Shown here: one piece after another, positions 1 through 64,000 of the stretch
How the letters are laid out: every line of letters starts with the position of its first letter
Position numbering within the stretch: position 1 is the first letter of the stretch
NCBI GenBank assembly: GCA_013360285.1
Contig: JABWCM010000002.1
Location: 29,469 to 93,468, forward strand
DNA from: Myxococcales bacterium
GTDB lineage: Bacteria > Myxococcota_A > UBA9042 > JABWCM01
DNA length: 64,000 nt
Direction of reading: 5' to 3'
The notes under the pieces: model-generated
Seen by the model: only the letters and a program-made list of their open reading frames with translations
The model's database searches: none
What the model was told of the DNA's origin: nothing
Translations under genes and position numbers: made by a program

Positions 1-232
1 AGGCATACGTGAATTATTGTTTCACAAAGATTTGATTTTTCACTCCGTTCGTCGTTCGGGCTTGGCTTTCGAACGGGCGACACGATTACATTTTTTGGTG
101 CCGGGTCTTCGGTGCGCCGAACGCAAAATCACAGCGGCGGTATTTTGTCTGCGACTCCTGTGAATATGCTTTTTGCGGTGCCGTCTTGTTGCGTGTACTG
201 CATGACACGCAGGAATCGATGGAGGAATTGCC

Positions 233-997
233 ATGAAATTATTAGTTATTTCTGCCTTTGCGCTGCCGGCGCTGTTTTACGCCGCGGTTTCGACAGCTCA
301 TCCCGCACCTTATTACCATACGCATACCCCGCCTGCCCGTACGGTGGTTGTTACGTCACCACCGCCGGTAGTTGTTGCACCTGCTCCAGTAGTTGTTGCA
401 CCTGCCCCACAAGTCGTCGAGCAGCCTGATATCGAGTATTCTCCGCTCAGCATCGCGCTTCGCGGTACCGCGCTGGGTACGGAAGGTTACAAGATTCATC
501 TTTCGGATCTGGAAAATCCAGCGATGGGAGGAATCGGCCTGCAGTTTCGTTCGAGGTTTGATGAACATTGGGGGATCGAGCTAGCCGCCGATTTTTTGAT
601 GGGTTCAACTGAAGATTATTCCCAATTTCAGCTACCTCTTACTCTCAGTTTGTTGTTTCACTTGTTTCCGGAATCCCGTATTCAACCCTATGTCCTTGCC
701 GGGGGCGGAATACAGTTTACCGAACTTGAGTACCTCGGAGGGGCTTATACTCACAGTTTGACGGAGTTGGTCGGGCAGATCGGGCTTGGCGTAGACGTTG
801 GAATTACGCGACGTTTGAATGTTACCGCCGACCTTCGTTTCCTGGGAATGTACAAAAACCTTGGTGAAACCTACGAAATTGCTGCAGATTGTCATTCGGT
901 GCTTGGTTCGAAGTCTGCGTTATGCAATGGCGGTGGTGAATTGGATCGGTTCAATGCGGGACTTCAGTTCACTGCGGGCCTTGGCTACAAGTTCTAA
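233..997 (+). CDS. small outer-membrane beta-barrel protein with Pro/Val-rich linker
   Basis: 254-aa ORF. It has a signal peptide (MKLLVISAFALPALFYAAVSTA), a PPPVVVAPAPVVVAPAP linker, an alternating amphipathic strand pattern, and a C-terminus (GLGYKF) ending in Phe like an OMP beta-signal. Confidence 0.6.
   Translation: MKLLVISAFALPALFYAAVSTAHPAPYYHTHTPPARTVVVTSPPPVVVAPAPVVVAPAPQVVEQPDIEYSPLSIALRGTALGTEGYKIHLSDLENPAMGGIGLQFRSRFDEHWGIELAADFLMGSTEDYSQFQLPLTLSLLFHLFPESRIQPYVLAGGGIQFTELEYLGGAYTHSLTELVGQIGLGVDVGITRRLNVTADLRFLGMYKNLGETYEIAADCHSVLGSKSALCNGGGELDRFNAGLQFTAGLGYKF
365..406 (+). repeat. 2 x 21-bp in-frame tandem repeat (ccRgtagttgttgcacctgcY) encoding (P)VVVAPA
   Basis: Two adjacent near-identical 21-mers read directly in the sequence, inside the OMP linker. 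Confidence 0.7.
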
Positions 998-1174
998 GAG
1001 GGTGTTTGAGTAAAAAATTACGTTACGCGAGCCACTGTCCTACTACGTCGGTCCTGTTTCGGTCGGCCCATCCTCGACGTGCCACTGGGCACGCCTCCGG
1101 TGGGCCTCGGTCGGCAGGCCCGACTCGTTGCGGCTATTGTCTCGCTCACCGGCAATTTTTATCCAAACACCCTC
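998..1174. mobile_element. MITE-like element, family C (termini GAGGGTGTTTGAGTAAAAAAT...ATTTTTATCCAAACACCCTC)
   Basis: The element is ~177 bp with ~35-bp imperfect terminal inverted repeats. TAA flanks it on both sides (995-997 and 1175-1177), and the left TAA is the stop codon of the OMP gene. The right terminus recurs at 43189-43221. Confidence 0.65.
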
Positions 1175-1275
1175 TAAGCTTTGTGAGAGGGGGTAATAGA
1201 GTGCTCCGACTTTACTGAACCATTGATAGTTGCTTGCCAAATACATCTCGTCCGGGCGTTTGACATCGCGACGTT

Positions 1276-3189
1276 GTGCCCACTACTATCGCGCGGCATT
1301 TTACCGCCTCCGCTTGCCGGGGGGGAGTCCTAGACATGCCCGCACGCTTTATGACGCTCGTTGATCGCCGTTTTTCCCACATTCGCTCCCATGCGCCACG
1401 CGTGTGTCGTTCCTCTTTTGTCTGTAATTTTGTGTCTGTGTTAAGTTATTTAGATAAGGCAATAGTCTGTCTTTTTGCGGTGTTTTGGGGTTCAGCCGCC
1501 TATTCGCAAGACACCGCACCGGTAAAGCCTACCCCTTTGGGAAATGTCGATCTGTTTCCGCTTGTAACCATGGAAAATCATGGGTATTTTCGGTTTCGGT
1601 GGGACACGTTTGGAAATGGACACCTGACGGGTTCACCTTATTCGGGCGCATCTTCTAGCGGGATGTTGCCGCCGATTGATTTGGAAGGCGTTGCCCCTCC
1701 GTCGTCTTTAGTTGGCTCGGACGACAACGATTCAACTGTCGTGTCGTCGGCGAATATTCGTTTCCGTTGGGAGCCAGCCTTCATTATTGACGAGATGTTA
1801 AAGATTTCGGCTCAGGTGGACGTGTTGGATAACCTCGTGTTGGGAAGTACGGCAGCGTTTGGAATGACGGATCCTCTTCATCCAATCGCGTTCTTAAGTG
1901 AGTCACAATCGTCGCCATCGTCGGGAACCAACAGCATTGAAGATGCGATTCGGATTCACCGCGTTTGGGCGGAATGGACCGTGTTTCAGCTTTTGACGTT
2001 CGAATTTGGGCGCATGCCGAACCATTGGGGACTAGGTATGCTGCACAACGGGGGAGGGTGCCTTGACTGCGATTACGGAGACTCGGTTGATCGAATCGCG
2101 GTGAGTGCGAGAGTTGTTAGCAATATTTATGCGCGTTTTGCTTGGGATTTTCCCGGTGAGGGGGCGATTCTGGAAAGTCCACGTGACTTCTATGGTCAAC
2201 CTTACGATGGTGCCCAGGCAGACGACGTCGAGCAATTTGTGCTCGAAGTCTACAGTCAGCCGCTCACGCGGGAAGCGATTGCCGAAAGAAAAACTGATCT
2301 TTACGAACGACGTGTTCCTACTGTCGACTGGGGTATCCGCAATACCATTCGGTATGAAACCTTGGCGAGTGACCTGCAAGGTGCCGTCCAGGGGTGCGCG
2401 GCGGGTAGGGCAAACGGAGTATATCCAACCCTCGGGCAAGAATACGATTGTATGGTTCTGTATCCGCGTGATGCTTTCTATTGGTTGCCAGACGCGTGGG
2501 TGCGATTGGAATGGCACCCGAACCCGGAATTGTCGTGGACCATAGAGTTAGAAATAGCCGGTATACTATTTGGTAAGATAGACAGGGTACAGACTCTGGA
2601 TGAAGTCGATTCAGCAAAAGAGATGTGGGCGGGTGGAGGTGTCCTGAGGTCATTATTGGACGTCGGCGACCTTTATGTGGGATTGGAGGCCGGGGTAGCG
2701 TCTGGGGACGAACAACCGTATTTTGGGATCAAAGACCAATCAAACGTTGCTGTTGCGGACACGGATTACCTAAATGAAGCCGGTGCGTCCGTTCGTAACA
2801 ACGATGTTGTTACGAATTTCAAGTTCAACCGTGGTTACAACACCGATTTGCTGCTTTTTCGAGAAATAATCGGCACCGTCACGAATACGGCGTATGTGAA
2901 ACCATCAATCGGTTACGATCTTGTGGACACAGACGATTTGCGCATCGGTGGACGTCTGGACCTGTTGTACGCCGCGGCCGCCGTACCCGAAGGAACGCCA
3001 GGAAATAGTGCCCATCTTGGATTTGAGGCCGATGCCCGGTTGTATTTTCAGTTACCTCCTCATTTTTTGGGCGTCGTTGAGGGAGGGCTCTTGATACCGC
3101 TGGATGGACTTGATGTCGACTTGGGGGGGAGCCGGGTGAATGCAGAACCGGCGTGGACCGTTCAGGGGCGGCTGCACCTGATGTTCTAA
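1276..3189 (+). CDS. putative outer-membrane / secreted beta-rich protein of unknown function
   Basis: 637-aa ORF. A hydrophobic signal-like segment (AIVCLFAVFWGSAAYS-QD) at aa ~62-77 suggests the true start may be a GTG near 1432-1438. The protein is beta-rich and its C-terminus (GRLHLMF) ends in Phe. I am not confident of any family assignment. Confidence 0.5.
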   Translation: MPTTIARHFTASACRGGVLDMPARFMTLVDRRFSHIRSHAPRVCRSSFVCNFVSVLSYLDKAIVCLFAVFWGSAAYSQDTAPVKPTPLGNVDLFPLVTMENHGYFRFRWDTFGNGHLTGSPYSGASSSGMLPPIDLEGVAPPSSLVGSDDNDSTVVSSANIRFRWEPAFIIDEMLKISAQVDVLDNLVLGSTAAFGMTDPLHPIAFLSESQSSPSSGTNSIEDAIRIHRVWAEWTVFQLLTFEFGRMPNHWGLGMLHNGGGCLDCDYGDSVDRIAVSARVVSNIYARFAWDFPGEGAILESPRDFYGQPYDGAQADDVEQFVLEVYSQPLTREAIAERKTDLYERRVPTVDWGIRNTIRYETLASDLQGAVQGCAAGRANGVYPTLGQEYDCMVLYPRDAFYWLPDAWVRLEWHPNPELSWTIELEIAGILFGKIDRVQTLDEVDSAKEMWAGGGVLRSLLDVGDLYVGLEAGVASGDEQPYFGIKDQSNVAVADTDYLNEAGASVRNNDVVTNFKFNRGYNTDLLLFREIIGTVTNTAYVKPSIGYDLVDTDDLRIGGRLDLLYAAAAVPEGTPGNSAHLGFEADARLYFQLPPHFLGVVEGGLLIPLDGLDVDLGGSRVNAEPAWTVQGRLHLMF

Positions 3190-3283
3190 AGTTACCAATT
3201 CTGTGGATGTTTCCCGACTGAACTTTCCCGACAAGACCTTTATACCACAACCGCTTGTGGCGCGATTGGTCAGTGGCCCCACA

Positions 3284-3448
3284 GAGAGCCAGCGAAAATA
3301 GTTAAGTGAGCCATGATTGGCTAATTTAGGCTGCTTTGGCCACGCCCGTCGGTCCGGCAATATACTCGATATGGCTTCAGTCGGGTCCTGGCCAATTCGG
3401 CGCTAAATTAGCTTTCTCGGGGCCACTCATCTATTTCCGCTGACCCTC
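3284..3448. mobile_element. MITE-like element, family B (core inverted relative to the other two copies)
   Basis: The ~165-bp intergenic element has a core (ggctaatttaggctgc...gcgctaaattagc) that is the reverse complement of the cores at 42277-42472 and 59613-59775. The ctatttYcgctgaccctc motif is present at both ends in inverted orientation. The flanks are aCA and TCA. Confidence 0.65.
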
Positions 3449-3572
3449 TCAGAGACCGGTTGCCGTGTAGAAACAATACGTTTGCATATTTCGCCACGAC
3501 AGAAGTGAGTGCACCGAACACATGGGAAATAAGCGACGTTAGTCCAAAAGGTTCGATTTGGTGGAGTGAAGC

Positions 3573-5624
3573 ATGCGTGAATCATTTTCAAATCATGAGA
3601 TAGTGATTGACGGTCTCAGTTTGTCAATTGAGGACGTTGTCGATGTTTCGCGACGAAGAGCTACGGTCAGCTTGTCCAATGAAGCTAGGCGCCGAATGGA
3701 GCGATGTCGCGCGGTGGTGGATCGTTTGGTGGAAAGTGGCACAAAGGTCTATGGCCTTACTACCGGTTTTGGTTCAAAACGGGACGTATTTATTGATCCG
3801 CAGGAGGCACGTGAGCTTCAACGTAACCTGATTATGAGCCATGCCTGCGGTGTTGGTGCACCGCTGGACGAAGACCAAGCCCGCGCTACGATGCTATTGC
3901 GGGCCAATACTCTGGCTCGCGGGGTCAGTGGTGTTCGCGTTGAAGTTGTCGATTTGTTGCTTTTGATGCTCAACAAAGGCGTATATCCCTATATCCCTTG
4001 CAAAGGGTCCCTTGGAGCCAGCGGAGACTTGGCGCCGTTGAGTCATCTTGCTCTGGTCTTGATGGGACATCCTGCAGGAAAATTGTACTCAAAACGCTGC
4101 GAATCGATAAATTCCAGAGGATATCGGACCGTAGAGGATCCACATGTCGATCTCTTCATTTCTTCCACGGCCGATGTGTTGCGCGGGCAATTTGGGATTG
4201 AGCCGATTGAGCTGATGGCTAAAGAAGGATTGGCGCTCAACAATGGCACGCAAATGATGACTGCAATCGGGTCTCTAACTTTGTATGACTCCGAATTGTT
4301 GGTTCGGACTGCCGAAGTGACCTGTGCCGCTGCAGTAGAAGCGCTGAAGGGGGTAACCGACGCGTTTTCTGAGCGTTTGCATGATGTGCGTCCTTTTGAC
4401 GGGCAGCGCGCCAGTGCGGCAAATCTGCGAACGCTGTTGGAAGGAAGCGATATTTTGGCACTTCCGCTGAATATGGCGTGGTTTACGCGGGCTCGACGGC
4501 TTGTTGAACAAGCTCTTTTGTATGCGGTGGATTCCGGAAGTTCAAATTTTGACGCAATTAGGCGTGAATTGCAGGAAATCGTCGAAATGATGCTTGCTAT
4601 TCATGGTGATCCCGTTGATGCAATGAGGCGTGGAGCCGACCAAATTCCAACGTCCGTGCGCGCGGACCTGATGCCACGCCAAGTACAGTTGCGAGCGTTT
4701 CAGATCGCCCTTGCGCCTATCCTGAAACGTGCGCAGGCCGTCTATCGGGAGATGTTGTCGGTTGAACACGAAGAACAATTGGCGCGAAGTCGTGAAAGTA
4801 TTGCGCAGGTACTGGATGCTCTTGAAAAAGCGGTGCCTAAGTCACCGCGAGTTCAGGACGATTACTCATTACGCTGCATGCCCCAGGTGGCCGGCGCTGT
4901 CCGCCAAGTGCTTGCTCATGTGCGGGTTAACTTAACTACCGAACTCAATTCCGCGACCGACAATCCATTGATATTTCCGCCGATTCTCCCCGATTCCGTC
5001 GATATCGAGACATATCGGTCGTTGCTGACTGTTCCGCAGTGTGTGGATGCCGTAAGCAGTGGCGGTAATTTCCACGGAGAGATGGTCGCTTTTTTGATGG
5101 ATTATCTCGCGGTCGGTATCGCTGAAATAGGAAATATCAGCGAACGACGTGTGGCACATCTGACTGACGGACACCTAAACAACGGCCTACCATCGCTGCT
5201 GATCTGGCGTTCGGGACTCAACAATGGGTTCATGATTCCCCAGTACACCGCCGCATCGTTGGTAAGTGAAAACAAAGTGCTGACGCACCCTGCGAGTGTA
5301 GACAGCATTCCTAGTTGTGAGAACACAGAAGATCACGTCAGTATGGGAGCAATTGCGGCGAGAAAAGCTCGTAGTATCTTGATCAACGTCGAACACGTTG
5401 TCGCAATCGAATTGTTGACCTGTTTTCAGGCTCTGTGTTTTCGTGAACCCTTCCGCCCTGGTCCAGCGATACGAGCGGTCATGCAGCACCTTCGCGATGC
5501 CGGTGTAACACCTGTTGAAGTTGACCGGCCATTGTATCCAGATATGGATCGTGTGGTGCGGCTCTTGCGCCGTGGCGAAATAGTGGTGGCAGCGGAAAAC
5601 ACGGTCGGTCCGTTGACGAGATAA
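3573..5624 (+). CDS. histidine ammonia-lyase family (MIO-dependent aromatic amino acid lyase), unusually long
   Basis: 683 aa. The MIO-forming Ala-Ser-Gly lies in GSLGASGDLAPLSHLA (nt ~4017-4025). Conserved LTTGFG, KEGLALNNGTQ, QDDYSLRCMPQV and NPLIF blocks are present. The SH selectivity dipeptide (NLIMSHACGVG) is of the HAL type. A ~130-aa insertion lies between GSDILA and VQDDYSLRC. Confidence 0.85.
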   Translation: MRESFSNHEIVIDGLSLSIEDVVDVSRRRATVSLSNEARRRMERCRAVVDRLVESGTKVYGLTTGFGSKRDVFIDPQEARELQRNLIMSHACGVGAPLDEDQARATMLLRANTLARGVSGVRVEVVDLLLLMLNKGVYPYIPCKGSLGASGDLAPLSHLALVLMGHPAGKLYSKRCESINSRGYRTVEDPHVDLFISSTADVLRGQFGIEPIELMAKEGLALNNGTQMMTAIGSLTLYDSELLVRTAEVTCAAAVEALKGVTDAFSERLHDVRPFDGQRASAANLRTLLEGSDILALPLNMAWFTRARRLVEQALLYAVDSGSSNFDAIRRELQEIVEMMLAIHGDPVDAMRRGADQIPTSVRADLMPRQVQLRAFQIALAPILKRAQAVYREMLSVEHEEQLARSRESIAQVLDALEKAVPKSPRVQDDYSLRCMPQVAGAVRQVLAHVRVNLTTELNSATDNPLIFPPILPDSVDIETYRSLLTVPQCVDAVSSGGNFHGEMVAFLMDYLAVGIAEIGNISERRVAHLTDGHLNNGLPSLLIWRSGLNNGFMIPQYTAASLVSENKVLTHPASVDSIPSCENTEDHVSMGAIAARKARSILINVEHVVAIELLTCFQALCFREPFRPGPAIRAVMQHLRDAGVTPVEVDRPLYPDMDRVVRLLRRGEIVVAAENTVGPLTR

Positions 5625-5659
5625 TCTAGTGTTATTTTGAATTAATTTAGGAGTCGGTA

Positions 5660-7006
5660 ATGAGCGCACAGACTGCACGTGGAATGCGGGATTTTCTTCC
5701 TGAGGATACCCGACGTCGCAATAGGGTCGCCACGACTATTCAGTCCGTTTTTCAGCGGTATGGCTATGAACCCATGGAGACGCCCGCGGTCGAACGAATT
5801 GAGACTTTGCTTGGCAAATATGGGGAAGAAGGAGACCAGCTCTTATTTAAGATATTGAAACGAGGGGAAGGTGCTCGGCTGGGTGAAGTGGATCTTGGCC
5901 TTCGTTATGACCTCACGGTTCCCCTGGCACGTGTTGTGGCGATGAATGCCGGAAAATTGGTATATCCGTTCAAAAGATATCAGATGTCACCAGTATGGCG
6001 GGCTGATCGACCACAGAAGGGGCGGTTTCGTGAATTTGTGCAATGTGATGTTGATATTGTTGGTACGGCGTCTCTCTTGGCAGATGCCGAACTGATTGCG
6101 GTTGCACATGATGCATTAACCGACCTCGGTTTTGTAAACGAGTTTCGGATCCATTTGAACCACAGGCAGGTTCTTCGAGGGATCGTAGAGTCGGCGGGGG
6201 TTGCCGTCGACCGGGAAGGCGATGTTCTGGTGTCTTTGGACAAATTCGACAAAATCGGTGTCGATGGTGTTTGCAAGGAGCTGGAACAGCGCGGATTTGA
6301 ATCACATGTTGTCGATCGGCTCCGTGTGTTGATGGATGCGACCGACGCGAATCCCGATTCCGGCCTGGATATCATTCATGAATTTGTGCAGTCGTCTCCA
6401 ACGGGCAAAGTGGGTCTTCTGCAACTAAAGGAAATGGTTGGGGTTCTTGGAGCATATGGTTTTCCGCCTGGAAGCGTCATAGTGAATCCCGTGCTCGCTC
6501 GAGGATTAAGTTACTATACTGGCCCGGTTTTTGAGGCGACAATTTCCGGATTTTCGGGTAGTGTTGCCGGCGGAGGACGATACGACAACCTTGTCGGGAT
6601 GTTTTCGGGACAATCCATACCTGCAACAGGAATTTCGCTCGGATTTGAACGCCTTGTAGTCATCATGGAAGAACGTGGGATGTTTTCCGACCTGCCGTGC
6701 CCGGTGGGAGTATTGGTCACACGAATGGGACCAGAGTTTTTGTACGACAGCATTGAATTTGCGCAACAACTGCGGGCAATTGGTGTTTCTGTTGAACTGA
6801 TATACGAAGACAGAAAGTTGGCAAAACAACTGAAACACGCCGATGCGCGTTCGATTCCGGTGGCAGCAATAATCGGGCCCGACGAAAAGGCGAAAGGAAC
6901 AGTCATTCTCAAAGACTTAAGGCGTGGTTCCCAACACGAGGTTCCCCGCGCCGATGCGGGTGACCAGGTGAAACGGTTGTTGAGTGACATCACCGGAAGT
7001 AGGTAA
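5660..7006 (+). CDS. hisS: histidine--tRNA ligase
   Basis: 448 aa. The class II aaRS HisRS N-terminus (ARGMRDFLPED) is present, together with the motif-2-like FREFVQCDVDIVG, GGGRYDNLVGMF, and a C-terminal anticodon-binding domain. Confidence 0.93.
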   Translation: MSAQTARGMRDFLPEDTRRRNRVATTIQSVFQRYGYEPMETPAVERIETLLGKYGEEGDQLLFKILKRGEGARLGEVDLGLRYDLTVPLARVVAMNAGKLVYPFKRYQMSPVWRADRPQKGRFREFVQCDVDIVGTASLLADAELIAVAHDALTDLGFVNEFRIHLNHRQVLRGIVESAGVAVDREGDVLVSLDKFDKIGVDGVCKELEQRGFESHVVDRLRVLMDATDANPDSGLDIIHEFVQSSPTGKVGLLQLKEMVGVLGAYGFPPGSVIVNPVLARGLSYYTGPVFEATISGFSGSVAGGGRYDNLVGMFSGQSIPATGISLGFERLVVIMEERGMFSDLPCPVGVLVTRMGPEFLYDSIEFAQQLRAIGVSVELIYEDRKLAKQLKHADARSIPVAAIIGPDEKAKGTVILKDLRRGSQHEVPRADAGDQVKRLLSDITGSR

Positions 7007-7203
7007 ATTAAACCGGATTTTTCACAGGTTTGAGGCTACGACTGCGGAGCCGCGAGCATCCTCAGGTATGGTAGACCCTTTTTGTCCTCAACATGGCGTT
7101 CTCATTCCTGCGGGCAAAAAACCATCACCATCCGCAAATCTGCTGGCGTTTCGGCCCTCTCGCCGGCAAGCTCATCTGAAATCCGGGCTAGAGGCAGCCA
7201 ACG

Positions 7204-7232
7204 TTGACACCTGGGTGCTCGCTACGTAACTT
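7204..7232 (+). promoter_or_regulatory. candidate sigma70-type promoter (TTGACA-17 nt-TAACTT) upstream of the hydrogenase operon
   Basis: The hexamers were read directly from the sequence. The -10 element ends 8 nt before the ATG at 7241, which implies a leaderless or near-leaderless transcript. This is a pattern match only. Confidence 0.25.
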
Positions 7233-7240
7233 TGTGGTGT

Positions 7241-8413
7241 ATGAAAAACCCCGAAGCCAGTATTCCCGCCACCCACCCATCTCCTTATTTTGTTCGGTTT
7301 GATATTGAGGGGCTGAAACGCCTTATCGAGACGCTGAAGCAGGAAGGTTATGAGGTTCTGGGTCCGACGGTACGCGACGGAGCCATTGTAATTGAACCGA
7401 TTGAGTCTGTGAGCCAATTACCATGCGGTGTGGGTGACGAGCAGTCGGGTGGGCGTTATCGGCTCACGCAGCGTTCTGATCGCAGTAGATTTGGGTACGC
7501 GGTCGGTCCAACTTCGTGGAAACGTTTTCTTTTTCCGCCAAACCGGCTATTGTGGCGGGCCACGCAGCATGAACGGGGATTCAGTGTTGAAACACCGCCT
7601 GTGGATTCCCAACGAAGGGCTTTTGTGGGTGTGCGGGGATGTGATCTTGCCGCGATCCGAATCCAAGACCGTGTATTCTGTGGTGGCGCCAATCCGGACC
7701 CTGACTATGTAAGCCGCCGTAAACAAACCTTTATTGTGGCGGTTGAGTGCGGCAGTCCGGTGCAGACTTGTTTTTGTACTTCAATGGGTACGGGTCCCGC
7801 GATTGGTGATGGCTTTGATATTCGGCTCACTGAGATACCCGACGGAGAAAATCCCTACTATCTTGGGCTCGCCGGGTCGGAGTATGGGGCTCAACTGCTT
7901 TCCCAGATCGATGCAATACAGGTGAACGAGAGCGAATTTGCTGAGCGGAACGCAATTCTCGCATCCGCCGCTGCTCAGATAACACGCCATTTGGACCCTG
8001 ACCATGCCAGGGCCGTGATTCTCGAAAATCCCGAGCACTCGCGTTGGGATGAAGTCGCATCGCGCTGTCTTACGTGCGGAAATTGTACGCAGGTTTGTCC
8101 GACATGTTTTTGTTCCACTGTCGATGATGTCACCGACTTGACTACCGGAGTGGCTGAGCGGTCCCGCAGATGGGATTCATGCTTTACTATGGAGCACTCC
8201 CATGTGCACGGCGGAGCGGTGCGGCGGTCCCCACGTTCGCGTTACCGCCAATGGCTCAGCCACAAGTTGGGTAGCTGGTGGGAGCAATTTGGTACGGCGG
8301 GGTGCAGCGGGTGTGGTCGATGTATTGTGTGGTGTCCAGTTGGCATTGATTTAACGGAGGAAGTCGCTTATTTAGCAACGAAGCGCGACGCTCCGCCGGA
8401 GGATGCCCCATGA
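7241..8413 (+). CDS. [NiFe]-hydrogenase group 3b-type beta subunit (AsrA/HydB-like 4Fe-4S protein)
   Basis: The ORF-track start at 7232 is a TTG, and the first ATG is at 7241. Motifs include CGSPVQTCFCTSMGTGP, the ferredoxin motif CLTCGNCTQVCPTCFC and CSGCGRCIVWCP. The gene heads an operon with gamma, delta and alpha subunits. Confidence 0.8.
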   Translation: MKNPEASIPATHPSPYFVRFDIEGLKRLIETLKQEGYEVLGPTVRDGAIVIEPIESVSQLPCGVGDEQSGGRYRLTQRSDRSRFGYAVGPTSWKRFLFPPNRLLWRATQHERGFSVETPPVDSQRRAFVGVRGCDLAAIRIQDRVFCGGANPDPDYVSRRKQTFIVAVECGSPVQTCFCTSMGTGPAIGDGFDIRLTEIPDGENPYYLGLAGSEYGAQLLSQIDAIQVNESEFAERNAILASAAAQITRHLDPDHARAVILENPEHSRWDEVASRCLTCGNCTQVCPTCFCSTVDDVTDLTTGVAERSRRWDSCFTMEHSHVHGGAVRRSPRSRYRQWLSHKLGSWWEQFGTAGCSGCGRCIVWCPVGIDLTEEVAYLATKRDAPPEDAP

Positions 8414-8871
8414 AAGATTTGAGCGAAATAATTGCCAGCCACCCCTTTTTTTCGGGGTTGGATTCAAATTACGTCGATCTTATTACCGGATGTGCTCGAA
8501 ATGTTAAGTTTTCGGCTGGAGATGTCATTGCACGCGAGGGGCAGCCATCTACTGAATTTTATGTACTCCGCCACGGACGGGTTGCTGTCGAAATCAACGC
8601 CCCCGCGCGTGCTCCGCTCGTGCTGAGAACTGCGAGTGAGGGTGAAGTTGTTGGTTGGTCTTGGATCTTTCCCCCACATCGATGGCAGTTCGATATCTCC
8701 GCTGTGACACTTGTTCGTGCATTGGCTTTTGACGGAAAGTGCCTTCGTGCCAAATGTGACGCTGATCCAAAACTCGGGTACGACATGATGCGACGGTTCG
8801 CGCAAGTCGCTGCGTCCCAGCTTCAGGCCACCCGATTACAATTGTTGGATCTCTATGGGGGCAGAGGGTAA
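8410..8871 (+). CDS. cyclic-nucleotide-binding domain protein embedded in the hydrogenase operon
   Basis: 153 aa. It carries the cNMP-binding signature FFSGLD...FSAGDVIAREGQPSTEFYVLRHGRVAVE...GEVVGWSW. There is an ATGA start/stop overlap with the upstream gene. Confidence 0.8.
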   Translation: MKDLSEIIASHPFFSGLDSNYVDLITGCARNVKFSAGDVIAREGQPSTEFYVLRHGRVAVEINAPARAPLVLRTASEGEVVGWSWIFPPHRWQFDISAVTLVRALAFDGKCLRAKCDADPKLGYDMMRRFAQVAASQLQATRLQLLDLYGGRG

Positions 8872-9712
8872 CGTGTTGGTGTCAGTACCCCCGAAAGAGC
8901 ATATGGCGCCGCTTCCGGTCCGGGTGCTTAAGTCACACCGGGAGCTTGCGGATACGTGGACCCTTGAGTTGGATTCAGGACCACTGGGAGCGAAATTTGC
9001 TCCAGGTCAGTTCAACATGCTGTATGTGTTTGGGGTCGGGGAAATTCCGGTTTCGATCAGCGGTGATCCCCTGAATACATCACGATGGATACACACGATT
9101 CGGTCGGTTGGATTGGCCAGTGCGGCATTATGTGCAACAAAATCCGGTGAAATGGTGGGGGTTCGGGGGCCGTACGGGACCTGTTGGCCCATGGAAGCGG
9201 CAGAAGGGAATGATTTGCTGTTTGTGTGTGGGGGACTGGGGCTTGCTCCGTTGCGACCGGCGATTCTAACTGCTCTTCGATTGCGTGAGCGATACGGAAG
9301 AATTGCAGTGCTGGTAGGGGCCAGAGAGCCCACCGCGTTGCTTTTTGAAAAAGAGCTGCATGTGTGGCGTGGACGCTTTGATGTACAGGTGGAAGTGACG
9401 GTGGACTCTGCGGGTCGTGGTTGGTTTGGCGAGGTGGGGTGGGTAACCCGCCTCATTGACCACGTTCGTTTTGACACCGATTTCACGTATGCGATGGTAT
9501 GCGGTCCGGAAATCATGATGCGGCTGGCTGCTCGGGACTTGGTGGAACGCGGAGTCGCAGCAGAGAACGTTTTCCTGTCGCTGGAACGTAACATGAAGTG
9601 TGCAATCGCGCTTTGTGGGCATTGCCAATACGGAACGACGCTTCTGTGTCGGGACGGTGCGGTGTTGCCATACTCCCGCGTTGCTTCCTGGTTGGGGATA
9701 CGGGAGTTGTGA
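8855..9712 (+). CDS. hydrogenase gamma subunit (AsrB/HydG-like FAD/NAD(P)-binding, 2Fe-2S oxidoreductase)
   Basis: The fold is ferredoxin-reductase-like (GQFNMLYVFGVGEIPVSIS; LLFVCGGLGLAPLRP), with a C-terminal Cys cluster CAIALCGHCQ...LCRDG. The start is uncertain: ATG 8855, GTG 8873 after a GAGGG, or ATG 8903. Confidence 0.8.
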   Translation: MGAEGNVLVSVPPKEHMAPLPVRVLKSHRELADTWTLELDSGPLGAKFAPGQFNMLYVFGVGEIPVSISGDPLNTSRWIHTIRSVGLASAALCATKSGEMVGVRGPYGTCWPMEAAEGNDLLFVCGGLGLAPLRPAILTALRLRERYGRIAVLVGAREPTALLFEKELHVWRGRFDVQVEVTVDSAGRGWFGEVGWVTRLIDHVRFDTDFTYAMVCGPEIMMRLAARDLVERGVAAENVFLSLERNMKCAIALCGHCQYGTTLLCRDGAVLPYSRVASWLGIREL

Positions 9713-9713
9713 C

Positions 9714-10505
9714 ATGGCGGCAGCAAAACCCAAATTGGCGGTGTGGAAATTTGCGTCATGCGACGGATGTCAATTGACGTTGCTTGATTGCGAAGACGAA
9801 CTGTTGAGTCTTACCCACCACATTCACATTGCAAACTTTCTGGAAGCATCACGCGAAGTTGTACCCGGTCCATACGATTTGTCATTGGTTGAAGGATCGA
9901 TCACCACAAACCATGATGCCGAAAGAATTCAGAAAATTCGCCAATCATCTCGTTTTCTCGTGACGATTGGTGCGTGCGCGACTTCCGGCGGCATTCAGGC
10001 ACTCAAAAACTACGCCGACACAGATGAATTCATTCGTTATGTTTATGCGTCTCCTGGCTATATTAAGACGTTATCCACATCGACTCCGATTTCGAGCCAC
10101 GTAACGGTTGATTACGAGTTGCGCGGATGTCCGATTAGCAAGACACAATTACTGGAAGTGATTAACGCTTTTCTGACCAAGCGGCGTCCGGCAATCCCAG
10201 ACCAGTCCGTGTGTATGGACTGCAAAGCGAAAGGAACCGTTTGTGTGATGGTTTCAAAAGGAACCGCTTGTTTGGGGCCTATTACTCACTCCGGATGCGG
10301 CGCATTGTGTCCGTCCTATGACCGCGGTTGTTTTGGCTGTTATGGTCCGCAGGGTTCGGCAAACACCACCGGTTTGTCGGCTCGATTGAAGTCCGTTGGT
10401 CTGACCGATGACCAGCTTGTTCGTGTATTTCGTACTTTTAATGCGGCAGCTCCCGCATTCCACGATGCGGGGTTGGCCCATGAGCGACAAAACGAGACGA
10501 ATTGA
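9714..10505 (+). CDS. [NiFe]-hydrogenase small (delta) subunit, NuoB/20-kDa-like
   Basis: The ATG at 9714 lies 2 nt after the upstream stop. The N-terminus is [33 protein letters not shown] and distal Cys clusters [11 protein letters not shown] and [15 protein letters not shown] are present. Confidence 0.88.
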
Positions 10506-11775
10506 CGTCAATTATCTGGCTCGAGTGGAAGGCGAGGGGGCATTTCACCTGGTTTTACGCGGTAGCGAAGTGGTTGACGCGAAGCTGCGCATTTATGAAC
10601 CGCCTCGCTTTTTTGAAGCATTTTTGCGTGGACGTGATTTTCGCGAGGCTCCGGACATTACAGCACGAATCTGCGGAATATGTCCCGTTGCCTACCAAAT
10701 GAGTGCCGTACATGCCATGGAAGACGCGGCGGGTGTCAAAATTGGCGGTCCTCTTCGAGAATTACGGCGATTATTGTACTGCGGCGAGTGGATCGAGAGC
10801 CATACCCTACACGTAGCCATGCTCCACGCGCCGGATTTTCTTGGATACGAGAGCGCGATTCATATGGCAAAGGATCATCCGGATGTCGTGTCTCGTGCAC
10901 TGGCTCTCAAAAAGGTCGGAAACGAAATTGTCGCTCTTGTTGGCGGTCGAGAAATTCATCCCATCAATGTCAAAGTGGGTGGTTTTTATCGTGTTCCGTC
11001 GCGGAACGAGCTGCGAGCCCTCATTCCCAGGCTGGAGAAGGCTTTTGCGGAAGCAATCACGCTGGGACAGTGGGTTTCGACTTTTGACTTCCCGGATTTT
11101 TCGTTTGATTACGAATTTGTTTCTCTCCGACACCCAACAGAGTACCCGTTTAATGAAGGTAGGATCGTTTCCAACCGTGGACTGGATATTGCCGTCGCGG
11201 ATTATGAAAAACACTTCCAGGAACAACATGTTGCGCACTCCAATGCGCTGCATTCGGTCCGTGTAGGTGCCGGGCCATATCACGTCGGACCATTGGCTAG
11301 ATTTGCGCTCAACTCCGATAAGTTACCAACCCACCTCAAGGATTTTGCAAAGAATGCAGGGGTTTGGCCTGTTTGTACCAACCCGTTTAAGAGCATCGTG
11401 GTTCGCGCCATCGAGGTCATTTATGCGTGTGATGAAGCCCTACGTATTGTGCGAAGCTACGAAGAACCGGATGGGCCGGCAGTTTCGGTCGATCCCGTTG
11501 ATGCCGAGGGTTTTGCTTGTACTGAAGCACCAAGGGGATCACTTTACCATCGATATCGGTTAGATAAGGGCGGGTTGATCACCGACGCTCGTATTGTTCC
11601 CCCAACGTCCCAAAATCAAAAAACCATTGAAGACGATCTCCGCCGATTGGTTCCAACGATGCCCACCGACAATGATGAGTTGTTACAGTGGCGCTGTGAG
11701 CAGGCGGTGCGCAACTATGATCCTTGTATTTCCTGTGCAACCCACTTTCTGCGTATGAACGTTGTTCGACAATGA
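10480..11775 (+). CDS. [NiFe]-hydrogenase large (alpha) subunit
   Basis: The protein begins [20 protein letters not shown]. The N-terminal Ni-binding motif [10 protein letters not shown] and the C-terminal DPCISCATH are present, followed by a 9-aa tail (FLRMNVVRQ) of the kind removed by the maturation endopeptidase. Confidence 0.92.
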
Positions 11776-12548
11776 GCAATTGGCTTGTTCTTGGTGTCGG
11801 CAACATGGATCGTGGGGACGACGGCGTAGGGAGACTTGTTGTTCGCGCGTTGCCTGCCGAAACACAGGCTCCATGTAGTGTTCAGGAAACAAATGGCGAT
11901 GCTGCGGCCATGTTGGCGGCTTTTTCGGGTTACAACGCGGTGGTGATCGTTGACGCGGTCCAGACCGGAGCCGAGCCAGGCGAGATTTTTGTATGGGACG
12001 TGTCGCAACGAGCGCTCCCGGTCGGTATCCAGTGTGCGTCAACGCACGCGTTAGGCGTGGCGTCGGCGATTGAGCTTGCACGGGCACTGGGGACGTTGCC
12101 GGCCAAAACGTATGTCATTGGAATTGAGAGTACCCAGTTTACCCCGGGATGCCGGGTTTCTCCCCAGGTTTTTGCTGCCGTCGAGTCCGCCGTGGACAGG
12201 ATTCAGGCCATTGTTGGGTTTCGATCTTTCAGCGCACAGGATCCGTTCCGGTGGCAGGCGAACGGAGCCAAGGAGCCAGAGCAGATGCATGAAATGTCTT
12301 TAATTACTGATTTGCTTCGCAAAATGAATCAAGTGTGCAAAGAAAATAACGCGGACCGTGTTCGTGGAATAACGGTGCAACTGGGGCCATTGGCGCATAT
12401 TTCGGCGGACCACCTGCGCGAACATTTTTGCGAGGCAGTACACGGAACACCCGCCGAAGGTGCTGTTTTGAATGTGGTTGAATTAACTGATGAGACCCAT
12501 CCATTGGCGCAGGATATCGTGTTGTTGAGTGTGGATGTGGACGAATAA
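11772..12548 (+). CDS. hydrogenase maturation endopeptidase (HycI/HoxW-like) running in-frame into a truncated HypA-like unit
   Basis: ATGA overlap with the large-subunit stop. The N-terminus ([20 protein letters not shown]) and DAV...THALG are typical of the protease. No stop codon occurs before an internal AAGGAG-N9-ATG at 12285, which opens MHEMSL..., the HypA N-terminal Ni motif. This HypA-like part is 87 aa and lacks the CxxC...CxxC zinc site. Confidence 0.75.
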
Positions 12549-12568
12549 GCCAGCGGTCAGAGGAAGAG

Positions 12569-14932
12569 ATGGTCGTCCGTCACGTGGTTCACTTGATTGG
12601 TACTGTGCAGGGGGTAGGATTTCGACCAACAGTCATTAAGTTAGCGATGTCCCACGGCGTGTCTGGTTGGGTCAGAAACGGCGGTGGCGCGGCAGAAATC
12701 GTTTGTGAGGGGGAGCAACCCATAGTGGACCGGTTTTTGCGTGATGTTCGAAATCACCTGCCTCCGGGTGCAACAATTCTAAACTGGTCGGAAAAATCAG
12801 AGGAACCGGCGGGATTGGTCGGATTTTTGGCGCGCGAAAGTGCGATGATTGGGGATGGGCTCGGCGTTGTACCGGATCGTGCGCCTTGTTCGAACTGCTT
12901 GGCCGAGATGTCCGATCCCACCGATCGTCGGTTTCGTTATCCGTTTATTAATTGTACCGGTTGTGGACCGCGATGGACCATTGTTTTGGACTTGCCTTAC
13001 GACCGCGAACGGACGTCGATGCGCTCTTTTCTTTTGTGTGCCGACTGTGCGGTTGAATACGGCGAACCATCGAGCCGCAGATTCCATGCTGAACCGATCG
13101 CATGCCCTGTGTGTGGGCCCCGGTTGACCCTTCTCGATGCTGGTGGACTTGAACTCGCACGCGGAGAAGGTGCGTTGGCCACATCGCGCCAAATGCTTGT
13201 CGACGGAAAAATACTTGTGCTCAAAGGCGTCGGTGGCTTCCAGTACTGTTGTCGGGCAGACGACGACCGGGTTGTACGTTGGCTGCGCCTTCGGAAAGGG
13301 CGACCCGACAAACCTTTTGCGTTAATGGTTTCAACCATACACGACGTGAAACGAACCTGTCGTGTGTCCGGGCAAGAACAACGACTCTTACAAAGCCCGG
13401 AGGCCCCCATTGTGTTGTTGGGCCGTCGACATGGTGTTGCTGTTGCTTGGTCCGTAGCACCGCGGCTGAGGCACCTGGGTATGATGCTGCCTTCTTCGCC
13501 GTTACACCATTTGTTGATACAGAATCTTGGTTTTCCGCTGGTTGTCACCAGTGCTAATCTTAGTGGTGAGCCGATTTGTATTACTGATGACGAAGCTAAA
13601 ACAAAACTGCAGAACACTTTTTCTGGATTTCTGACCCACGACCGGGACATCGTTCGTCCGGTTGATGATTCGGTGGTCCAGGTCGTGGGACGAAAAATGC
13701 AAATGGTACGGCGGGCTCGTGGGTATTCGCCCATGACGTTGCCGACCTATCAACGGACCGACGGATGCATCGTCGGGCTAGGAGGACACCTAAAAAACAC
13801 CGTTGCTTTGTTGCGGAATTCGACTGTTGTTGTTGGGCAGGTTGTGGGCGACCTCGATACAGTTGCGGCGACTACGGTGCATCGGAAAAGTGTTGCCGAT
13901 CTGGTGCGACTGACACGCTCAGCGCCTAACTTTGTGGTTGCCGATTGGCATCCTGATTATCGGACCACTCAGGAGGCATCACAGTGGCCCCATCCCATCA
14001 TTCGTATACAGCATCACCATGCCCACGTCGCGGCGGCCATCGCCGAATATGGGTTACGCGGACCGGTTGTCGGGGTCGCTTGGGATGGCCTTGGTTTGGG
14101 GGAACGAAACGAGCTGTGGGGTGGAGAATGGCTTTATGTGGATGGTCATTTTGTGCGTCGGATAGCTCATTTAAGGCCGATAGATCTACCCGGCGGTGAA
14201 AGGGCTCATGTGGAGCCTTGGCGGTGTGCTGTGTCGGTGTTGGTGGACCTTTTTTCGGAGAACTGGAAAGTGGTTGCCGCCTCGATCACCGGATTGGCGC
14301 CAGTTCGGAATCGATTGGATCAGTTGGAGCATGTGTTGAAGGCAGCCGTTGAGCCGGTTCGTACCACCGCAGCCGGACGTTTGTTCGACGCGGCCGCTGC
14401 TCTGTTGGGGTGTGCTGTGTCCGTGCAGTCGTGGGAAGGCCAGGCAGCCGTCGAACTTGAGGCGAAAGCAGGGACAGGAAGCCGCCGACGTACCATGGAA
14501 AGTGGTCGTGGTGGTGGCCACTTGGCTCGATCCAGGGTATTGCGTGACGACAAAAACAAGGCTCCGGTCGTTGAGGCCGTTGCAAACCTTGTAGAGGCCC
14601 AATCCAGCCCGGTGGTGGTGGACTGGCGTCCCGCTGTATCGGCGTTGGTTCGTGGAGTACAAGCGCAGCTTACAGCAGGCGCGCTTGCCTGGGCGTTTCA
14701 TCGCGATCTGTCTCGATTGATCGCTTTGACAACAGCACGATTTGGCGTAAAAAACGTCGTCCTGGTCGGAGGATGTTTTCAGAATCGTGTGCTCGCAACC
14801 CAAACTTTGCGCGACCTTAGGTTACTCGGAATGAGACCATTTCTTCCACGGCTGTTTCCGCCAGGAGACAGTGCACTGGCGGTGGGCCAGGTGTCGGCCG
14901 CCGCTGCGATCACCGAATTTCAAGGCAGGTAG
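12569..14932 (+). CDS. hypF: carbamoyltransferase HypF
   Basis: 787 aa. It has an acylphosphatase-like N-terminus (GTVQGVGFRP), two zinc-finger pairs (CSNC...CTGCGPRW; CADC...CPVCGP), a YrdC-like region (KGVGGFQ) and a Kae1-like C-terminal domain. Confidence 0.93.
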   Translation: MVVRHVVHLIGTVQGVGFRPTVIKLAMSHGVSGWVRNGGGAAEIVCEGEQPIVDRFLRDVRNHLPPGATILNWSEKSEEPAGLVGFLARESAMIGDGLGVVPDRAPCSNCLAEMSDPTDRRFRYPFINCTGCGPRWTIVLDLPYDRERTSMRSFLLCADCAVEYGEPSSRRFHAEPIACPVCGPRLTLLDAGGLELARGEGALATSRQMLVDGKILVLKGVGGFQYCCRADDDRVVRWLRLRKGRPDKPFALMVSTIHDVKRTCRVSGQEQRLLQSPEAPIVLLGRRHGVAVAWSVAPRLRHLGMMLPSSPLHHLLIQNLGFPLVVTSANLSGEPICITDDEAKTKLQNTFSGFLTHDRDIVRPVDDSVVQVVGRKMQMVRRARGYSPMTLPTYQRTDGCIVGLGGHLKNTVALLRNSTVVVGQVVGDLDTVAATTVHRKSVADLVRLTRSAPNFVVADWHPDYRTTQEASQWPHPIIRIQHHHAHVAAAIAEYGLRGPVVGVAWDGLGLGERNELWGGEWLYVDGHFVRRIAHLRPIDLPGGERAHVEPWRCAVSVLVDLFSENWKVVAASITGLAPVRNRLDQLEHVLKAAVEPVRTTAAGRLFDAAAALLGCAVSVQSWEGQAAVELEAKAGTGSRRRTMESGRGGGHLARSRVLRDDKNKAPVVEAVANLVEAQSSPVVVDWRPAVSALVRGVQAQLTAGALAWAFHRDLSRLIALTTARFGVKNVVLVGGCFQNRVLATQTLRDLRLLGMRPFLPRLFPPGDSALAVGQVSAAAAITEFQGR

Positions 14933-14935
14933 GCT

Positions 14936-15181
14936 ATGTGTTTGGCGATTCCCGGCCAAATTGTTCGAATCTGTCGTGACATCCCCCTCACACCGATGGC
15001 CATAGTCCGTTTTGGTGAATTTGAAAAAGAAATCTGCATGGCTTATGTCCCCGACGGTCAACCTGGCGAGTGGGTCATTGCTCATGTGGGGTTTGCAATT
15101 GCGCGACTCGACGAGGCTGAGGCGCTGCGTTCCATCGCGGCCCATCAGGCGTTGGCGCGATTTGGCGCTGAAGAACCGTGA
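14936..15181 (+). CDS. hypC: hydrogenase assembly chaperone HypC
   Basis: 81 aa starting with the canonical MCLAIPGQIV. Confidence 0.92.
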   Translation: MCLAIPGQIVRICRDIPLTPMAIVRFGEFEKEICMAYVPDGQPGEWVIAHVGFAIARLDEAEALRSIAAHQALARFGAEEP

Positions 15182-16281
15182 AATATATTGACGAATTTCG
15201 AGACCCTGCACGAGTTCACATGTTGGTGGAGGCTATCCGCCGTGTGACTCAGCGTGACTGGACGATCATGGAGATCTGCGGCGGGCAGACGCATGCGATC
15301 ATGAGGTTCGGCCTCGATCAGTTGTTGCCTCCGGAAGTGAAATTGGTACACGGGCCGGGGTGCCCGGTGTGTGTTACGCCGGTTGGTTTGATCGATCAGG
15401 CCGTCGTGCTTGCCATGGAACACCGCGTTATTTTATGCAGTTTTGGCGACATGATGCGCGTTCCCGGCACTCAAATCGATCTGAACACAGCCCGTGCGTA
15501 CAATGCCGATGTGCGGATGGTCGTTTCACCGCTCGACTCCGTGAAAATCGCTTCTGAAAACCCAGATCGAGAAGTCGTTTTTTTTGCGGTAGGTTTTGAA
15601 ACAACTGCTCCGGCTAACGCGATGGCGATATTGGCCGCTCAGCGCCAGAAGTTGACCAACTTTACGGTGCTTTGTGCTCATGTAATGGTTCCGCCCGCCA
15701 TCGAGGCCATTCTTTCTACTCCAGACTGCACAATTGATGGGTTTCTGGCCGCGGGTCACGTTTGTGCCGTGATGGGTACGGATGAGTATCAGCCGCTGGT
15801 GGAGCGGTTTCGAGTTCCCATCGTTGTTACCGGCTTCGAGCCAGTGGATATCCTCGAAGGGATATTGATGTGCGTGACCCAATTGGAGTCAGCACATGCC
15901 GATTTGGAAATCCAATATCGCCGGGCAGTCCGTTCCGAAGGCAATCCAGTGGCCAAGGCGGTATTGGCGGAGGTTTTTCAGATCGAAGATCGTCAGTGGC
16001 GAGGTATGGGACAAATTGTTGGTAGCGGACTCGAGATTCGCCCTGCATTTTCGGCATGGGATGCGAAGTGTAAATTTTCTTTAGGTCGGCCAATTTTGCA
16101 GGATGTGGGTCCGTGTATTGCGGGTGATATTTTGCTCGGAAAACGTAAACCCCATCAATGTGGTGAATTTGGCAAACGATGTACGCCGCAAACGCCGCTT
16201 GGTGCGCCGATGGTGTCCAGCGAAGGTGCGTGTTCGGCGTATTATCGGTATCGGCCGTTGTTTGAAGGGAACAAAACGTGA
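15178..16281 (+). CDS. hypD: hydrogenase formation protein HypD
   Basis: 367 aa. It begins (GTG) KYIDEFRDP and carries the CGGQTH, GPGCPVCVTP and FFAVGFETT motifs. There is a GTGA overlap with hypC. Confidence 0.93.
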   Translation: MKYIDEFRDPARVHMLVEAIRRVTQRDWTIMEICGGQTHAIMRFGLDQLLPPEVKLVHGPGCPVCVTPVGLIDQAVVLAMEHRVILCSFGDMMRVPGTQIDLNTARAYNADVRMVVSPLDSVKIASENPDREVVFFAVGFETTAPANAMAILAAQRQKLTNFTVLCAHVMVPPAIEAILSTPDCTIDGFLAAGHVCAVMGTDEYQPLVERFRVPIVVTGFEPVDILEGILMCVTQLESAHADLEIQYRRAVRSEGNPVAKAVLAEVFQIEDRQWRGMGQIVGSGLEIRPAFSAWDAKCKFSLGRPILQDVGPCIAGDILLGKRKPHQCGEFGKRCTPQTPLGAPMVSSEGACSAYYRYRPLFEGNKT

Positions 16282-17324
16282 ATCTGTCATTCGGTGCATG
16301 TCCGATCCCGGTTGAGGGCGGCGACGTTGTTGTATTGGCGCATGGTGGCGGGGGGCGTCTTCAGGAGCAGTTGTTGGACAAACTAATCATGCCGATTTTT
16401 GCCAACGACGTGTTAACTACGCGCCATGACGGCGCTATCTTACCAACCTTTGGCGGCAAAACGGTCGTTACGACCGATTCATTTGTGGTGACTCCTCGAT
16501 TTTTCCCCGGCGGCAACATCGGTAAACTAGCGGTATCCGGTACAATCAACGATCTCGCGATGTGTGGTGCCCGACCGGTTGCGCTGACCGTTGCGTTGGT
16601 GATCGAGGAGGGATTTGTTTTGGCCGAACTTCGTACGATTTTGCACGCCATGCAGGAAGAGGCGCAGTCCTTGTCTGTGTCGATTGTTGCCGGAGATACC
16701 AAAGTGGTTGGCCGCGGTCAGGTGGATGGGTTGTTTATCACCACAACCGGGGTGGGAGAGGTAGTCGCCACGAATCCTGTGTTGCCACGTCGCGTTGTTC
16801 CGGGAGATGCGGTGATTGTGAGCGGCGATATCGGCCGCCATGGGATGGCGGTGTTGTGTGCTCGAAGTGGATTTCTCGACGGAGAGCCCCTGATGAGTGA
16901 TGTCGCTTCGCTTTGGCGTCCCGTGTCGGCGTTGTTCGCTGCCGGTCTGGATGTGCATTGTCTGAGGGATGCGACACGTGGTGGGTTGGCGGCCGTTGTG
17001 ACGGAAATTGCTACTTCCGCGTCCGTGACAGTGGAACTGGATGAACCCTTGATTCCCGTGGATGCAAAGGTTCGGGGAATTTGCGAATTGTTTGGCATCG
17101 ACCCCGTTCATGTGGCCAACGAAGGTCGGTTTGTTGCGTTTGTACCCGATACGATGGCGGACCGGGTTTTAGACATATTGCGTGGACAGCCTGGCTGCCA
17201 CAATGCATGTCGAGTCGGTCAGGTTGTGCCCGCTCGGATTGCACCGGTCATTTTGCGTACCGCAATAGGTGTTGAACGGATCTTGGATCGCCCCTTCGGA
17301 GAACAACTCCCTCGGATTTGCTAA
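16278..17324 (+). CDS. hypE: hydrogenase expression/formation protein HypE
   Basis: 348 aa with a PurM-like fold and the canonical C-terminal PRIC. There is a GTGA overlap with hypD. Confidence 0.93.
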   Translation: MNLSFGACPIPVEGGDVVVLAHGGGGRLQEQLLDKLIMPIFANDVLTTRHDGAILPTFGGKTVVTTDSFVVTPRFFPGGNIGKLAVSGTINDLAMCGARPVALTVALVIEEGFVLAELRTILHAMQEEAQSLSVSIVAGDTKVVGRGQVDGLFITTTGVGEVVATNPVLPRRVVPGDAVIVSGDIGRHGMAVLCARSGFLDGEPLMSDVASLWRPVSALFAAGLDVHCLRDATRGGLAAVVTEIATSASVTVELDEPLIPVDAKVRGICELFGIDPVHVANEGRFVAFVPDTMADRVLDILRGQPGCHNACRVGQVVPARIAPVILRTAIGVERILDRPFGEQLPRIC

Positions 17325-17544
17325 TTTAAACTTACTTCGTGGTTAATTAGACCGGGATTGGTTCCGAATCGAAGTTGTTTGACGTGGGTTTCCGTGGTTG
17401 GCGGTTACATACCCACCTGCCATTTCATCGGATCTGCGGCGGCTAAACGCAAAACGGTATCGATGTGTGTTGCAATCCATTGTGTACTTCGGCATCGTAA
17501 TACAACGTTGCGGATGAGGGGGCAGACGAGTTTCAACACAAGGG

Positions 17545-18930
17545 TTGTGCTACATGGGTCGATTGGGAACACAATGGTGCGTCACTGCGGCACTCGTATC
17601 TGTAGTAATGATGGTAGCGTGTGATTCCGCGGTACAAGAGCAGCCGGGTCAACCCTATCTTGCGCCGCCAAGTTCAGAGCCGTTGCCGGATATCCAGCAA
17701 CTTGGCTCCGTTGGCAAAGATGTTGGCCAGTCGATGCCGAGTCCTGAAGATGATGTTGATTTTTCAGCACCCGACGCGACGATGAATGATTCCGGTTCGA
17801 CGTGGCCCGGCGACGTGGGCGCGGAGGCGGATTGGGGTGTTGAGGACCCCACAGACACGGTAACAACAACGGACACCGGTCACTGGATGCCATTGGACGT
17901 TGCAGATGAATCCGATGTTGTGATTGTCGACGTGGTTGAACCGGTCGATACTACCTTTGTAGATCCGGAGATACACACGGGGGATCCTGAGGATGCGGGC
18001 AGCACGACCGATTTTGTGCAGGGCACTCCCGATCTGGTCATCGATCCTCCCGATCAAGGAGGGAGTGGTCAACCAGACGTTGTGGAGCCTCCATCATACG
18101 ATTGTTCGGCGGTTCCACCAGGTCCGTTTCAACTGAAAAAGCTGAGTGGTCCAATGGCCAGCGAAGATTTGGCATTTGACGCAGCGGGCAACGTAGTGGG
18201 CAGCAATGACAAAGCGATCTTTAAGAGCCCTTATGGTGGAGCTCCGCAGGTATTTGTGCCGAGTATTTCTTTCCGTGCCGGATTGCGGTACCTGCCGGAT
18301 GGTAATTTAGTCGTGTGTAATGATAAGAAAGGGGAACTCACACGCATTGATCCAAACGGAGTTCAGTACAAGATTCTCGGTGGATTGGCATATCCCAACG
18401 GTTTGACTGTGGATATGAAGGGTCTCGTGTATTTCACCGAGCACGACGGCAACAAAGTGTGGCGAGTGCATCCCTATACTTCGGAAAAATTGTTGCTGAC
18501 AAACCAGATCAAAAATCCCAACGGGGTTATTTTCAGCCCGGACTACAAAACCCTTTATATTGATGGCTTTTCGGGAGTGGGCACTATCTACAAGATTCAG
18601 TTTGATGACAATGGTAATCCCGGTCCACTAACGAATTTTGCAACGAAAGTGGGCACGGGATGGCTTGACGGGCTTGGTGTAGATGTATGTGGAAACGTTT
18701 ATGTTTGTGACTACGGACAAACCGTGGTGTATCGGATTTCCCCGGACGGACAATCTAAAGTGAAAGTGATCGATGGGTCTAAGATATCAGGCACTTACCT
18801 TCCGAATATGCAGTGGGGAAGTGGTTTGGGGGGCTGGGATCCCCTGAAACTGTACCTTCCGGATGGTTGGAAAAAAGGGGTGTTTGAAGTCGACCTGCAA
18901 GTGCCGGCACCGCCGCGACCCTATCCATAA
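17545..18930 (+). CDS. SMP-30/gluconolactonase/LRE-like beta-propeller lipoprotein
   Basis: Lipobox MMVAC-DS followed by a long acidic Asp/Pro/Thr linker. The C-terminal ~280 aa carries propeller blades (SEDLAFDAAGNVV, YPNGLTVD, NPNGVIFSPD, LDGLGVDVCGNVYV). Confidence 0.7.
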   Translation: MCYMGRLGTQWCVTAALVSVVMMVACDSAVQEQPGQPYLAPPSSEPLPDIQQLGSVGKDVGQSMPSPEDDVDFSAPDATMNDSGSTWPGDVGAEADWGVEDPTDTVTTTDTGHWMPLDVADESDVVIVDVVEPVDTTFVDPEIHTGDPEDAGSTTDFVQGTPDLVIDPPDQGGSGQPDVVEPPSYDCSAVPPGPFQLKKLSGPMASEDLAFDAAGNVVGSNDKAIFKSPYGGAPQVFVPSISFRAGLRYLPDGNLVVCNDKKGELTRIDPNGVQYKILGGLAYPNGLTVDMKGLVYFTEHDGNKVWRVHPYTSEKLLLTNQIKNPNGVIFSPDYKTLYIDGFSGVGTIYKIQFDDNGNPGPLTNFATKVGTGWLDGLGVDVCGNVYVCDYGQTVVYRISPDGQSKVKVIDGSKISGTYLPNMQWGSGLGGWDPLKLYLPDGWKKGVFEVDLQVPAPPRPYP

Positions 18931-19140
18931 TGCCTTCTGATCGCCTCACGCCGTTATCGACGACAAATCTTGTTCCCCCGGGTCTCGTTTATGGTGCGAA
19001 CGCAGGGGTCGCGGAGGATACCTTCGTATCCAAGCCCCTGCAGGTGGTGGGGACTGTAACCAAATCCGTACTTTGTCCACAGGTTAGTAATGGCGGCGGT
19101 GGGCGGCTGTGGTACTGTTAGGTGAAGGAGTTTGTTGACC

Positions 19141-20649
19141 ATGGTGAGTGCTGTAGTTGATCCCACCGACATCGTAGTGACTCCACCGATTCAATTACCT
19201 TATAACACTCGTGTTTTTGTGAACCGGACCATTCGATTGGATCGAATCCGTGCCATTGGGTTTGACATGGATTACACCCTGGCGATTTATCGCGCCGAAG
19301 CGGAACGATTAGCGGCAACGTTGGCGGCCCAGCGTCTGGTACATTACTACCGATACCCGGAACAGCTTCTTCAAGACCCATACCAGCCTGGTTTTGCGGC
19401 TCGCGGGTTGGTGATCGACACGTTTGCAGGAAACATATTTAAGATGGATACCCACAAACATGTTGATCGGGTGTATCACGGGACAAGACGTCTCACGAAG
19501 GACGAACGTCGGAAAATTTATCGTACGGGCGCCATCCGACTCGGTAATTCCCGCTACGTCCCTCTTGATACGCTGTTTGAGTTACCGGAGGCGTATCTTT
19601 TTGCCCGCCTGGTGGATTTGGAGGAAAAAGGGGCGCATCGCTCCTCCCTTTCACGGGCGAAGTACGGGTCAATTTACCGTGATGTTCGGGAAAGTATTGA
19701 TTGTGTTCATCGTGACGGCAGCATGAAGTCCGAGATACTGAAGAACATCGAACGTTATCTTGAAAAAGACGACAAATTGCCGATTACCCTTGCACGGTGG
19801 AAAGACGCGGGAAAAGCGTTGTTTGTGGTAACGAACTCGGAGTGGGCGTATACGGAAGCTGTGTTGTCGTACATTTTGAGCGGCTCGGTGTTAGGTCAGG
19901 GGACAATCCTAGATCTGTTTGATATCGTGGTGGCCTCGGCGCAAAAACCCCATTTTTTTCGAAGCCGTACCCCGTTTGAGCGTATCCACACCACTACAGG
20001 TATCGTCACCCCAGAACCGGGTCCGATTCGTGGGTCCGGGATGTACCAACATGGAAATGTTCGCGATTTTGCCCGCGGTACGCTCTGGTCGGAAGACGAT
20101 GTGTTATACGTCGGCGACCATATTTACGGTGACATGCGGCGATCCAAAAAAGCGACCGCGTGGCGCACAGCCATGATCGTGCCCGAAATGGATCATGAGT
20201 TGTTGATGACGGAGCAATTGCGGGATCGGATCGAAGAACGAAATCGTTTGGAAATCCAACGGCGAGAAATCGATGATGAGATGATTCAAACTCAGCTTAG
20301 ATTAGAGGAATGGATCGCAGTGCGGCGCCGAAACCTTGATGGAGAATTCAGAAATCTCGACGAATGGATCGTTACTTTGGAGAAAGAGTTGGAATCCGGA
20401 CGCCAACGAATGCTCGAAGTCAATGCCCAGATAAAAAAGTGCTCGGCCGAAATTGACGACGAGTTCAGTTCAACATGGGGGCCGCTGTTCAAAAGTCGCG
20501 GCGAACATAGCGCCTTTGGCGCGCAGGTCGAAGATTATGCGTGTGTATATACGTCGCGGGTCAGTAACTTTGGCGCCTATTCGCCAAACCAGTACTTTCG
20601 TACACCTCGGGACTTTTTGCCTCACGAACGGGTTCGAGTTAACGACTAA
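19141..20649 (+). CDS. HAD-IG family 5-prime-nucleotidase (cytosolic purine nucleotidase-like)
   Basis: HAD motif I is in AIGFDMDYTLAIY, with later FVVTNS and YVGDHIYGD blocks and a long coiled C-terminal tail. The ATG at 19141 follows an AAGGAG by ~12 nt. The ORF-track start at 19132 is an alternative codon. Confidence 0.75.
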   Translation: MVSAVVDPTDIVVTPPIQLPYNTRVFVNRTIRLDRIRAIGFDMDYTLAIYRAEAERLAATLAAQRLVHYYRYPEQLLQDPYQPGFAARGLVIDTFAGNIFKMDTHKHVDRVYHGTRRLTKDERRKIYRTGAIRLGNSRYVPLDTLFELPEAYLFARLVDLEEKGAHRSSLSRAKYGSIYRDVRESIDCVHRDGSMKSEILKNIERYLEKDDKLPITLARWKDAGKALFVVTNSEWAYTEAVLSYILSGSVLGQGTILDLFDIVVASAQKPHFFRSRTPFERIHTTTGIVTPEPGPIRGSGMYQHGNVRDFARGTLWSEDDVLYVGDHIYGDMRRSKKATAWRTAMIVPEMDHELLMTEQLRDRIEERNRLEIQRREIDDEMIQTQLRLEEWIAVRRRNLDGEFRNLDEWIVTLEKELESGRQRMLEVNAQIKKCSAEIDDEFSSTWGPLFKSRGEHSAFGAQVEDYACVYTSRVSNFGAYSPNQYFRTPRDFLPHERVRVND

Positions 20650-21496
20650 TTGGACCCGGAATGAGTCGTTGTAGTTCTTTTTGCGGAAGCTCCGACACCA
20701 ATGTAGTCACCGTAGATTCCCCCTGACCAAAACTGACCAGGTTATAACCTTGGTGTTGTCCGTGGTTAAATAACTTACCATCCACTGGAAAACTGCCCGG
20801 TGCCATGTATTGAAGCGCCGATATCCTCCGTCCACCGTGATCATAGGTATACAAAATGACCGGTGATGCACCAAACTGTACGACGCGGGCACCCAACAGC
20901 CGTGTTTCAAACGTTTCCACCAACGGTGGCCTCAGCGGAAATTCTTTGCTGCTTAGATAACGTTGGACGGTGTCTTCGTTCCCCTGCACGTCCAGCGGCG
21001 GATTCCCTTGATGCGTTGTGATGGCCGTGTCGGTGGTTTGTTCGATCGGTATCGGAAAAGAGTCGTTGGCGGAAACAAAACCTCCTCCGATTCCGGCGCC
21101 AAGAATGGCAACGTTGCCTTCGCCACTTTCCGGAAGATTGGCCACTTGTTGCCAACCGCCGAACGTCGTAAACAATAGTCCTGCTGCCAACGAACCGCCT
21201 AACCACGCTGCGCTTCGGTAATTTAAGCGCCGGTGTGGTAATGCAGCCACGCGGCTCGGCTCAGATATTGTTTGGGATTTGTCCAACGCTCCGCAGATTT
21301 TTTGCCGCAGGCTGTCCGGAGCAGTTGTCGGACGTAGATGATTTCGGAGCCGGACGCGGAAATGTTCCTCAAATCGAACCAAATTGCGGCACCCAGCGCA
21401 ATGAGCAACATGGGTTTCAAATTCCAACGACTCACGTTTATCGAATTCTTCGTCGAGATACACGTAGATAAACTTTTGTACATCACGACAGTTCAT
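20639..21496 (-). CDS. anti-sigma factor (zf-HC2 type), single-pass membrane protein
   Basis: The N-terminus MNCRDVQKFIYVYLDEE...HVAHCAGCRN matches H-x3-C-x2-C. There is a central TM segment (AAWLGGSLAAGLLFTTFGGW). The gene lies downstream of an ECF sigma gene. Confidence 0.8.
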   Translation of the reverse strand: MNCRDVQKFIYVYLDEEFDKRESLEFETHVAHCAGCRNLVRFEEHFRVRLRNHLRPTTAPDSLRQKICGALDKSQTISEPSRVAALPHRRLNYRSAAWLGGSLAAGLLFTTFGGWQQVANLPESGEGNVAILGAGIGGGFVSANDSFPIPIEQTTDTAITTHQGNPPLDVQGNEDTVQRYLSSKEFPLRPPLVETFETRLLGARVVQFGASPVILYTYDHGGRRISALQYMAPGSFPVDGKLFNHGQHQGYNLVSFGQGESTVTTLVSELPQKELQRLIPGPISR

Positions 21497-21585
21497 AACA
21501 CACCAGTATCTGTTGCATCGGGTTATTCGGGGGCTTTATGCCCGTTTTTTGTGCCTTGGAGAAAAAGGATGCCGTAAATTTTGTT

Positions 21586-22287
21586 TTAGGCACCGTGACT
21601 TGCTGTTTTCTTTTGCCGGTACTCGCTCAGGGAGATGGCTCCGTCGGCTTTTGTTTCTTGGCTTTCGATGGAAATCGAACCGGTGATCACGCCTTGTTGT
21701 TGGGCATAATCAAAGAGCTGCTTCTGTAACAGCCGTCGACCACGAAAAATTCGACTCATCACCGTGCCCACTGGGCAATCCATAATGTCGGCAATCTCTT
21801 TGTAGCTAAAATCTTGTAAGTCAGCGAGAACAACGGCGGTCCGAAAATCTGGAGGCAGGGATTCAAGCGCTTGCCGGACCTGGTCACCAAACATGCGGCT
21901 TAGGAATCCGGCTTCCGGGTCCAGAAGATGAGCTGAATGTTCGCTGGCTCCGCTGTCTCGGTCGTGGGTGTCCACTTCTTCCAAAAACGACATCTCCCTA
22001 ACCGGTCGCCGTGTTTTGTTCAGAAACGTGTTTGTCATGATCCGGAACAACCAGGCGCGACAATTGGTCCCCTGCTCGTATTTGTCGAAGTGACGGAACG
22101 CTTTTAGAAACGTCTCCTGGGTTAGATCCTCTGCATCTCGTTCGTTACGGGTCAGATACAAAGCGGAACCGTAGATTGCATCCATATGAACCAGCGCTTC
22201 TTCTTCAAAGCGCGTTCTGGCTTTGCCAACTCGAAATTTTCCGAAACTGAATCCCACGGTAACTCCCTTTTTTGGTTGAAGACACAT
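21586..22287 (-). CDS. ECF-type RNA polymerase sigma factor
   Basis: Region 2 (DAEDLTQETFLKAF, WLFRIMTNTFL) and region 4 (DFSYKEIADIMDCPVGTVMSRIFRGR) are present, followed by a ~45-aa C-terminal tail. The start codon is uncertain. Confidence 0.85.
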   Translation of the reverse strand: MCLQPKKGVTVGFSFGKFRVGKARTRFEEEALVHMDAIYGSALYLTRNERDAEDLTQETFLKAFRHFDKYEQGTNCRAWLFRIMTNTFLNKTRRPVREMSFLEEVDTHDRDSGASEHSAHLLDPEAGFLSRMFGDQVRQALESLPPDFRTAVVLADLQDFSYKEIADIMDCPVGTVMSRIFRGRRLLQKQLFDYAQQQGVITGSISIESQETKADGAISLSEYRQKKTASHGA

Positions 22288-22377
22288 TGTGCCTTACAAG
22301 CGATGACGGGGTTCAAAACACAACCAGTCAGGACCTTATTCCATAGAATTTGACAGAAAAATTGAACCGCCAGGTGG

Positions 22378-22526
22378 CTGGTGTTTTTTAGGGGAATTTT
22401 TGGCCAGTCGGATTTTCGCTGGATCGTCCGGAAAAATCCTGAGTCATATCGGGATATGGCGCAGGGATTTTTGCGGGCGAGGCGGCAAAATATGGCCAGG
22501 ACAAAAATTTCATCTAAAAACACCAG
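22378..22526 (-). mobile_element. MITE-like element, divergent family A/C hybrid (reverse orientation)
   Basis: Termini are CTGGTGTTTTTTAGGGGAATTTTT / AAAAATTTCATCTAAAAACACCAG. The internal core catatcgggatatggcgcagggattttt is the reverse complement of the family A core aaaaatccYgcgccatattcccgata. Confidence 0.6.
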
Positions 22527-22556
22527 GCACCTAGAACGCAGGGCCGAACCGTTTCA

Positions 22557-23672
22557 CTAACCAAACAACGAATCCAATGAGCGATACTCGTATCCTAGGC
22601 TGTCCGCAACGGCGTCGTGGGTGACGTATCCTCGGTAACAGTTAACACCGCGTGCCAACGCCTTATCTTTCTTTGTCGCTTCTTTCAAGCCAAGCCCAGC
22701 CAACGTTCTTGCTCCAGAAATGGTTGCATTTGTCAGGGCAAAAGTCGAAGTGTGAGCCACGGCACCCGGCATGTTTGTGACACAATAGTGAACCACTCCG
22801 TCCACCAAATATGTCGGGTTGTCATGGGTCGTGGGATGCACGGTTTCAATACATCCGCCCTGATCCACACTTACATCGACGACCACAGAACCAGGCTGCA
22901 TACTCCGGACCATTTCCGCGGACACGAGGTTTGGCGCCTTTGCCCCGGGAACCAATACCGCGCCGATCAACAAGTCGGCTCGTTGGACACTTTCTTTGAG
23001 TGTTGCGGCATCGGAGTACAGCGTAATGGCCCGTCCATTGAAAACATCATCCAAATATGCCAATCGTTTTAGCGACTTGTCTAGGATTCGTACCTGCGCT
23101 CCCAACCCCAGCGCCATTTTTGCTGCGTTGGTTCCAACGACTCCCCCGCCGATAATTGTAACCCGACCGGGGCGAACACCGGGCACACCGCCCAGCAACA
23201 ACCCTTTGCCGCCATGTTCTTTTTCCAGACAGACCGCGCCGACTTGCACCGACATTCTTCCCGCGACTTCGCTCATCGGGCGAAGCAGCGGCAAGGAGCC
23301 GTCCTCCAATTCAATGGTTTCATAGGCTACGGCAGCGACTTGTTTGTCGACCAAAACCCGCGCCAACTCGGGTACCGCGGCAAGATGGAAATAGGTGTAA
23401 ATGAGCTGACCGGGTTGAATCAGTGCGTATTCCGACGGGATAGGTTCCTTGACCTTGACGATCATTTCAGCGTTTTCCCAGATATCTCTTGCAGTTGGCA
23501 GCATTTCTGCTCCCATTTCCACAAATGCTGCGTCGGAAATCCCGCTTCCTTCTCCTGCACCTTTTTGGACCAAAACCCGATGGCCGTCTTCCACAAGGGC
23601 AGAAACGCCTGCCGGCACCATACCTACGCGATATTCCCGAACTTTTACTTCACTGGGTACTCCGATAATCAC
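22557..23672 (-). CDS. ald: alanine dehydrogenase
   Basis: The family N-terminus (V)[19 protein letters not shown] and the NAD site IIGGGVVG are present. The GTG at 23672 is preceded by AAGAGGAG at ~7 nt. The ORF-track start at 23738 would add 22 atypical residues. Confidence 0.9.
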
Positions 23673-23878
23673 AGCGTGCTCCTCTTTTTGGAATCCCTTG
23701 CCCCAATCGTTTTCAATTTTGGTTTGTCTGCGGTACATCCATTACTTCGGCGCCAAACGTTGGACCGACTCTTGACCCGCATTAGGCGCGGGAACCATAT
23801 CAAATACTGCAGTCGCTCGACAAGCCGGAATCGTGGGTCCGCTGCCATCGCCGATGTTATTGATGAAGCGACACTTTT

Positions 23879-25054
23879 TTGTGGAAAGTGAAGGTGAAAA
23901 TCACATACCTCGATTATAACGCAACGTCTCCTCTTTGTGCCGACGCGAAGCAGGCGGTTTTGCCTTTTTTGGACTCCTATTACGAAAATCCGAGCAGCCC
24001 ATATGGTTCCGCTCGATTCGTTCGTAAGGCTATCCAGGCGGCTCGCCGGCAAGTCGCTGCTTCTATTTCTGCATTGCCGAGCGAAATCCTGTTTACAAGC
24101 GGCGGCACGGAAGCCACCAATCTCGCGATTCGAGGGATGATCGCCTCCGTTCGCCAGAGTGGACCCATGTTGTTACGACCCCATATTGTAACCAGTGCGG
24201 TTGAACACTCCGCGACGCTGGATACGGTCCGATCGCTTGAGCACGCGGGACTTGCCGAAGTTACCGTGGTGCCCGTGGACCACAACGGGTTATGGGTGCC
24301 GGAAACGATTATGCAGGCGTTGCGCCCAACCACGATCCTTGTCACCGTTATGTTGGCGAATAACGAAACCGGGGCTCTTTACCCGGTCTCCGCTTTAAGT
24401 GAGCAACTAAACCCACGTGCCGTTGCCCTTCACGTGGATGCGGTTCAAGCGTATGGAAAGATTCCACTGGATTGGTCACAGTCGGGGTGGACAGCGATGA
24501 GTTTGAGTGCCCACAAAATCGGTGGGCTGAAGGGTTCGGGGGCATTGTGTTTACGTGCCGGCTCTAAGTGGGTCTCGACGATGACCGGTGGCAGCCAGGA
24601 GCAGGCCCGCCGCGGGGGAACCGAAAACGTGCTCGGTATTGTGGCTTTTGGCGCCGCCTCATCACGGATTTCCGATAACTTAGCAGCAGCACCGCGTGTA
24701 CTGGCACAACGGGACCGATTGGAAACCGGACTGCGTTCCTTCGAAAACACAACGATTCACGCCGCAGCGGTACCGCGATTGGCTAATACGACCAGCGTGC
24801 GGTTTGATGGTGTCGATGCCGAAAGCGTGATCATCCACCTTGATCTCCAAGGTTTCTGCGTGTCGGCGGGCAGCGCTTGCACCACGGGTTCCACCCGTCC
24901 AAGCCACGTTTTGACCGCGATGGGTCTCTGTCCGATGGAGGCGTTCAGCACGATCCGAATTTCTTTGGGACCCGAAACCGAAGACAACGATATCGACCGC
25001 TTGATCGAAGCGTTAACTTACTTGATTCCAAAGTTGCGGCACGGTGAAAACTGA
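23879..25054 (+). CDS. cysteine desulfurase (NifS/IscS-like class V aminotransferase)
   Basis: YLDYNATSPL, the PLP lysine in SAHKIGGLKGSGAL, and the active-site Cys in SAGSACTTG are present. The start is uncertain: TTG 23879 or a GTG within the next 15 nt. Confidence 0.88.
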   Translation: MWKVKVKITYLDYNATSPLCADAKQAVLPFLDSYYENPSSPYGSARFVRKAIQAARRQVAASISALPSEILFTSGGTEATNLAIRGMIASVRQSGPMLLRPHIVTSAVEHSATLDTVRSLEHAGLAEVTVVPVDHNGLWVPETIMQALRPTTILVTVMLANNETGALYPVSALSEQLNPRAVALHVDAVQAYGKIPLDWSQSGWTAMSLSAHKIGGLKGSGALCLRAGSKWVSTMTGGSQEQARRGGTENVLGIVAFGAASSRISDNLAAAPRVLAQRDRLETGLRSFENTTIHAAAVPRLANTTSVRFDGVDAESVIIHLDLQGFCVSAGSACTTGSTRPSHVLTAMGLCPMEAFSTIRISLGPETEDNDIDRLIEALTYLIPKLRHGEN

Positions 25055-25087
25055 CGGGATTTATAATAGAACCGGGGTTTTGGTGGG

Positions 25088-26635
25088 CTAATAACGATAA
25101 TAGTCTGGCTTGTACGGTCCGTCGGGGGAGACCCCGATGTAGTCAGCTTGTTCGGGAGTCAGGGTGGTTAAGTTTGCACCGAGTTTGGACAAATGTAACC
25201 GGGCAACGTGTTCATCGAGCTTTTTCGGAAGCACTATCACCGATTTTCCGTAAATTTCCGCGTTTCGGTGCAGTTCCAACTGCGCTAAGACTTGGTTGGT
25301 AAAGCTCGCTGACATCACAAAACTCGGATGTCCAGTGGCACAGCCCAGGTTGACCAGGCGACCTTCGGCCAATACGATGATCGAGTGGCCTTTGCCGCCC
25401 GGACCATGGGTGGTATTACGAAATCGCCATTCGTGTACCTGCGGTTTGATTTCGATTTTTTCAACCTCTCCCAAACCACGTTTTTTTTCCAGTCCCGCCA
25501 TGTCGATTTCGTTGTCAAAGTGACCAATATTACAGACAATGGCGTTGTGTTTCATACGTTCCATGTGGTCGGCGCTGATGACCGACCGGTTGCCCGTTGC
25601 CGTGACAAACAGGTCGTAAGTTTCCACAACTTCGTCTAAAGTGACCACATCGATCCCCCGCATACAGGCTTGTAGTGCACAAATCGGGTCAATTTCCGTG
25701 ACGGCTACTTTACAGGACTGCCCCTGCAACGACTCGACCGAGCCCTTGCCGACGTCTCCATAACCACACACCAGCGCACGTTTTCCCGCCAACATCACGT
25801 CAGTCGCCCGCATCACGGCGTCCACCAACGAGTGACGGCATCCATATAAGTTATCGAATTTACTCTTGGTTACCGAATCGTTGACGTTGATGGCGGGAAA
25901 CAACAATGTCCCGTCTTCCACCATTCGATACAAACGATGGACCCCGGTGGTGGTTTCTTCAGAAACCCCTCTTACCGTGCTTACAAGATTGGTCCAAAAA
26001 CGATTACCCTTCGCGGCACGAACTTCGTGTAACAGCGTTAAAATGATAGACAATTCAGCGTTATCCGCCGATTCGGGGCTTGGGATTTCCCCATGCGTTT
26101 CGTATTGTGCTCCCATGTGCAACAACAGTGTCGCGTCCCCCCCGTCGTCAACGATCAGTGTGGGTCCTTGTCCTTCCGGCCAAATCAACGCTTGAAGAGT
26201 ACACCACCAATATTCAGCCAACGTTTCGCCTTTCCAAGCGAAAACCGGAACACCTTTCGGTGTGGCCGGTGTGCCGCCCAGTTCTGGACTGCCGATGGCA
26301 ACGCCGGCTGCGGCATGGTCCTGGGTAGAGAAAATATTGCAGGATACCCAACGAACCGACGCGCCGAGTTTTACCAATGTTTCAATGAGAACCGCAGTTT
26401 GGACCGTCATGTGCAGCGATCCCATAATCCTGGCGCCGGCAAGTGGACGTTGCACGGCGTATTGTTCCCGTAACGCCATCAACCCCGGCATCTCGTGTTC
26501 GGCAAGTTCGATTTCTTTGCGGCCGAAAGTAACGGTTTTGGCGGTGGTATCCGCAACCTTATAACCAAGGTTGGAAAACAAGGGCAGACCCGTATCCAAA
26601 AAGGTCGGCGATGAGGTTTTGAAAGCGACGGTCAT
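25088..26635 (-). CDS. ahcY: adenosylhomocysteinase
   Basis: YKVAD...[21 protein letters not shown], the NAD site [10 protein letters not shown], and the C-terminal [10 protein letters not shown] are present. The first ATG of the conserved part is codon 50 of the track ORF (26635). The upstream 49 codons begin at a TTG and look non-coding. Confidence 0.92.
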
Positions 26636-26926
26636 CTTGATTGCTCCGTACGGTAAGCTGACTTTTTTTCGACAAATGGGTGGTGCGACTCGACCACAAA
26701 CTGTCCGGTTGCATAACCTATTGACTGGCTTCCAAGCAAGCCGTTTCTGAGGTAGCACCGTTGTTCCGAAAGTTTTGGGCAAAAGCGACAGGGTTGTGAT
26801 TGCGGAATTTCAACAATCGCCACACCTTTTCCTCACAAATAGTGCGTTATCTGCAAAATTCAGGTAGGCTGCGCCACTTAGGGCACGGCCCGACGAACGG
26901 ATTCGTATTGTGAATGAAGGAGCTTT

Positions 26927-29353
26927 ATGCGCAGGTCGTTTGTCATCTCTTTTGTCGTCTCGCTGGGTTTGTTGATGTTGTCCGCGTGTGGTGGCGAGTC
27001 TGATCCAAATAATAATGTTACACAGGATACACAGGTCGAAGTCGATACCGGTTCCGACGACGCGGTCGCTGATACAGGCGATACCGAAGCAGATGATATC
27101 GGTGGGTCGTCGGACGTACCGATTGTTCCGGATACACAACAACCTGCCGATGTTGCTGTCGATCCAGACGTTCCCGATACATCTGCGACCGCCTGCGAGA
27201 CCGTTGACGATTGTGGTAGTGTATTGGAAGCAACCGAGTGCCACAAGGTGGAGTGCCAAGCCAAACAATGTGTTCTGGTGCAGGACAAAGCCGGAACGCC
27301 CTGTGACGATGGCAACGCATGTACGGCAGGGGAATCGTGTTCTTCCGGTGCGGATTGTGGTGGCGGCACCACTATCGAGTGTGACGATGGCAACAACTGT
27401 ACTGCAGACGCCTGCCAACCCCAAAGTGGTTGTGTGTTTCTACCCAAATCCGGAATTTGTGACGATGGCGACATTTGTACGACCGGAGACAAGTGCACCG
27501 CCGAGGGTGGATGTGCCGGAACAACCCCCCTATTGTGCGATGACGGCAACGAGTGTACCGATGACACCTGTCTGCACCCAGCCGGATGCGAACACACGGT
27601 GTTGACCGATGTACCCTGCACCGACGGGAGTGCATGTACGGAAAACGACCAGTGCGTCGAAGGCACCTGCAAGGGTGGCGAAAGCCTGACCTGCGATGAT
27701 GGAATTCTTTGTACAACGGATGTTTGTGACCCAAACGTCGGCTGCGTTGCCAACTATGCAAATGGGCTGCTTTGTGATGACGGCAATGCGTGTACGTCGG
27801 GCGACGCGTGTCATGACGGGGTTTGTGTCGGCGGCACCGCGGTTGTCTGCGACGATGCCAATCTGTGTACCGATGACCAGTGTATGCCAGAAACTGGGTG
27901 TGTAAGCACCTGGAATACCGCCGGATGTGACGATGCCAATCCGTGTACCGTTACCGACGCCTGCCAAGACGGCGCGTGTATTGGGACGGGTGCTCCGGAA
28001 TGTGATGATGGCGACCCCTGTACAGCGGACACTTGTGATCCCAAGAAGGGTTGTGTTTTCAAAGCCTCCAGTGGCACTGCGTGTGAGGATGGTAACGCCT
28101 GTACGTCCGGCGATACGTGCCAAACCGGCGTATGCAAAGCCGGTACCGCGGTTGTATGCAACGACAGCAATCCTTGCACCACTGACAGTTGTACTCCGGA
28201 AGCCGGATGCCAATATACGGACAACGACAAGATCTGCGACGACAAAAACCCCTGTACAATTGGCGATATATGCACTGCCGGCGCGTGTGTTGGAACGTCG
28301 GAAAAAAACTGCAACGACAACAACGAATGTACTTCCGACAGTTGTCATCCCGTCTACGGCTGCGTTTACACCTTCAACATGGCGCCGTGTGATGACAACA
28401 ATGCGTGTACCGATGGTGAATTTTGCCTTCTTGGTGCTTGCGCCGGTGGGATCGGATCGTTATGTGATGACGGTAATCTTTGTACTGATGACGTATGCAA
28501 CCCCGAGTTGGGATGCACCAATCCACCCAATGACGACCCATGCGATGACCAAGACGCATGCACCAAAGGAGAAACCTGCAAAGACGGCGTGTGCCAGCCG
28601 GGTAACCCGATAGCCAACTGTTGTTATGAAGATTCCGATTGTAATGACGGAAACAATATTTGTACCAACGATGTCTGCAAAAACAACTTCTGTCAGTACA
28701 TTTCCACTGGGGTTTCGGGGTGTTGCACCACGTCCCCGAACTGCAACGACAACAATCCCTGCACAACCGATGCTTGTTTAGGTGGCGGAATTTGTAAACA
28801 AACCAATAACACCATTGCCTGCGACGACGGAAATGCCTGCACAACCGGCGACAAATGTGGCAACGGTGTCTGTGTCCCTGGTCCGGTCAAGGTGAATTGC
28901 TGCTTAACCGACAAAGACTGCGATGATGGAGACGATTTGTGCACCATTGATACTTGCGTGGGCAACGTCTGTAAGTTTGCGGGAACCGGATTGGCGGAAT
29001 GCTGCGGGGACGGCCAATGTACGGCCGGTGAAACCTGCCAGAATTGCCTCGTAGACTGCGGTGTTTGTTGCGGAAACGGGGTCTGTGATTTTGGTGAAAA
29101 ATGTTCCACTTGTTCCAAAGACTGTGGTTCTTGCTGCGGTAATAAAATCTGCGATCCCGGCGAAAATTGTTCCAATTGCTCCGGCGACTGCAATTGCGGC
29201 GGCGGGCAAGGCTGTTTCACCGGGGCGGCCGGTTGTGGCGGCTGCCCGTGCCAATCCTGTGTTTGCGGTATGGACTCCTTTTGCTGCACGACCGCATGGG
29301 ACAGTATCTGTGTCAGCGAATGTTCCTCCAACTGTGGTTTTCCCTGCCCTTAA
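26927..29353 (+). CDS. secreted Cys-rich repeat lipoprotein (CxDGNxCTxDxC repeats) with distinct C-terminal Cys modules
   Basis: Lipobox LLMLSAC-GG is followed by an acidic linker, then ~20 tandem ~38-aa C-DDGN-CT-D-C repeats (Myxococcus-type Cys-rich repeat pattern). Next come three CG(D/N)GxCxxGExCxxCxxDC(G/N)xC units, and the tail is CVCGMDSFCCTTAWDSICVSEC. Confidence 0.8.
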   Translation: MRRSFVISFVVSLGLLMLSACGGESDPNNNVTQDTQVEVDTGSDDAVADTGDTEADDIGGSSDVPIVPDTQQPADVAVDPDVPDTSATACETVDDCGSVLEATECHKVECQAKQCVLVQDKAGTPCDDGNACTAGESCSSGADCGGGTTIECDDGNNCTADACQPQSGCVFLPKSGICDDGDICTTGDKCTAEGGCAGTTPLLCDDGNECTDDTCLHPAGCEHTVLTDVPCTDGSACTENDQCVEGTCKGGESLTCDDGILCTTDVCDPNVGCVANYANGLLCDDGNACTSGDACHDGVCVGGTAVVCDDANLCTDDQCMPETGCVSTWNTAGCDDANPCTVTDACQDGACIGTGAPECDDGDPCTADTCDPKKGCVFKASSGTACEDGNACTSGDTCQTGVCKAGTAVVCNDSNPCTTDSCTPEAGCQYTDNDKICDDKNPCTIGDICTAGACVGTSEKNCNDNNECTSDSCHPVYGCVYTFNMAPCDDNNACTDGEFCLLGACAGGIGSLCDDGNLCTDDVCNPELGCTNPPNDDPCDDQDACTKGETCKDGVCQPGNPIANCCYEDSDCNDGNNICTNDVCKNNFCQYISTGVSGCCTTSPNCNDNNPCTTDACLGGGICKQTNNTIACDDGNACTTGDKCGNGVCVPGPVKVNCCLTDKDCDDGDDLCTIDTCVGNVCKFAGTGLAECCGDGQCTAGETCQNCLVDCGVCCGNGVCDFGEKCSTCSKDCGSCCGNKICDPGENCSNCSGDCNCGGGQGCFTGAAGCGGCPCQSCVCGMDSFCCTTAWDSICVSECSSNCGFPCP

Positions 29354-29492
29354 ATTGATTTTTCACAAACTCTCACTATTCCGTTCACTTAATTTAAGGT
29401 ACTGTCCGTCTCATTTTGTGCTCATACAGCCCCAGTTACACCGCCCAATCCCTTTGTGTCTCGGCGTCGTGGCTCCGAATCTGCCGGGCTAT

Positions 29493-29654
29493 GAGGTTGG
29501 GAAAAAATAGCTACATGCCCCAATTCCGGCCGCTTCTGGCCCCATTGGTCCCGAAAAAGATTTCGCAATATGCCCGATATTACTCAACTTTTTCAAAACC
29601 AATGTGGCGCAAAATCGGCTGACTTGGGTCATGTCCAACTATTTTCACAACCTC
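29493..29654 (+). mobile_element. MITE-like element, family A
   Basis: 162 bp with termini GAGGTTGGGAAAAAATAGC...AACTATTTTCACAACCTC. It is flanked by TAT on both sides (29490-29492, 29655-29657). Its core aligns with the copies at 54645, 55244 and 40684. Confidence 0.7.
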
Positions 29655-29727
29655 TATGGCTGGTCAAATGATGAGCATTTGATATATCGGCGGCGGTGTT
29701 GTGCTCGTTTGGAATGGTGTGGTGGTT

Positions 29728-31848
29728 ATGAGCCTTGATTTTTTGTTTCGGCCCCGTTCGATTGCAGTCATCGGCGCCTCGCGTACCGCCGGTTCCGTGG
29801 GGTCGATCTTGTTTCAGAACCTTCTTGTTTCGGGATTTAATGGTCCGGTTTATCCCGTTCATCCAACCGCATCCCACATCGGGTCGGTGGCGGCTTATCC
29901 GTCGGTTTCGGCGATCACCGGAGATGTCGACCTTGCGGTAATCGTTGTACCGTCCCGCCACGTATTACAAGCCGCACGGTCTTGTGGTGAAAAAGGTGTC
30001 AAGGCGCTGATCGTTATTTCTGCGGGATTTGGTGAACTTCAGGGCGAAGGAAAACGCCGCGAAGCCGAACTGCTTACCATCGTTCGTCATTACGGCATGA
30101 GGATGGTCGGCCCCAATTGTTTGGGAATCATCAACACCGATCCCAACGTGGCGCTCAACGCAACCTTTGCTCCAACTTGGCCACCGCGCGGCCAAGTCGC
30201 TTTTTCCAGCCAAAGCGGCGCGTTGGGTGTGGCGATCATCGACAAAGCCACCGAGTTGGGGATCGGCATCTCGCAATTTGTGTCGGTGGGGAACAAAGCC
30301 GACATTACCGGGAACGACCTGCTGGAATACTGGGAAAATGCTTCGGATACGCAAGTAGTATTGCTCTATCTCGAGAGTTTCGGGGATTCAAAACGTTTTT
30401 CCGATATTTCCCGGAGAATGTCGCCCAACAAACCTATTGTGGCCGTGAAAAGTGGTCGAACTGCCGCCGGCGCAAGAGCGGCGACCTCCCACACCGGCTC
30501 ATTGGCCGGCGCCGAACGCGCGGTGGAAGCCCTGGTGCAACATACGGGCATGATCCGGGTAGATACCGTTGAAGAATTGTTTGATACCGCGATGTTGCTC
30601 GCCAACCAGCCCTTGCCCGGAGGCGCTCGTATCGGCATCGTGACCAATGCCGGCGGTCCAGGAATTCTGGCCACCGACGCCTGTGTGTCGCAGGGACTCG
30701 AGGTGCCGACGTTGTCGGCTGCCACCCAAAGCGCTCTTGCTTCTTTGTTGCCTCCCGAAGCCAGTGTTACCAACCCCGTCGACATGATCGCGGTCGCTGG
30801 TCCCGACACCATTGCTGCCTGCCTACGGTTGGTATTGCAAGATCCCAACATCGATGCCGCCATCGCTTTATATGTACCGCCCGGTCTTGCCGACACTGAA
30901 CGAGTTGCCAAAAACATTGTCCAGGTCTCTGATGAATTTGAGTCCAAACCCGTGCTGAGCTGTTTTATGGGCGCCCACGGTGTACCGGAGGCACTTCGTT
31001 CACTTAAGCTCGGCCATGTGCCGAGTTATGCCTTTCCCGAGGCCGGTGCGCGGGCGTTGGCCCGTGTGGTCCGGTACGCACGATTTCGCGAAGAAGTAAA
31101 AAGCCCCATCGCTCGACCCGACCGTGCCTCTTCCATTGATGCCCCTCGCGCTGCTGCTGCGTTTGAAGCAACCCCTGCCGGAGAATGGTTGTCGCCGGAC
31201 GCGGTTGCCGTTGTACTGAAAGCATACGGAATTCATCAGGCGCCCACGATGACAGCACACACCGCTTCTCAGGCCGCGCAATACGCAAACCAGCTAGGAT
31301 TTCCTGTGGTTTGTAAAGCCCTGGCACAAAATTTGGTACATAAAACCGATGAGCGTGGTGTGATGCTCGGCTTACGCAGCACGGCTGATGTGGAAGCTGT
31401 TGTAGACGACTTTTCGGCCCGGTTCGGCAGTCGACTCACTGGGGTTTCGATTCAACAGATGGTACACAGCGATATCGAGGTGTTGGTGGGTACTACCGTC
31501 GACCCGGAGGTCGGAACGATGGTGGTTTTGGGGCTTGGGGGTATCTTGGTGGAATTGCTCAATGATGTCGTGGTGCGGTTGCACCCGCTGACCGAGTGGG
31601 ACGTTGCCGAAATGCCAAAAAACCTTCGAGGTGCCAAACTCTTCTCTGGATATCGCGGAAGTCCCCCGGGAGACATGGAAGCACTAAGCGATGTATTACG
31701 CCGCATCAACCAATTGGTAGCCGACCAACCGCTCTGCGGGGAATTGGATCTCAACCCAATCAAGGTGTTGCCGCCCGGCAAGGGGGTTGTTGTTGTCGAT
31801 GCCCGCATCCGGCGGCACACCGGTAAATCTGCTCCACTGGATGGATGA
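29728..31848 (+). CDS. ADP-forming acetyl/acyl-CoA synthetase (fused alpha-beta, NDP-forming family)
   Basis: The protein begins MSLDFLFRPRSIAVIGASR (CoA-binding domain), with VGPNCLGI and the phosphohistidine-loop-like SHTGSLAG, followed by a C-terminal ATP-grasp domain. Confidence 0.82.
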   Translation: MSLDFLFRPRSIAVIGASRTAGSVGSILFQNLLVSGFNGPVYPVHPTASHIGSVAAYPSVSAITGDVDLAVIVVPSRHVLQAARSCGEKGVKALIVISAGFGELQGEGKRREAELLTIVRHYGMRMVGPNCLGIINTDPNVALNATFAPTWPPRGQVAFSSQSGALGVAIIDKATELGIGISQFVSVGNKADITGNDLLEYWENASDTQVVLLYLESFGDSKRFSDISRRMSPNKPIVAVKSGRTAAGARAATSHTGSLAGAERAVEALVQHTGMIRVDTVEELFDTAMLLANQPLPGGARIGIVTNAGGPGILATDACVSQGLEVPTLSAATQSALASLLPPEASVTNPVDMIAVAGPDTIAACLRLVLQDPNIDAAIALYVPPGLADTERVAKNIVQVSDEFESKPVLSCFMGAHGVPEALRSLKLGHVPSYAFPEAGARALARVVRYARFREEVKSPIARPDRASSIDAPRAAAAFEATPAGEWLSPDAVAVVLKAYGIHQAPTMTAHTASQAAQYANQLGFPVVCKALAQNLVHKTDERGVMLGLRSTADVEAVVDDFSARFGSRLTGVSIQQMVHSDIEVLVGTTVDPEVGTMVVLGLGGILVELLNDVVVRLHPLTEWDVAEMPKNLRGAKLFSGYRGSPPGDMEALSDVLRRINQLVADQPLCGELDLNPIKVLPPGKGVVVVDARIRRHTGKSAPLDG

Positions 31849-31974
31849 TGAAGGCACCAGGGGAAAGCCGACTCGACCCGAATAACGACATACACTACAA
31901 ACGATTCAGGACTTGCAGCATGGCACTATGTTTGCAAGACTGGGGGCAGCGAGCTTATTTCGCAGGAGGAAAAC

Positions 31975-32922
31975 ATGTACCACTTTCGATTTTTCACTCT
32001 CAAATCCACTGTTATCTTACTCGGTTTGATCGCGTTTGGCGCGTTTGCGCCCATAGCCTTTGCGACCAACGCTGCCGTGGTCGTTTCCGGCGGAGAATCG
32101 TCCGCCCGCGGTTATCAATTGTTGATCCAACAAGCGTTGTCGGAAAAAGGGATTCCGATTGTGGATCCCATCGAACTGCAGGGCGCACACCCGATTTCCG
32201 AAGACATCTTGCCGATTTTACAACGGGATTCGATCACGCGGCTGTTCACGCTGGAGATCACCCCTCTGGGTTCGCGTGATCTCGTGAGCCTCACCGAACG
32301 ATCCGCAACCGATCTGAAACCCATTTATGCATCGAAAATGTCGATGGCCGGCGCTGATGAAGCCGAAGTGATTCTTCCTCGGCTGACCGACGCGGTTTTG
32401 GAACGAAAAAAGACCGAAGAAGTGGCTACGGTCGAAAATGTTGGTACCCAGGAAAGCCGCCCGTTGGAAAAACGTGCCGGAGAGTTTTATTGGGGGGGCG
32501 GGATAGCCGGCGCCATGACGATGGAAAAGTCCGTAAAAGGTTCCTACGGCGGCTTTTTGCGGGGAAGTTTTGAAACCGTCGACCTTCGGGTTGATTTGAC
32601 ACTCGGCGGGTACGGTTCGGAAGATATGGCGATGGGCGACTTTTCGATTGCCGCCTCGTATCTCTTCTTAAACCAAGACATTTCGCCGTTTTTGGGGGGC
32701 GGGCTCGGTTATCTTGTATATGGCGTTGCCAACAGCGAAGGCGACTTCCGCGACGGCAACGGCCTTGCGTTTACGTTGACCACCGGCGTTGAATTTTTGC
32801 GGCTGTATCCAACGCGGCTCATCGTGGAAGTGAAGTTTCTGTTGCCGACGTTTCAGGTTTCAGAGGCAGGAGAAAAAAATTACGCTCCGATTGGGATGTT
32901 TGCGTTTTCCTTCTTGTTTTAA
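31975..32922 (+). CDS. putative outer-membrane protein (N-terminal domain plus small C-terminal beta-barrel)
   Basis: A signal peptide ends in PIAFA-TN. The Gly-rich amphipathic strands in the C-terminal ~150 aa resemble those of the 233-997 protein. The C-terminus FAFSFLF ends in Phe. Confidence 0.5.
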   Translation: MYHFRFFTLKSTVILLGLIAFGAFAPIAFATNAAVVVSGGESSARGYQLLIQQALSEKGIPIVDPIELQGAHPISEDILPILQRDSITRLFTLEITPLGSRDLVSLTERSATDLKPIYASKMSMAGADEAEVILPRLTDAVLERKKTEEVATVENVGTQESRPLEKRAGEFYWGGGIAGAMTMEKSVKGSYGGFLRGSFETVDLRVDLTLGGYGSEDMAMGDFSIAASYLFLNQDISPFLGGGLGYLVYGVANSEGDFRDGNGLAFTLTTGVEFLRLYPTRLIVEVKFLLPTFQVSEAGEKNYAPIGMFAFSFLF

Positions 32923-32943
32923 TCCGTTTTGTGAAACCGGTGG

Positions 32944-34476
32944 TCAGCGATCCTGCCAGACCCTCTCCATCCATTGTTCCACTTCGTCCGCCGACGTTGG
33001 GATGTTCGCCGACAGATTTCGGTACCCAGATTCCGTCACCAGCACGTCGTCTTCGATCCGAATTCCGATGCCGCGATAGGCTTCCGGCACGGTCAGATCG
33101 TCTTTCTGAAAATACAAACCCGGCTCCACGGTCAACACCATTCCGGATTTTAGTTTCCCAAACTTGTAGTTTTCTTGGCGTGCTTTGGCGCAATCGTGAA
33201 CATCCAACCCCAGCATGTGGCTGACGTTGTGTAATGAATACCGCCGCTGAAACTGATGTTCCTCTTTGAGCGCTTCGTCGGGCGTTGTTTTCAAAATTCC
33301 CAACTCGTAAAGCCCCTCGGCCAACACCCTTTGGGCGACACGATTGGGTTCCATGAAGTCGGTTTCCGGCCGTACGGCAGCCAACCCTGCCCGTTGTGCT
33401 TTGTACACCAGGTCGTAAATCGTACGTTGGGTTTCGCTAAACTTACCGGAAATGGGCAGAGTCCGAGTGATGTCGGCGGTGTAAAGTGAGTGGGCTTCGA
33501 CCCCCGCGTCCAACAACAGCAGGTCACCTCTCTGTAACTTACCGTCATTTTGTACCCAATGCAGCACACACGCGTGGTGGCCGCTCGCAGCGATGGTGCC
33601 GTACCCTACGTCGTTTCCTTCAACCCGCGCCCGTAAGTTAAACACCCCCTCCACCTCTCGTTCGCTGTGAGCGATGGCCAATCGTTTGATCACGTCCTCA
33701 AAACCGCGATGGGTGGACTCAATTGCTGACTGCAACTCTTCGATTTCAATCTCTTCTTTGATAAGCCGCGTCTCCGACAAAAACGTGGCCAACTCCCCAT
33801 CGGCTTCTCTCACGGCAAAAGTAGTATCCAGTTTTTCGTCAAACCCACGCAAAAGCCGCACGCTTAGTTGGGGGTCGGATTGCAGTTTTTCTACAAATCC
33901 GTCGATATCCCGCAGAGATGCACACTGGTTTACGCCAAAATACCACTGGCTTTTTGTCACCCCAAGCCGGGGTCCCGCCCACAATTCACCTTTGGCCCGG
34001 TCGGTAAAAAACGTTGCGTCGGTGCGATTTGACGGCTCAACCCACAGGATTTCCTCGTGGCCGCCGTCCTGGTTGGGTATCAACATCAATACGCAGTCGG
34101 GCTCTGTGTTGCCGGTAAGATAATAAAAGTCGCTTGCGGGGCGAAACCGAAAATGGGTGTCGTTGGAGCGAACTTTTTCGTGCCCAGTCGGAATGATGAT
34201 GACCTCACCTGGATACTGCGCCGACAACTTTTTACGCCGCGCCCTAAACGCTTCCACGTGTCGGATAGGCGGGCCGGCCTCATCGGATCGCTCCGCCCAG
34301 CCTTGCAACATAAACTCCACCAGCGCCGGTGGCGTGTTGGGGTCGTGACTTGCTGCGAGAGGTGTGGGCTGAGCATCGGTCGGTTCCAATTCCACGGTCG
34401 GGGTGTTGTCGTTTTCTTTTAAATACGTCATCGTCTCCTCATCATGACCTACAACGGTGAGCACTTCCTCCGGCAT
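32944..34476 (-). CDS. Xaa-Pro aminopeptidase (M24B, PepP-like)
   Basis: Metal-ligand blocks LLLLDAGVE...YTADITRT, SHMLGLDVHD, VLTVEPGLY and GIRIEDDVLVT are present, along with the N-terminal aminopeptidase P domain. Confidence 0.88.
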   Translation of the reverse strand: MPEEVLTVVGHDEETMTYLKENDNTPTVELEPTDAQPTPLAASHDPNTPPALVEFMLQGWAERSDEAGPPIRHVEAFRARRKKLSAQYPGEVIIIPTGHEKVRSNDTHFRFRPASDFYYLTGNTEPDCVLMLIPNQDGGHEEILWVEPSNRTDATFFTDRAKGELWAGPRLGVTKSQWYFGVNQCASLRDIDGFVEKLQSDPQLSVRLLRGFDEKLDTTFAVREADGELATFLSETRLIKEEIEIEELQSAIESTHRGFEDVIKRLAIAHSEREVEGVFNLRARVEGNDVGYGTIAASGHHACVLHWVQNDGKLQRGDLLLLDAGVEAHSLYTADITRTLPISGKFSETQRTIYDLVYKAQRAGLAAVRPETDFMEPNRVAQRVLAEGLYELGILKTTPDEALKEEHQFQRRYSLHNVSHMLGLDVHDCAKARQENYKFGKLKSGMVLTVEPGLYFQKDDLTVPEAYRGIGIRIEDDVLVTESGYRNLSANIPTSADEVEQWMERVWQDR

Positions 34477-34543
34477 CGGTCTCCGGACGAAACCAACCTA
34501 ACCCAAGACGGCTTCTGCTACAAGGAAAGTTGTTGTGTCGGGG

Positions 34544-36739
34544 TCAATCGGGGTTGCATCCGTTTCCTCCACATACGTCGATGATGGTGCCGGTTCGCAG
34601 GAACGTGACCAGTTGTTCGTTGTGATGGTCCTGCTTTCGAGGTAACTCATGCGGGTCTCCGAGATCGTCATTCGGCGCAAAATTTCCGGGTTTGGGCCAT
34701 GGATTACCAAAATTATAATTCACAAGCCCCGAACCGGTGTGTGGATACGCCACTTCATTGACCAGCGGAACATTTCGCCCATAATTGTCCATCAAAACAA
34801 TGCCGATATCTGACCGCGCCGTGACTTCATTGGTGATGTTGGCCACCTGCCAGTCACCTTGGGCTTGGGCTATCAGCACGGTATGCGATGGCGTGTCGGG
34901 AAATGGGTCGGCGACGATATGCGGATAATAACTTACCGGATCGGTCATTTGCCACAACGTGTGCACCAACTCCAACAGCACCGCGTGATCCGCCGGCTCA
35001 GCATAAAAGACCGAAATTCCAAGGAAATACACGCCGAAGTTTGCTGACCGCAGCATCAGCGTGTTGTAGTTCTGCCCCGGCACACCCAAATGGCCACGTA
35101 GGGCGTCTTGCGACAGCGCCATATAGGTCGCGCCATAAATGCCGCCCTGGGAAATACCCGAATACACCAGGTTTTCTGTGTTGATAGTCAGGTTTAAGGC
35201 GGAAATTTCCGGCATTGTTGCAAACCGCCGCAAAAATGCCCGCCCCAACAACAGTTGTTCGATCATTCCTTGGTGTTGTCGGTCAAAAAACCAGGGGATT
35301 CGGCTTAAATCCTGCAATGCGACCGCGACCGCTGGAACATCTTCTTCAGAAAACCCCGTCATATTGCACCCAAAATAAATATAACCGTATTGATGGGCGA
35401 TTTTCCGATTCTGGCTTGCCCAGACTTCTGCTGCCGATCCGAACATGCCATGGCCGTACTGCATGAGTTCCAACGGCGGGGCAAACTCGGTTGTGTGCGG
35501 AATGTGAGCGTAAAACGTGGGGTTACGATATCCGTCGGCAATCGGCAGATTGTCTGGCCCCAGCCGCAGCGGATATCCGGTCGCGCCGAGGGCTTCTTTG
35601 GGCTCGGTATAATCGGGCACTTTGAATGTGCCTTTGATTTTGAACCGCACGTGTTCATCTACGGGCAGGTTGGACCCATTGTCCGACGGGGCAAACTCTT
35701 CGATGCCGGTAATGGTGAGTTCCGGCCCGTCCTCACCAACCCACTCCAGCGCGTTTTTGCGCATAAACAACATCGGCCCGAAGATCGTGTCCGCGCTTGC
35801 GGTGGTGAAATCCCAGGCCAACGTGAGCGATCCCTTGTCGATTCCGCTTTTCTGCAACAAAGAAAAAACGTCGTCAAACCGCGCTTGACGGGACGCCAAC
35901 CGCGGAGCGTTTGCGGTGTCTCCGGCCACAAGTTGGGCAAATGCTTCGCTTTTGGGTATAGGTGCTCCTCTCGTATCGACCAAATTCCGAAAAGCAACGA
36001 TGTATCGGGTGTTTTCTTTTAAGATAACGGCGGGTCGGACCCACAAAATCCGTTTGTCATAATCGGGGTTGAGCTGGTCCAACTCCACCCAGTACGGTAC
36101 ACGGGTCAACGTGCCGTTTTCTGAGGAATAAAACAAAACCCGAGCGTCTTCGGCCAACGACTGGTCGATGGCCAACTCTCCGGCAAACTGGCTGACGTCG
36201 ATGTTCGGAAACGTAACCGCAATCGATGTGCCGATGCTGTATCCGTCCAGTCGGCGGTAAGGAGTGGGGTCGACATGGACACCTTCGTTGTTTTTGGGCA
36301 GCGTGGTTGCTCCGAAAGACAACGTAAATCCTGTGGTACGTTGAGGGTCATCGGTAAGATAAAGATTGGAGGGCCATGGCAGAGCACATACCGACGGCAC
36401 CAACGGATCACAATCCGGGTTGTCCGCGGGACTTCTTGCGGTGTCCTCCCCGTCGGTTGGAGCGGTGTCTTGAATGATGTCGGTGTGGACTTGGCCATCC
36501 GGAGATCCGGCAAGGTCGCTCATGGTCACAGCGGTGTCCAAATCGGCGATTGTATCCAGGACGGCTATGTCCATATCGACGGTGGTTTGGCTATCGGTTG
36601 CCGACGTATCTGCATCCGCAGCCGCCGTGTCTGCCGCCGTGTCCGGCTCTTCTTCGTCATGGCAGGACGTGGCCAACATACCCCAGCCAATCAACACGAT
36701 TCCAAAGAAAACCGACCGATTCGTTATGTTTTCGCCCAT
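34544..36739 (-). CDS. secreted lipoprotein, putative alpha/beta-fold serine hydrolase
   Basis: The likely start is codon 20 of the track ORF (MGENITNRSVFFGIVLIGWGMLATSC, with lipobox). An acidic linker follows. A GxSxG nucleophile elbow is present in YSGISQGGIYG. The function is otherwise unknown. Confidence 0.5.
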   Translation of the reverse strand: MGENITNRSVFFGIVLIGWGMLATSCHDEEEPDTAADTAAADADTSATDSQTTVDMDIAVLDTIADLDTAVTMSDLAGSPDGQVHTDIIQDTAPTDGEDTARSPADNPDCDPLVPSVCALPWPSNLYLTDDPQRTTGFTLSFGATTLPKNNEGVHVDPTPYRRLDGYSIGTSIAVTFPNIDVSQFAGELAIDQSLAEDARVLFYSSENGTLTRVPYWVELDQLNPDYDKRILWVRPAVILKENTRYIVAFRNLVDTRGAPIPKSEAFAQLVAGDTANAPRLASRQARFDDVFSLLQKSGIDKGSLTLAWDFTTASADTIFGPMLFMRKNALEWVGEDGPELTITGIEEFAPSDNGSNLPVDEHVRFKIKGTFKVPDYTEPKEALGATGYPLRLGPDNLPIADGYRNPTFYAHIPHTTEFAPPLELMQYGHGMFGSAAEVWASQNRKIAHQYGYIYFGCNMTGFSEEDVPAVAVALQDLSRIPWFFDRQHQGMIEQLLLGRAFLRRFATMPEISALNLTINTENLVYSGISQGGIYGATYMALSQDALRGHLGVPGQNYNTLMLRSANFGVYFLGISVFYAEPADHAVLLELVHTLWQMTDPVSYYPHIVADPFPDTPSHTVLIAQAQGDWQVANITNEVTARSDIGIVLMDNYGRNVPLVNEVAYPHTGSGLVNYNFGNPWPKPGNFAPNDDLGDPHELPRKQDHHNEQLVTFLRTGTIIDVCGGNGCNPD

Positions 36740-36890
36740 ACACCACTCCGTTTTTTGTCCTCGCCTACCATAAACGGGAACACGGCGTTGTTGCAAGGCG
36801 GTGACGTCGTTTCACTTCGGCAACGTAATGCGTGCCTTTTGGCGCAAAGCACAGTAAGTTATTCGCGCAACGATAATTACGAGGTGTGTC

Positions 36891-39800
36891 ATGTTGGGTA
36901 GCGGCAAACGAAAAAGTTCAAAACAATGGATACAGATACTGGGACTCGGTTGGATGACCATGTTGGGCGGAGCGGCCTGCGCCGGCGACGATTCGGAGCC
37001 ATCAACGGCAAACGACACCCACCAGGGTCACTTTGATACCGGGTCAGACAGTTCGATGGTTGCAGACGGCGTTTCCGATACCGCACCCATTGGGGACGTT
37101 CCTTTAGAAGATACCGGCGACGTCGTGGTAGACCCCGCCACGGCCGCCTGTCAAAACCGCTGCTCGGTGGCCGAAGGATGTCCGGATGTGGATTTGTCTC
37201 GATGTGTGCAGATCTGCCTGAACGCCCCGGTCGACGCGTGCGAAAACCAATGTCTGGACATGGCGTTGGATTGCGACGCGTTGGCGCTGTGTCTCGGCGC
37301 CCAGCCCGTGGTAAGCCCCTTCGAAGTCGCCCAGTATACTGTTAAGATAAGGGGTCTTGCGGGTCATTTTATTGCGCGTACAACCCGGGGACAATATTCC
37401 TTAAAAGACCGATGGACCGGGAGAGACAGCCTGTTCTTTTTGACTATGGCAGACGGATACGCTTATCCGGAAAGCCTTTGGGCCTCCAATTTTTCCTTTT
37501 TCCTGCTCGAAGCTCCGAAAAATGTGCAGCTTTTTTTTATGGATGTTGCGGGTTCTTCCCCCGATTTGGACGCCATGCAGGAAAAGATCGACAAGTCGTT
37601 ATCTAAACTTGATTTTGCCGAACAATGCCATTGGCGCCGGCAGATTCATTTTGTGACACAGCCTCCCGGTCAAATCACCGGCTGGCTTGGTGAGTTTATG
37701 CAGGCCGTTGGTTATTTTGGGTTTGCCGTAGATCGTCAACAACGAACCCGCATTTTGGGGATGTTGCAGCCGCCGCAGAGCAACGGCGCGCTTCAGTTGT
37801 CTTATCTTGCCAATGAAGCTGTTTATTTTAATTTTGAACGGGACCGCGAGCAAGCGCTGGCCGAAGTAGAATCAACCGAAGTCGTGATGTTTGACAACAA
37901 ACACGTGGGCACAGAAACCATCGACGTCGAATTTCCGTCTGCACAACAAATGGCCGCCTATGACACGATGCTCATCGATTTTTCCGCGTTTTGTCCCGAA
38001 CATTTGGATCAAAATTGTGGTGAATGGGATTATTTGTCGTACATGTTTATGTGTGAACGCCCCGTTGAAGACAATCCATGGAAAACAACAACCTGCCAAC
38101 CCAAGGTGGAGGCGGCACCGGAGTGGCTTGCCGAATCGGGGATCTGCGCCGGCACACCGAACTTTGCCGCGGTGCCGGAGACGTTGGGAAGTTGTGCCGA
38201 CCTGGGTGGGGAATGCCGTACCGATCGGGATTGTGCCGAGGATGTGATTGCCGAGCGGATGGCTGTCAAGTCGTTGAACCCTTATGCGTGGTTTGAGTTT
38301 GAAACCCCGGGTCCCGCCGGCTGGATCGACAATGCCGGCGTTCGAGTAGCGGAAAACCACGGAGCGTTTATCGACGTGTTGCCCGACGACGGGGGGGTGG
38401 TGGGTTTGAATGGTCAAGACGTGGTGACGGCTGATGCCGTCTTTTCCGAATGGACGGCCAAGGCGTTTTCCATCGGCGTGTGGTTTGAGCCGGCGATGAC
38501 GACAACTTCCGGTGTGGTGTGGGCAATTGCGGACCGGAAACATCAACCGATTGTTGCGTTGCAACGGGATCCGGATGGTGGTTTGTTGTGGGTAGACGGT
38601 GTGACCGGAACAAAAACGCCGGTAGGAGTAACGGTTCCGGACCACGCATGGGCACTGATTGTGGGCGTCTTCGATGGGACGACTTTCAAGTTGTACGTCG
38701 ACGGGGCAAAAAAAGGGGAGTGGCCGTTGGTGTGGACTCCGAGTCCGTGGGATCGGTTGGCACTGGGAGGGAAATGGAACGGAACGAATGGCGGAGACTT
38801 TTTGCGTGGGTTTCTGGATGACCTCGTGGTATTCGATCGGGTGATCACGGAAGCGGAGATTCAAACCTGGGTGGACGCCTCCGATGCCGTGGGTGACGTT
38901 TCGGGCGCTGTTTGTATGGGCTATGTGGCGCCGGTGTTGGCGCCGGGGTTGTGCACCACGGTGGAGGATTGTGTCGGCTATACGCCGGCGGAAGGGCAGC
39001 AGCCGGCATGTGTGGGCGCGGTGGCGCAAAAAGATGGGGTTGTGGGGATTGCTGCGGATACCAAACCTTGTCAATGTGAACTTCCGGAAGGAGGGCTCAC
39101 CGAAGCGGGGAAACGGCAATATACGTGTGTACAAACCAACGCGGGTGTGCCGGGGGTGTGCCGGGGAACCGAGATACCGTGTCAATCCGATGGGGAATGT
39201 GGACAAGGCGAAAGTTGTGTGGGGGCGCTGCCACCCGAAACGGGGTATGCGGACTGCAACTGCCCCTGCGATCGGGAAATCGGTCGGTGGATTACGACAT
39301 ATGCACGCGAAGGAAGGTGGGTCAGCGATCATTCGCAATTTCTGCCGTGGTTTGCGACGGGGAACACAAAACGGATTCGGCTGAACTCCGGCAATGCGTA
39401 TGATGTGACGTTGAAGTTTTTGTTGCAGAATCGAAACAAAGACTCCGGGGCCGCGAAAGAATTGGTTTATTTATATGGGGGTGGGGGGTACAACGCGACG
39501 TACAACGACAAATACCAGCCGGTCGAAGTGGAGATTCCGGCGGATGCAAAAAAAGTGGAGTTGTTTGCTTATATTACCGGACATGGATTTGGTGTGGAAA
39601 AGGCCAATTGTGCCGAGTTTTGTAATCACACCCACCATTTTACGGTCAACGGCCGCACCTTTTCGCATGAAAACAGTTGGGCCAATGACCAGGCGGGATG
39701 CAAAAAACAAATCAAAGACGGCACGGTGCCCAATCAATACGGCACTTGGCCATACGGCCGAGGTGGTTGGTGCCCGGGTATGGATGTCAAACCGTTCGTG

Positions 39801-39959
39801 GCGGATGTGACCCATGCCGTGGAGCCGGGAAAAACCACAACAATAACCTACAAGTCGCTTTTTGAAGGTGAGCCTTACGTGCCGGAGCCCTGGGAAAGCC
39901 CGTTCGGCGGGTTCCCGGGGAATATCGTGATGAACTCGTGGCTGGTGGTGTATCGATAA
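36891..39959 (+). CDS. large secreted protein: PNGase F-like domains interrupted by a LamG/concanavalin-like domain and Cys-rich segments
   Basis: 1022 aa with a signal/lipobox-like LGGAAC. It carries CGEWDYLSYMFMCE, a LamG-like block (FDGTTFKLYVDGAKKGEW...FLDDLVVFDRVITEAEI), and a C-terminal ITGHGFG...NCAEFCNHTHHFTVNG...GTWPYGRGGWCPG pattern reminiscent of the PNGase F C-domain. Confidence 0.5.
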   Translation: MLGSGKRKSSKQWIQILGLGWMTMLGGAACAGDDSEPSTANDTHQGHFDTGSDSSMVADGVSDTAPIGDVPLEDTGDVVVDPATAACQNRCSVAEGCPDVDLSRCVQICLNAPVDACENQCLDMALDCDALALCLGAQPVVSPFEVAQYTVKIRGLAGHFIARTTRGQYSLKDRWTGRDSLFFLTMADGYAYPESLWASNFSFFLLEAPKNVQLFFMDVAGSSPDLDAMQEKIDKSLSKLDFAEQCHWRRQIHFVTQPPGQITGWLGEFMQAVGYFGFAVDRQQRTRILGMLQPPQSNGALQLSYLANEAVYFNFERDREQALAEVESTEVVMFDNKHVGTETIDVEFPSAQQMAAYDTMLIDFSAFCPEHLDQNCGEWDYLSYMFMCERPVEDNPWKTTTCQPKVEAAPEWLAESGICAGTPNFAAVPETLGSCADLGGECRTDRDCAEDVIAERMAVKSLNPYAWFEFETPGPAGWIDNAGVRVAENHGAFIDVLPDDGGVVGLNGQDVVTADAVFSEWTAKAFSIGVWFEPAMTTTSGVVWAIADRKHQPIVALQRDPDGGLLWVDGVTGTKTPVGVTVPDHAWALIVGVFDGTTFKLYVDGAKKGEWPLVWTPSPWDRLALGGKWNGTNGGDFLRGFLDDLVVFDRVITEAEIQTWVDASDAVGDVSGAVCMGYVAPVLAPGLCTTVEDCVGYTPAEGQQPACVGAVAQKDGVVGIAADTKPCQCELPEGGLTEAGKRQYTCVQTNAGVPGVCRGTEIPCQSDGECGQGESCVGALPPETGYADCNCPCDREIGRWITTYAREGRWVSDHSQFLPWFATGNTKRIRLNSGNAYDVTLKFLLQNRNKDSGAAKELVYLYGGGGYNATYNDKYQPVEVEIPADAKKVELFAYITGHGFGVEKANCAEFCNHTHHFTVNGRTFSHENSWANDQAGCKKQIKDGTVPNQYGTWPYGRGGWCPGMDVKPFVADVTHAVEPGKTTTITYKSLFEGEPYVPEPWESPFGGFPGNIVMNSWLVVYR

Positions 39960-39974
39960 CGACGGGGACAAACA

Positions 39975-40463
39975 GTGATGAGCCCATGGGTTGTGCCTGC
40001 ATCTATTATTATAGCGGGCGGATTAATTGGCGGTGGGTTGTATTTGGGTTTAGCGGCAATGGGGGAATCCCAGTCCGTTGTCCAGCCTCAGACATCCTGG
40101 ACGCTCAACGAACCTCCCGCGGCGCCGTCCGATGCGCCGCGGATGGAGGATCCGGTAGCGAAACAAGAAGCCGCCCGACAACAATTGGCGACGTTGGTCA
40201 ACAAAGCAGTAATGCAAAATAAAGTGGTCTGGACCAGACGCTGCGTCGAGCCGTTCACCGCACAGGGAACAGCGCCGCCCCTACCGTGGAAGGTCCGGTT
40301 AAGGGTAGCGACAAACCAAAACGGGGAGGTGGTGGCAAAAGGAATCCATGTGGATGTGGGGCCAAAGGATTTACAAAACTGTCTCGGGGATACGGATTTT
40401 CTAAACGCAGTGACCTTTCCCAAGGTAGCCGCCGGCGTTGAGGTACCCGTGGAGTTGCCTTAA
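39975..40463 (+). CDS. hypothetical membrane-anchored protein
   Basis: 162 aa with an N-terminal TM helix (VVPASIIIAGGLIGGGLYLGLAA). It starts 16 nt after the upstream stop. No recognisable family. Confidence 0.45.
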   Translation: MMSPWVVPASIIIAGGLIGGGLYLGLAAMGESQSVVQPQTSWTLNEPPAAPSDAPRMEDPVAKQEAARQQLATLVNKAVMQNKVVWTRRCVEPFTAQGTAPPLPWKVRLRVATNQNGEVVAKGIHVDVGPKDLQNCLGDTDFLNAVTFPKVAAGVEVPVELP

Positions 40464-40683
40464 CTCGCGAACTTAGGTAAAAAATGTGGGTGGGCCGGAG
40501 GTTTACAAACTCCGACTACAGAAACGATGCTTTACGATCCACGGATTGTCGTGCTACTATTTTTTCAATATCGTTGACAGCAACGTGAACGATGACAGCA
40601 GTGCCAGTGTATCGGTCCCAGAAAATGATGTGTAATTGCAGACATGGCACTATTTAATCACCAATCGTGAATATAGGCTCAAT

Positions 40684-40793
40684 GAGTTTGTGAAAAATCC
40701 CTGCGCCATATTCCCGATATAACATGGTTTTTTTGAGTCCAATTTGGCGCAAAATTAGCGGTTCCAGAGCACGCCCGACTTTTTTACAAGCTC
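40684..40793 (+). mobile_element. MITE-like element, family A (internally deleted copy)
   Basis: 110 bp with termini GAGTTTGTGAAAAA...CTTTTTTACAAGCTC. It is flanked by AAT on both sides (40681-40683, 40794-40796) and retains the core ccctgcgccatattcccgata. Confidence 0.7.
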
Positions 40794-40837
40794 AATATCA
40801 AATACAACCGTGTGTTGAATTTCTTCGGTAAGATACC

Positions 40838-41698
40838 ATGTTGGCAATAGATATTCCGCACGACGACTTTCCCGTTTACATCGATGTCAAAGCCGAGGCG
40901 CTTCTACGCCGACGGATAAGTTTCCAACAGATTCCCTCCGCATCTTGGGAGCATGCCAACATCGAGTCTTTTCTGGCAGAGGTCGTAAGAAATTACGAGC
41001 TGTGCTGGCTTACTTGTTTAGCGGCAGAATCGGCTGTGAGGTTTTCGATCCGAAGTGAAGACGAGCTACGCATCCACAAAGATCGGATTCGGGAGGATAT
41101 CGAGCACAAACTGGGTGTAACAGTTCATGACTTCGTGCAGCCCCACCGGGATTGGGTTGAGCAACATTCAGCCGTGTCATTGAAAGGAACTTTTCCATTG
41201 GATATAGAACTGCCGCTTTTTTGCGCAAAAAGTTTACTTGATGCAGTTCCCATGGGTCCGTTGATGGCAAAAATACTCGCCACTGCCAACGACGACCGAG
41301 CACAACGTTTATTTCGCGCGGGACGTGCGTTGCACGCATTTGTTCGCCGACATGATCCGCGGCTCGACAGTCAGATCAAGACGGCAGGGCGCCTTTATGC
41401 GGAGGGGTGTCTTCAACTACAAGAAATCGCCGATATGTTGGGGATGAATCTTGAAGACGTGCTGTGGGAGCTTCAGGAAGCTGGATTTGTACGGGACAAG
41501 GGATTTCTGGCGCTTCAACCAACAAAGCGGGAATCGATTCTGGCAGCGCTTCGCGAGCAGCGATTGGTGCGTCGTTCGAAAGAACAAAGCAACGAAGTCG
41601 ACATTCGCAGCGTGGTGGTCGCTACACAACGTCTGGAAGGGGTGGATGCACGATGCCACAGGATTCAGTCAACCGGAACGTTGCTACCGACGCCATAA
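40838..41698 (+). CDS. hypothetical protein, candidate partner/regulator of the downstream Fic protein
   Basis: 286 aa with no confident family. The C-terminal third has an HTH-like segment (LQEIADMLGMNLEDVLWELQEAGF) and a TQRLEG match to the Fic-inhibitory (S/T)xxxE(G/N) motif at nt 41624-41641. It overlaps the fic ORF by 46 nt. Confidence 0.55.
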   Translation: MLAIDIPHDDFPVYIDVKAEALLRRRISFQQIPSASWEHANIESFLAEVVRNYELCWLTCLAAESAVRFSIRSEDELRIHKDRIREDIEHKLGVTVHDFVQPHRDWVEQHSAVSLKGTFPLDIELPLFCAKSLLDAVPMGPLMAKILATANDDRAQRLFRAGRALHAFVRRHDPRLDSQIKTAGRLYAEGCLQLQEIADMLGMNLEDVLWELQEAGFVRDKGFLALQPTKRESILAALREQRLVRRSKEQSNEVDIRSVVVATQRLEGVDARCHRIQSTGTLLPTP

Positions 41699-42276
41699 TC
41701 AACCAGTATTCTGAATTTCAACTCGAACAGTTGTCGCAAAACCTCGCGCAACTGTACGACATGATTTGTCGTGGTGAATTCTCAACGGCACACTTTGGTG
41801 TCAACCTAATCACGACAGTGCATGAGCGCATCTGGGTCGGTGTCGTAGACCATGCCGGTCGCATCCGAACCCGTGACTGGGGAGCAGAATATCTCGACTT
41901 TGGCCCCAACCGATCTGAACATCGGAACGCTGTCCGTGAAAAACTGGAAACACTGTGCCATTGGGTTGACTCAACGTTGCGCCGGTTGGAAGAAAACTCT
42001 GACGCTCCCGAATATGAACTGAACGCATACACAGTGGCCGCATTTGCTCAAGCAGAACTTGTGCGAATACACCCTTTTATGGATGGAAACGGCAGAATTG
42101 GCCGCGCCCTAACCGACATCGTGTTGGTACGGCTTGGATTCGGCGTGGTGAGAATCGACGCAGTCAAAGACGAATACTACGCGACGCTCAATGTGTACCA
42201 CACAACAAAAAAACCAGATGAATTTGTAGATCTACTCCTTCAGTGCGCTAACCCGGATTTCTCAAAGAGCTTGTGA
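41653..42276 (+). CDS. Fic/DOC family protein (AMPylase-type active site)
   Basis: The canonical Fic motif HPFMDGNGRIGRAL (HxFx[D/E]GNGRxxR) is present. The ATG is at codon 64 of the track ORF. The product is 207 aa. Confidence 0.85.
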   Translation: MPQDSVNRNVATDAIINQYSEFQLEQLSQNLAQLYDMICRGEFSTAHFGVNLITTVHERIWVGVVDHAGRIRTRDWGAEYLDFGPNRSEHRNAVREKLETLCHWVDSTLRRLEENSDAPEYELNAYTVAAFAQAELVRIHPFMDGNGRIGRALTDIVLVRLGFGVVRIDAVKDEYYATLNVYHTTKKPDEFVDLLLQCANPDFSKSL

Positions 42277-42472
42277 GAGGGTTAGCTTCAAGCAGGAAGT
42301 GACCCTGGACGAGCTAATTTAGCGCTGAATTGGCCGGGACCCGACTGAGGCAATATCGAGTATATGCCGCAAGAAGGGGCATGGCCAAGGCAGCCTAAAT
42401 TAGCCGTACAGGGTTCACTTATCTATTTCCGCTGATCCTCTCAGAGTTACTTTCTTGTTTCCGCTGACCCTC
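42277..42472 (+). mobile_element. MITE-like element, family B
   Basis: It starts GAGAGGGTTAGCTTCAAGC immediately after the fic stop codon TGA (42274-42276) and ends GCTGACCCTC followed by TGA (42473-42475). It contains an extra internal right-end copy (gctgatcctc + tca at 42431-42443). By eye it is ~85-90 percent similar to 59613-59775. Confidence 0.7.
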
Positions 42473-42578
42473 TGAGCTTATAAAGATGTCGCAAAGAGCC
42501 CACCGTCCCCGAATCTGCCGGCGTTTCGGGGCTCACCCATCGGCTCGTGAGAAATTCGGGTAACGGTACAGGTCTTTG

Positions 42579-43094
42579 TTACGAATGGGACGGGTAAATT
42601 CCCTGGAGCGCGATGACGAAGTTGAGCGCGAGGATGGGTTGTATATTGTTATGCGGTTGGTTGCCTCCCGTTTGGCCAACAACTCCCGCGTTTAACGTGG
42701 TGGGTGCTGCTGGGCTGGGTACGTAATCATTGCCGCGTGAGGCCGACGGATAATTGCCCGATGGGCTCTGGGTGGTCCCCGGGTTGGCGTCCACGTTGAT
42801 GCTGTGGTTGTGCTGCGGCATTTCCGCGGCCGTCAGGGTTACCGTCTCGGACCCTGCTGTCTCCCCAAGCGAGTAATTCGACAGCCCGGGTCCCTGCCCG
42901 AAATGAATGGGTGCCCGCCCACGCAAATCCGGCAATGCAAACGTTGTGACGCCGTCTCCGCCGTATGTGGTGCCAAGTAATGAAAAAAGCGCCTGATTCT
43001 GTGCGATGCTCAAGAGTTGACCGTTGCAAAACGCCCAGCCCTTCGGCGCAAAATTGCCCGCAAAAAGAATGATTTGTCCGAGAATTGGATCCAT
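42579..43094 (-). CDS. phage tail collar domain protein (MdpB-like)
   Basis: 171 aa. It begins MDPILGQIILFAGNFAPKGWAFCNGQLLSIAQNQALFSLLGTTYGGDG...FALPDLRGR, the hallmark of the tail-collar family. A GGAG lies 7 nt upstream of the ATG. Confidence 0.88.
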   Translation of the reverse strand: MDPILGQIILFAGNFAPKGWAFCNGQLLSIAQNQALFSLLGTTYGGDGVTTFALPDLRGRAPIHFGQGPGLSNYSLGETAGSETVTLTAAEMPQHNHSINVDANPGTTQSPSGNYPSASRGNDYVPSPAAPTTLNAGVVGQTGGNQPHNNIQPILALNFVIALQGIYPSHS

Positions 43095-43188
43095 GATTTT
43101 GTGCTCCGTGATAAACGATTGTCATAATCCCCGCTGAATTCGTACCTCATTGGGTTGGAATTGTGTACCCTAAAATCATCATTTCTTT

Positions 43189-43221
43189 TCGCTCGCCGTT
43201 ATTTTTTTCTCAAACACCCTC
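43189..43221. mobile_element. solo terminus of a family C MITE-like element
   Basis: cgctcgccgttatttttttctcaaacaccctc matches the right terminus of the 998-1174 element and is followed by TAA. It abuts or overlaps the TAG stop (minus strand, 43221-43223) of the giant gene. No matching left end is nearby. Confidence 0.5.
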
Positions 43222-46200
43222 TAAGGCTCCCAGTGTACTCCCATGTCGACGGGCGTGGTGTCCAATATGCCGTCTTTTCTTGTGGTCTTTTGTTTCCAGG
43301 CGATTTTTGCCGCGTCGGCGGCGCTGTTGTTTCCGGCATCTACGCAGGCGCTTGTTGTGGTTGCTCCGCTTATGCCGGCATGTTTCAGAAACAACTTCGA
43401 GCCACTTACCGTAAATGGGTTTCCTGTGGTCGGATTTAAGACTAGGTTGCCGGTTCCCTGTGTAGCTACCGGCAGGCAACTGTAGGTGACGCTCACCGCG
43501 CTGCCATACGCTGTGCTCACCGCCGTTTCGTGACCCACACCCGTTGTTGCTTCGTTGTCGAAAAACGCCGAGTTGACCACCGACACATTGGATGCCGCCG
43601 AATAGATCGCTCCGCCCGTGGTTCCTTGGTTTTGATAAAACGAACAGCCGCTGATTTTCACGTAAATCCACGCATAAATCGCTCCGATGGCCCCTCCGGT
43701 GGTGTCGGCTTCATTGGCGTAAAAACTCGAATTGGTGATCGTGGTATACGCCGCGGCATACCCCAACGATACCCCCCCGCTTTGGGTATTTCCGATGTTG
43801 CCGCGAAATGTACAGTCCACGATATCCGTAAACACCGTATCCAGCGCCCGTAACGCCCCCCCTTCCCACCCTTCGTTGTATTCAAAACTCACTCCTCGCA
43901 GTTTCACCCCATCGTTTTCCGTTACCAACATTCCGCCGGTTCCCCCTGGATTCTGAACCACGGTCGACGTTTCGTTGTAACTTACGGAAGAATCTTCGAT
44001 CACAATATTGTTGCTTTCTTTCACCATGACGCCGCCTACCGGTCCTTCGGCGGAATAATTGTTGGTGATTTTCAGATTCCGCCCTACAAAATTCTGCCTC
44101 CCGACGATTCTTAACCCTGCTCCCCCAGCCAGGTCCGATGAGTCGCCGAAATTGGCCCCCCCGGCAATGGTAAATCCGTCCAAAATTGTGTCGTGGGCCG
44201 CGACCACCACGTGTTCGCTGTCGTTTGCGGACCAACCCCCGCTGTTGTCCCAATCCCCATTTAGCTCCGTTTTGACCAACGGTTGTTTCCGCGATTCTAC
44301 CGAACATTCCCCGGCACCGAATCCGCCATATACATCGACCCCCAACTTCATCGACAACACGTTGGATTTTGCCTGTTTACCTTTATAAACCCCATCGGCT
44401 ACAAACACTTGTTGACCTTCGGCGGCAATCGCCATCGCGTCGGCGATGGTTAAAAACGCGGTGCCCCACGACGTTCCATCGTGGACCGGTCCGGGAGCCG
44501 CATGGTCGACAAAAATCGCCACGGGATTGTGATAACACACCCCGGCTTCCCCCACGTCGGTCGTGCAGGGGTCCCCATCGTCGCAATCGGGGGTAAACAC
44601 ACACACTCCGTTGGCCCCACAAACGTCGATCGTAAACCCGTCCCCATCGTCGCACACCTTCGGCGTACCCTTACACACCTCGTTGATGCACATGTCGGAC
44701 AGCGTGCACGGGTCCGAATCGGAACAGGCCGTCCCATCTTGTTTGCCGTTACAGGTTGCATAATGGGCACCCATGTCAATGGGAGGATTGTCGGTCACCC
44801 CGTCGTTACGCGTTGTCATTTGTTTCCACAGAATATCGGCCTCTTTTGCGGCAGCGGAACTCCCGGCGTTGATGCAGGGAGAGGAATTTCCACCTCCGAA
44901 TTTCAAAAACAGGTTGTTGTTATCGACGACAAACGGATTTTCTGTGGTCGAATCCAAAAGAATGTTGCCCGTTCCACTGTAAGATACCGGAGAACAAGTA
45001 TAAGATACCGAAATGGATCCAGGTTGCGCCGACCCCGAATCCGCAACAAATTCATCGCCGGATGCACCAGCCAGCCCCTTGTTTGCAAAACCCGCTGTAT
45101 TGACTATCTCGATTGTCGCCAGTGCCCCAGCATAAATCGCTCCCCCCACACCGGCTTCGTTTTCGTAAAAAGAGCATCCGCTGACCAAAATACTCGTCGG
45201 AAAAGCAGACATCAACGCACTGCCGCTAATCGCTCCACCGTTTACCGACGCCGTATTGTTATAAAACGCGGTGTTCAACACGTTTATGTCGATCGATGAC
45301 GACACAATCAGCGCCCCTGCTTTCCCTTGGCTGTATTCGGCTGCTGAGTTCCCCACAAAAACACAATCGCGGATTTGGGTCCCGGGCGCCCGATTCAAAT
45401 CCAGCGCCCCCCCACCGTTGAACGCAAGGTTGTTCTCAAACACCACCCCTCGGAACTCAACAAGGGTGCTGTCCGCCACATACGCCCCCGCGCCATTGGA
45501 AGCGTCGTTGTTTTTGAACACGCAGTCGACAAACAACACATCGTCGCTGTTTTCCACAATGGCCCCGCCGCCCACACCCACAAAATATCCATGGCTGTCA
45601 AACGTGCAGTTACGCACTGTTACGTTTTCTACGGAATCCATGGCCAGTCCATACCGACCCAAATACGATTTCAGTCCGTTGGAGCCCGCCGTTCCCCCGA
45701 AATAAACCCCGTCCACCACGGTGTCCGATGCCCCCACCATCAGATACAGCGCGTCCGTGGTTTCCGAAATCGCGTCTTGGTCCGAATCCCCCACCAACCG
45801 GGTCAACAAAGGCGGTTCCGGGCGTTCCGAACGATCACACTCCGTTCCTTCAAATCCCCCATATAGGTCGACACCCGGTTTTAACTCGACCAGCGCCGAA
45901 TCCCCCACCGCCGACCAGTACAGCCCTTCGGCAACCCAGATTTCGTCACCCTCATCGGCCGCATCGACAGCGTCCTGAATCGTTGTAAACGCGGTTGCCC
46001 AGGACGCCCCATCGTGGATCGGCCCCGGCGCATTCCCATCCACAAAAACGGCAACTCCTCGATGGAGACATCCAGACGATGGCGCACACGAATCCAGCGT
46101 GCACCCATCCCCATCATCGCAGTCGACAGGTTCACCTCCCCCACACACACCCGCCAAACACGTTTCACCGGCAACACACAATCCCCCATCGCCTTCGCAT

Positions 46201-49200
46201 TCCGCCCCATCGATTCGTTCGGTCCATTCGGACTTGATAATCGCGGGTTTACAGTGTTGGCACCCGTTGTCCGGGTTCAATTCGTTCTGGGTGTAACATG
46301 CTCCGTTCAACGCACAAAATCCGTTGGTAATGGTGGTGGTACATTGAAACTGGTCGGGGCTCAGGGAACTGCAACCTTCTGTTGTGCACCCCAATCCATC
46401 ATCACAGGCGCTATTGGTGCCGGGAGTGCACAATCCGCCGGCGCACGAATCGGCCGTGCAGCCGTTACCGTCCAGTGCACATAACGTTCCATCCAACTGA
46501 TTGGACCATGCCGTTTGGGTTTGATCCGCGTCGCACACCAAACACGAGTTGTCCCCATTTGCGGTGCCGTCGACAACACATTGACCACCAATGAAACAAC
46601 GATTGGATTTGAGTGTGTGGGTGCACGTAAACGATGTGTTGTTCTCGGCAACACAAACATCCACGGTGCATCCCAGTCCATCGGAACAGTTTTGTGCCAA
46701 CGCGGCGGTACAAACCCCGGAGATGCAGGTTTCCCCTAAGGTACACGGATCCGAATCGTCGCACGCACTCCCATCGGCGATTCCTTGGCAGGGGGCAACA
46801 TAGTGGGCACCAATGTCTACCGGAGTACTGTCCAAACCATTGTCGGTTCGGGTGGTCAACGTGGCCCAGTCGATGCCCGCGGTGTTTGCCAAACTGTCCG
46901 ATCCCGCGTTTACACATACGCTCGAGGTCGTTGCCCCGTCGAGGCCGGCATGTTGTAAATATAGGCGTGCTCCCTTTTGTACAAATGGGTTTGTGGTAGC
47001 GGGGAATGTGACGTTGTAAGTGCTTCCTGGAGTTCCCCCTAAAGCCGGAGCGCAGCAATGTTGGGGGATGATCGATGCACCATTGACCATTCCGAACACA
47101 CTTTTGGTGGGGGATTCGGGATAAAAGACACAGTTGTGGACCTGGGCCACCATCGACCCATGTCCCCAGATGTCCTGCCCAATATTGGTCGATGGAGCCG
47201 CGTTTCCGTAAAATGAACAACCGGAAATGGTGATGTCCGTCCCGGCTGCGAAAATACTCCCTCCCCCTCCGGAGGATTGGTTGTCGATAAACGTACAGTT
47301 TCGAATCACTGCGCCGTCCGATGCCGACAGAAATACCGCTCCCCCATCATAAAAATAACTTCCCGAACCTTCGTTTCCGACAAAGGTGGAATCTTCGAGT
47401 AGAAAATCCGGCGTGGTGATCACCGACAAACCAGCGCCATGGGATGCGTCGTTGTTGGTAAACGAACATTGCCGCACCGTGACGTTGTTGCTGTGGTCAA
47501 TCCCCAAACCCCCGCCGGAAATCGACGTCACGATGTTGTTGTCAAACGAACAACGTTCGATCACAATGGAATCCCCCTGCTCGATCCGCATCGCCGAGCC
47601 CACGTTTCCGCCGGTCGCAGTGTTATAAACCCCAGCCATGGACAGATTTCGAAGTGTTACCTGATCGGCATGGACCAGGTTGACAAACATCAACGGATGA
47701 TACCCCGCGTCGGTTTCCACGGCCCCGGGTCCCATCACAAACCCGTCGATGACTACGTTGAAAACGTTCCAGATTTGTATCGCCTGCGGTGCATCGACGC
47801 CGTTTGTGTAGATTCCGTCTCCATCGATATCCGAAGTCAAAACCGACGGCGGCAACGGAAAGGTACGTTCGTCGGGGGAACATTGACCGGGCACAAATCC
47901 ACCCACTACGGTAACCCCCGATTTGGCGACCAGCGGCGGTACTTTCACGACGTTTCCGAACGCCAAAGTGGCGGTATAAAGGCCTTCGGCGACATAAATC
48001 ACTTTGTTGACGGCGGTTTTTGCCAAAGCATCGGTGATGGTTGGATAGGCTTGGTCCCACGAAGAACCATCGGGATTGACCGCTGTGGAATCATCGTCGA
48101 CAAACAATGCGGCCGGTGAGTGGCCGCATCCCACGAGCGGTGTACAAAAGTCGGTTGTGCATCCGTTTTGATCACCACAATCCAGTGTGCCCGTCGGGGC
48201 TCCACACACTCCAGCGGAACAAACGCTGCCAATCGTGCAGGGATCGGCGTCGTTTTCACAGGCCACCCCGTTGTTCCGATTGGAAAAAGCCACTTTGGAT
48301 GTTGCGGGTTTACATTCTTTACACGGATTGCTGGGGTCGGCATCGTTGGTTACATAACAAACGCCGTTCACATAACAGGCGCCGTTGATGACGGTTTGGC
48401 TACAGGAATATCCCCCGGACCCGTTGGTGGTGCAGGTGTTGGTAGTGCACGACAAACCATCTTCACACGGGTTTTTCTGAACACAAACCCCCGACTGGCA
48501 ACTTTTGGGGGCGCAGGCATTGGTTGAACTGCCGCAAAAACTTCCGTCGGCAACCCACGACCACGCCGTGTTCGTAAGTGTCGGTTGGCAGCTTTCGCAA
48601 CTCGATCCTGTTTGCGTGGTGTTTTCGGCGATACATTGGCCGCCGATCAAACAGAAAGCGGGTTTGATCGTGTGCACGCACCCCAAGGTGGAGGCCCCAA
48701 GAAATACACAACTGTCGCTGGTGCATGCCAGTCCATCGTTGCAGTCCGAATCTTGGGAACACGGTTGAACGGCGGCACAGGACGCAGAATCGGCGATGTC
48801 ACAGGGCAGATTATGGGCTCCGATGTCAACGGGTGCCAAATCCGCGGCCCCATCGGTCCGGGTGGAAAGCGCCCAGTAGGGGACCCCCGACTCCAGAGCG
48901 GAAACAGGGTCTCCCGCGTCCACACATGGGGAGGTAGTCGATTGGCCGTCCAGACCGGCGTGTACCAAATAAAGGTGGAGGTCGGCTACCACAAACGGAT
49001 TCTGGGTGTCGGTGAGGTGGATGTTGCCCACCCCATTGGCGGTACCTTCAAGGGGGGCGCCCCCATAGCAGGTGTGGTGAAAAAGCGGCGGCGCGGCGTT
49101 AAAATAAGAAACCGGCAGGGCGTCACTCCCAAAAACGGCCGCGTTGGCGACGGTGACCGACGACCCCCATTCGTTTCGCAGCAACGACCATGCTCCCGGC

Positions 49201-52200
49201 TCCATCGCCGCCGACACCCCACGAATGACGACACCCGGTGTGTTGTTGACCCACAAAGCGAAGCCGCTTGCCGTGCCCAGGTAGGAGTTGCCAAAAAACG
49301 TGAGGTTATCCGCCGTCACTCCGGTGCAGGACGCTACACTCACGACTCGCCGTTGACCGGAAATCAACCCTTGGTTTCCCCAAAAGCGGGTGCCGCGTAG
49401 AATAAGCCCATCGATATCGACAAATTCCGCGGCCATTTCAAATCCCAACGATTCGTTTTCCAAAAACAACGAGTCGCGGATTTCCACGTTGGAACTGTAG
49501 TTGGCCCGCAGAACCGGGTCGGAGGACGAGCTGGTGTTGGCTGTAAATTCACACCGGTCGATGAGCACGTCCGAACTGAGTTCAATTGCAACAATGGCCG
49601 CAGTAGAGGCCGTGAGGTTTTTTCCAACCGTCATGGCGTTGCCGACAATCTTACAATTTCGAACCACAAAATGACTTTCGTTGATGACTTCAATCGCCGC
49701 TCGTCCTTGATAGGGGGTTGCTCCATCGACTCCCCCCGCTCCGCCCAGAATGAACCCGTCCAACGTAGACTGAGACGCCCCACGCACAAGCACCGGGTTG
49801 TCGCCGATAAACGGGGCGGTTGCTGCATAATCGGTGACGCCATCTTTGTCGAAATCGGCCGATAGAATCGTGGGGGCCAATGGGTACGGCCGTTGTGCGA
49901 TGCTGCATTCGTTGCCGGCAAACCCGCCGTACAGATCCACGTCGTCTTTCATGGGGACTACCGCCATTTGTCCGGAGGCTGCGTCGCCGATTTGGGGATC
50001 GTGGTAATACGTACCCTGAGCGACAAAGAGTTGGGAGCCCGCTTCGGCGACCGCCAAGGCGCTGCGAATCGTGGGGAATGCTTTTTCCCACGAACTCCCG
50101 TCCGCCGCCCCATTCGTATTGTTCCCATCGACAAAAATCGCAACGGGGGTGTGTTGGCACCCCACAAAAGGAATACAACTATCCTGTGTACATTCGGTAC
50201 CGTCGTCACAGGTCGATGGCGACGAAGCAACACATTGGCCGTTTGTGCAATAATCCATGTCGGTGCAGGGGTCGAGATCGGCTTCACACGCGGCGTTGGT
50301 GTTTTTGTTGGTAAACGAGGTGGTGTTGGTCGCTGACTTACAGTGTTGGCAATCGTTTTGTGGGTTTTCTTCCCCTTCTTTGAAACATTCGCCGCCAATC
50401 ACACACCGTTGTGATTTGATCGTATGAGTACAGGAATACGCTGACCCCGACGAGGTGCACCCATCGTCGGTACACGGCAAACCATCCGAGCAGTCAACCG
50501 CCGGTCCCGGGACACACACACCGACTAGGCAACTGTCGCCGCCGGTACAGGCGGAATTGTCGGCGTTACAAACCTGGCCGTCGGCACGCGGTGAAAACGA
50601 GGATTGGCTTTTGGACGGAGTACATTTTTCGCAAACCTGTGCCGGATTTTTCTCGTCGGCGGTGTAGCAAACGCCGGCAATGGCGCAGTTTCCTTTTAAG
50701 ACGGCAACACTGCACGTGAACGTGGAAGCGCCGGTAGATACACAAGTTTCTGTTGTACACGCCAGTCCATCGGAACAATTGGCGGTTGGCCCGGCCTCAC
50801 AGAATCCCCCGCTGCATACATCCCCCACGGTACACCCATTGTTATCTGCATTGCAGGGGGTTCCATTGGTGGTGTTGGACCAGGTGGTTTTGGATGTTGC
50901 GGGTTTACAACTTTGGCAGGGATTTTGGGGATTGACTGCCTGGCCCGCCCAACAAACCCCTTCGATCAAACAGAAGTTGTTCACCACGGAGTTGACACAA
51001 CTGTTGGTAGTCGCCGAACAGGAATCCGTTGTGCATGCCAAGTTGTCGTTGCAATTGACGTTGCCGGAAAGAACACATACCCCCCCCTGGCAGGTATCTA
51101 TGGTGCAAGCGGGTCCGGCGATGTCGCAGGCGGTTCCGTTGGGTCGAGGGCTGTACGCCGTCGTACTGAGGGCGGGGGCGCACTCCTGGCAACTGTTCGT
51201 GGGGTTTGGGTCGCCGTCGTCCATACACACCCCATTGATCAAACATTTTCCGGACTTGATCAGATTGGTGCATTGGTATGTCGTTGCGCTCAGGGATACA
51301 CAACCGTCTGTGGTGCACCCTTTGTTGTCATTGCAGTTGACCAACGTTCCGGCCACGCAGGTTCCCCCTTGGCAGGAGTCTCCCTGGGTGCACCCGTTGT
51401 TGTCGATTTCGCAGGCAACCCCATTGTTTTTGGCGGTCCACTCCGTCGAAGACGTGGATGGTTTACACTGCTGACAGGCGTTTTCCGGATTGTCTCCCCC
51501 CGATGAGAAACACACGCCGTCGATTAGACATTTGGTGGACTCAATGGGATGGGTGCAGGTAAACGAAGTGGGGCCTGCGGAAACACAACTGTCGGTCGTG
51601 CAACCGAGTCCATCGCCACAGTTGGGGGCAACCCCCGGAATACATACTCCTTGTTGGCAACTGTCATTTTGGGTGCACCCATTGGAGTCGGCGTCGCATC
51701 CGGTACCGTCTTCCAACGCGCTCCAGGCCGTTTTGGATTGCGCCGGTTTACATTTCAGGCAGGGATTGGCGGGATTTTGTGCGTGGGCTTCCCAACAATT
51801 CCCGTCGATCCAACAACTTCCTTTGATGACGGAGTGGGAACATTCTCCGGTGGCCGGATCACAGACGTCGTTGGTACAAGAGATCTCGTCGTCACAGGTT
51901 TCCGTGGTTTCCGTTGTACATACTCCGGCTGCACACACGTCGTCGGTGCACAGATTGTTGTCTTTTTCGCAAACGACGCCGTCATTTTTGTTGGACCACG
52001 CACTTGTTGACAGGGCGGGGCGACAGCTTTGGCACGGGTTGTTCGGATGTTGTTCGCCTTTTTCGTAACATTGGCCGTCGATGAGACAAAATCCCCCCGT
52101 CAAGCTGTTGCCGCAAACAAAGGTTTCCGACCCCGTTGCTGAGCAGAAATCGGCTGTACACGTCAACCCATCTTCACACTCGTTGGTTTCCCCTGGGGTA

Positions 52201-54956
52201 CAGACACCCAAGATACAGGTGTCCTGGACGGTACATCCGCTCTGGTCGGCGTCGCAAGGGGTGCCGTCGGGACCGGCGCTCCAAGCGGTTTTTGTCAGGG
52301 CGGGTTTGCACCGCTGGCAAGGGTCCTCTGGGTTGTCGGATTGCCCCGTGACACACACCCCATCGATCAAACAAAACCCGGACGTTACCGTATGGCTGCA
52401 CGTTGCTTCTTCGGAATCCGCAGAAGAACAAATGTCGATGGTACAATCGGCCCCATCGTCACAATCCAGGGTGGGTCCTGGGCTGCACACCCCTGACTGG
52501 CAGGTATCCCCCACGGTACATCCACTGTTGTCTGCGTCGCACGCTACTCCATCACTCCGGGGGGACCACGCGGTTTTCGATTGGGCGGGAGCACATTTTT
52601 CACAGGGGTTTTCCGGATTGATCTCCCCGGAATCATAACACGTTCCGGCAATGGCACACGTTCCGCTGGTGGGTTTCTGGTCGCACCCAAATGTCGTGGC
52701 ACTGCTCGACACACAGCTTCCCGTGGTGCAACTCAATCCGTCATCGCAGGTTTCGGTAGTTCCTGGAAGGCAGACGCCCGACGAACATTGGTCGGAAGTG
52801 GTGCACCCATTGTTGTCGGCGTTACACGGGGTTCCGTTGGTCTGCGACGACCAGGTGGTTTTGTTCTGGCCGGGTTTGCATACTTGGCAGGGATTTTGTG
52901 GGTTGGGTTCATTGGACCCATAACAGATGCCGTCGATCAAACAAGACCCGGATCCAACGGTGTGGATACACTGGGATGTTCCCCCATCGCACACATCGGT
53001 GGTGCAGCTTTTGGAGTCGTTGCAGTTGGTTTGCGCCGTCGCCGTACAACTGCCCGCAACGCAGGTGTCCACCGTGCAGAACCCCTGGGTCAGTTCACAC
53101 GCGGTTCCGTTTGGTTTTGGGCTCCATTGGGTTTGAGAAAGAAGAGGGGCGCATTCTTGGCACGGATTCGATGGGTTGGCAACGCCGTCGGTGCGACAAG
53201 TTGTCCCGATCAAACAGCGGTCTGGTAAGATTATGTTGTTACAAACGAAGGTAGTGGCCCCTGTCGAAGTACAACTGTCGGCAGTACAGGCTTTGTTGTC
53301 GTTGCAATTGGGAGCCGCCCCTGGCGTACAGACACCGGTTTGGCATTGATCCCCCACGGTACATCCATTGGTGTCGGCGTCACAGGCGGTCCCGTTGGTT
53401 TTGGCGGTCCAGGCGGAAATCGAAGTCGCTGCGTTGCACTGAAGACAGGGGTTGTCCGGATTGCCGGCTCCCCCAGCCCAGCATACCCCGTCAATCAAAC
53501 ACTGGGTGGGGTTCGCAGCGTGGGTGCACTGGTAGGTATTTGCGGTTGTTGAAACACAGGCGTCGGTGGTACACGACAGCCCATCGGCACAATTGGGGGC
53601 CGCACCGGCGATACACTGGCCGCCTTGGCACGTATCGTTGTGGGTACATCCCGAGCCGTCGGCGTCACACGAAGTGGTGTCTTCTTTGGCGGTCCAGGCG
53701 GTTTTCGCAACCGACGATTTACAAACCTGGCAGTCGTTGCTGGGGTTGGGATCGTTGGCGGCCCAACACACGCCGTCGATGAAACACGTTTTGTTTAGTA
53801 CGGGGTGATCACATGTGAATGATGAGGGGGACTCGGAGACACACAGGTCGGAAGTACACGTCAATCCGTCGTTACAATCCGCGGCAGGTCCGACAATGCA
53901 CACGCCGGCCGCACACGAATCCCCTGTGGTGCAGCCGTTGCCGTCGGCGTCGCATGCGGTGCCGGTCGCAACAGTGCTCCAGGCGGTCTGTGTTGTGGTG
54001 GGTTTACACAAAAGGCAGAGGTTTTCCGGATTGGTTGTGTTGGAATCGTAACAAATCCCGTCGATGAGGCATTTGCCGGAAAGAATGGGGTTTTGGCACA
54101 CGTAGGTGTTGGTCCCGGTCGAAACACAACTGTTTTGGGTACAGGGAACCGAGTCGGCGCACCCGACCGGTTTTCCCGCGACGCACACCCCAGCCGAGCA
54201 GGCATCGTCGGCGGTACAGCCGGAACTGTCCGCATCGCAGGGGGTGCCGTCCATCTTTCCCGAACATTGGGTTTCGCAGGCGTCCGGGCACTGGTTCTGG
54301 TTGGTATCGATCGTCAAATTCAGGGGGCTTTGCAGCCCGTAGTTGATCACAATGAGAATGTCGTTGACGTTACGTTGTGCGTCACAATCGACGTCCAACA
54401 ACGTTTTGGAAACCAACGCACACAATGGTGGTGGGGAGTTCGGATCCGAAAGGTCGGCTAAAACCGCCAAAATCATACATTGAACATCGGCAACGTTGGT
54501 CACTCCGGTTGCATTGACGTCGCCTGGCGGATCGAGGCATTCCGCGGCCCAACCCCATGACGGAAACCCACAAACGGCGGCAATACAAAGGAGTTTGCGA
54601 AAGAAAGCAGCGTACCATTGCAGCAGACGATGACCGTACGCTTTGAGTTTGTGAAAAAATAGCTGCGCGGCCTCTGGGCGGTGGCTTTGGGGCGGCTTGG
54701 CTCCGAAAAATCCTGGGCCATATTCCCGATATGACTCGGGTTTTCCCAAACCAATCCGCCGCCAAATCCACGCCCACAGCCCGCGCCCATATTTTTTCCC
54801 AAACTCGTTGGCAGAAGCATTCGCTGCACCATCGTCCTGATGTGGTCCGGGTTTTCCGAGTCCGGCGCAGCGCAAAAACACCGTCCGCAGTCCGTGCCTG
54901 TCTTTCTTCGTAAGATCAGAGATCATCCGAGTCGTCGAAAACAAATTTTGGGCCAT
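43221..54956 (-). CDS. giant secreted/surface protein: dockerin-like N-terminus, ~18 copies of a ~97-aa 12-Cys module, four Pmp-type parallel beta-helix domains
   Basis: Uninterrupted 3,911-codon ORF. A signal-like segment FFRKLLCIAAVCGFPSWGWA-AE lies at aa ~118-138. The recurring module is C(L/F)IDGxC...NPxNxCxxCxP...(A/T)WS/T...CDADxNGCT...C..GVC..G....CxDGLxCTxDxC. The four beta-helix units each open with (A/V)(I/V/L)FVD...DG(S/A/T)SW..A(F/Y).TI..A and contain GGAI(Y)/FxxN repeats. The start codon is uncertain because a MITE lies within codons 51-104. Confidence 0.8.
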   Translation of the reverse strand: MAQNLFSTTRMISDLTKKDRHGLRTVFLRCAGLGKPGPHQDDGAANASANEFGKKYGRGLWAWIWRRIGLGKPESYREYGPGFFGAKPPQSHRPEAAQLFFHKLKAYGHRLLQWYAAFFRKLLCIAAVCGFPSWGWAAECLDPPGDVNATGVTNVADVQCMILAVLADLSDPNSPPPLCALVSKTLLDVDCDAQRNVNDILIVINYGLQSPLNLTIDTNQNQCPDACETQCSGKMDGTPCDADSSGCTADDACSAGVCVAGKPVGCADSVPCTQNSCVSTGTNTYVCQNPILSGKCLIDGICYDSNTTNPENLCLLCKPTTTQTAWSTVATGTACDADGNGCTTGDSCAAGVCIVGPAADCNDGLTCTSDLCVSESPSSFTCDHPVLNKTCFIDGVCWAANDPNPSNDCQVCKSSVAKTAWTAKEDTTSCDADGSGCTHNDTCQGGQCIAGAAPNCADGLSCTTDACVSTTANTYQCTHAANPTQCLIDGVCWAGGAGNPDNPCLQCNAATSISAWTAKTNGTACDADTNGCTVGDQCQTGVCTPGAAPNCNDNKACTADSCTSTGATTFVCNNIILPDRCLIGTTCRTDGVANPSNPCQECAPLLSQTQWSPKPNGTACELTQGFCTVDTCVAGSCTATAQTNCNDSKSCTTDVCDGGTSQCIHTVGSGSCLIDGICYGSNEPNPQNPCQVCKPGQNKTTWSSQTNGTPCNADNNGCTTSDQCSSGVCLPGTTETCDDGLSCTTGSCVSSSATTFGCDQKPTSGTCAIAGTCYDSGEINPENPCEKCAPAQSKTAWSPRSDGVACDADNSGCTVGDTCQSGVCSPGPTLDCDDGADCTIDICSSADSEEATCSHTVTSGFCLIDGVCVTGQSDNPEDPCQRCKPALTKTAWSAGPDGTPCDADQSGCTVQDTCILGVCTPGETNECEDGLTCTADFCSATGSETFVCGNSLTGGFCLIDGQCYEKGEQHPNNPCQSCRPALSTSAWSNKNDGVVCEKDNNLCTDDVCAAGVCTTETTETCDDEISCTNDVCDPATGECSHSVIKGSCWIDGNCWEAHAQNPANPCLKCKPAQSKTAWSALEDGTGCDADSNGCTQNDSCQQGVCIPGVAPNCGDGLGCTTDSCVSAGPTSFTCTHPIESTKCLIDGVCFSSGGDNPENACQQCKPSTSSTEWTAKNNGVACEIDNNGCTQGDSCQGGTCVAGTLVNCNDNKGCTTDGCVSLSATTYQCTNLIKSGKCLINGVCMDDGDPNPTNSCQECAPALSTTAYSPRPNGTACDIAGPACTIDTCQGGVCVLSGNVNCNDNLACTTDSCSATTNSCVNSVVNNFCLIEGVCWAGQAVNPQNPCQSCKPATSKTTWSNTTNGTPCNADNNGCTVGDVCSGGFCEAGPTANCSDGLACTTETCVSTGASTFTCSVAVLKGNCAIAGVCYTADEKNPAQVCEKCTPSKSQSSFSPRADGQVCNADNSACTGGDSCLVGVCVPGPAVDCSDGLPCTDDGCTSSGSAYSCTHTIKSQRCVIGGECFKEGEENPQNDCQHCKSATNTTSFTNKNTNAACEADLDPCTDMDYCTNGQCVASSPSTCDDGTECTQDSCIPFVGCQHTPVAIFVDGNNTNGAADGSSWEKAFPTIRSALAVAEAGSQLFVAQGTYYHDPQIGDAASGQMAVVPMKDDVDLYGGFAGNECSIAQRPYPLAPTILSADFDKDGVTDYAATAPFIGDNPVLVRGASQSTLDGFILGGAGGVDGATPYQGRAAIEVINESHFVVRNCKIVGNAMTVGKNLTASTAAIVAIELSSDVLIDRCEFTANTSSSSDPVLRANYSSNVEIRDSLFLENESLGFEMAAEFVDIDGLILRGTRFWGNQGLISGQRRVVSVASCTGVTADNLTFFGNSYLGTASGFALWVNNTPGVVIRGVSAAMEPGAWSLLRNEWGSSVTVANAAVFGSDALPVSYFNAAPPLFHHTCYGGAPLEGTANGVGNIHLTDTQNPFVVADLHLYLVHAGLDGQSTTSPCVDAGDPVSALESGVPYWALSTRTDGAADLAPVDIGAHNLPCDIADSASCAAVQPCSQDSDCNDGLACTSDSCVFLGASTLGCVHTIKPAFCLIGGQCIAENTTQTGSSCESCQPTLTNTAWSWVADGSFCGSSTNACAPKSCQSGVCVQKNPCEDGLSCTTNTCTTNGSGGYSCSQTVINGACYVNGVCYVTNDADPSNPCKECKPATSKVAFSNRNNGVACENDADPCTIGSVCSAGVCGAPTGTLDCGDQNGCTTDFCTPLVGCGHSPAALFVDDDSTAVNPDGSSWDQAYPTITDALAKTAVNKVIYVAEGLYTATLAFGNVVKVPPLVAKSGVTVVGGFVPGQCSPDERTFPLPPSVLTSDIDGDGIYTNGVDAPQAIQIWNVFNVVIDGFVMGPGAVETDAGYHPLMFVNLVHADQVTLRNLSMAGVYNTATGGNVGSAMRIEQGDSIVIERCSFDNNIVTSISGGGLGIDHSNNVTVRQCSFTNNDASHGAGLSVITTPDFLLEDSTFVGNEGSGSYFYDGGAVFLSASDGAVIRNCTFIDNQSSGGGGSIFAAGTDITISGCSFYGNAAPSTNIGQDIWGHGSMVAQVHNCVFYPESPTKSVFGMVNGASIIPQHCCAPALGGTPGSTYNVTFPATTNPFVQKGARLYLQHAGLDGATTSSVCVNAGSDSLANTAGIDWATLTTRTDNGLDSTPVDIGAHYVAPCQGIADGSACDDSDPCTLGETCISGVCTAALAQNCSDGLGCTVDVCVAENNTSFTCTHTLKSNRCFIGGQCVVDGTANGDNSCLVCDADQTQTAWSNQLDGTLCALDGNGCTADSCAGGLCTPGTNSACDDGLGCTTEGCSSLSPDQFQCTTTITNGFCALNGACYTQNELNPDNGCQHCKPAIIKSEWTERIDGAECEGDGGLCVAGETCLAGVCGGGEPVDCDDGDGCTLDSCAPSSGCLHRGVAVFVDGNAPGPIHDGASWATAFTTIQDAVDAADEGDEIWVAEGLYWSAVGDSALVELKPGVDLYGGFEGTECDRSERPEPPLLTRLVGDSDQDAISETTDALYLMVGASDTVVDGVYFGGTAGSNGLKSYLGRYGLAMDSVENVTVRNCTFDSHGYFVGVGGGAIVENSDDVLFVDCVFKNNDASNGAGAYVADSTLVEFRGVVFENNLAFNGGGALDLNRAPGTQIRDCVFVGNSAAEYSQGKAGALIVSSSIDINVLNTAFYNNTASVNGGAISGSALMSAFPTSILVSGCSFYENEAGVGGAIYAGALATIEIVNTAGFANKGLAGASGDEFVADSGSAQPGSISVSYTCSPVSYSGTGNILLDSTTENPFVVDNNNLFLKFGGGNSSPCINAGSSAAAKEADILWKQMTTRNDGVTDNPPIDMGAHYATCNGKQDGTACSDSDPCTLSDMCINEVCKGTPKVCDDGDGFTIDVCGANGVCVFTPDCDDGDPCTTDVGEAGVCYHNPVAIFVDHAAPGPVHDGTSWGTAFLTIADAMAIAAEGQQVFVADGVYKGKQAKSNVLSMKLGVDVYGGFGAGECSVESRKQPLVKTELNGDWDNSGGWSANDSEHVVVAAHDTILDGFTIAGGANFGDSSDLAGGAGLRIVGRQNFVGRNLKITNNYSAEGPVGGVMVKESNNIVIEDSSVSYNETSTVVQNPGGTGGMLVTENDGVKLRGVSFEYNEGWEGGALRALDTVFTDIVDCTFRGNIGNTQSGGVSLGYAAAYTTITNSSFYANEADTTGGAIGAIYAWIYVKISGCSFYQNQGTTGGAIYSAASNVSVVNSAFFDNEATTGVGHETAVSTAYGSAVSVTYSCLPVATQGTGNLVLNPTTGNPFTVSGSKLFLKHAGISGATTTSACVDAGNNSAADAAKIAWKQKTTRKDGILDTTPVDMGVHWEP
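54645..54806 (+). mobile_element. MITE-like element, family A, lying inside the annotated 5-prime end of the giant ORF
   Basis: 162 bp with termini GAGTTTGTGAAAAAATAGCTG...CATATTTTTTCCCAAACTC. It aligns along its whole length with 55244-55404. The flanks are TTT and GTT. Confidence 0.7.
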
Positions 54957-55243
54957 AAACCACCTGCCTACCGGAAACCAGGCGCCATTCCCGCCGAGGG
55001 GCCAACGGGCTCACCTGCATGACAGCGTCCATGGGAGTCGACACTAAGGGGAGCCAGGGGCGGTGTCAATGAACTTATGAGTGTTTATAGCATGTGCATC
55101 ATTTTGAGTGCGCTGGTCCGGTGCGACCTGGCCTAAAACGGCCCGCCGGAGCCGTAGGAGCAGCCTTTGCACGGCACGAAACATCCCGCCAATTGGGCGA
55201 CCGAGGTGCAAATCGGGGGCCAGGACGTGCAGCAGAAGGCGTT

Positions 55244-55404
55244 GAGGCTGTGAAAAAATAGCTGCGCAGGCTTTCGGCGGTGGCTTTTGGTCGCCTTGCT
55301 TCCGAAAAATCCTGCGCCATATTCCCGATAAGACTCGGGTTTCTCAAAACCCATTCGGCGTAAACTTCGCGGCCCAAGGGGCACCCATATTTTTTCACAA
55401 ACTC
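55244..55404 (+). mobile_element. MITE-like element, family A
   Basis: 161 bp with termini GAGGCTGTGAAAAAATAGCTG...CATATTTTTTCACAAACTC. It lies in the intergenic region between the two large surface-protein genes. Confidence 0.7.
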
Positions 55405-55660
55405 TCTCTCCAATTTCATCGGCACCGTTGCCGGTGTCGCCCGAAACCACTGTTCCGGGCCTTCCACATGTTGTTTCTCGACTCGCAAAATCCGATGCGG
55501 CGACCGACCAAGAACCGAAGCCGGCGAACGCTCGATATATGGCCGAGCCAACAACGGACAGCCAGAAGTGGCGAGGCGCCCTCCCCGAATTCCGGCTCGC
55601 CCGCCCCAGGATATTCACCGACCCCCATGGCCATCATGAACCTCTGGCTACGCCGGTTGT

Positions 55661-58600
55661 CTATCTGCATTTCTGCTTACGCATTTCGGTGGTGCCTTGG
55701 TCGCAAAACAACGCGGACGGGCAGTCTTTGTACCAACTGGCGGAAACACCGCATGTCGGCGCGGGGGTGTTCACCCACCCCGGAGTAAACCCGCAGAATC
55801 CGAAGAACCCTCCGCACGGCGATCCCTGTTCGGTCCATAGCTTTTGGAAGGCCCCATTACAATCATAGTCCCAACTCAGCCCACCGCCATACCACGCATA
55901 GGGAACGTCGTAAAACCCTGTCGCGTTCGGATACGCTTTCGGATCGGTGGGACCGCAGTCGAGGCACGTCATCCACCCGTCCCCGTCCGGATCGAGTTCT
56001 TCGTCCGACACCGCTCCGCTACAGTCGTTGTCGATTCCATCGCAAGCCTCAGAGGCGCCGGGGTGAATGCTCCCGTTCTCATCGTTGCAGTCATCCAAAC
56101 AGGCAAAGTACCCGTCCCCGTCCAAATCGTGTTCTCCAACGGCGCCGTAAACCCCGTTGCAGTCGTTGTCCAATGCGTCGCAGATTTCCGGGGCGTCGGG
56201 ATAAACCGTTATGTTACCGTCATTGCAGTCGCCCGCACAGGTGGCATAACCCTCCGCGTCCACGTCGAGTTCGTCGGTCGGGAGCACGCCGTCGCAGTTG
56301 TTGTCCACGGCGTCGCACAACTCGGGCAGTCCGGGTGCGACGTCGGCCCGGGTATCGTCGCAATCGCCCGCGCAGCCCAACAGGCCGTCCCCATCCTGAT
56401 CGGTTTCTCCTGCGACCACCTCCAGTTTGACCCACAGTTTCCACCAATGAACCGTGCCGTACACGCCGGAACCGCAGCAACTCGTGAAATCACTCGCTTC
56501 GAATGCCCACGAACCCCCGCTGTTCTTTCCTACGACGGCGGACAGCGGCGTTTCCGGTTTGAAACGCCCAATAAACGAACTTTTGAGCTGGCCGATCGGT
56601 GTCGTTGCGTCGTCGTCCCACGTCGTGTCGACAAATCCCGGGGCTCCGATGGCGTTGTTCGCCAGCAGAACGCCCGTACCGTCCGGCGCAAACAACCACA
56701 GGTCCATAGCGCCCGTACCCTGCGCGTGCGTGACATGCGCTCGCACCTCGATATCCAACACCTTGCCGGGCGGCAACGTTGCATACAGAGTGGCTTTGTG
56801 TTTCGCGGTCCCGGAAATCGGATCGTTGAAATTCCAAAAACTATTGGCCCATCCTCCACCCGGAACGTGGATATTGACCCACCGAACGGCAGTCACGGTG
56901 GCAGTCGTCGCCGGATCACAGTCGCTATCCTTGCCGTCGCAGACTTCCGGCGCCCCCGGGAAACGCGATGGTTGGTCGTCATCACAATCCACGCACGCCA
57001 AATATCCGTCCAGATCCATGTCGACCTCGCCGGTCGCCAAGCCATCGCAGTCGTTGTCCTTGCCGTCGCACAACTCCGGCGCACCTGGCCACACATCGGG
57101 ATCGGAGTCGTTGCAATCCACGCACGCGGGAGACCCGTCCATGTCCAAGTCCTCCAGACCAGAGGCATTTGTCTCGTGGAAACACATTCCACCAACGCAG
57201 TAGTCCGCGGTACACGGATCCGCATCGTCGCAATCGAGGGCAGCACCCGCGAGGCAGGAGCCGCCCATCGCCGGCGGGATCTCGATCTCGTCTATCGCTG
57301 CCCCATCGGCTTCTACGCGCACCTTCACCACCCGCGCCTCCACCGCGGCAAACCGCGCTTCAATGGTCTCGTTGAACGTGATCTGCCCCGAAAACGGCGT
57401 ATCGTTGGAGTCGAAAACCTGTACATATTCCCACAAATCGTTGTCATCGTTTCCTTGCGCGTAGTGGGCATCGGCGAGAGCCACCAGTATTCGGATTCGT
57501 CCCGGGTCACGATCATCGAAGTTGCCCAACCGATCACGCCCCAGTCGCACTCGGTCGATCTTGTGTTTCGTACCCAAATCGATCTTCATCCAGTTGTTGG
57601 GACCCACGCCGATCCAACTCGAGCCATTTCCATAGGCCCCATCGTTGAGGAACTTGGGCTGGTGAATATCGAAAGCGCCGCTCGCAATCGTTGCCTGGGT
57701 CACGGCCGGATAGGCGGCCCCAAACGGTGAAGTAGCCGCGAGGTTTTCCGGGTTGTCGTAGTTCTGGCGGGCGCAGTTTGGCGCAATGGGGGTCGCGCCC
57801 GATGCGCAGGACGCTTCCCCGACCATCAAAGATGCCGGCACGACGGTGACCTCGGGTGTTGGGCAACTGTCGCCCACGGTGCAGGCGTTCCCATCATCGC
57901 ATGGGCCGCCCGACGCCGCAAACACACAGCCCACCGCGGGGTCGCAACCGTCGAAGGTGCAGACATTCCCGTCGTCGCAAGGCACCACGGCCCCGCCCAC
58001 GCAAACCCCACCGCTGCATGTGTCCCCGGTGGTGCAAGGATTGCCGTCCTCGCACTGGGACTTGAATTCGCACTGACCGAGGGCATTGCAGAAGTCGGTC
58101 GTACACGGGTCCGAATCGTCGCAAGTAGACTTACCTTGGCAGCCCTTGACGGGATCACATGAGTCGATGGTGCAGGGCAGACCATCATCGCAAACGCCCT
58201 CCAGAGTCACGAACTGGCATTGGTGGTTGGCATCACACACCCCGGCGGTGCAATCGACCACCCCATACTCGCAGTCCAGGTCCGTGAAACACAACTTGGT
58301 GACGTCGGGGACCAAGGCAAACCGCAGGTTGTCGGCATAACCATCGTTATACAGACCCGCGAACCGAGTAGCCTCGAGGGTCACGGCGGCGGTTCGTGTG
58401 CCAACGGGAACGGGCCCGCACGCGCTCCGCAACAACAATCCGGTCAAGGACCATCGATCGGCGCTCGTTACCGGACCGATGCTCGATTGACCCAGCGTTT
58501 CGCCCGCGGTGTCCAAAAATACGGCGGACACACGCACCTGATCGCCCTGACCCTCATACCCGCCCAGGTACCCCGACAGCGCGAACGTCGATGTTCCTGC

Positions 58601-59464
58601 GTCGATATCCGGTGCAAATTGGCTCAAGTCCACGTTTTGGGTCGCCGTGGAGAAAGCGGTGTCCGGCCCCCCCGAGAAATAACCGAGACCCGACGAATCA
58701 CCGGGTCCCGAGTCCGCGAGGGACATCCATCCGGGACCCAAATTCCACGGGACCACCGTCAGGTTCGACGACGCGGTCCAGCCGGGAATCGCCACCACCT
58801 CGTTGCCGCTCATGGACGCCGCACCGGCCTCGGCGTCCCCATTGATGAGATGGTTGACCAAACCCAACAACGGATCACAAACAGTGCACCCCCCGCCGCC
58901 ATCACAGAGGCTGGCTCCGCCGCCGCATGGGCTTGGAGAGCCGCCGCAAATGCCGCCGCTGCAACTGTCGGGATACGTACAGGCATTGGAGTCGTTGCAC
59001 ACAAGTCCATCGGGTGCGGCCGTGGTGGCCATACATTGTCCACTCAGACACGAACTGTCCGCTGAACAAAGGTCACCGTCGTCACAAGCCGTTCCGTCGG
59101 GTTGACAATCGCAGGGGCCCGCGGAATCGCAGGAGTCGGGGCATTGGTTCGCGTTTTGGTCGATGCCGCCGGAAACGGGAGCACCAAGGGCATAGGTGAT
59201 GGCGAGTTGCACGTCGGTGACAACGACGAGGCAGTCGCAGTCCAAATCCGCGGCAATGACCGGTCCGCCCAAACAGGCCACCTCCGCCTGGCCGCTCAGC
59301 GAAGCGAGCGCCGCGACAATTCCGCATTGTACGTCGGCAATGTTGACAATCCCGTCGTGGGTCATGTCGCCGGGGGGATCGTAACATGCGGCGCGGGCCG
59401 GCGAATGCAGCGCATGGGCAACGAAAAGAACAGAAAGGCCAGCAGCAAGGGTACGGCTCATCAT
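55661..59464 (-). CDS. large secreted multidomain protein: dockerin-like N-terminus, Cys-rich repeats, discoidin (F5/8 type C)-like domain, MopE-type metal-binding repeats, P-domain-like unit
   Basis: ATGATG at 59464 is preceded by GGGAGA at 7 nt, and the signal peptide is MMSRTLAAGLSVLFVAHALHSPARA-AC. Domains read from the sequence are CDDGNxCT repeats, FLNDGAYGNGSSWIGVGPNNWMKIDLG (discoidin-like), DMDGSPACVDCNDSDPDVWPGAPELCDGKDNDCDG-type repeats (x~6), and GTGAMDLWLFAPDGTGVLLANN (proprotein convertase P-domain-like). The C-terminus is the Cys-rich ...QKCR. Confidence 0.8.
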   Translation of the reverse strand: MMSRTLAAGLSVLFVAHALHSPARAACYDPPGDMTHDGIVNIADVQCGIVAALASLSGQAEVACLGGPVIAADLDCDCLVVVTDVQLAITYALGAPVSGGIDQNANQCPDSCDSAGPCDCQPDGTACDDGDLCSADSSCLSGQCMATTAAPDGLVCNDSNACTYPDSCSGGICGGSPSPCGGGASLCDGGGGCTVCDPLLGLVNHLINGDAEAGAASMSGNEVVAIPGWTASSNLTVVPWNLGPGWMSLADSGPGDSSGLGYFSGGPDTAFSTATQNVDLSQFAPDIDAGTSTFALSGYLGGYEGQGDQVRVSAVFLDTAGETLGQSSIGPVTSADRWSLTGLLLRSACGPVPVGTRTAAVTLEATRFAGLYNDGYADNLRFALVPDVTKLCFTDLDCEYGVVDCTAGVCDANHQCQFVTLEGVCDDGLPCTIDSCDPVKGCQGKSTCDDSDPCTTDFCNALGQCEFKSQCEDGNPCTTGDTCSGGVCVGGAVVPCDDGNVCTFDGCDPAVGCVFAASGGPCDDGNACTVGDSCPTPEVTVVPASLMVGEASCASGATPIAPNCARQNYDNPENLAATSPFGAAYPAVTQATIASGAFDIHQPKFLNDGAYGNGSSWIGVGPNNWMKIDLGTKHKIDRVRLGRDRLGNFDDRDPGRIRILVALADAHYAQGNDDNDLWEYVQVFDSNDTPFSGQITFNETIEARFAAVEARVVKVRVEADGAAIDEIEIPPAMGGSCLAGAALDCDDADPCTADYCVGGMCFHETNASGLEDLDMDGSPACVDCNDSDPDVWPGAPELCDGKDNDCDGLATGEVDMDLDGYLACVDCDDDQPSRFPGAPEVCDGKDSDCDPATTATVTAVRWVNIHVPGGGWANSFWNFNDPISGTAKHKATLYATLPPGKVLDIEVRAHVTHAQGTGAMDLWLFAPDGTGVLLANNAIGAPGFVDTTWDDDATTPIGQLKSSFIGRFKPETPLSAVVGKNSGGSWAFEASDFTSCCGSGVYGTVHWWKLWVKLEVVAGETDQDGDGLLGCAGDCDDTRADVAPGLPELCDAVDNNCDGVLPTDELDVDAEGYATCAGDCNDGNITVYPDAPEICDALDNDCNGVYGAVGEHDLDGDGYFACLDDCNDENGSIHPGASEACDGIDNDCSGAVSDEELDPDGDGWMTCLDCGPTDPKAYPNATGFYDVPYAWYGGGLSWDYDCNGAFQKLWTEQGSPCGGFFGFCGFTPGWVNTPAPTCGVSASWYKDCPSALFCDQGTTEMRKQKCR

Positions 59465-59521
59465 CGGTTGTCTCCCGGAGTTTGTGGGACCAAAAGGCAG
59501 TCCCAGGAGGCTCACGGCTCA

Positions 59522-59609
59522 GAGAGTTTGTGAAAAAATAGCTGAACGAACTTGGACGGATGCTTTTGTCCCCACTGCCCAGAGTCCGCGCAGCTATTTT
59601 TTCACAGAC
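59522..59609 (+). mobile_element. MITE-like element, family A short form (termini only)
   Basis: 88 bp, GAGAGTTTGTGAAAAAATAGCTG...CAGCTATTTTTTCACAGAC, forming a long hairpin. It is flanked by TCA (59519-59521 and 59610-59612) and lies ~55 nt upstream of the 59464 start codon. Confidence 0.65.
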
Positions 59610-59612
59610 TCA

Positions 59613-59775
59613 GAGAGTCAGCTTCAAGCCGGAAGTGACCCTGGTCGAGCTAGTTTAGCGCTGAATTGGCCGGGACCGGACTGAGGAATATCGGGAATAT
59701 TCCGCAAGGACGGGACTGGCCAAGGCAGCCTAAATTAGCCGAACAGGGTTCGCTTATCTATTTTCGCTGACCCTC
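59613..59775 (+). mobile_element. MITE-like element, family B
   Basis: 163 bp, GAGAGTCAGCTTCAAGCC...TTTTCGCTGACCCTC, flanked by TCA on both sides (59610-59612, 59776-59778). It is directly abutted by the family A short element. Confidence 0.7.
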
Positions 59776-60094
59776 TCAAACCATTCCTCCACGGTACACC
59801 TGATTTCGTCTTAGATCGTCGTGCTACTTTTCGCAACCAAAAAAACACCGAACTCGGTTACACGGTCGGGATTTTTCGCGAGCATGACACATCCGGTTGG
59901 CCATCGGTGCATCTGCTGGATTGTTCGGCATGTCGCGCGCGGCACTTCGGGGACCCGGTCTTGCCGCCCGCCGCGGGTGCAGCACGCCTGGCTGGGCACG
60001 CCGGCGCGCGGTGTCGCCCCCGCGATGGCGTGCACCCGCGCAGAACGGGAGTTGGCCCCGCGCCTGCCGTGCTTTCCGACTTTCGTAAGCCTTC

Positions 60095-60122
60095 TTGACA
60101 CACCAGTTCCGTTTGTTATTGT
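60095..60122 (+). promoter_or_regulatory. candidate sigma70-type promoter (TTGACA-16 nt-TATTGT)
   Basis: The hexamers were read directly from the sequence, ~100 nt upstream of the ATG at 60220. This is a pattern match only. Confidence 0.25.
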
Positions 60123-60219
60123 CGCGGTCGTTTCAAAAAGCCTTCTCCGGTCGGATTTTTGGGCCGAACACCTTGTTGACCCCCTGCGGCCTCGTCACGG
60201 CAAGGCAAAGCGAGAACTC

Positions 60220-61845
60220 ATGACCGCACGACGCTGGATTGGACCCTACCTTTGTTATAACTCCGCTTACGGCGGTGAATCGCTGCGAGCCAATGCTTCT
60301 ACCGGGCTTGCCAACGTTCAACGGGCGTTGCAGCTTTGCGCCACTTCTTCGCAGCCCATCGAGGCTACCTTGACCGTTTACGATGCCCAATCCGAAACAT
60401 TGTATCGCGCCACCCGGGGCAAGGGTCCTCGGACCGATGACGGCATGGCGCAGCGGGGGTCCCTTGGCGCCCCCAACCCCCTCGTAGCCTCGGCCGAAGC
60501 CGCCTTCGGTGCCGGTCAACCGCATCGTTTTGCCGAGGGCGCTTCGGGGGACTTGTGGGAGACGCAATGGAAGATCGACCTGGATACGCCCGGGTTTGCC
60601 GAAACTTGGGAGCGTATGGCCCAGTGGGTGGTCGCGCATGGCGATGCTGACGCCATTCGTTGGTCCTTTGGGGATACGTCGGGTTATCCCACCGATCCCC
60701 AGGTGGAGTTGAACCTTCACTACACGCCGATCTGGAAATTTCCCGACCAGGACGCCCCCATGCCGGGTCAGCCCGTACACGAATATGGCACGAATCGTCT
60801 CCTGGTTTTCTTGCGGCGAAATAGTTCAGTCATCCTCGACATTTGGGTTCCCCTGAGCCAGGTCGACCCGACGTTCGCCGCCTGGGAGATGGCCTTCTGC
60901 GACGCCCTCGGCATTCAACTGGCGCCGGCCCGGTGGCGCCTGGGGTCGTATAGCTCCGGCCCCGGCGGTCCCAGCATCAAACACGATCAGGGGCGGTATC
61001 GGCGCCTCGATTGGACCGCGGACGGCAAGGCGGCCGGCCCGCCCGCCGGTCCCTGGGATACCGCCATCGAGGGAATTCTGGCCCCCAAGGTGACCCTGGA
61101 CGAGCGAATCCGACTCAAGGAAGAACTGGAAACCCATCCTCGCGGACCCGTGGTTTTTGGTCTCGTCACGCGTATGGCAGCACTGAAGGGGGCGCCCCTG
61201 GAACGGGGTGAGAGTGCTCTCACCATGCTCGCCGCGGAACCGGAAGGTCGGCACGTCTTGGCTCCGGCGTTCCAATGGCTGTTTCAATACCCGCCGCCCA
61301 GCAAACAGATGCGCGCCATCGCCTACTCGCTGCGCGCCGTCGCCGGAGACGATTGGTACTTGGAATTGGCGTACGAGCAGTTGGAAACCAAGAAGATTCC
61401 GCCGGTCATCGTCGACTTGTTCGCGGAAATGACCGCGCCGGCGTATGCGTATGACCGCGCACCCGGCGAAGATCCCCTGGCCCGCCCGCGGTTTTTGGCG
61501 GCCCTGTTGCGCAAACTGCGCACGGCCAAACCGTCGCCTCGCCGCGGGGAATTCACCTACCGCTTGGGCGCCTGCGACGACGGTTCCGCCTGGGCCACGT
61601 GGATGCTGGAGGCGGCCACACCCATGCCCACCTTCGAATCCCGCACCGAATCCTGGAGTTGGTACACCCTGCGCCAATGGGCCGGGGCCCGCAAAGTAGT
61701 AGACCCCCGAGCCGCCCCGTACATGGCCATGCTGCCGCCGCTGGACGAGCTGATCGGCAACCGAGACCAACCCCAACCCTTCGACCTCGTGCTCACCGAT
61801 GAACAGCGGGCCGAATTGGATGCGATTGAACATACGTGGTTGTAG
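60220..61845 (+). CDS. hypothetical protein (orphan, no recognisable motif)
   Basis: Long ORF in a GC-rich segment. The first ATG after the putative promoter is codon 134 of the track ORF (MTARRWIGPY...). The region upstream of that codon is GC-rich and open in several frames, so it is probably non-coding. Confidence 0.5.
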   Translation: MTARRWIGPYLCYNSAYGGESLRANASTGLANVQRALQLCATSSQPIEATLTVYDAQSETLYRATRGKGPRTDDGMAQRGSLGAPNPLVASAEAAFGAGQPHRFAEGASGDLWETQWKIDLDTPGFAETWERMAQWVVAHGDADAIRWSFGDTSGYPTDPQVELNLHYTPIWKFPDQDAPMPGQPVHEYGTNRLLVFLRRNSSVILDIWVPLSQVDPTFAAWEMAFCDALGIQLAPARWRLGSYSSGPGGPSIKHDQGRYRRLDWTADGKAAGPPAGPWDTAIEGILAPKVTLDERIRLKEELETHPRGPVVFGLVTRMAALKGAPLERGESALTMLAAEPEGRHVLAPAFQWLFQYPPPSKQMRAIAYSLRAVAGDDWYLELAYEQLETKKIPPVIVDLFAEMTAPAYAYDRAPGEDPLARPRFLAALLRKLRTAKPSPRRGEFTYRLGACDDGSAWATWMLEAATPMPTFESRTESWSWYTLRQWAGARKVVDPRAAPYMAMLPPLDELIGNRDQPQPFDLVLTDEQRAELDAIEHTWL

Positions 61846-62141
61846 GGCGCTGGGGGGGCGGGTCAGGACGCAGATGGGTGCGTTGCAAACGCCCGGGCTT
61901 CTCCGTGCCCGTGCTCGTGCCCGTGCCCGCGGCTATCGAAGGTCATTGGGACACGCTTTGGGTCCGTTATGCGAGTCTGCCCCGCGTCGCTTGGGCACGC
62001 CGCCGTCAACCCTGGCGCTTGCAACGCACCCGACGCAGATTGCTGAAAAACGCCCACGGAAAGTCGCGACACCCTTGCCCACCTTCGAATCCCGTAACGA
62101 GTGAATCCATGCCGGGACGGCGTGCCACAAGATGGCCAGGA

Positions 62142-62534
62142 TCACTTCTCCTCATCCAGGTCCGTCGGCAAACGCGTAGAAGTGCCGCGCTCGCGCTCGA
62201 TCGCGCGCAGCCGGGTGGTCGCCACCCACCACCACACCCCGGCGATCGGGATCAAAGCCGCCGGTGCCCACGGCTGGCCCTCCAGCGCGGCCGCCAGCCC
62301 ACCGGCCAGCGCGAGCAGCACGACAAAAAAACGCCACGTTTGCCAGATGCGGTGAGATTGGCACAACCCGCACAGCGTTTCGGGTTGCGGAATCAGGCGG
62401 GAACCGAACAGATGACGGGCGACCCACGCGGGCCCACCGTGGGTATCACAGAAGTTACGTGAACAGCCGGCACAGCGGACAGAAGGGCGGGCTACGCAGG
62501 TTGAGCATCCCCCGTGCGAGACATCGGCTTTCAT
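62142..62534 (-). CDS. zinc-ribbon membrane protein (hypothetical)
   Basis: The likely start is MKADVSHGGCSTCVARPSVRCAGCSRNFCDTHG (CxxC...CxxC plus a later CGLC), followed by two TM helices (WRFFVVLLALAGGLAAAL; ALIPIAGVWWWVATT). It shares a 4-nt overlap with the upstream ORF. Confidence 0.5.
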   Translation of the reverse strand: MKADVSHGGCSTCVARPSVRCAGCSRNFCDTHGGPAWVARHLFGSRLIPQPETLCGLCQSHRIWQTWRFFVVLLALAGGLAAALEGQPWAPAALIPIAGVWWWVATTRLRAIERERGTSTRLPTDLDEEK

Positions 62535-62866
62535 CGCCGCATGACTCCACCCGGGGGACGATCCCGAAAGGCGACCTGCTGCACGAACCGCCGCAGCCGC
62601 GCCCATTGGGCGTCCCACGACTCCGATACCCCGGTTTCGAATCCGACGAAGTGCGACAGATTGTTGTGAATATCGAGTTGGGACGGACGCGCGTCGGTGT
62701 ACGGGACTGGAACCGTCCACTTGCGGTTGGGTTCACACGTCATCGAGGACGGGACCCGGTTGGTGAGGGCCCAGACGTGGACGTTGGCGCCGATGTCGGC
62801 CCCAACCGCGCCCACATGGAAACCGCCTACGTACATGGAGTTGTCGCCCCGCATGGATGCGCCCAT
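62531..62866 (-). CDS. hypothetical protein
   Basis: 111-aa ORF whose stop overlaps the start of the zinc-ribbon gene, in an ATGA-type arrangement. No recognisable family. Competing ORFs on the other strand make this tentative. Confidence 0.35.
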   Translation of the reverse strand: MGASMRGDNSMYVGGFHVGAVGADIGANVHVWALTNRVPSSMTCEPNRKWTVPVPYTDARPSQLDIHNNLSHFVGFETGVSESWDAQWARLRRFVQQVAFRDRPPGGVMRR

Positions 62867-62872
62867 ATTTCT

Positions 62873-63229
62873 TCAGGAATTCTGTGTGTCGGTGGACATT
62901 TCGGTGAGGAATTTTTTGGCGGACTCGCCGTCGGCAGCCGTCACCAAACCCATTAGGACCGCATCCAACTGGTCCTGGTCGGCGTTTTCCAACATTTGGC
63001 GGGTCCGTGGGGTCAACGGACCGCATTTGGCTTCCGCGGCTCGAAGAACGCCCTGGCGGTACCTTCCGATGGCCCTTGCCAATCCCTCCTGCATGGCTTG
63101 CTGAACCCTGCAATTTGCGAGTTCGCTGGCCATTTCGAGTCCGATCCGGAATCCCTTCTCGAACCCGTCTTGCAGGCCTTGCTGATACCACTTTTGCCCC
63201 AGTTCACTTGCGATTCGAGGAACTGCCAT
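62873..63229 (-). CDS. stand-alone DUF4351-like protein (duplicate of the C-terminal tail of the adjacent Rpn-like gene)
   Basis: 118 aa. The segment RAAEAKCGPLTPRTRQMLENADQDQLDAVLMGLVTAADGESAKKFL is near-identical to the C-terminus of the 63282-64000 product, and the N-terminal (Q/E)xG(F/I)xxG repeats are also shared. Confidence 0.6.
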   Translation of the reverse strand: MAVPRIASELGQKWYQQGLQDGFEKGFRIGLEMASELANCRVQQAMQEGLARAIGRYRQGVLRAAEAKCGPLTPRTRQMLENADQDQLDAVLMGLVTAADGESAKKFLTEMSTDTQNS

Positions 63230-63281
63230 GTCCTCCTCTAACTGTTGTCGTGCAACATCTCGCGCGAGGGAAACTACAAAC

Positions 63282-64000
63282 TCATTTGCGCTTGGATGCG
63301 GACAATTTGGTCAGGAACTGTCTGGCGGATTCGCCGTCGGCGGCTGTCACCAAACCCAATAGGACCGCATCCAACTGGTCCTGGTTGGCGTTTTCCAACA
63401 TTCGGCGGGTCCGTGGGGTCAACGGACCGCATTTGGATTCTGCGGCTCGAAGGATATTGTGGCGGTACGATTCGATTGTTTTCTCGATCCCCTGCTCGAT
63501 CCCCTTCTCCATTCCCTCCTCGAATTTTTTTCTGCCGAATTCACTTGCGATTTGAGTAACTTCCATCTCTTCCTCCAACTGTTGTCGTGCGGCTTCGTTC
63601 AACGCAGCGAACACTGCGTCAATATACTGGTCCCTCAACGGCTCTGCAAAGTTGGTGATTTGGCGGAACGCTTCCCTGGCCGCCGGCACGGCGTCTGCCG
63701 ACTTTCCGTGAATCATGGCCACCAGCACGGCCCACTCCGGGATCGTTGGTGCACTGCCGCCCTCCTTCGGCATCGTCAACGTCGATTCGTCGATCACCAA
63801 CGGTGTCAGCGCGAATCCCGGGTGGCCTATCGTTATCGTTTGTCTGTACCACTCCGCCACCTGGGGGTTGGGTGTAATCACCAACAAATACGCCGGACAG
63901 CGCAGTTTTAGCCGTGCCGACGTCACATAGGCCGGGTGCGTCCATTGTTTTTCCGCATCGATGGCCAACTGCGCTTCTACGACGATCGCCGCGACGTTGA
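63282..64000 (-). CDS. Rpn/YhgA-like PD-(D/E)XK putative transposase with DUF4351-like C-terminus (5-prime end outside the window)
   Basis: The frame stays open to the window edge (..NVAAIVVEAQLAIDAEKQW..., an ExQ/K nuclease-like motif). It continues LKLRCPAYLLVITPN... and ends with a C-terminal GPLTPRTRRMLENANQDQLDAVLLGLVTAADGESARQFL tail. Confidence 0.6.
   Translation of the reverse strand, partial: NVAAIVVEAQLAIDAEKQWTHPAYVTSARLKLRCPAYLLVITPNPQVAEWYRQTITIGHPGFALTPLVIDESTLTMPKEGGSAPTIPEWAVLVAMIHGKSADAVPAAREAFRQITNFAEPLRDQYIDAVFAALNEAARQQLEEEMEVTQIASEFGRKKFEEGMEKGIEQGIEKTIESYRHNILRAAESKCGPLTPRTRRMLENANQDQLDAVLLGLVTAADGESARQFLTKLSASKRK

Follow-up and report, generated by a model that had tools for sequence, protein, structure and literature searches.

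The window, that is, the whole 64,000-nt stretch of DNA analysed here, carries on its reverse strand a giant reading frame of 3911 codons plus stop (43221-54956). As the preliminary description had stated, it is uninterrupted, with 0 frameshifts or stops across 11.7 kb. Its features, in the direction of transcription, are the following:

43221..54956 (-): whole ORF, 3911 codons plus stop, collinear with the orthologue P0002 at 52% identity over aa 79-3911
54627..54956 (-): doubtful 5' extension, aa 1 to ~110, basic, overlapping a repeated hairpin element
54640..54806 (-): imperfect palindrome of ~165 nt, with the box GCTATTTTTTCACAAACTC at its end
54543..54599 (-): signal-peptide-like segment, aa 120-138, RKLLCIAAVCGFPSWGWAA directly before E
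54249..54542 (-): dockerin-like N-terminal domain, aa 139-236, two EF-hand-type loop-helix segments and, after them, a small cluster of Cys
50298..54248 (-): array of 14 tandem 12-Cys modules, aa 237-1553, delimited with the module HMM
50148..50297 (-): half-module with two CTDC-type hairpins only, aa 1554-1603, HMM positions 2-43, adjoining beta-helix 1
48807..50147 (-): beta-helix unit 1 with cap, aa 1604-2050
48117..48806 (-): linker 1, aa 2051-2280, a module truncated at its N-terminus, then a full one and a half-module
46797..48116 (-): beta-helix unit 2 with cap, aa 2281-2720, best Pfam Beta_helix stretch at aa 2451-2610
46059..46796 (-): linker 2, aa 2721-2966, two full modules and a half-module, best Dicty_CTDC stretch at aa 2945-2965
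44757..46058 (-): beta-helix unit 3 with cap, aa 2967-3400, the sole unit reaching the TIGR01376 POMP_repeat cut-off
44526..44756 (-): linker 3, aa 3401-3477, a half-module and a degenerate Cys fragment
43224..44525 (-): beta-helix unit 4 with cap, aa 3478-3911, modelled with AlphaFold2; the protein ends 2 residues past the cap

A nearby ORF (36891-39959) encodes a secreted glycan-related protein with PNGase F C-terminal and LamG domains, and the ORF upstream of the giant one contains an F5/8 type C domain. An exact look-up of the product of the downstream tail-collar ORF found it not on record. The copper-binding protein MopE was discarded as a candidate, as the motif belongs to a neighbouring ORF and not to the giant one.

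Start and N-terminal region

The real start of the giant ORF probably lies further downstream than listed. The first ~105 codons share their DNA with the repeated palindromic element and are therefore likely to be untranslated, and the first ~105-110 codons are probably a non-coding leader. The palindrome is predicted to fold as RNA at -97.5 kcal/mol (z = -9.1). A second copy of the element is located at 55239-55404, and the hairpin/box is present 5' of both Cys-rich secreted genes in the window as well as 5' of the orthologue. An Rfam scan of the upstream hairpin gave only chance matches to miRNA-like hairpins, far below gathering scores.

Residues 1-138 carry a net charge of +13, and that of the whole giant protein is strongly negative. 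The signal-peptide-like segment was recognised from its sequence and by comparison with P0007, a relative with 3 beta-helix units, which has a short signal peptide at its start, directly before a CLEPPGD motif homologous to ECLDPPGD of the giant protein. The mature protein most likely begins with this ECLDPPGD, near aa 139. Just 5' of the segment there is no canonical in-frame start codon, the nearest candidates being TTG at 54749 and CTG at 54626/54623. The gene is real, and its product is a predicted secreted protein of roughly 3,800 residues, in which no transmembrane segment was found.

The dockerin-like N-terminus proposed earlier was recovered as a segment with two EF-hand-type loops (D-x-N-x-T-G-x5-D and D-x-D-x-D-x6-D), but it does not reach the Pfam Dockerin_1 (PF00404) cut-off of 22.9, scoring 17.9 bits (E = 0.0037) in isolation and 13.6 bits within the whole protein. 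In the alignment of the giant protein, P0002 and P0007, loop 1 reads D8-x-(N/T)-x-(T/S/N)-G-x5-D19 followed by VQC.IL.VL, and loop 2 reads D50-x-(D/N)-x-D54-x6-D61 followed by I..I; both are kept in all three family members. A PDB sequence search with the N-terminal domain yielded no dockerin match, only designed "Pizza" proteins at E>0.3, and a Pfam scan of 20 ORFs in the window detected no cohesin family.

Cys modules, beta-helix units and relatives

The array consists of 14 full modules arranged back to back without any spacer, and further modules are found between the beta-helix units. The module HMM reproduced the count of about 14 copies given earlier and corrected the size from ~97 to 95 aa; as counted, eleven modules in the array measure 95 aa, copies 5, 9 and 12 measure 91 aa, and the last measures 94 aa. 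The Cys spacing is near-invariant (C-x6-C-x5-C-x4-C-x7-C-x5-C-x4-C-x9-C-x8-C-x5-C-x11-C-x2-C), and the mature part of the protein contains 285 Cys at fixed spacing. The spacers between the beta-helices, first described as 2, 2 and about 1 degenerate module, could be refined to 2 plus a half, 2 plus a half, and a half plus a fragment. A half-module stands after the 14-copy array as well, so that each of the four beta-helices has one immediately before it.

The preliminary description had set this module apart from the shorter CxDGNxCT repeat. That holds for the C-terminal ~50 aa, an extra sub-domain with the conserved pattern C-L-I-x-G-x-C-x11-C-x2-C-x-P...T-A-W-S, but not for the first ~45 residues, which form two C-x-D-x3-C-T-x-D-x-C-type hairpins. 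Module positions 1-45 match the CTDC-positive ORF at 26927-29353 with per-domain E-values down to 3e-8, and the hairpins cross-match CTDC-rich ORFs elsewhere in the window. Judged from these alignments, the N-terminal half of the module and the shorter CTDC-type hairpin repeat are homologous, and only the C-terminal ~50 aa are extra. The giant protein missed the PF00526 cut-off of 27 by 1 bit (26.0 bits, 7 stretches), and TIGR02232 gave no match in NCBIfam searches at E<=1 for the whole protein and E<=10 for single modules. No Pfam or NCBIfam counterpart was found for the Cys module or for its C-terminal sub-domain, and PDB searches with either gave none. The AlphaFold2 model of one module consists entirely of beta-hairpins (pLDDT 87.7); Foldseek against PDB and BFVD found nothing at E<=0.001, and the best matches, at E>0.6, were to generic Cys-rich repeats of the EGF, TNFR or lectin kind. 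Within these searches the 95-aa module belongs to no characterised family.

The module itself is by no means scarce. A profile search at E<=0.001 recovered at least 7,423 cluster representatives (50% identity), of which all named ones are called "hypothetical", and their sources are Polyangiales and Deltaproteobacteria MAGs. As this exhaustive search found thousands of modules, the empty result of a word-indexed homology search with a two-module query came from the index. At least one full-length module was present in 103 of the 154 sequences scanned (the giant protein and 153 retrieved proteins), and module arrays in other proteins are joined to LamG, VWA, pentaxin, OmpA, NosD-type beta-helix, RCC1, DUF11 and HYR domains. 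The Cys module is thus widespread but uncurated, not rare.

The four beta-helix units are 434-447 aa long, share 32-39% protein identity, and lie where they had been placed originally. In the Pfam scan, the giant protein scored 83.6 bits for PF13229 (cut-off 25.9, 5 stretches) and 48.3 bits for PF07602 DUF1565 (cut-off 20.3). The AlphaFold2 model of unit 4 (pLDDT 89.4, pTM 0.91) shows short beta-strands repeating throughout, and Foldseek related it with a probability of ~1.0 to pectate-lyase-fold proteins (PL9, GH136, PME, RbmB and PfbA), a set that includes CAZymes as well as the pneumococcal adhesin PfbA. With identities of 8-14% and TM-scores of 0.25-0.5 (PL9 Pel9A TMq 0.51), these matches indicate the fold and not the family. 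All four units are predicted to adopt the right-handed parallel beta-helix fold, which is compatible with adhesins (PfbA, Pmp) and enzymes alike. A PDB sequence search with the beta-helix profile returned only noise at E = 0.36.

The opening FVD...DG(S/T)SW..AF.TI and the cap NPF...TTR.DG..D..P(V/I)D(I/M)G(A/V)H, singled out in the preliminary description, are indeed common to all four units, but they are the consensus of a widespread single-domain family and not special to this protein. Including these motifs, the units appear to be ordinary members of the Pmp-repeat/right-handed beta-helix family. The label "Pmp-type" survived in part. The motif F..N occurs 5 times in every unit at ~27-aa spacing (expected ~1.2), the counts of GGA[ILV] in units 1, 2, 3 and 4 are 0, 1, 4 and 3 (expected ~0.15), TIGR01376 reached 15.5 bits (cut-off 15) in unit 3 only, and PF02415 is present in homologues of the units (25-32% identity), for which JGI uses the name "predicted outer membrane repeat protein". 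PF02415, however, did not match the giant protein at E<=1, and the Pfam scan revealed no autotransporter barrel or Pmp middle domain, so "Pmp-type" would apply only as a distant family resemblance. A C-terminal sorting domain was likewise absent. Across the beta-helix family, Gly, Asn, Trp, Tyr and one Asp are invariant, a set typical of a structural ladder, and no pectate-lyase or glycoside-hydrolase family of Pfam or NCBIfam matched the giant protein.

The orthologue P0002 (3850 aa) comes from a different sequencing run (SRR12897917) and has an identical domain order. Its four units correspond one-to-one to those of the giant protein, with 42-55% identity on the diagonal and 32-39.5% off it, and it matches the order of all 22 Cys-module HMM matches, including the short 91-aa modules at 5, 9 and 12. 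The DNA copies are diverged, as previously noted, with 47-64% identity among modules and 53-58% among beta-helix units, and exact direct repeats in the gene reach 21 nt at most. Because units and modules match by position between proteins of only 52% identity, the array has been maintained and not recently amplified or homogenised; it is old and stable between lineages. Among the 150 best module-bearing proteins, this combination was shared only by the orthologue, its near-identical cluster member and one 3-unit relative, all without names, which bears out the earlier view that the combination corresponds to no described class. The architecture is rare and nameless; each of its parts either has a known fold or is a module that is widespread though uncharacterised, and it is not a new kind of molecular system.

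A putative extracellular fibre and alternative readings

We see an even chance that the protein, which comes from an uncultured and probably Myxococcota-related bacterium, is a very large, acidic fibre outside the cell that works like a fibrillar adhesin, its stalk rich in disulfides and its four beta-helix heads binding or processing glycans. The chain would be exported by Sec through the N-terminal signal-peptide-like segment visible in its sequence, and would then fold oxidatively with ~140 disulfides, as its regularly spaced Cys suggest. The 14-module array would make a rigid, elongated and protease-resistant stalk, a role that is consistent with the all-hairpin model and with the fusion of such arrays to many unrelated extracellular domains elsewhere. 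The C-terminal half would display the four beta-helix domains as multivalent heads, with spacers of two modules keeping them apart; the fold is seen in the model, and the heads may bind a polysaccharide or cell-surface ligand and possibly cleave it. Most conjecturally of all these steps, the dockerin-like EF-hand-type N-terminus might attach the fibre to the producer cell or a partner protein, and it is the most likely attachment point since a C-terminal anchor is absent. The inferred layout would run from an anchor through a repeated stalk to distal binding domains, as in a fibrillar adhesin.

More tentatively, and with some doubt on our part, the 95-aa 12-Cys unit (two CTDC-type hairpins plus C-L-I-x-G-x-C...N-P-x-N-x-C-x-x-C-x-P...T-A-W-S) may represent an undescribed, very abundant extracellular domain family without structural relative, and the proteins that join it to a dockerin-like anchor and 3-4 beta-helix heads may amount to a new class of bacterial surface fibre, belonging to a deep Myxococcota-like lineage. 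Through the hairpin/box, the genes of this class might share their regulation with those of other Cys-rich secreted proteins. With the module defined, thousands of giant proteins now called "hypothetical" in Polyangiales- and Deltaproteobacteria-type MAGs could be annotated, and structural biologists would have a compact disulfide-rich fold to solve. The stalk and four heads are separable parts for experiments on the way in which uncultured bacteria, possibly predatory or social ones, attach to polysaccharide surfaces or process them.

The protein could instead be a multi-catalytic secreted enzyme degrading polysaccharides, in which the units are lyase or glycosidase domains on a Cys-rich scaffold and the dockerin-like domain recruits them to a cohesin-based complex, as in cellulosomal enzymes. 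We rate this as unlikely, though well worth considering. The top Foldseek matches are GH136 lacto-N-biosidases, PL9 Pel9A, rhamnogalacturonan lyase, RbmB and pectin methylesterases, and since the best structural neighbours are enzymes, a catalytic role is conceivable; the dockerin-like segment and the glycan-related secreted neighbours (the PNGase F C-terminal/LamG and F5/8 type C ORFs) also fit. Against it, those structural matches share only 8-14% identity at TM-scores of 0.25-0.5, no lyase or hydrolase family was matched, the invariant residues look structural with no catalytic constellation found among them, and the closest sequence relatives are Pmp-repeat proteins.

It seems improbable that the protein is a released structural component of a matrix or biofilm, not anchored to the cell, whose multivalent beta-helices cross-link exopolysaccharide. 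Neither end bears a recognisable membrane or cell-wall anchor, the chain is very acidic and rich in disulfides, as expected of a stable extracellular polymer-binding protein, and four spaced heads are suited to cross-linking; however, the EF-hand/dockerin-like domain is kept in 3/3 family members, and this conservation suggests a specific docking interaction.

Membership of the chlamydial-type Pmp proteins, which are type V autotransporter adhesins, is very improbable: it is favoured by the enrichment of GGA[ILV] and FxxN in units 3 and 4, the score of unit 3 just above the TIGR01376 cut-off and the PF02415 of homologues, but GGA[ILV] is sparse in units 1 and 2, PF02415 itself is absent, and the missing barrel and middle domain in a chain that stops 2 residues after its last cap refute the autotransporter assignment. 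Hardly credible, too, is that the locus is a pseudogene or a repeat region that is collapsed or chimeric: although the gene is highly repetitive, the assembly is of metagenome type and neither the 3911-aa nor the 3901-aa product has an exact record elsewhere, the frame is intact, an exact repeat of at most 21 nt among diverged copies leaves nothing for an assembler to collapse, and the independently assembled orthologue has the same module and unit order. A polymorphic toxin was ruled out, as there is no C-terminal toxin domain.

Comparison with known systems

The closest relatives of the beta-helix units are environmental Pmp-repeat/beta-helix proteins of 450-750 aa (PF13229, PF02415, PF07602), with which each unit aligns end to end at 25-32% identity. 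The units share with them the opening consensus YVD..DG.SW..AF..L..A...GD.IWVA.GTY and the cap consensus SPCIDAG...D..G..R...VDMGA.E. Those proteins have a single beta-helix and often a C-terminal tag, of the T9SS or another type, whereas the giant protein has four units per chain, each after Cys hairpins, and no such tag. The Cys module was found near none of 80 related beta-helix loci in GTDB species representatives. Chlamydial Pmp proteins repeat GGA(I/L/V) and FxxN on a beta-helix, a pattern that the giant protein shows for FxxN in every unit and for GGA(I/L/V) mainly in units 3 and 4, but they possess an autotransporter barrel and a middle domain, and their taxon and overall architecture are unrelated. 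In comparison with the Dictyostelium CTDC repeat (PF00526), the giant protein's module has two CTDC-type hairpins plus the extra ~50-aa sub-domain. A 2026 preprint on eukaryotic cysteine-rich repeats deals with a different repeat and holds no annotation for the Cys module.

Within Myxococcota, the surface protein TraA combines a variable domain, cysteine-rich repeats and MYXO-CTERM (PMC13184517). Both proteins join a Cys-rich repeat region to a putative binding domain, but the giant protein is without MYXO-CTERM. The dockerin-type giants of Omnitrophota reach at least 30,000 aa and contain many dockerin and thrombospondin-3 repeats as well as C-terminal transmembrane anchors (bioRxiv 10.1101/2023.11.21.568195). 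Like the present protein, they are very large, repetitive and extracellular, come from uncultured bacteria, contain dockerin/EF-hand-type Ca-binding elements and have a proposed role in attachment; here, in contrast, there is one weak dockerin-like segment, and the repeats are completely different.

[quoted passage not shown] A term search of the survey text found neither the Cys module nor Pmp-like beta-helices. In the giant protein, the Pfam scan identified no known anchor domain, which leaves the weak dockerin-like N-terminus. The giant protein resembles fibrillar adhesins in its long single chain, its tandem stalk and its putative binding domains away from the presumed anchor, and differs from them in having four heads instead of one and an anchor that is putative.

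Cysteine module array of the giant protein

The giant ORF (43221-54956, minus strand) runs through 3911 codons without interruption, and its product is high in Gly, Ala, Thr, Ser, Asp and Cys, with 288 cysteines (7.4%). Using a module HMM built from an initial segmentation of the protein, we located 14 contiguous full copies of the 95-aa, 12-cysteine module at aa 237-1553, followed by a half-module, which contains only the N-terminal CTDC-type hairpin pair. More full and half modules lie between the beta-helix regions, and each beta-helix is preceded by a half-module. The cysteine spacing is near-invariant (C-x6-C-x5-C-x4-C-x7-C-x5-C-x4-C-x9-C-x8-C-x5-C-x11-C-x2-C), and copies 5, 9 and 12 belong to a shorter, 91-aa variant. 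The intact ORF, module array and four beta-helix units reported in the preliminary description were confirmed, as was the divergence of the DNA copies: identity is 47-64% among modules and 53-58% among beta-helix units, and exact direct repeats within the gene reach at most 21 nt. Within the array (50298-54248), modules seven positions apart are on average 51% identical, compared with 42-47% at other lags, and this likeness points to an ancient duplication of a seven-module block.

Single modules gave no meaningful match in Pfam or NCBIfam, even at E<=10, and no sequence match in PDB. The AlphaFold2 model of the module (pLDDT 87.7) consists of four beta-hairpins; Foldseek returned nothing for it at E<=0.001 in PDB and BFVD, the nearest neighbours being generic EGF, TNFR or lectin Cys-rich repeats at E>0.6. 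The module profile, run exhaustively against 1.84 billion cluster representatives, matched 7,423 at E<=0.001, 3,492 at E<=1e-10 and 930 at E<=1e-30. The module is common in metagenomes, yet uncurated and structurally unmatched. At least one full-length module was present in 103 of the 154 sequences scanned (the giant protein plus 153 retrieved proteins), and the named ones, which come from MAGs of Polyangiales and Deltaproteobacteria, are all called "hypothetical protein". In other proteins, arrays of the module are joined to LamG, VWA, pentaxin, CarboxypepD_reg, OmpA, NosD-type beta-helix, RCC1, DUF11 and HYR domains; the module thus behaves as a generic spacer or stalk of extracellular proteins.

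The module had been described as distinct from a shorter cysteine repeat. This holds for its last ~50 positions, which match neither of the ORFs at 26927-29353 and 55661-59515, but not for its first ~45, which match the CTDC-type hairpin repeats of both; the module is composite. Dicty_CTDC itself scored 26.0 bits on the giant protein, against a cut-off of 27.

Beta-helix units and conservation of the architecture

The beta-helix units have the following limits, which the preliminary description had placed correctly to within a few codons:
aa 1604-2050, minus strand, beta-helix unit 1
aa 2281-2720, minus strand, beta-helix unit 2
aa 2967-3400, minus strand, beta-helix unit 3
aa 3478-3911, minus strand, beta-helix unit 4

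The units are mutually 32-39% identical in protein sequence, and all four share the opening and cap motifs noted earlier. The consensus of a 38-sequence alignment of homologues reproduces both the opening (YVD..DG.SW..AF..LQ.AL.AA..GD.IWVA.GTY) and the cap (SPCIDAG...D..G..R...VDMGA.E), so the motifs are hallmarks of the beta-helix family and not particular to the giant protein. The unit 4 search retrieved 130 proteins with whole-alignment identities of 21-32% (local BLASTP segments up to 43%). Among the 120 listed, most are single-domain proteins of 450-750 aa; many carry PF02415 and/or PF13229 and go by the name "predicted outer membrane repeat protein" or else "right-handed parallel beta-helix repeat-containing protein". 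On the giant protein, Pfam gave Beta_helix (83.6 bits, 5 stretches) and DUF1565 (48.3 bits), and the NCBIfam matches LIC10774 and NosD were both sub-threshold. The earlier Pmp-type label stands only in part: TIGR01376 POMP_repeat reached 15.5 against a cut-off of 15 in unit 3 alone and homologues carry PF02415, but Chlam_PMP had no match at E<=1, and identity as a Pmp autotransporter was rejected.

The AlphaFold2 model from the unit 4 alignment is confident (pLDDT 89.4, pTM 0.91) and shows short beta-strands repeating throughout. Foldseek matched it in PDB with a probability of ~1.0 to pectate-lyase-fold proteins at only 8-14% identity, including GH136 lacto-N-biosidases, PL9 Pel9A, rhamnogalacturonan lyase, RbmB, pectin methylesterases and the adhesin PfbA. 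Enzymes in this list fit the main rival reading, that the protein may be a multi-catalytic polysaccharide-active enzyme. The matches establish the fold of the unit, not its activity.

Loops of DxDxDG type occupy an equivalent position in unit 1 (DFDKDG, aa 1701-1706, ~49839-49856) and unit 2 (DIDGDG, aa 2376-2381, ~47814-47831), with degenerate counterparts in units 3 and 4 (DSDQDA, DWDNSG) and a weak Pfam match to FG-GAP here. Each beta-helix may bear a Ca-binding loop on its side.

P0002, a 3850-aa orthologue from the Logan assembly of SRR12897917 (contig of 11,983 nt), is collinear with the giant protein (52% identity, 3,854 alignment columns) and does not differ from it in layout. Its 14 modules again include short variants at 5, 9 and 12 and are followed by a half-module; the three linkers are likewise the same, and each of the four beta-helix units most resembles the one at its own position in the giant protein (42-55% on the diagonal vs 32-39.5% off it). 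The fourfold organisation is thus kept in P0002, and the relative P0007 (2355 aa, JGI metagenome 3300037311) has three units and roughly 7 modules, 6 of them full and one partial, a number in keeping with the duplication suggested by the lag-7 periodicity. The organisation is therefore old and maintained, which also disfavours mis-assembly of the gene. Neighbouring genes are not conserved across the three loci.

The stalk-plus-four-heads architecture is rare and unnamed, in line with the earlier remark that the combination was unrecognised: among the best 150 module proteins, it was shared only by the orthologue, together with a near-identical member of its cluster, and by a single relative with three units. 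Across GTDB species representatives, related beta-helix units turned up at 80 loci spread over many phyla, among them Hydrogenedentota, Synergistota, Planctomycetota, Bacteroidota, Chloroflexota and Myxococcota; full-length identity was always <=35% (short segments up to 46%), and none of the 80 had a Cys module near these units.

The 5' end and genomic surroundings

A ~165-nt element (54640-54806) overlaps the first ~105 codons of the giant ORF, and a second copy with 81-92% identity lies at 55239-55404. The element is an imperfect palindrome (RNA fold -97.5 kcal/mol, z = -9.1 vs shuffles) closed by the box GCTATTTTTTCACAAACTC, whose core ATTTTTTCACA has 5 copies in the window vs 0.09 expected. 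Two of the five together make a shorter palindrome at 59529-59606, immediately upstream of the Cys-rich 1284-aa ORF next to the giant gene, so that both Cys-rich secreted-protein genes have box-ending hairpin elements upstream. In another organism, the 5' region of the P0002 contig (L083) carries the core twice (85-95 and 366-376), with the full box at 366-376. We regard the hairpin/box as a candidate shared cis-regulatory or leader element; because it recurs at 5' ends, "LFFHKL" in both ORF translations is probably a nucleic-acid signal rather than protein.

The element also casts doubt on where the giant ORF is annotated to start. A signal-peptide-like segment, RKLLCIAAVCGFPSWGWAA (aa 120-138), directly precedes the E of the first conserved residues, ECLDPPGD, and P0007 opens with a short signal peptide immediately ahead of the homologous CLEPPGD. 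No canonical in-frame start lies between box and signal peptide; an in-frame TTG (54749) falls within the hairpin, and CTG codons occur at 54626 and 54623.

The window is chromosomal and carries HisRS, NiFe-hydrogenase and HypF/HypD genes; a cluster of housekeeping and hydrogenase genes at 3573-20649 encodes an aromatic amino acid lyase, HisRS, a 4Fe-4S protein, NiFe hydrogenase large subunit, HypF, HypD and a 5'-nucleotidase. HisRS was found unchanged in two Logan assemblies (SRR8490538, SRR25608314). Its nearest named relative, from a "Myxococcales bacterium" MAG, is only 59% identical, followed by Acidobacteriota at ~50-53%, so the source lineage is poorly sampled; it is uncultured and only loosely placed near Myxococcota.

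Genes for extracellular, glycan-related and Cys-rich proteins are concentrated around the giant gene. The following ORFs were observed:
26927-29353, plus strand, secreted-type 808-aa ORF with 7 Dicty_CTDC repeats (117 bits)
36891-39959, plus strand, secreted-type 1022-aa ORF with Laminin_G_3 and PNGase F C-terminal domains
41464-42276, plus strand, Fic/DOC-domain ORF, beyond the phage-tail-collar ORF
42579-43094, minus strand, 171-aa phage-tail-collar-domain ORF (107 bits), co-directional with the giant gene and 126 nt downstream
55661-59515, minus strand, 1284-aa Cys-rich ORF, upstream neighbour on the same strand, with 5 MopE-type putative metal-binding motifs (131 bits), Dicty_CTDC repeats and weak matches to proprotein-convertase P-domain and F5/8 type C

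The product of the last is likely another secreted protein. Neither the phage-tail-collar nor the Fic/DOC ORF is conserved beside the orthologues (contigs L083 and L084).

Proposed mode of action and comparison with known systems

The giant protein has a hydrophobic signal-like segment at its N-terminus, no transmembrane segment and no C-terminal sorting domain, and its mature chain is strongly acidic (net charge roughly -200). The N-terminal domain contains two conserved EF-hand-type loop-helix segments, with Dockerin_1 at 17.9 bits, under the cut-off. We propose that the protein would be exported by Sec and then folded oxidatively, with the module array serving as a rigid stalk, the four beta-helix domains as multivalent glycan-binding, or possibly glycan-cleaving, heads, and the N-terminal domain as a Ca-dependent docking module. 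We rate it as a giant secreted repeat or adhesin-like protein.

The operational description of fibrillar adhesins combines stalk domains in tandem with an adhesive domain (PMC8286594), and the proposed stalk and heads would fit it. In Myxococcus TraA, too, cysteine-rich repeats are paired with a recognition (variable) domain, but TraA carries a MYXO-CTERM tag, which the giant protein lacks (PMC13184517).
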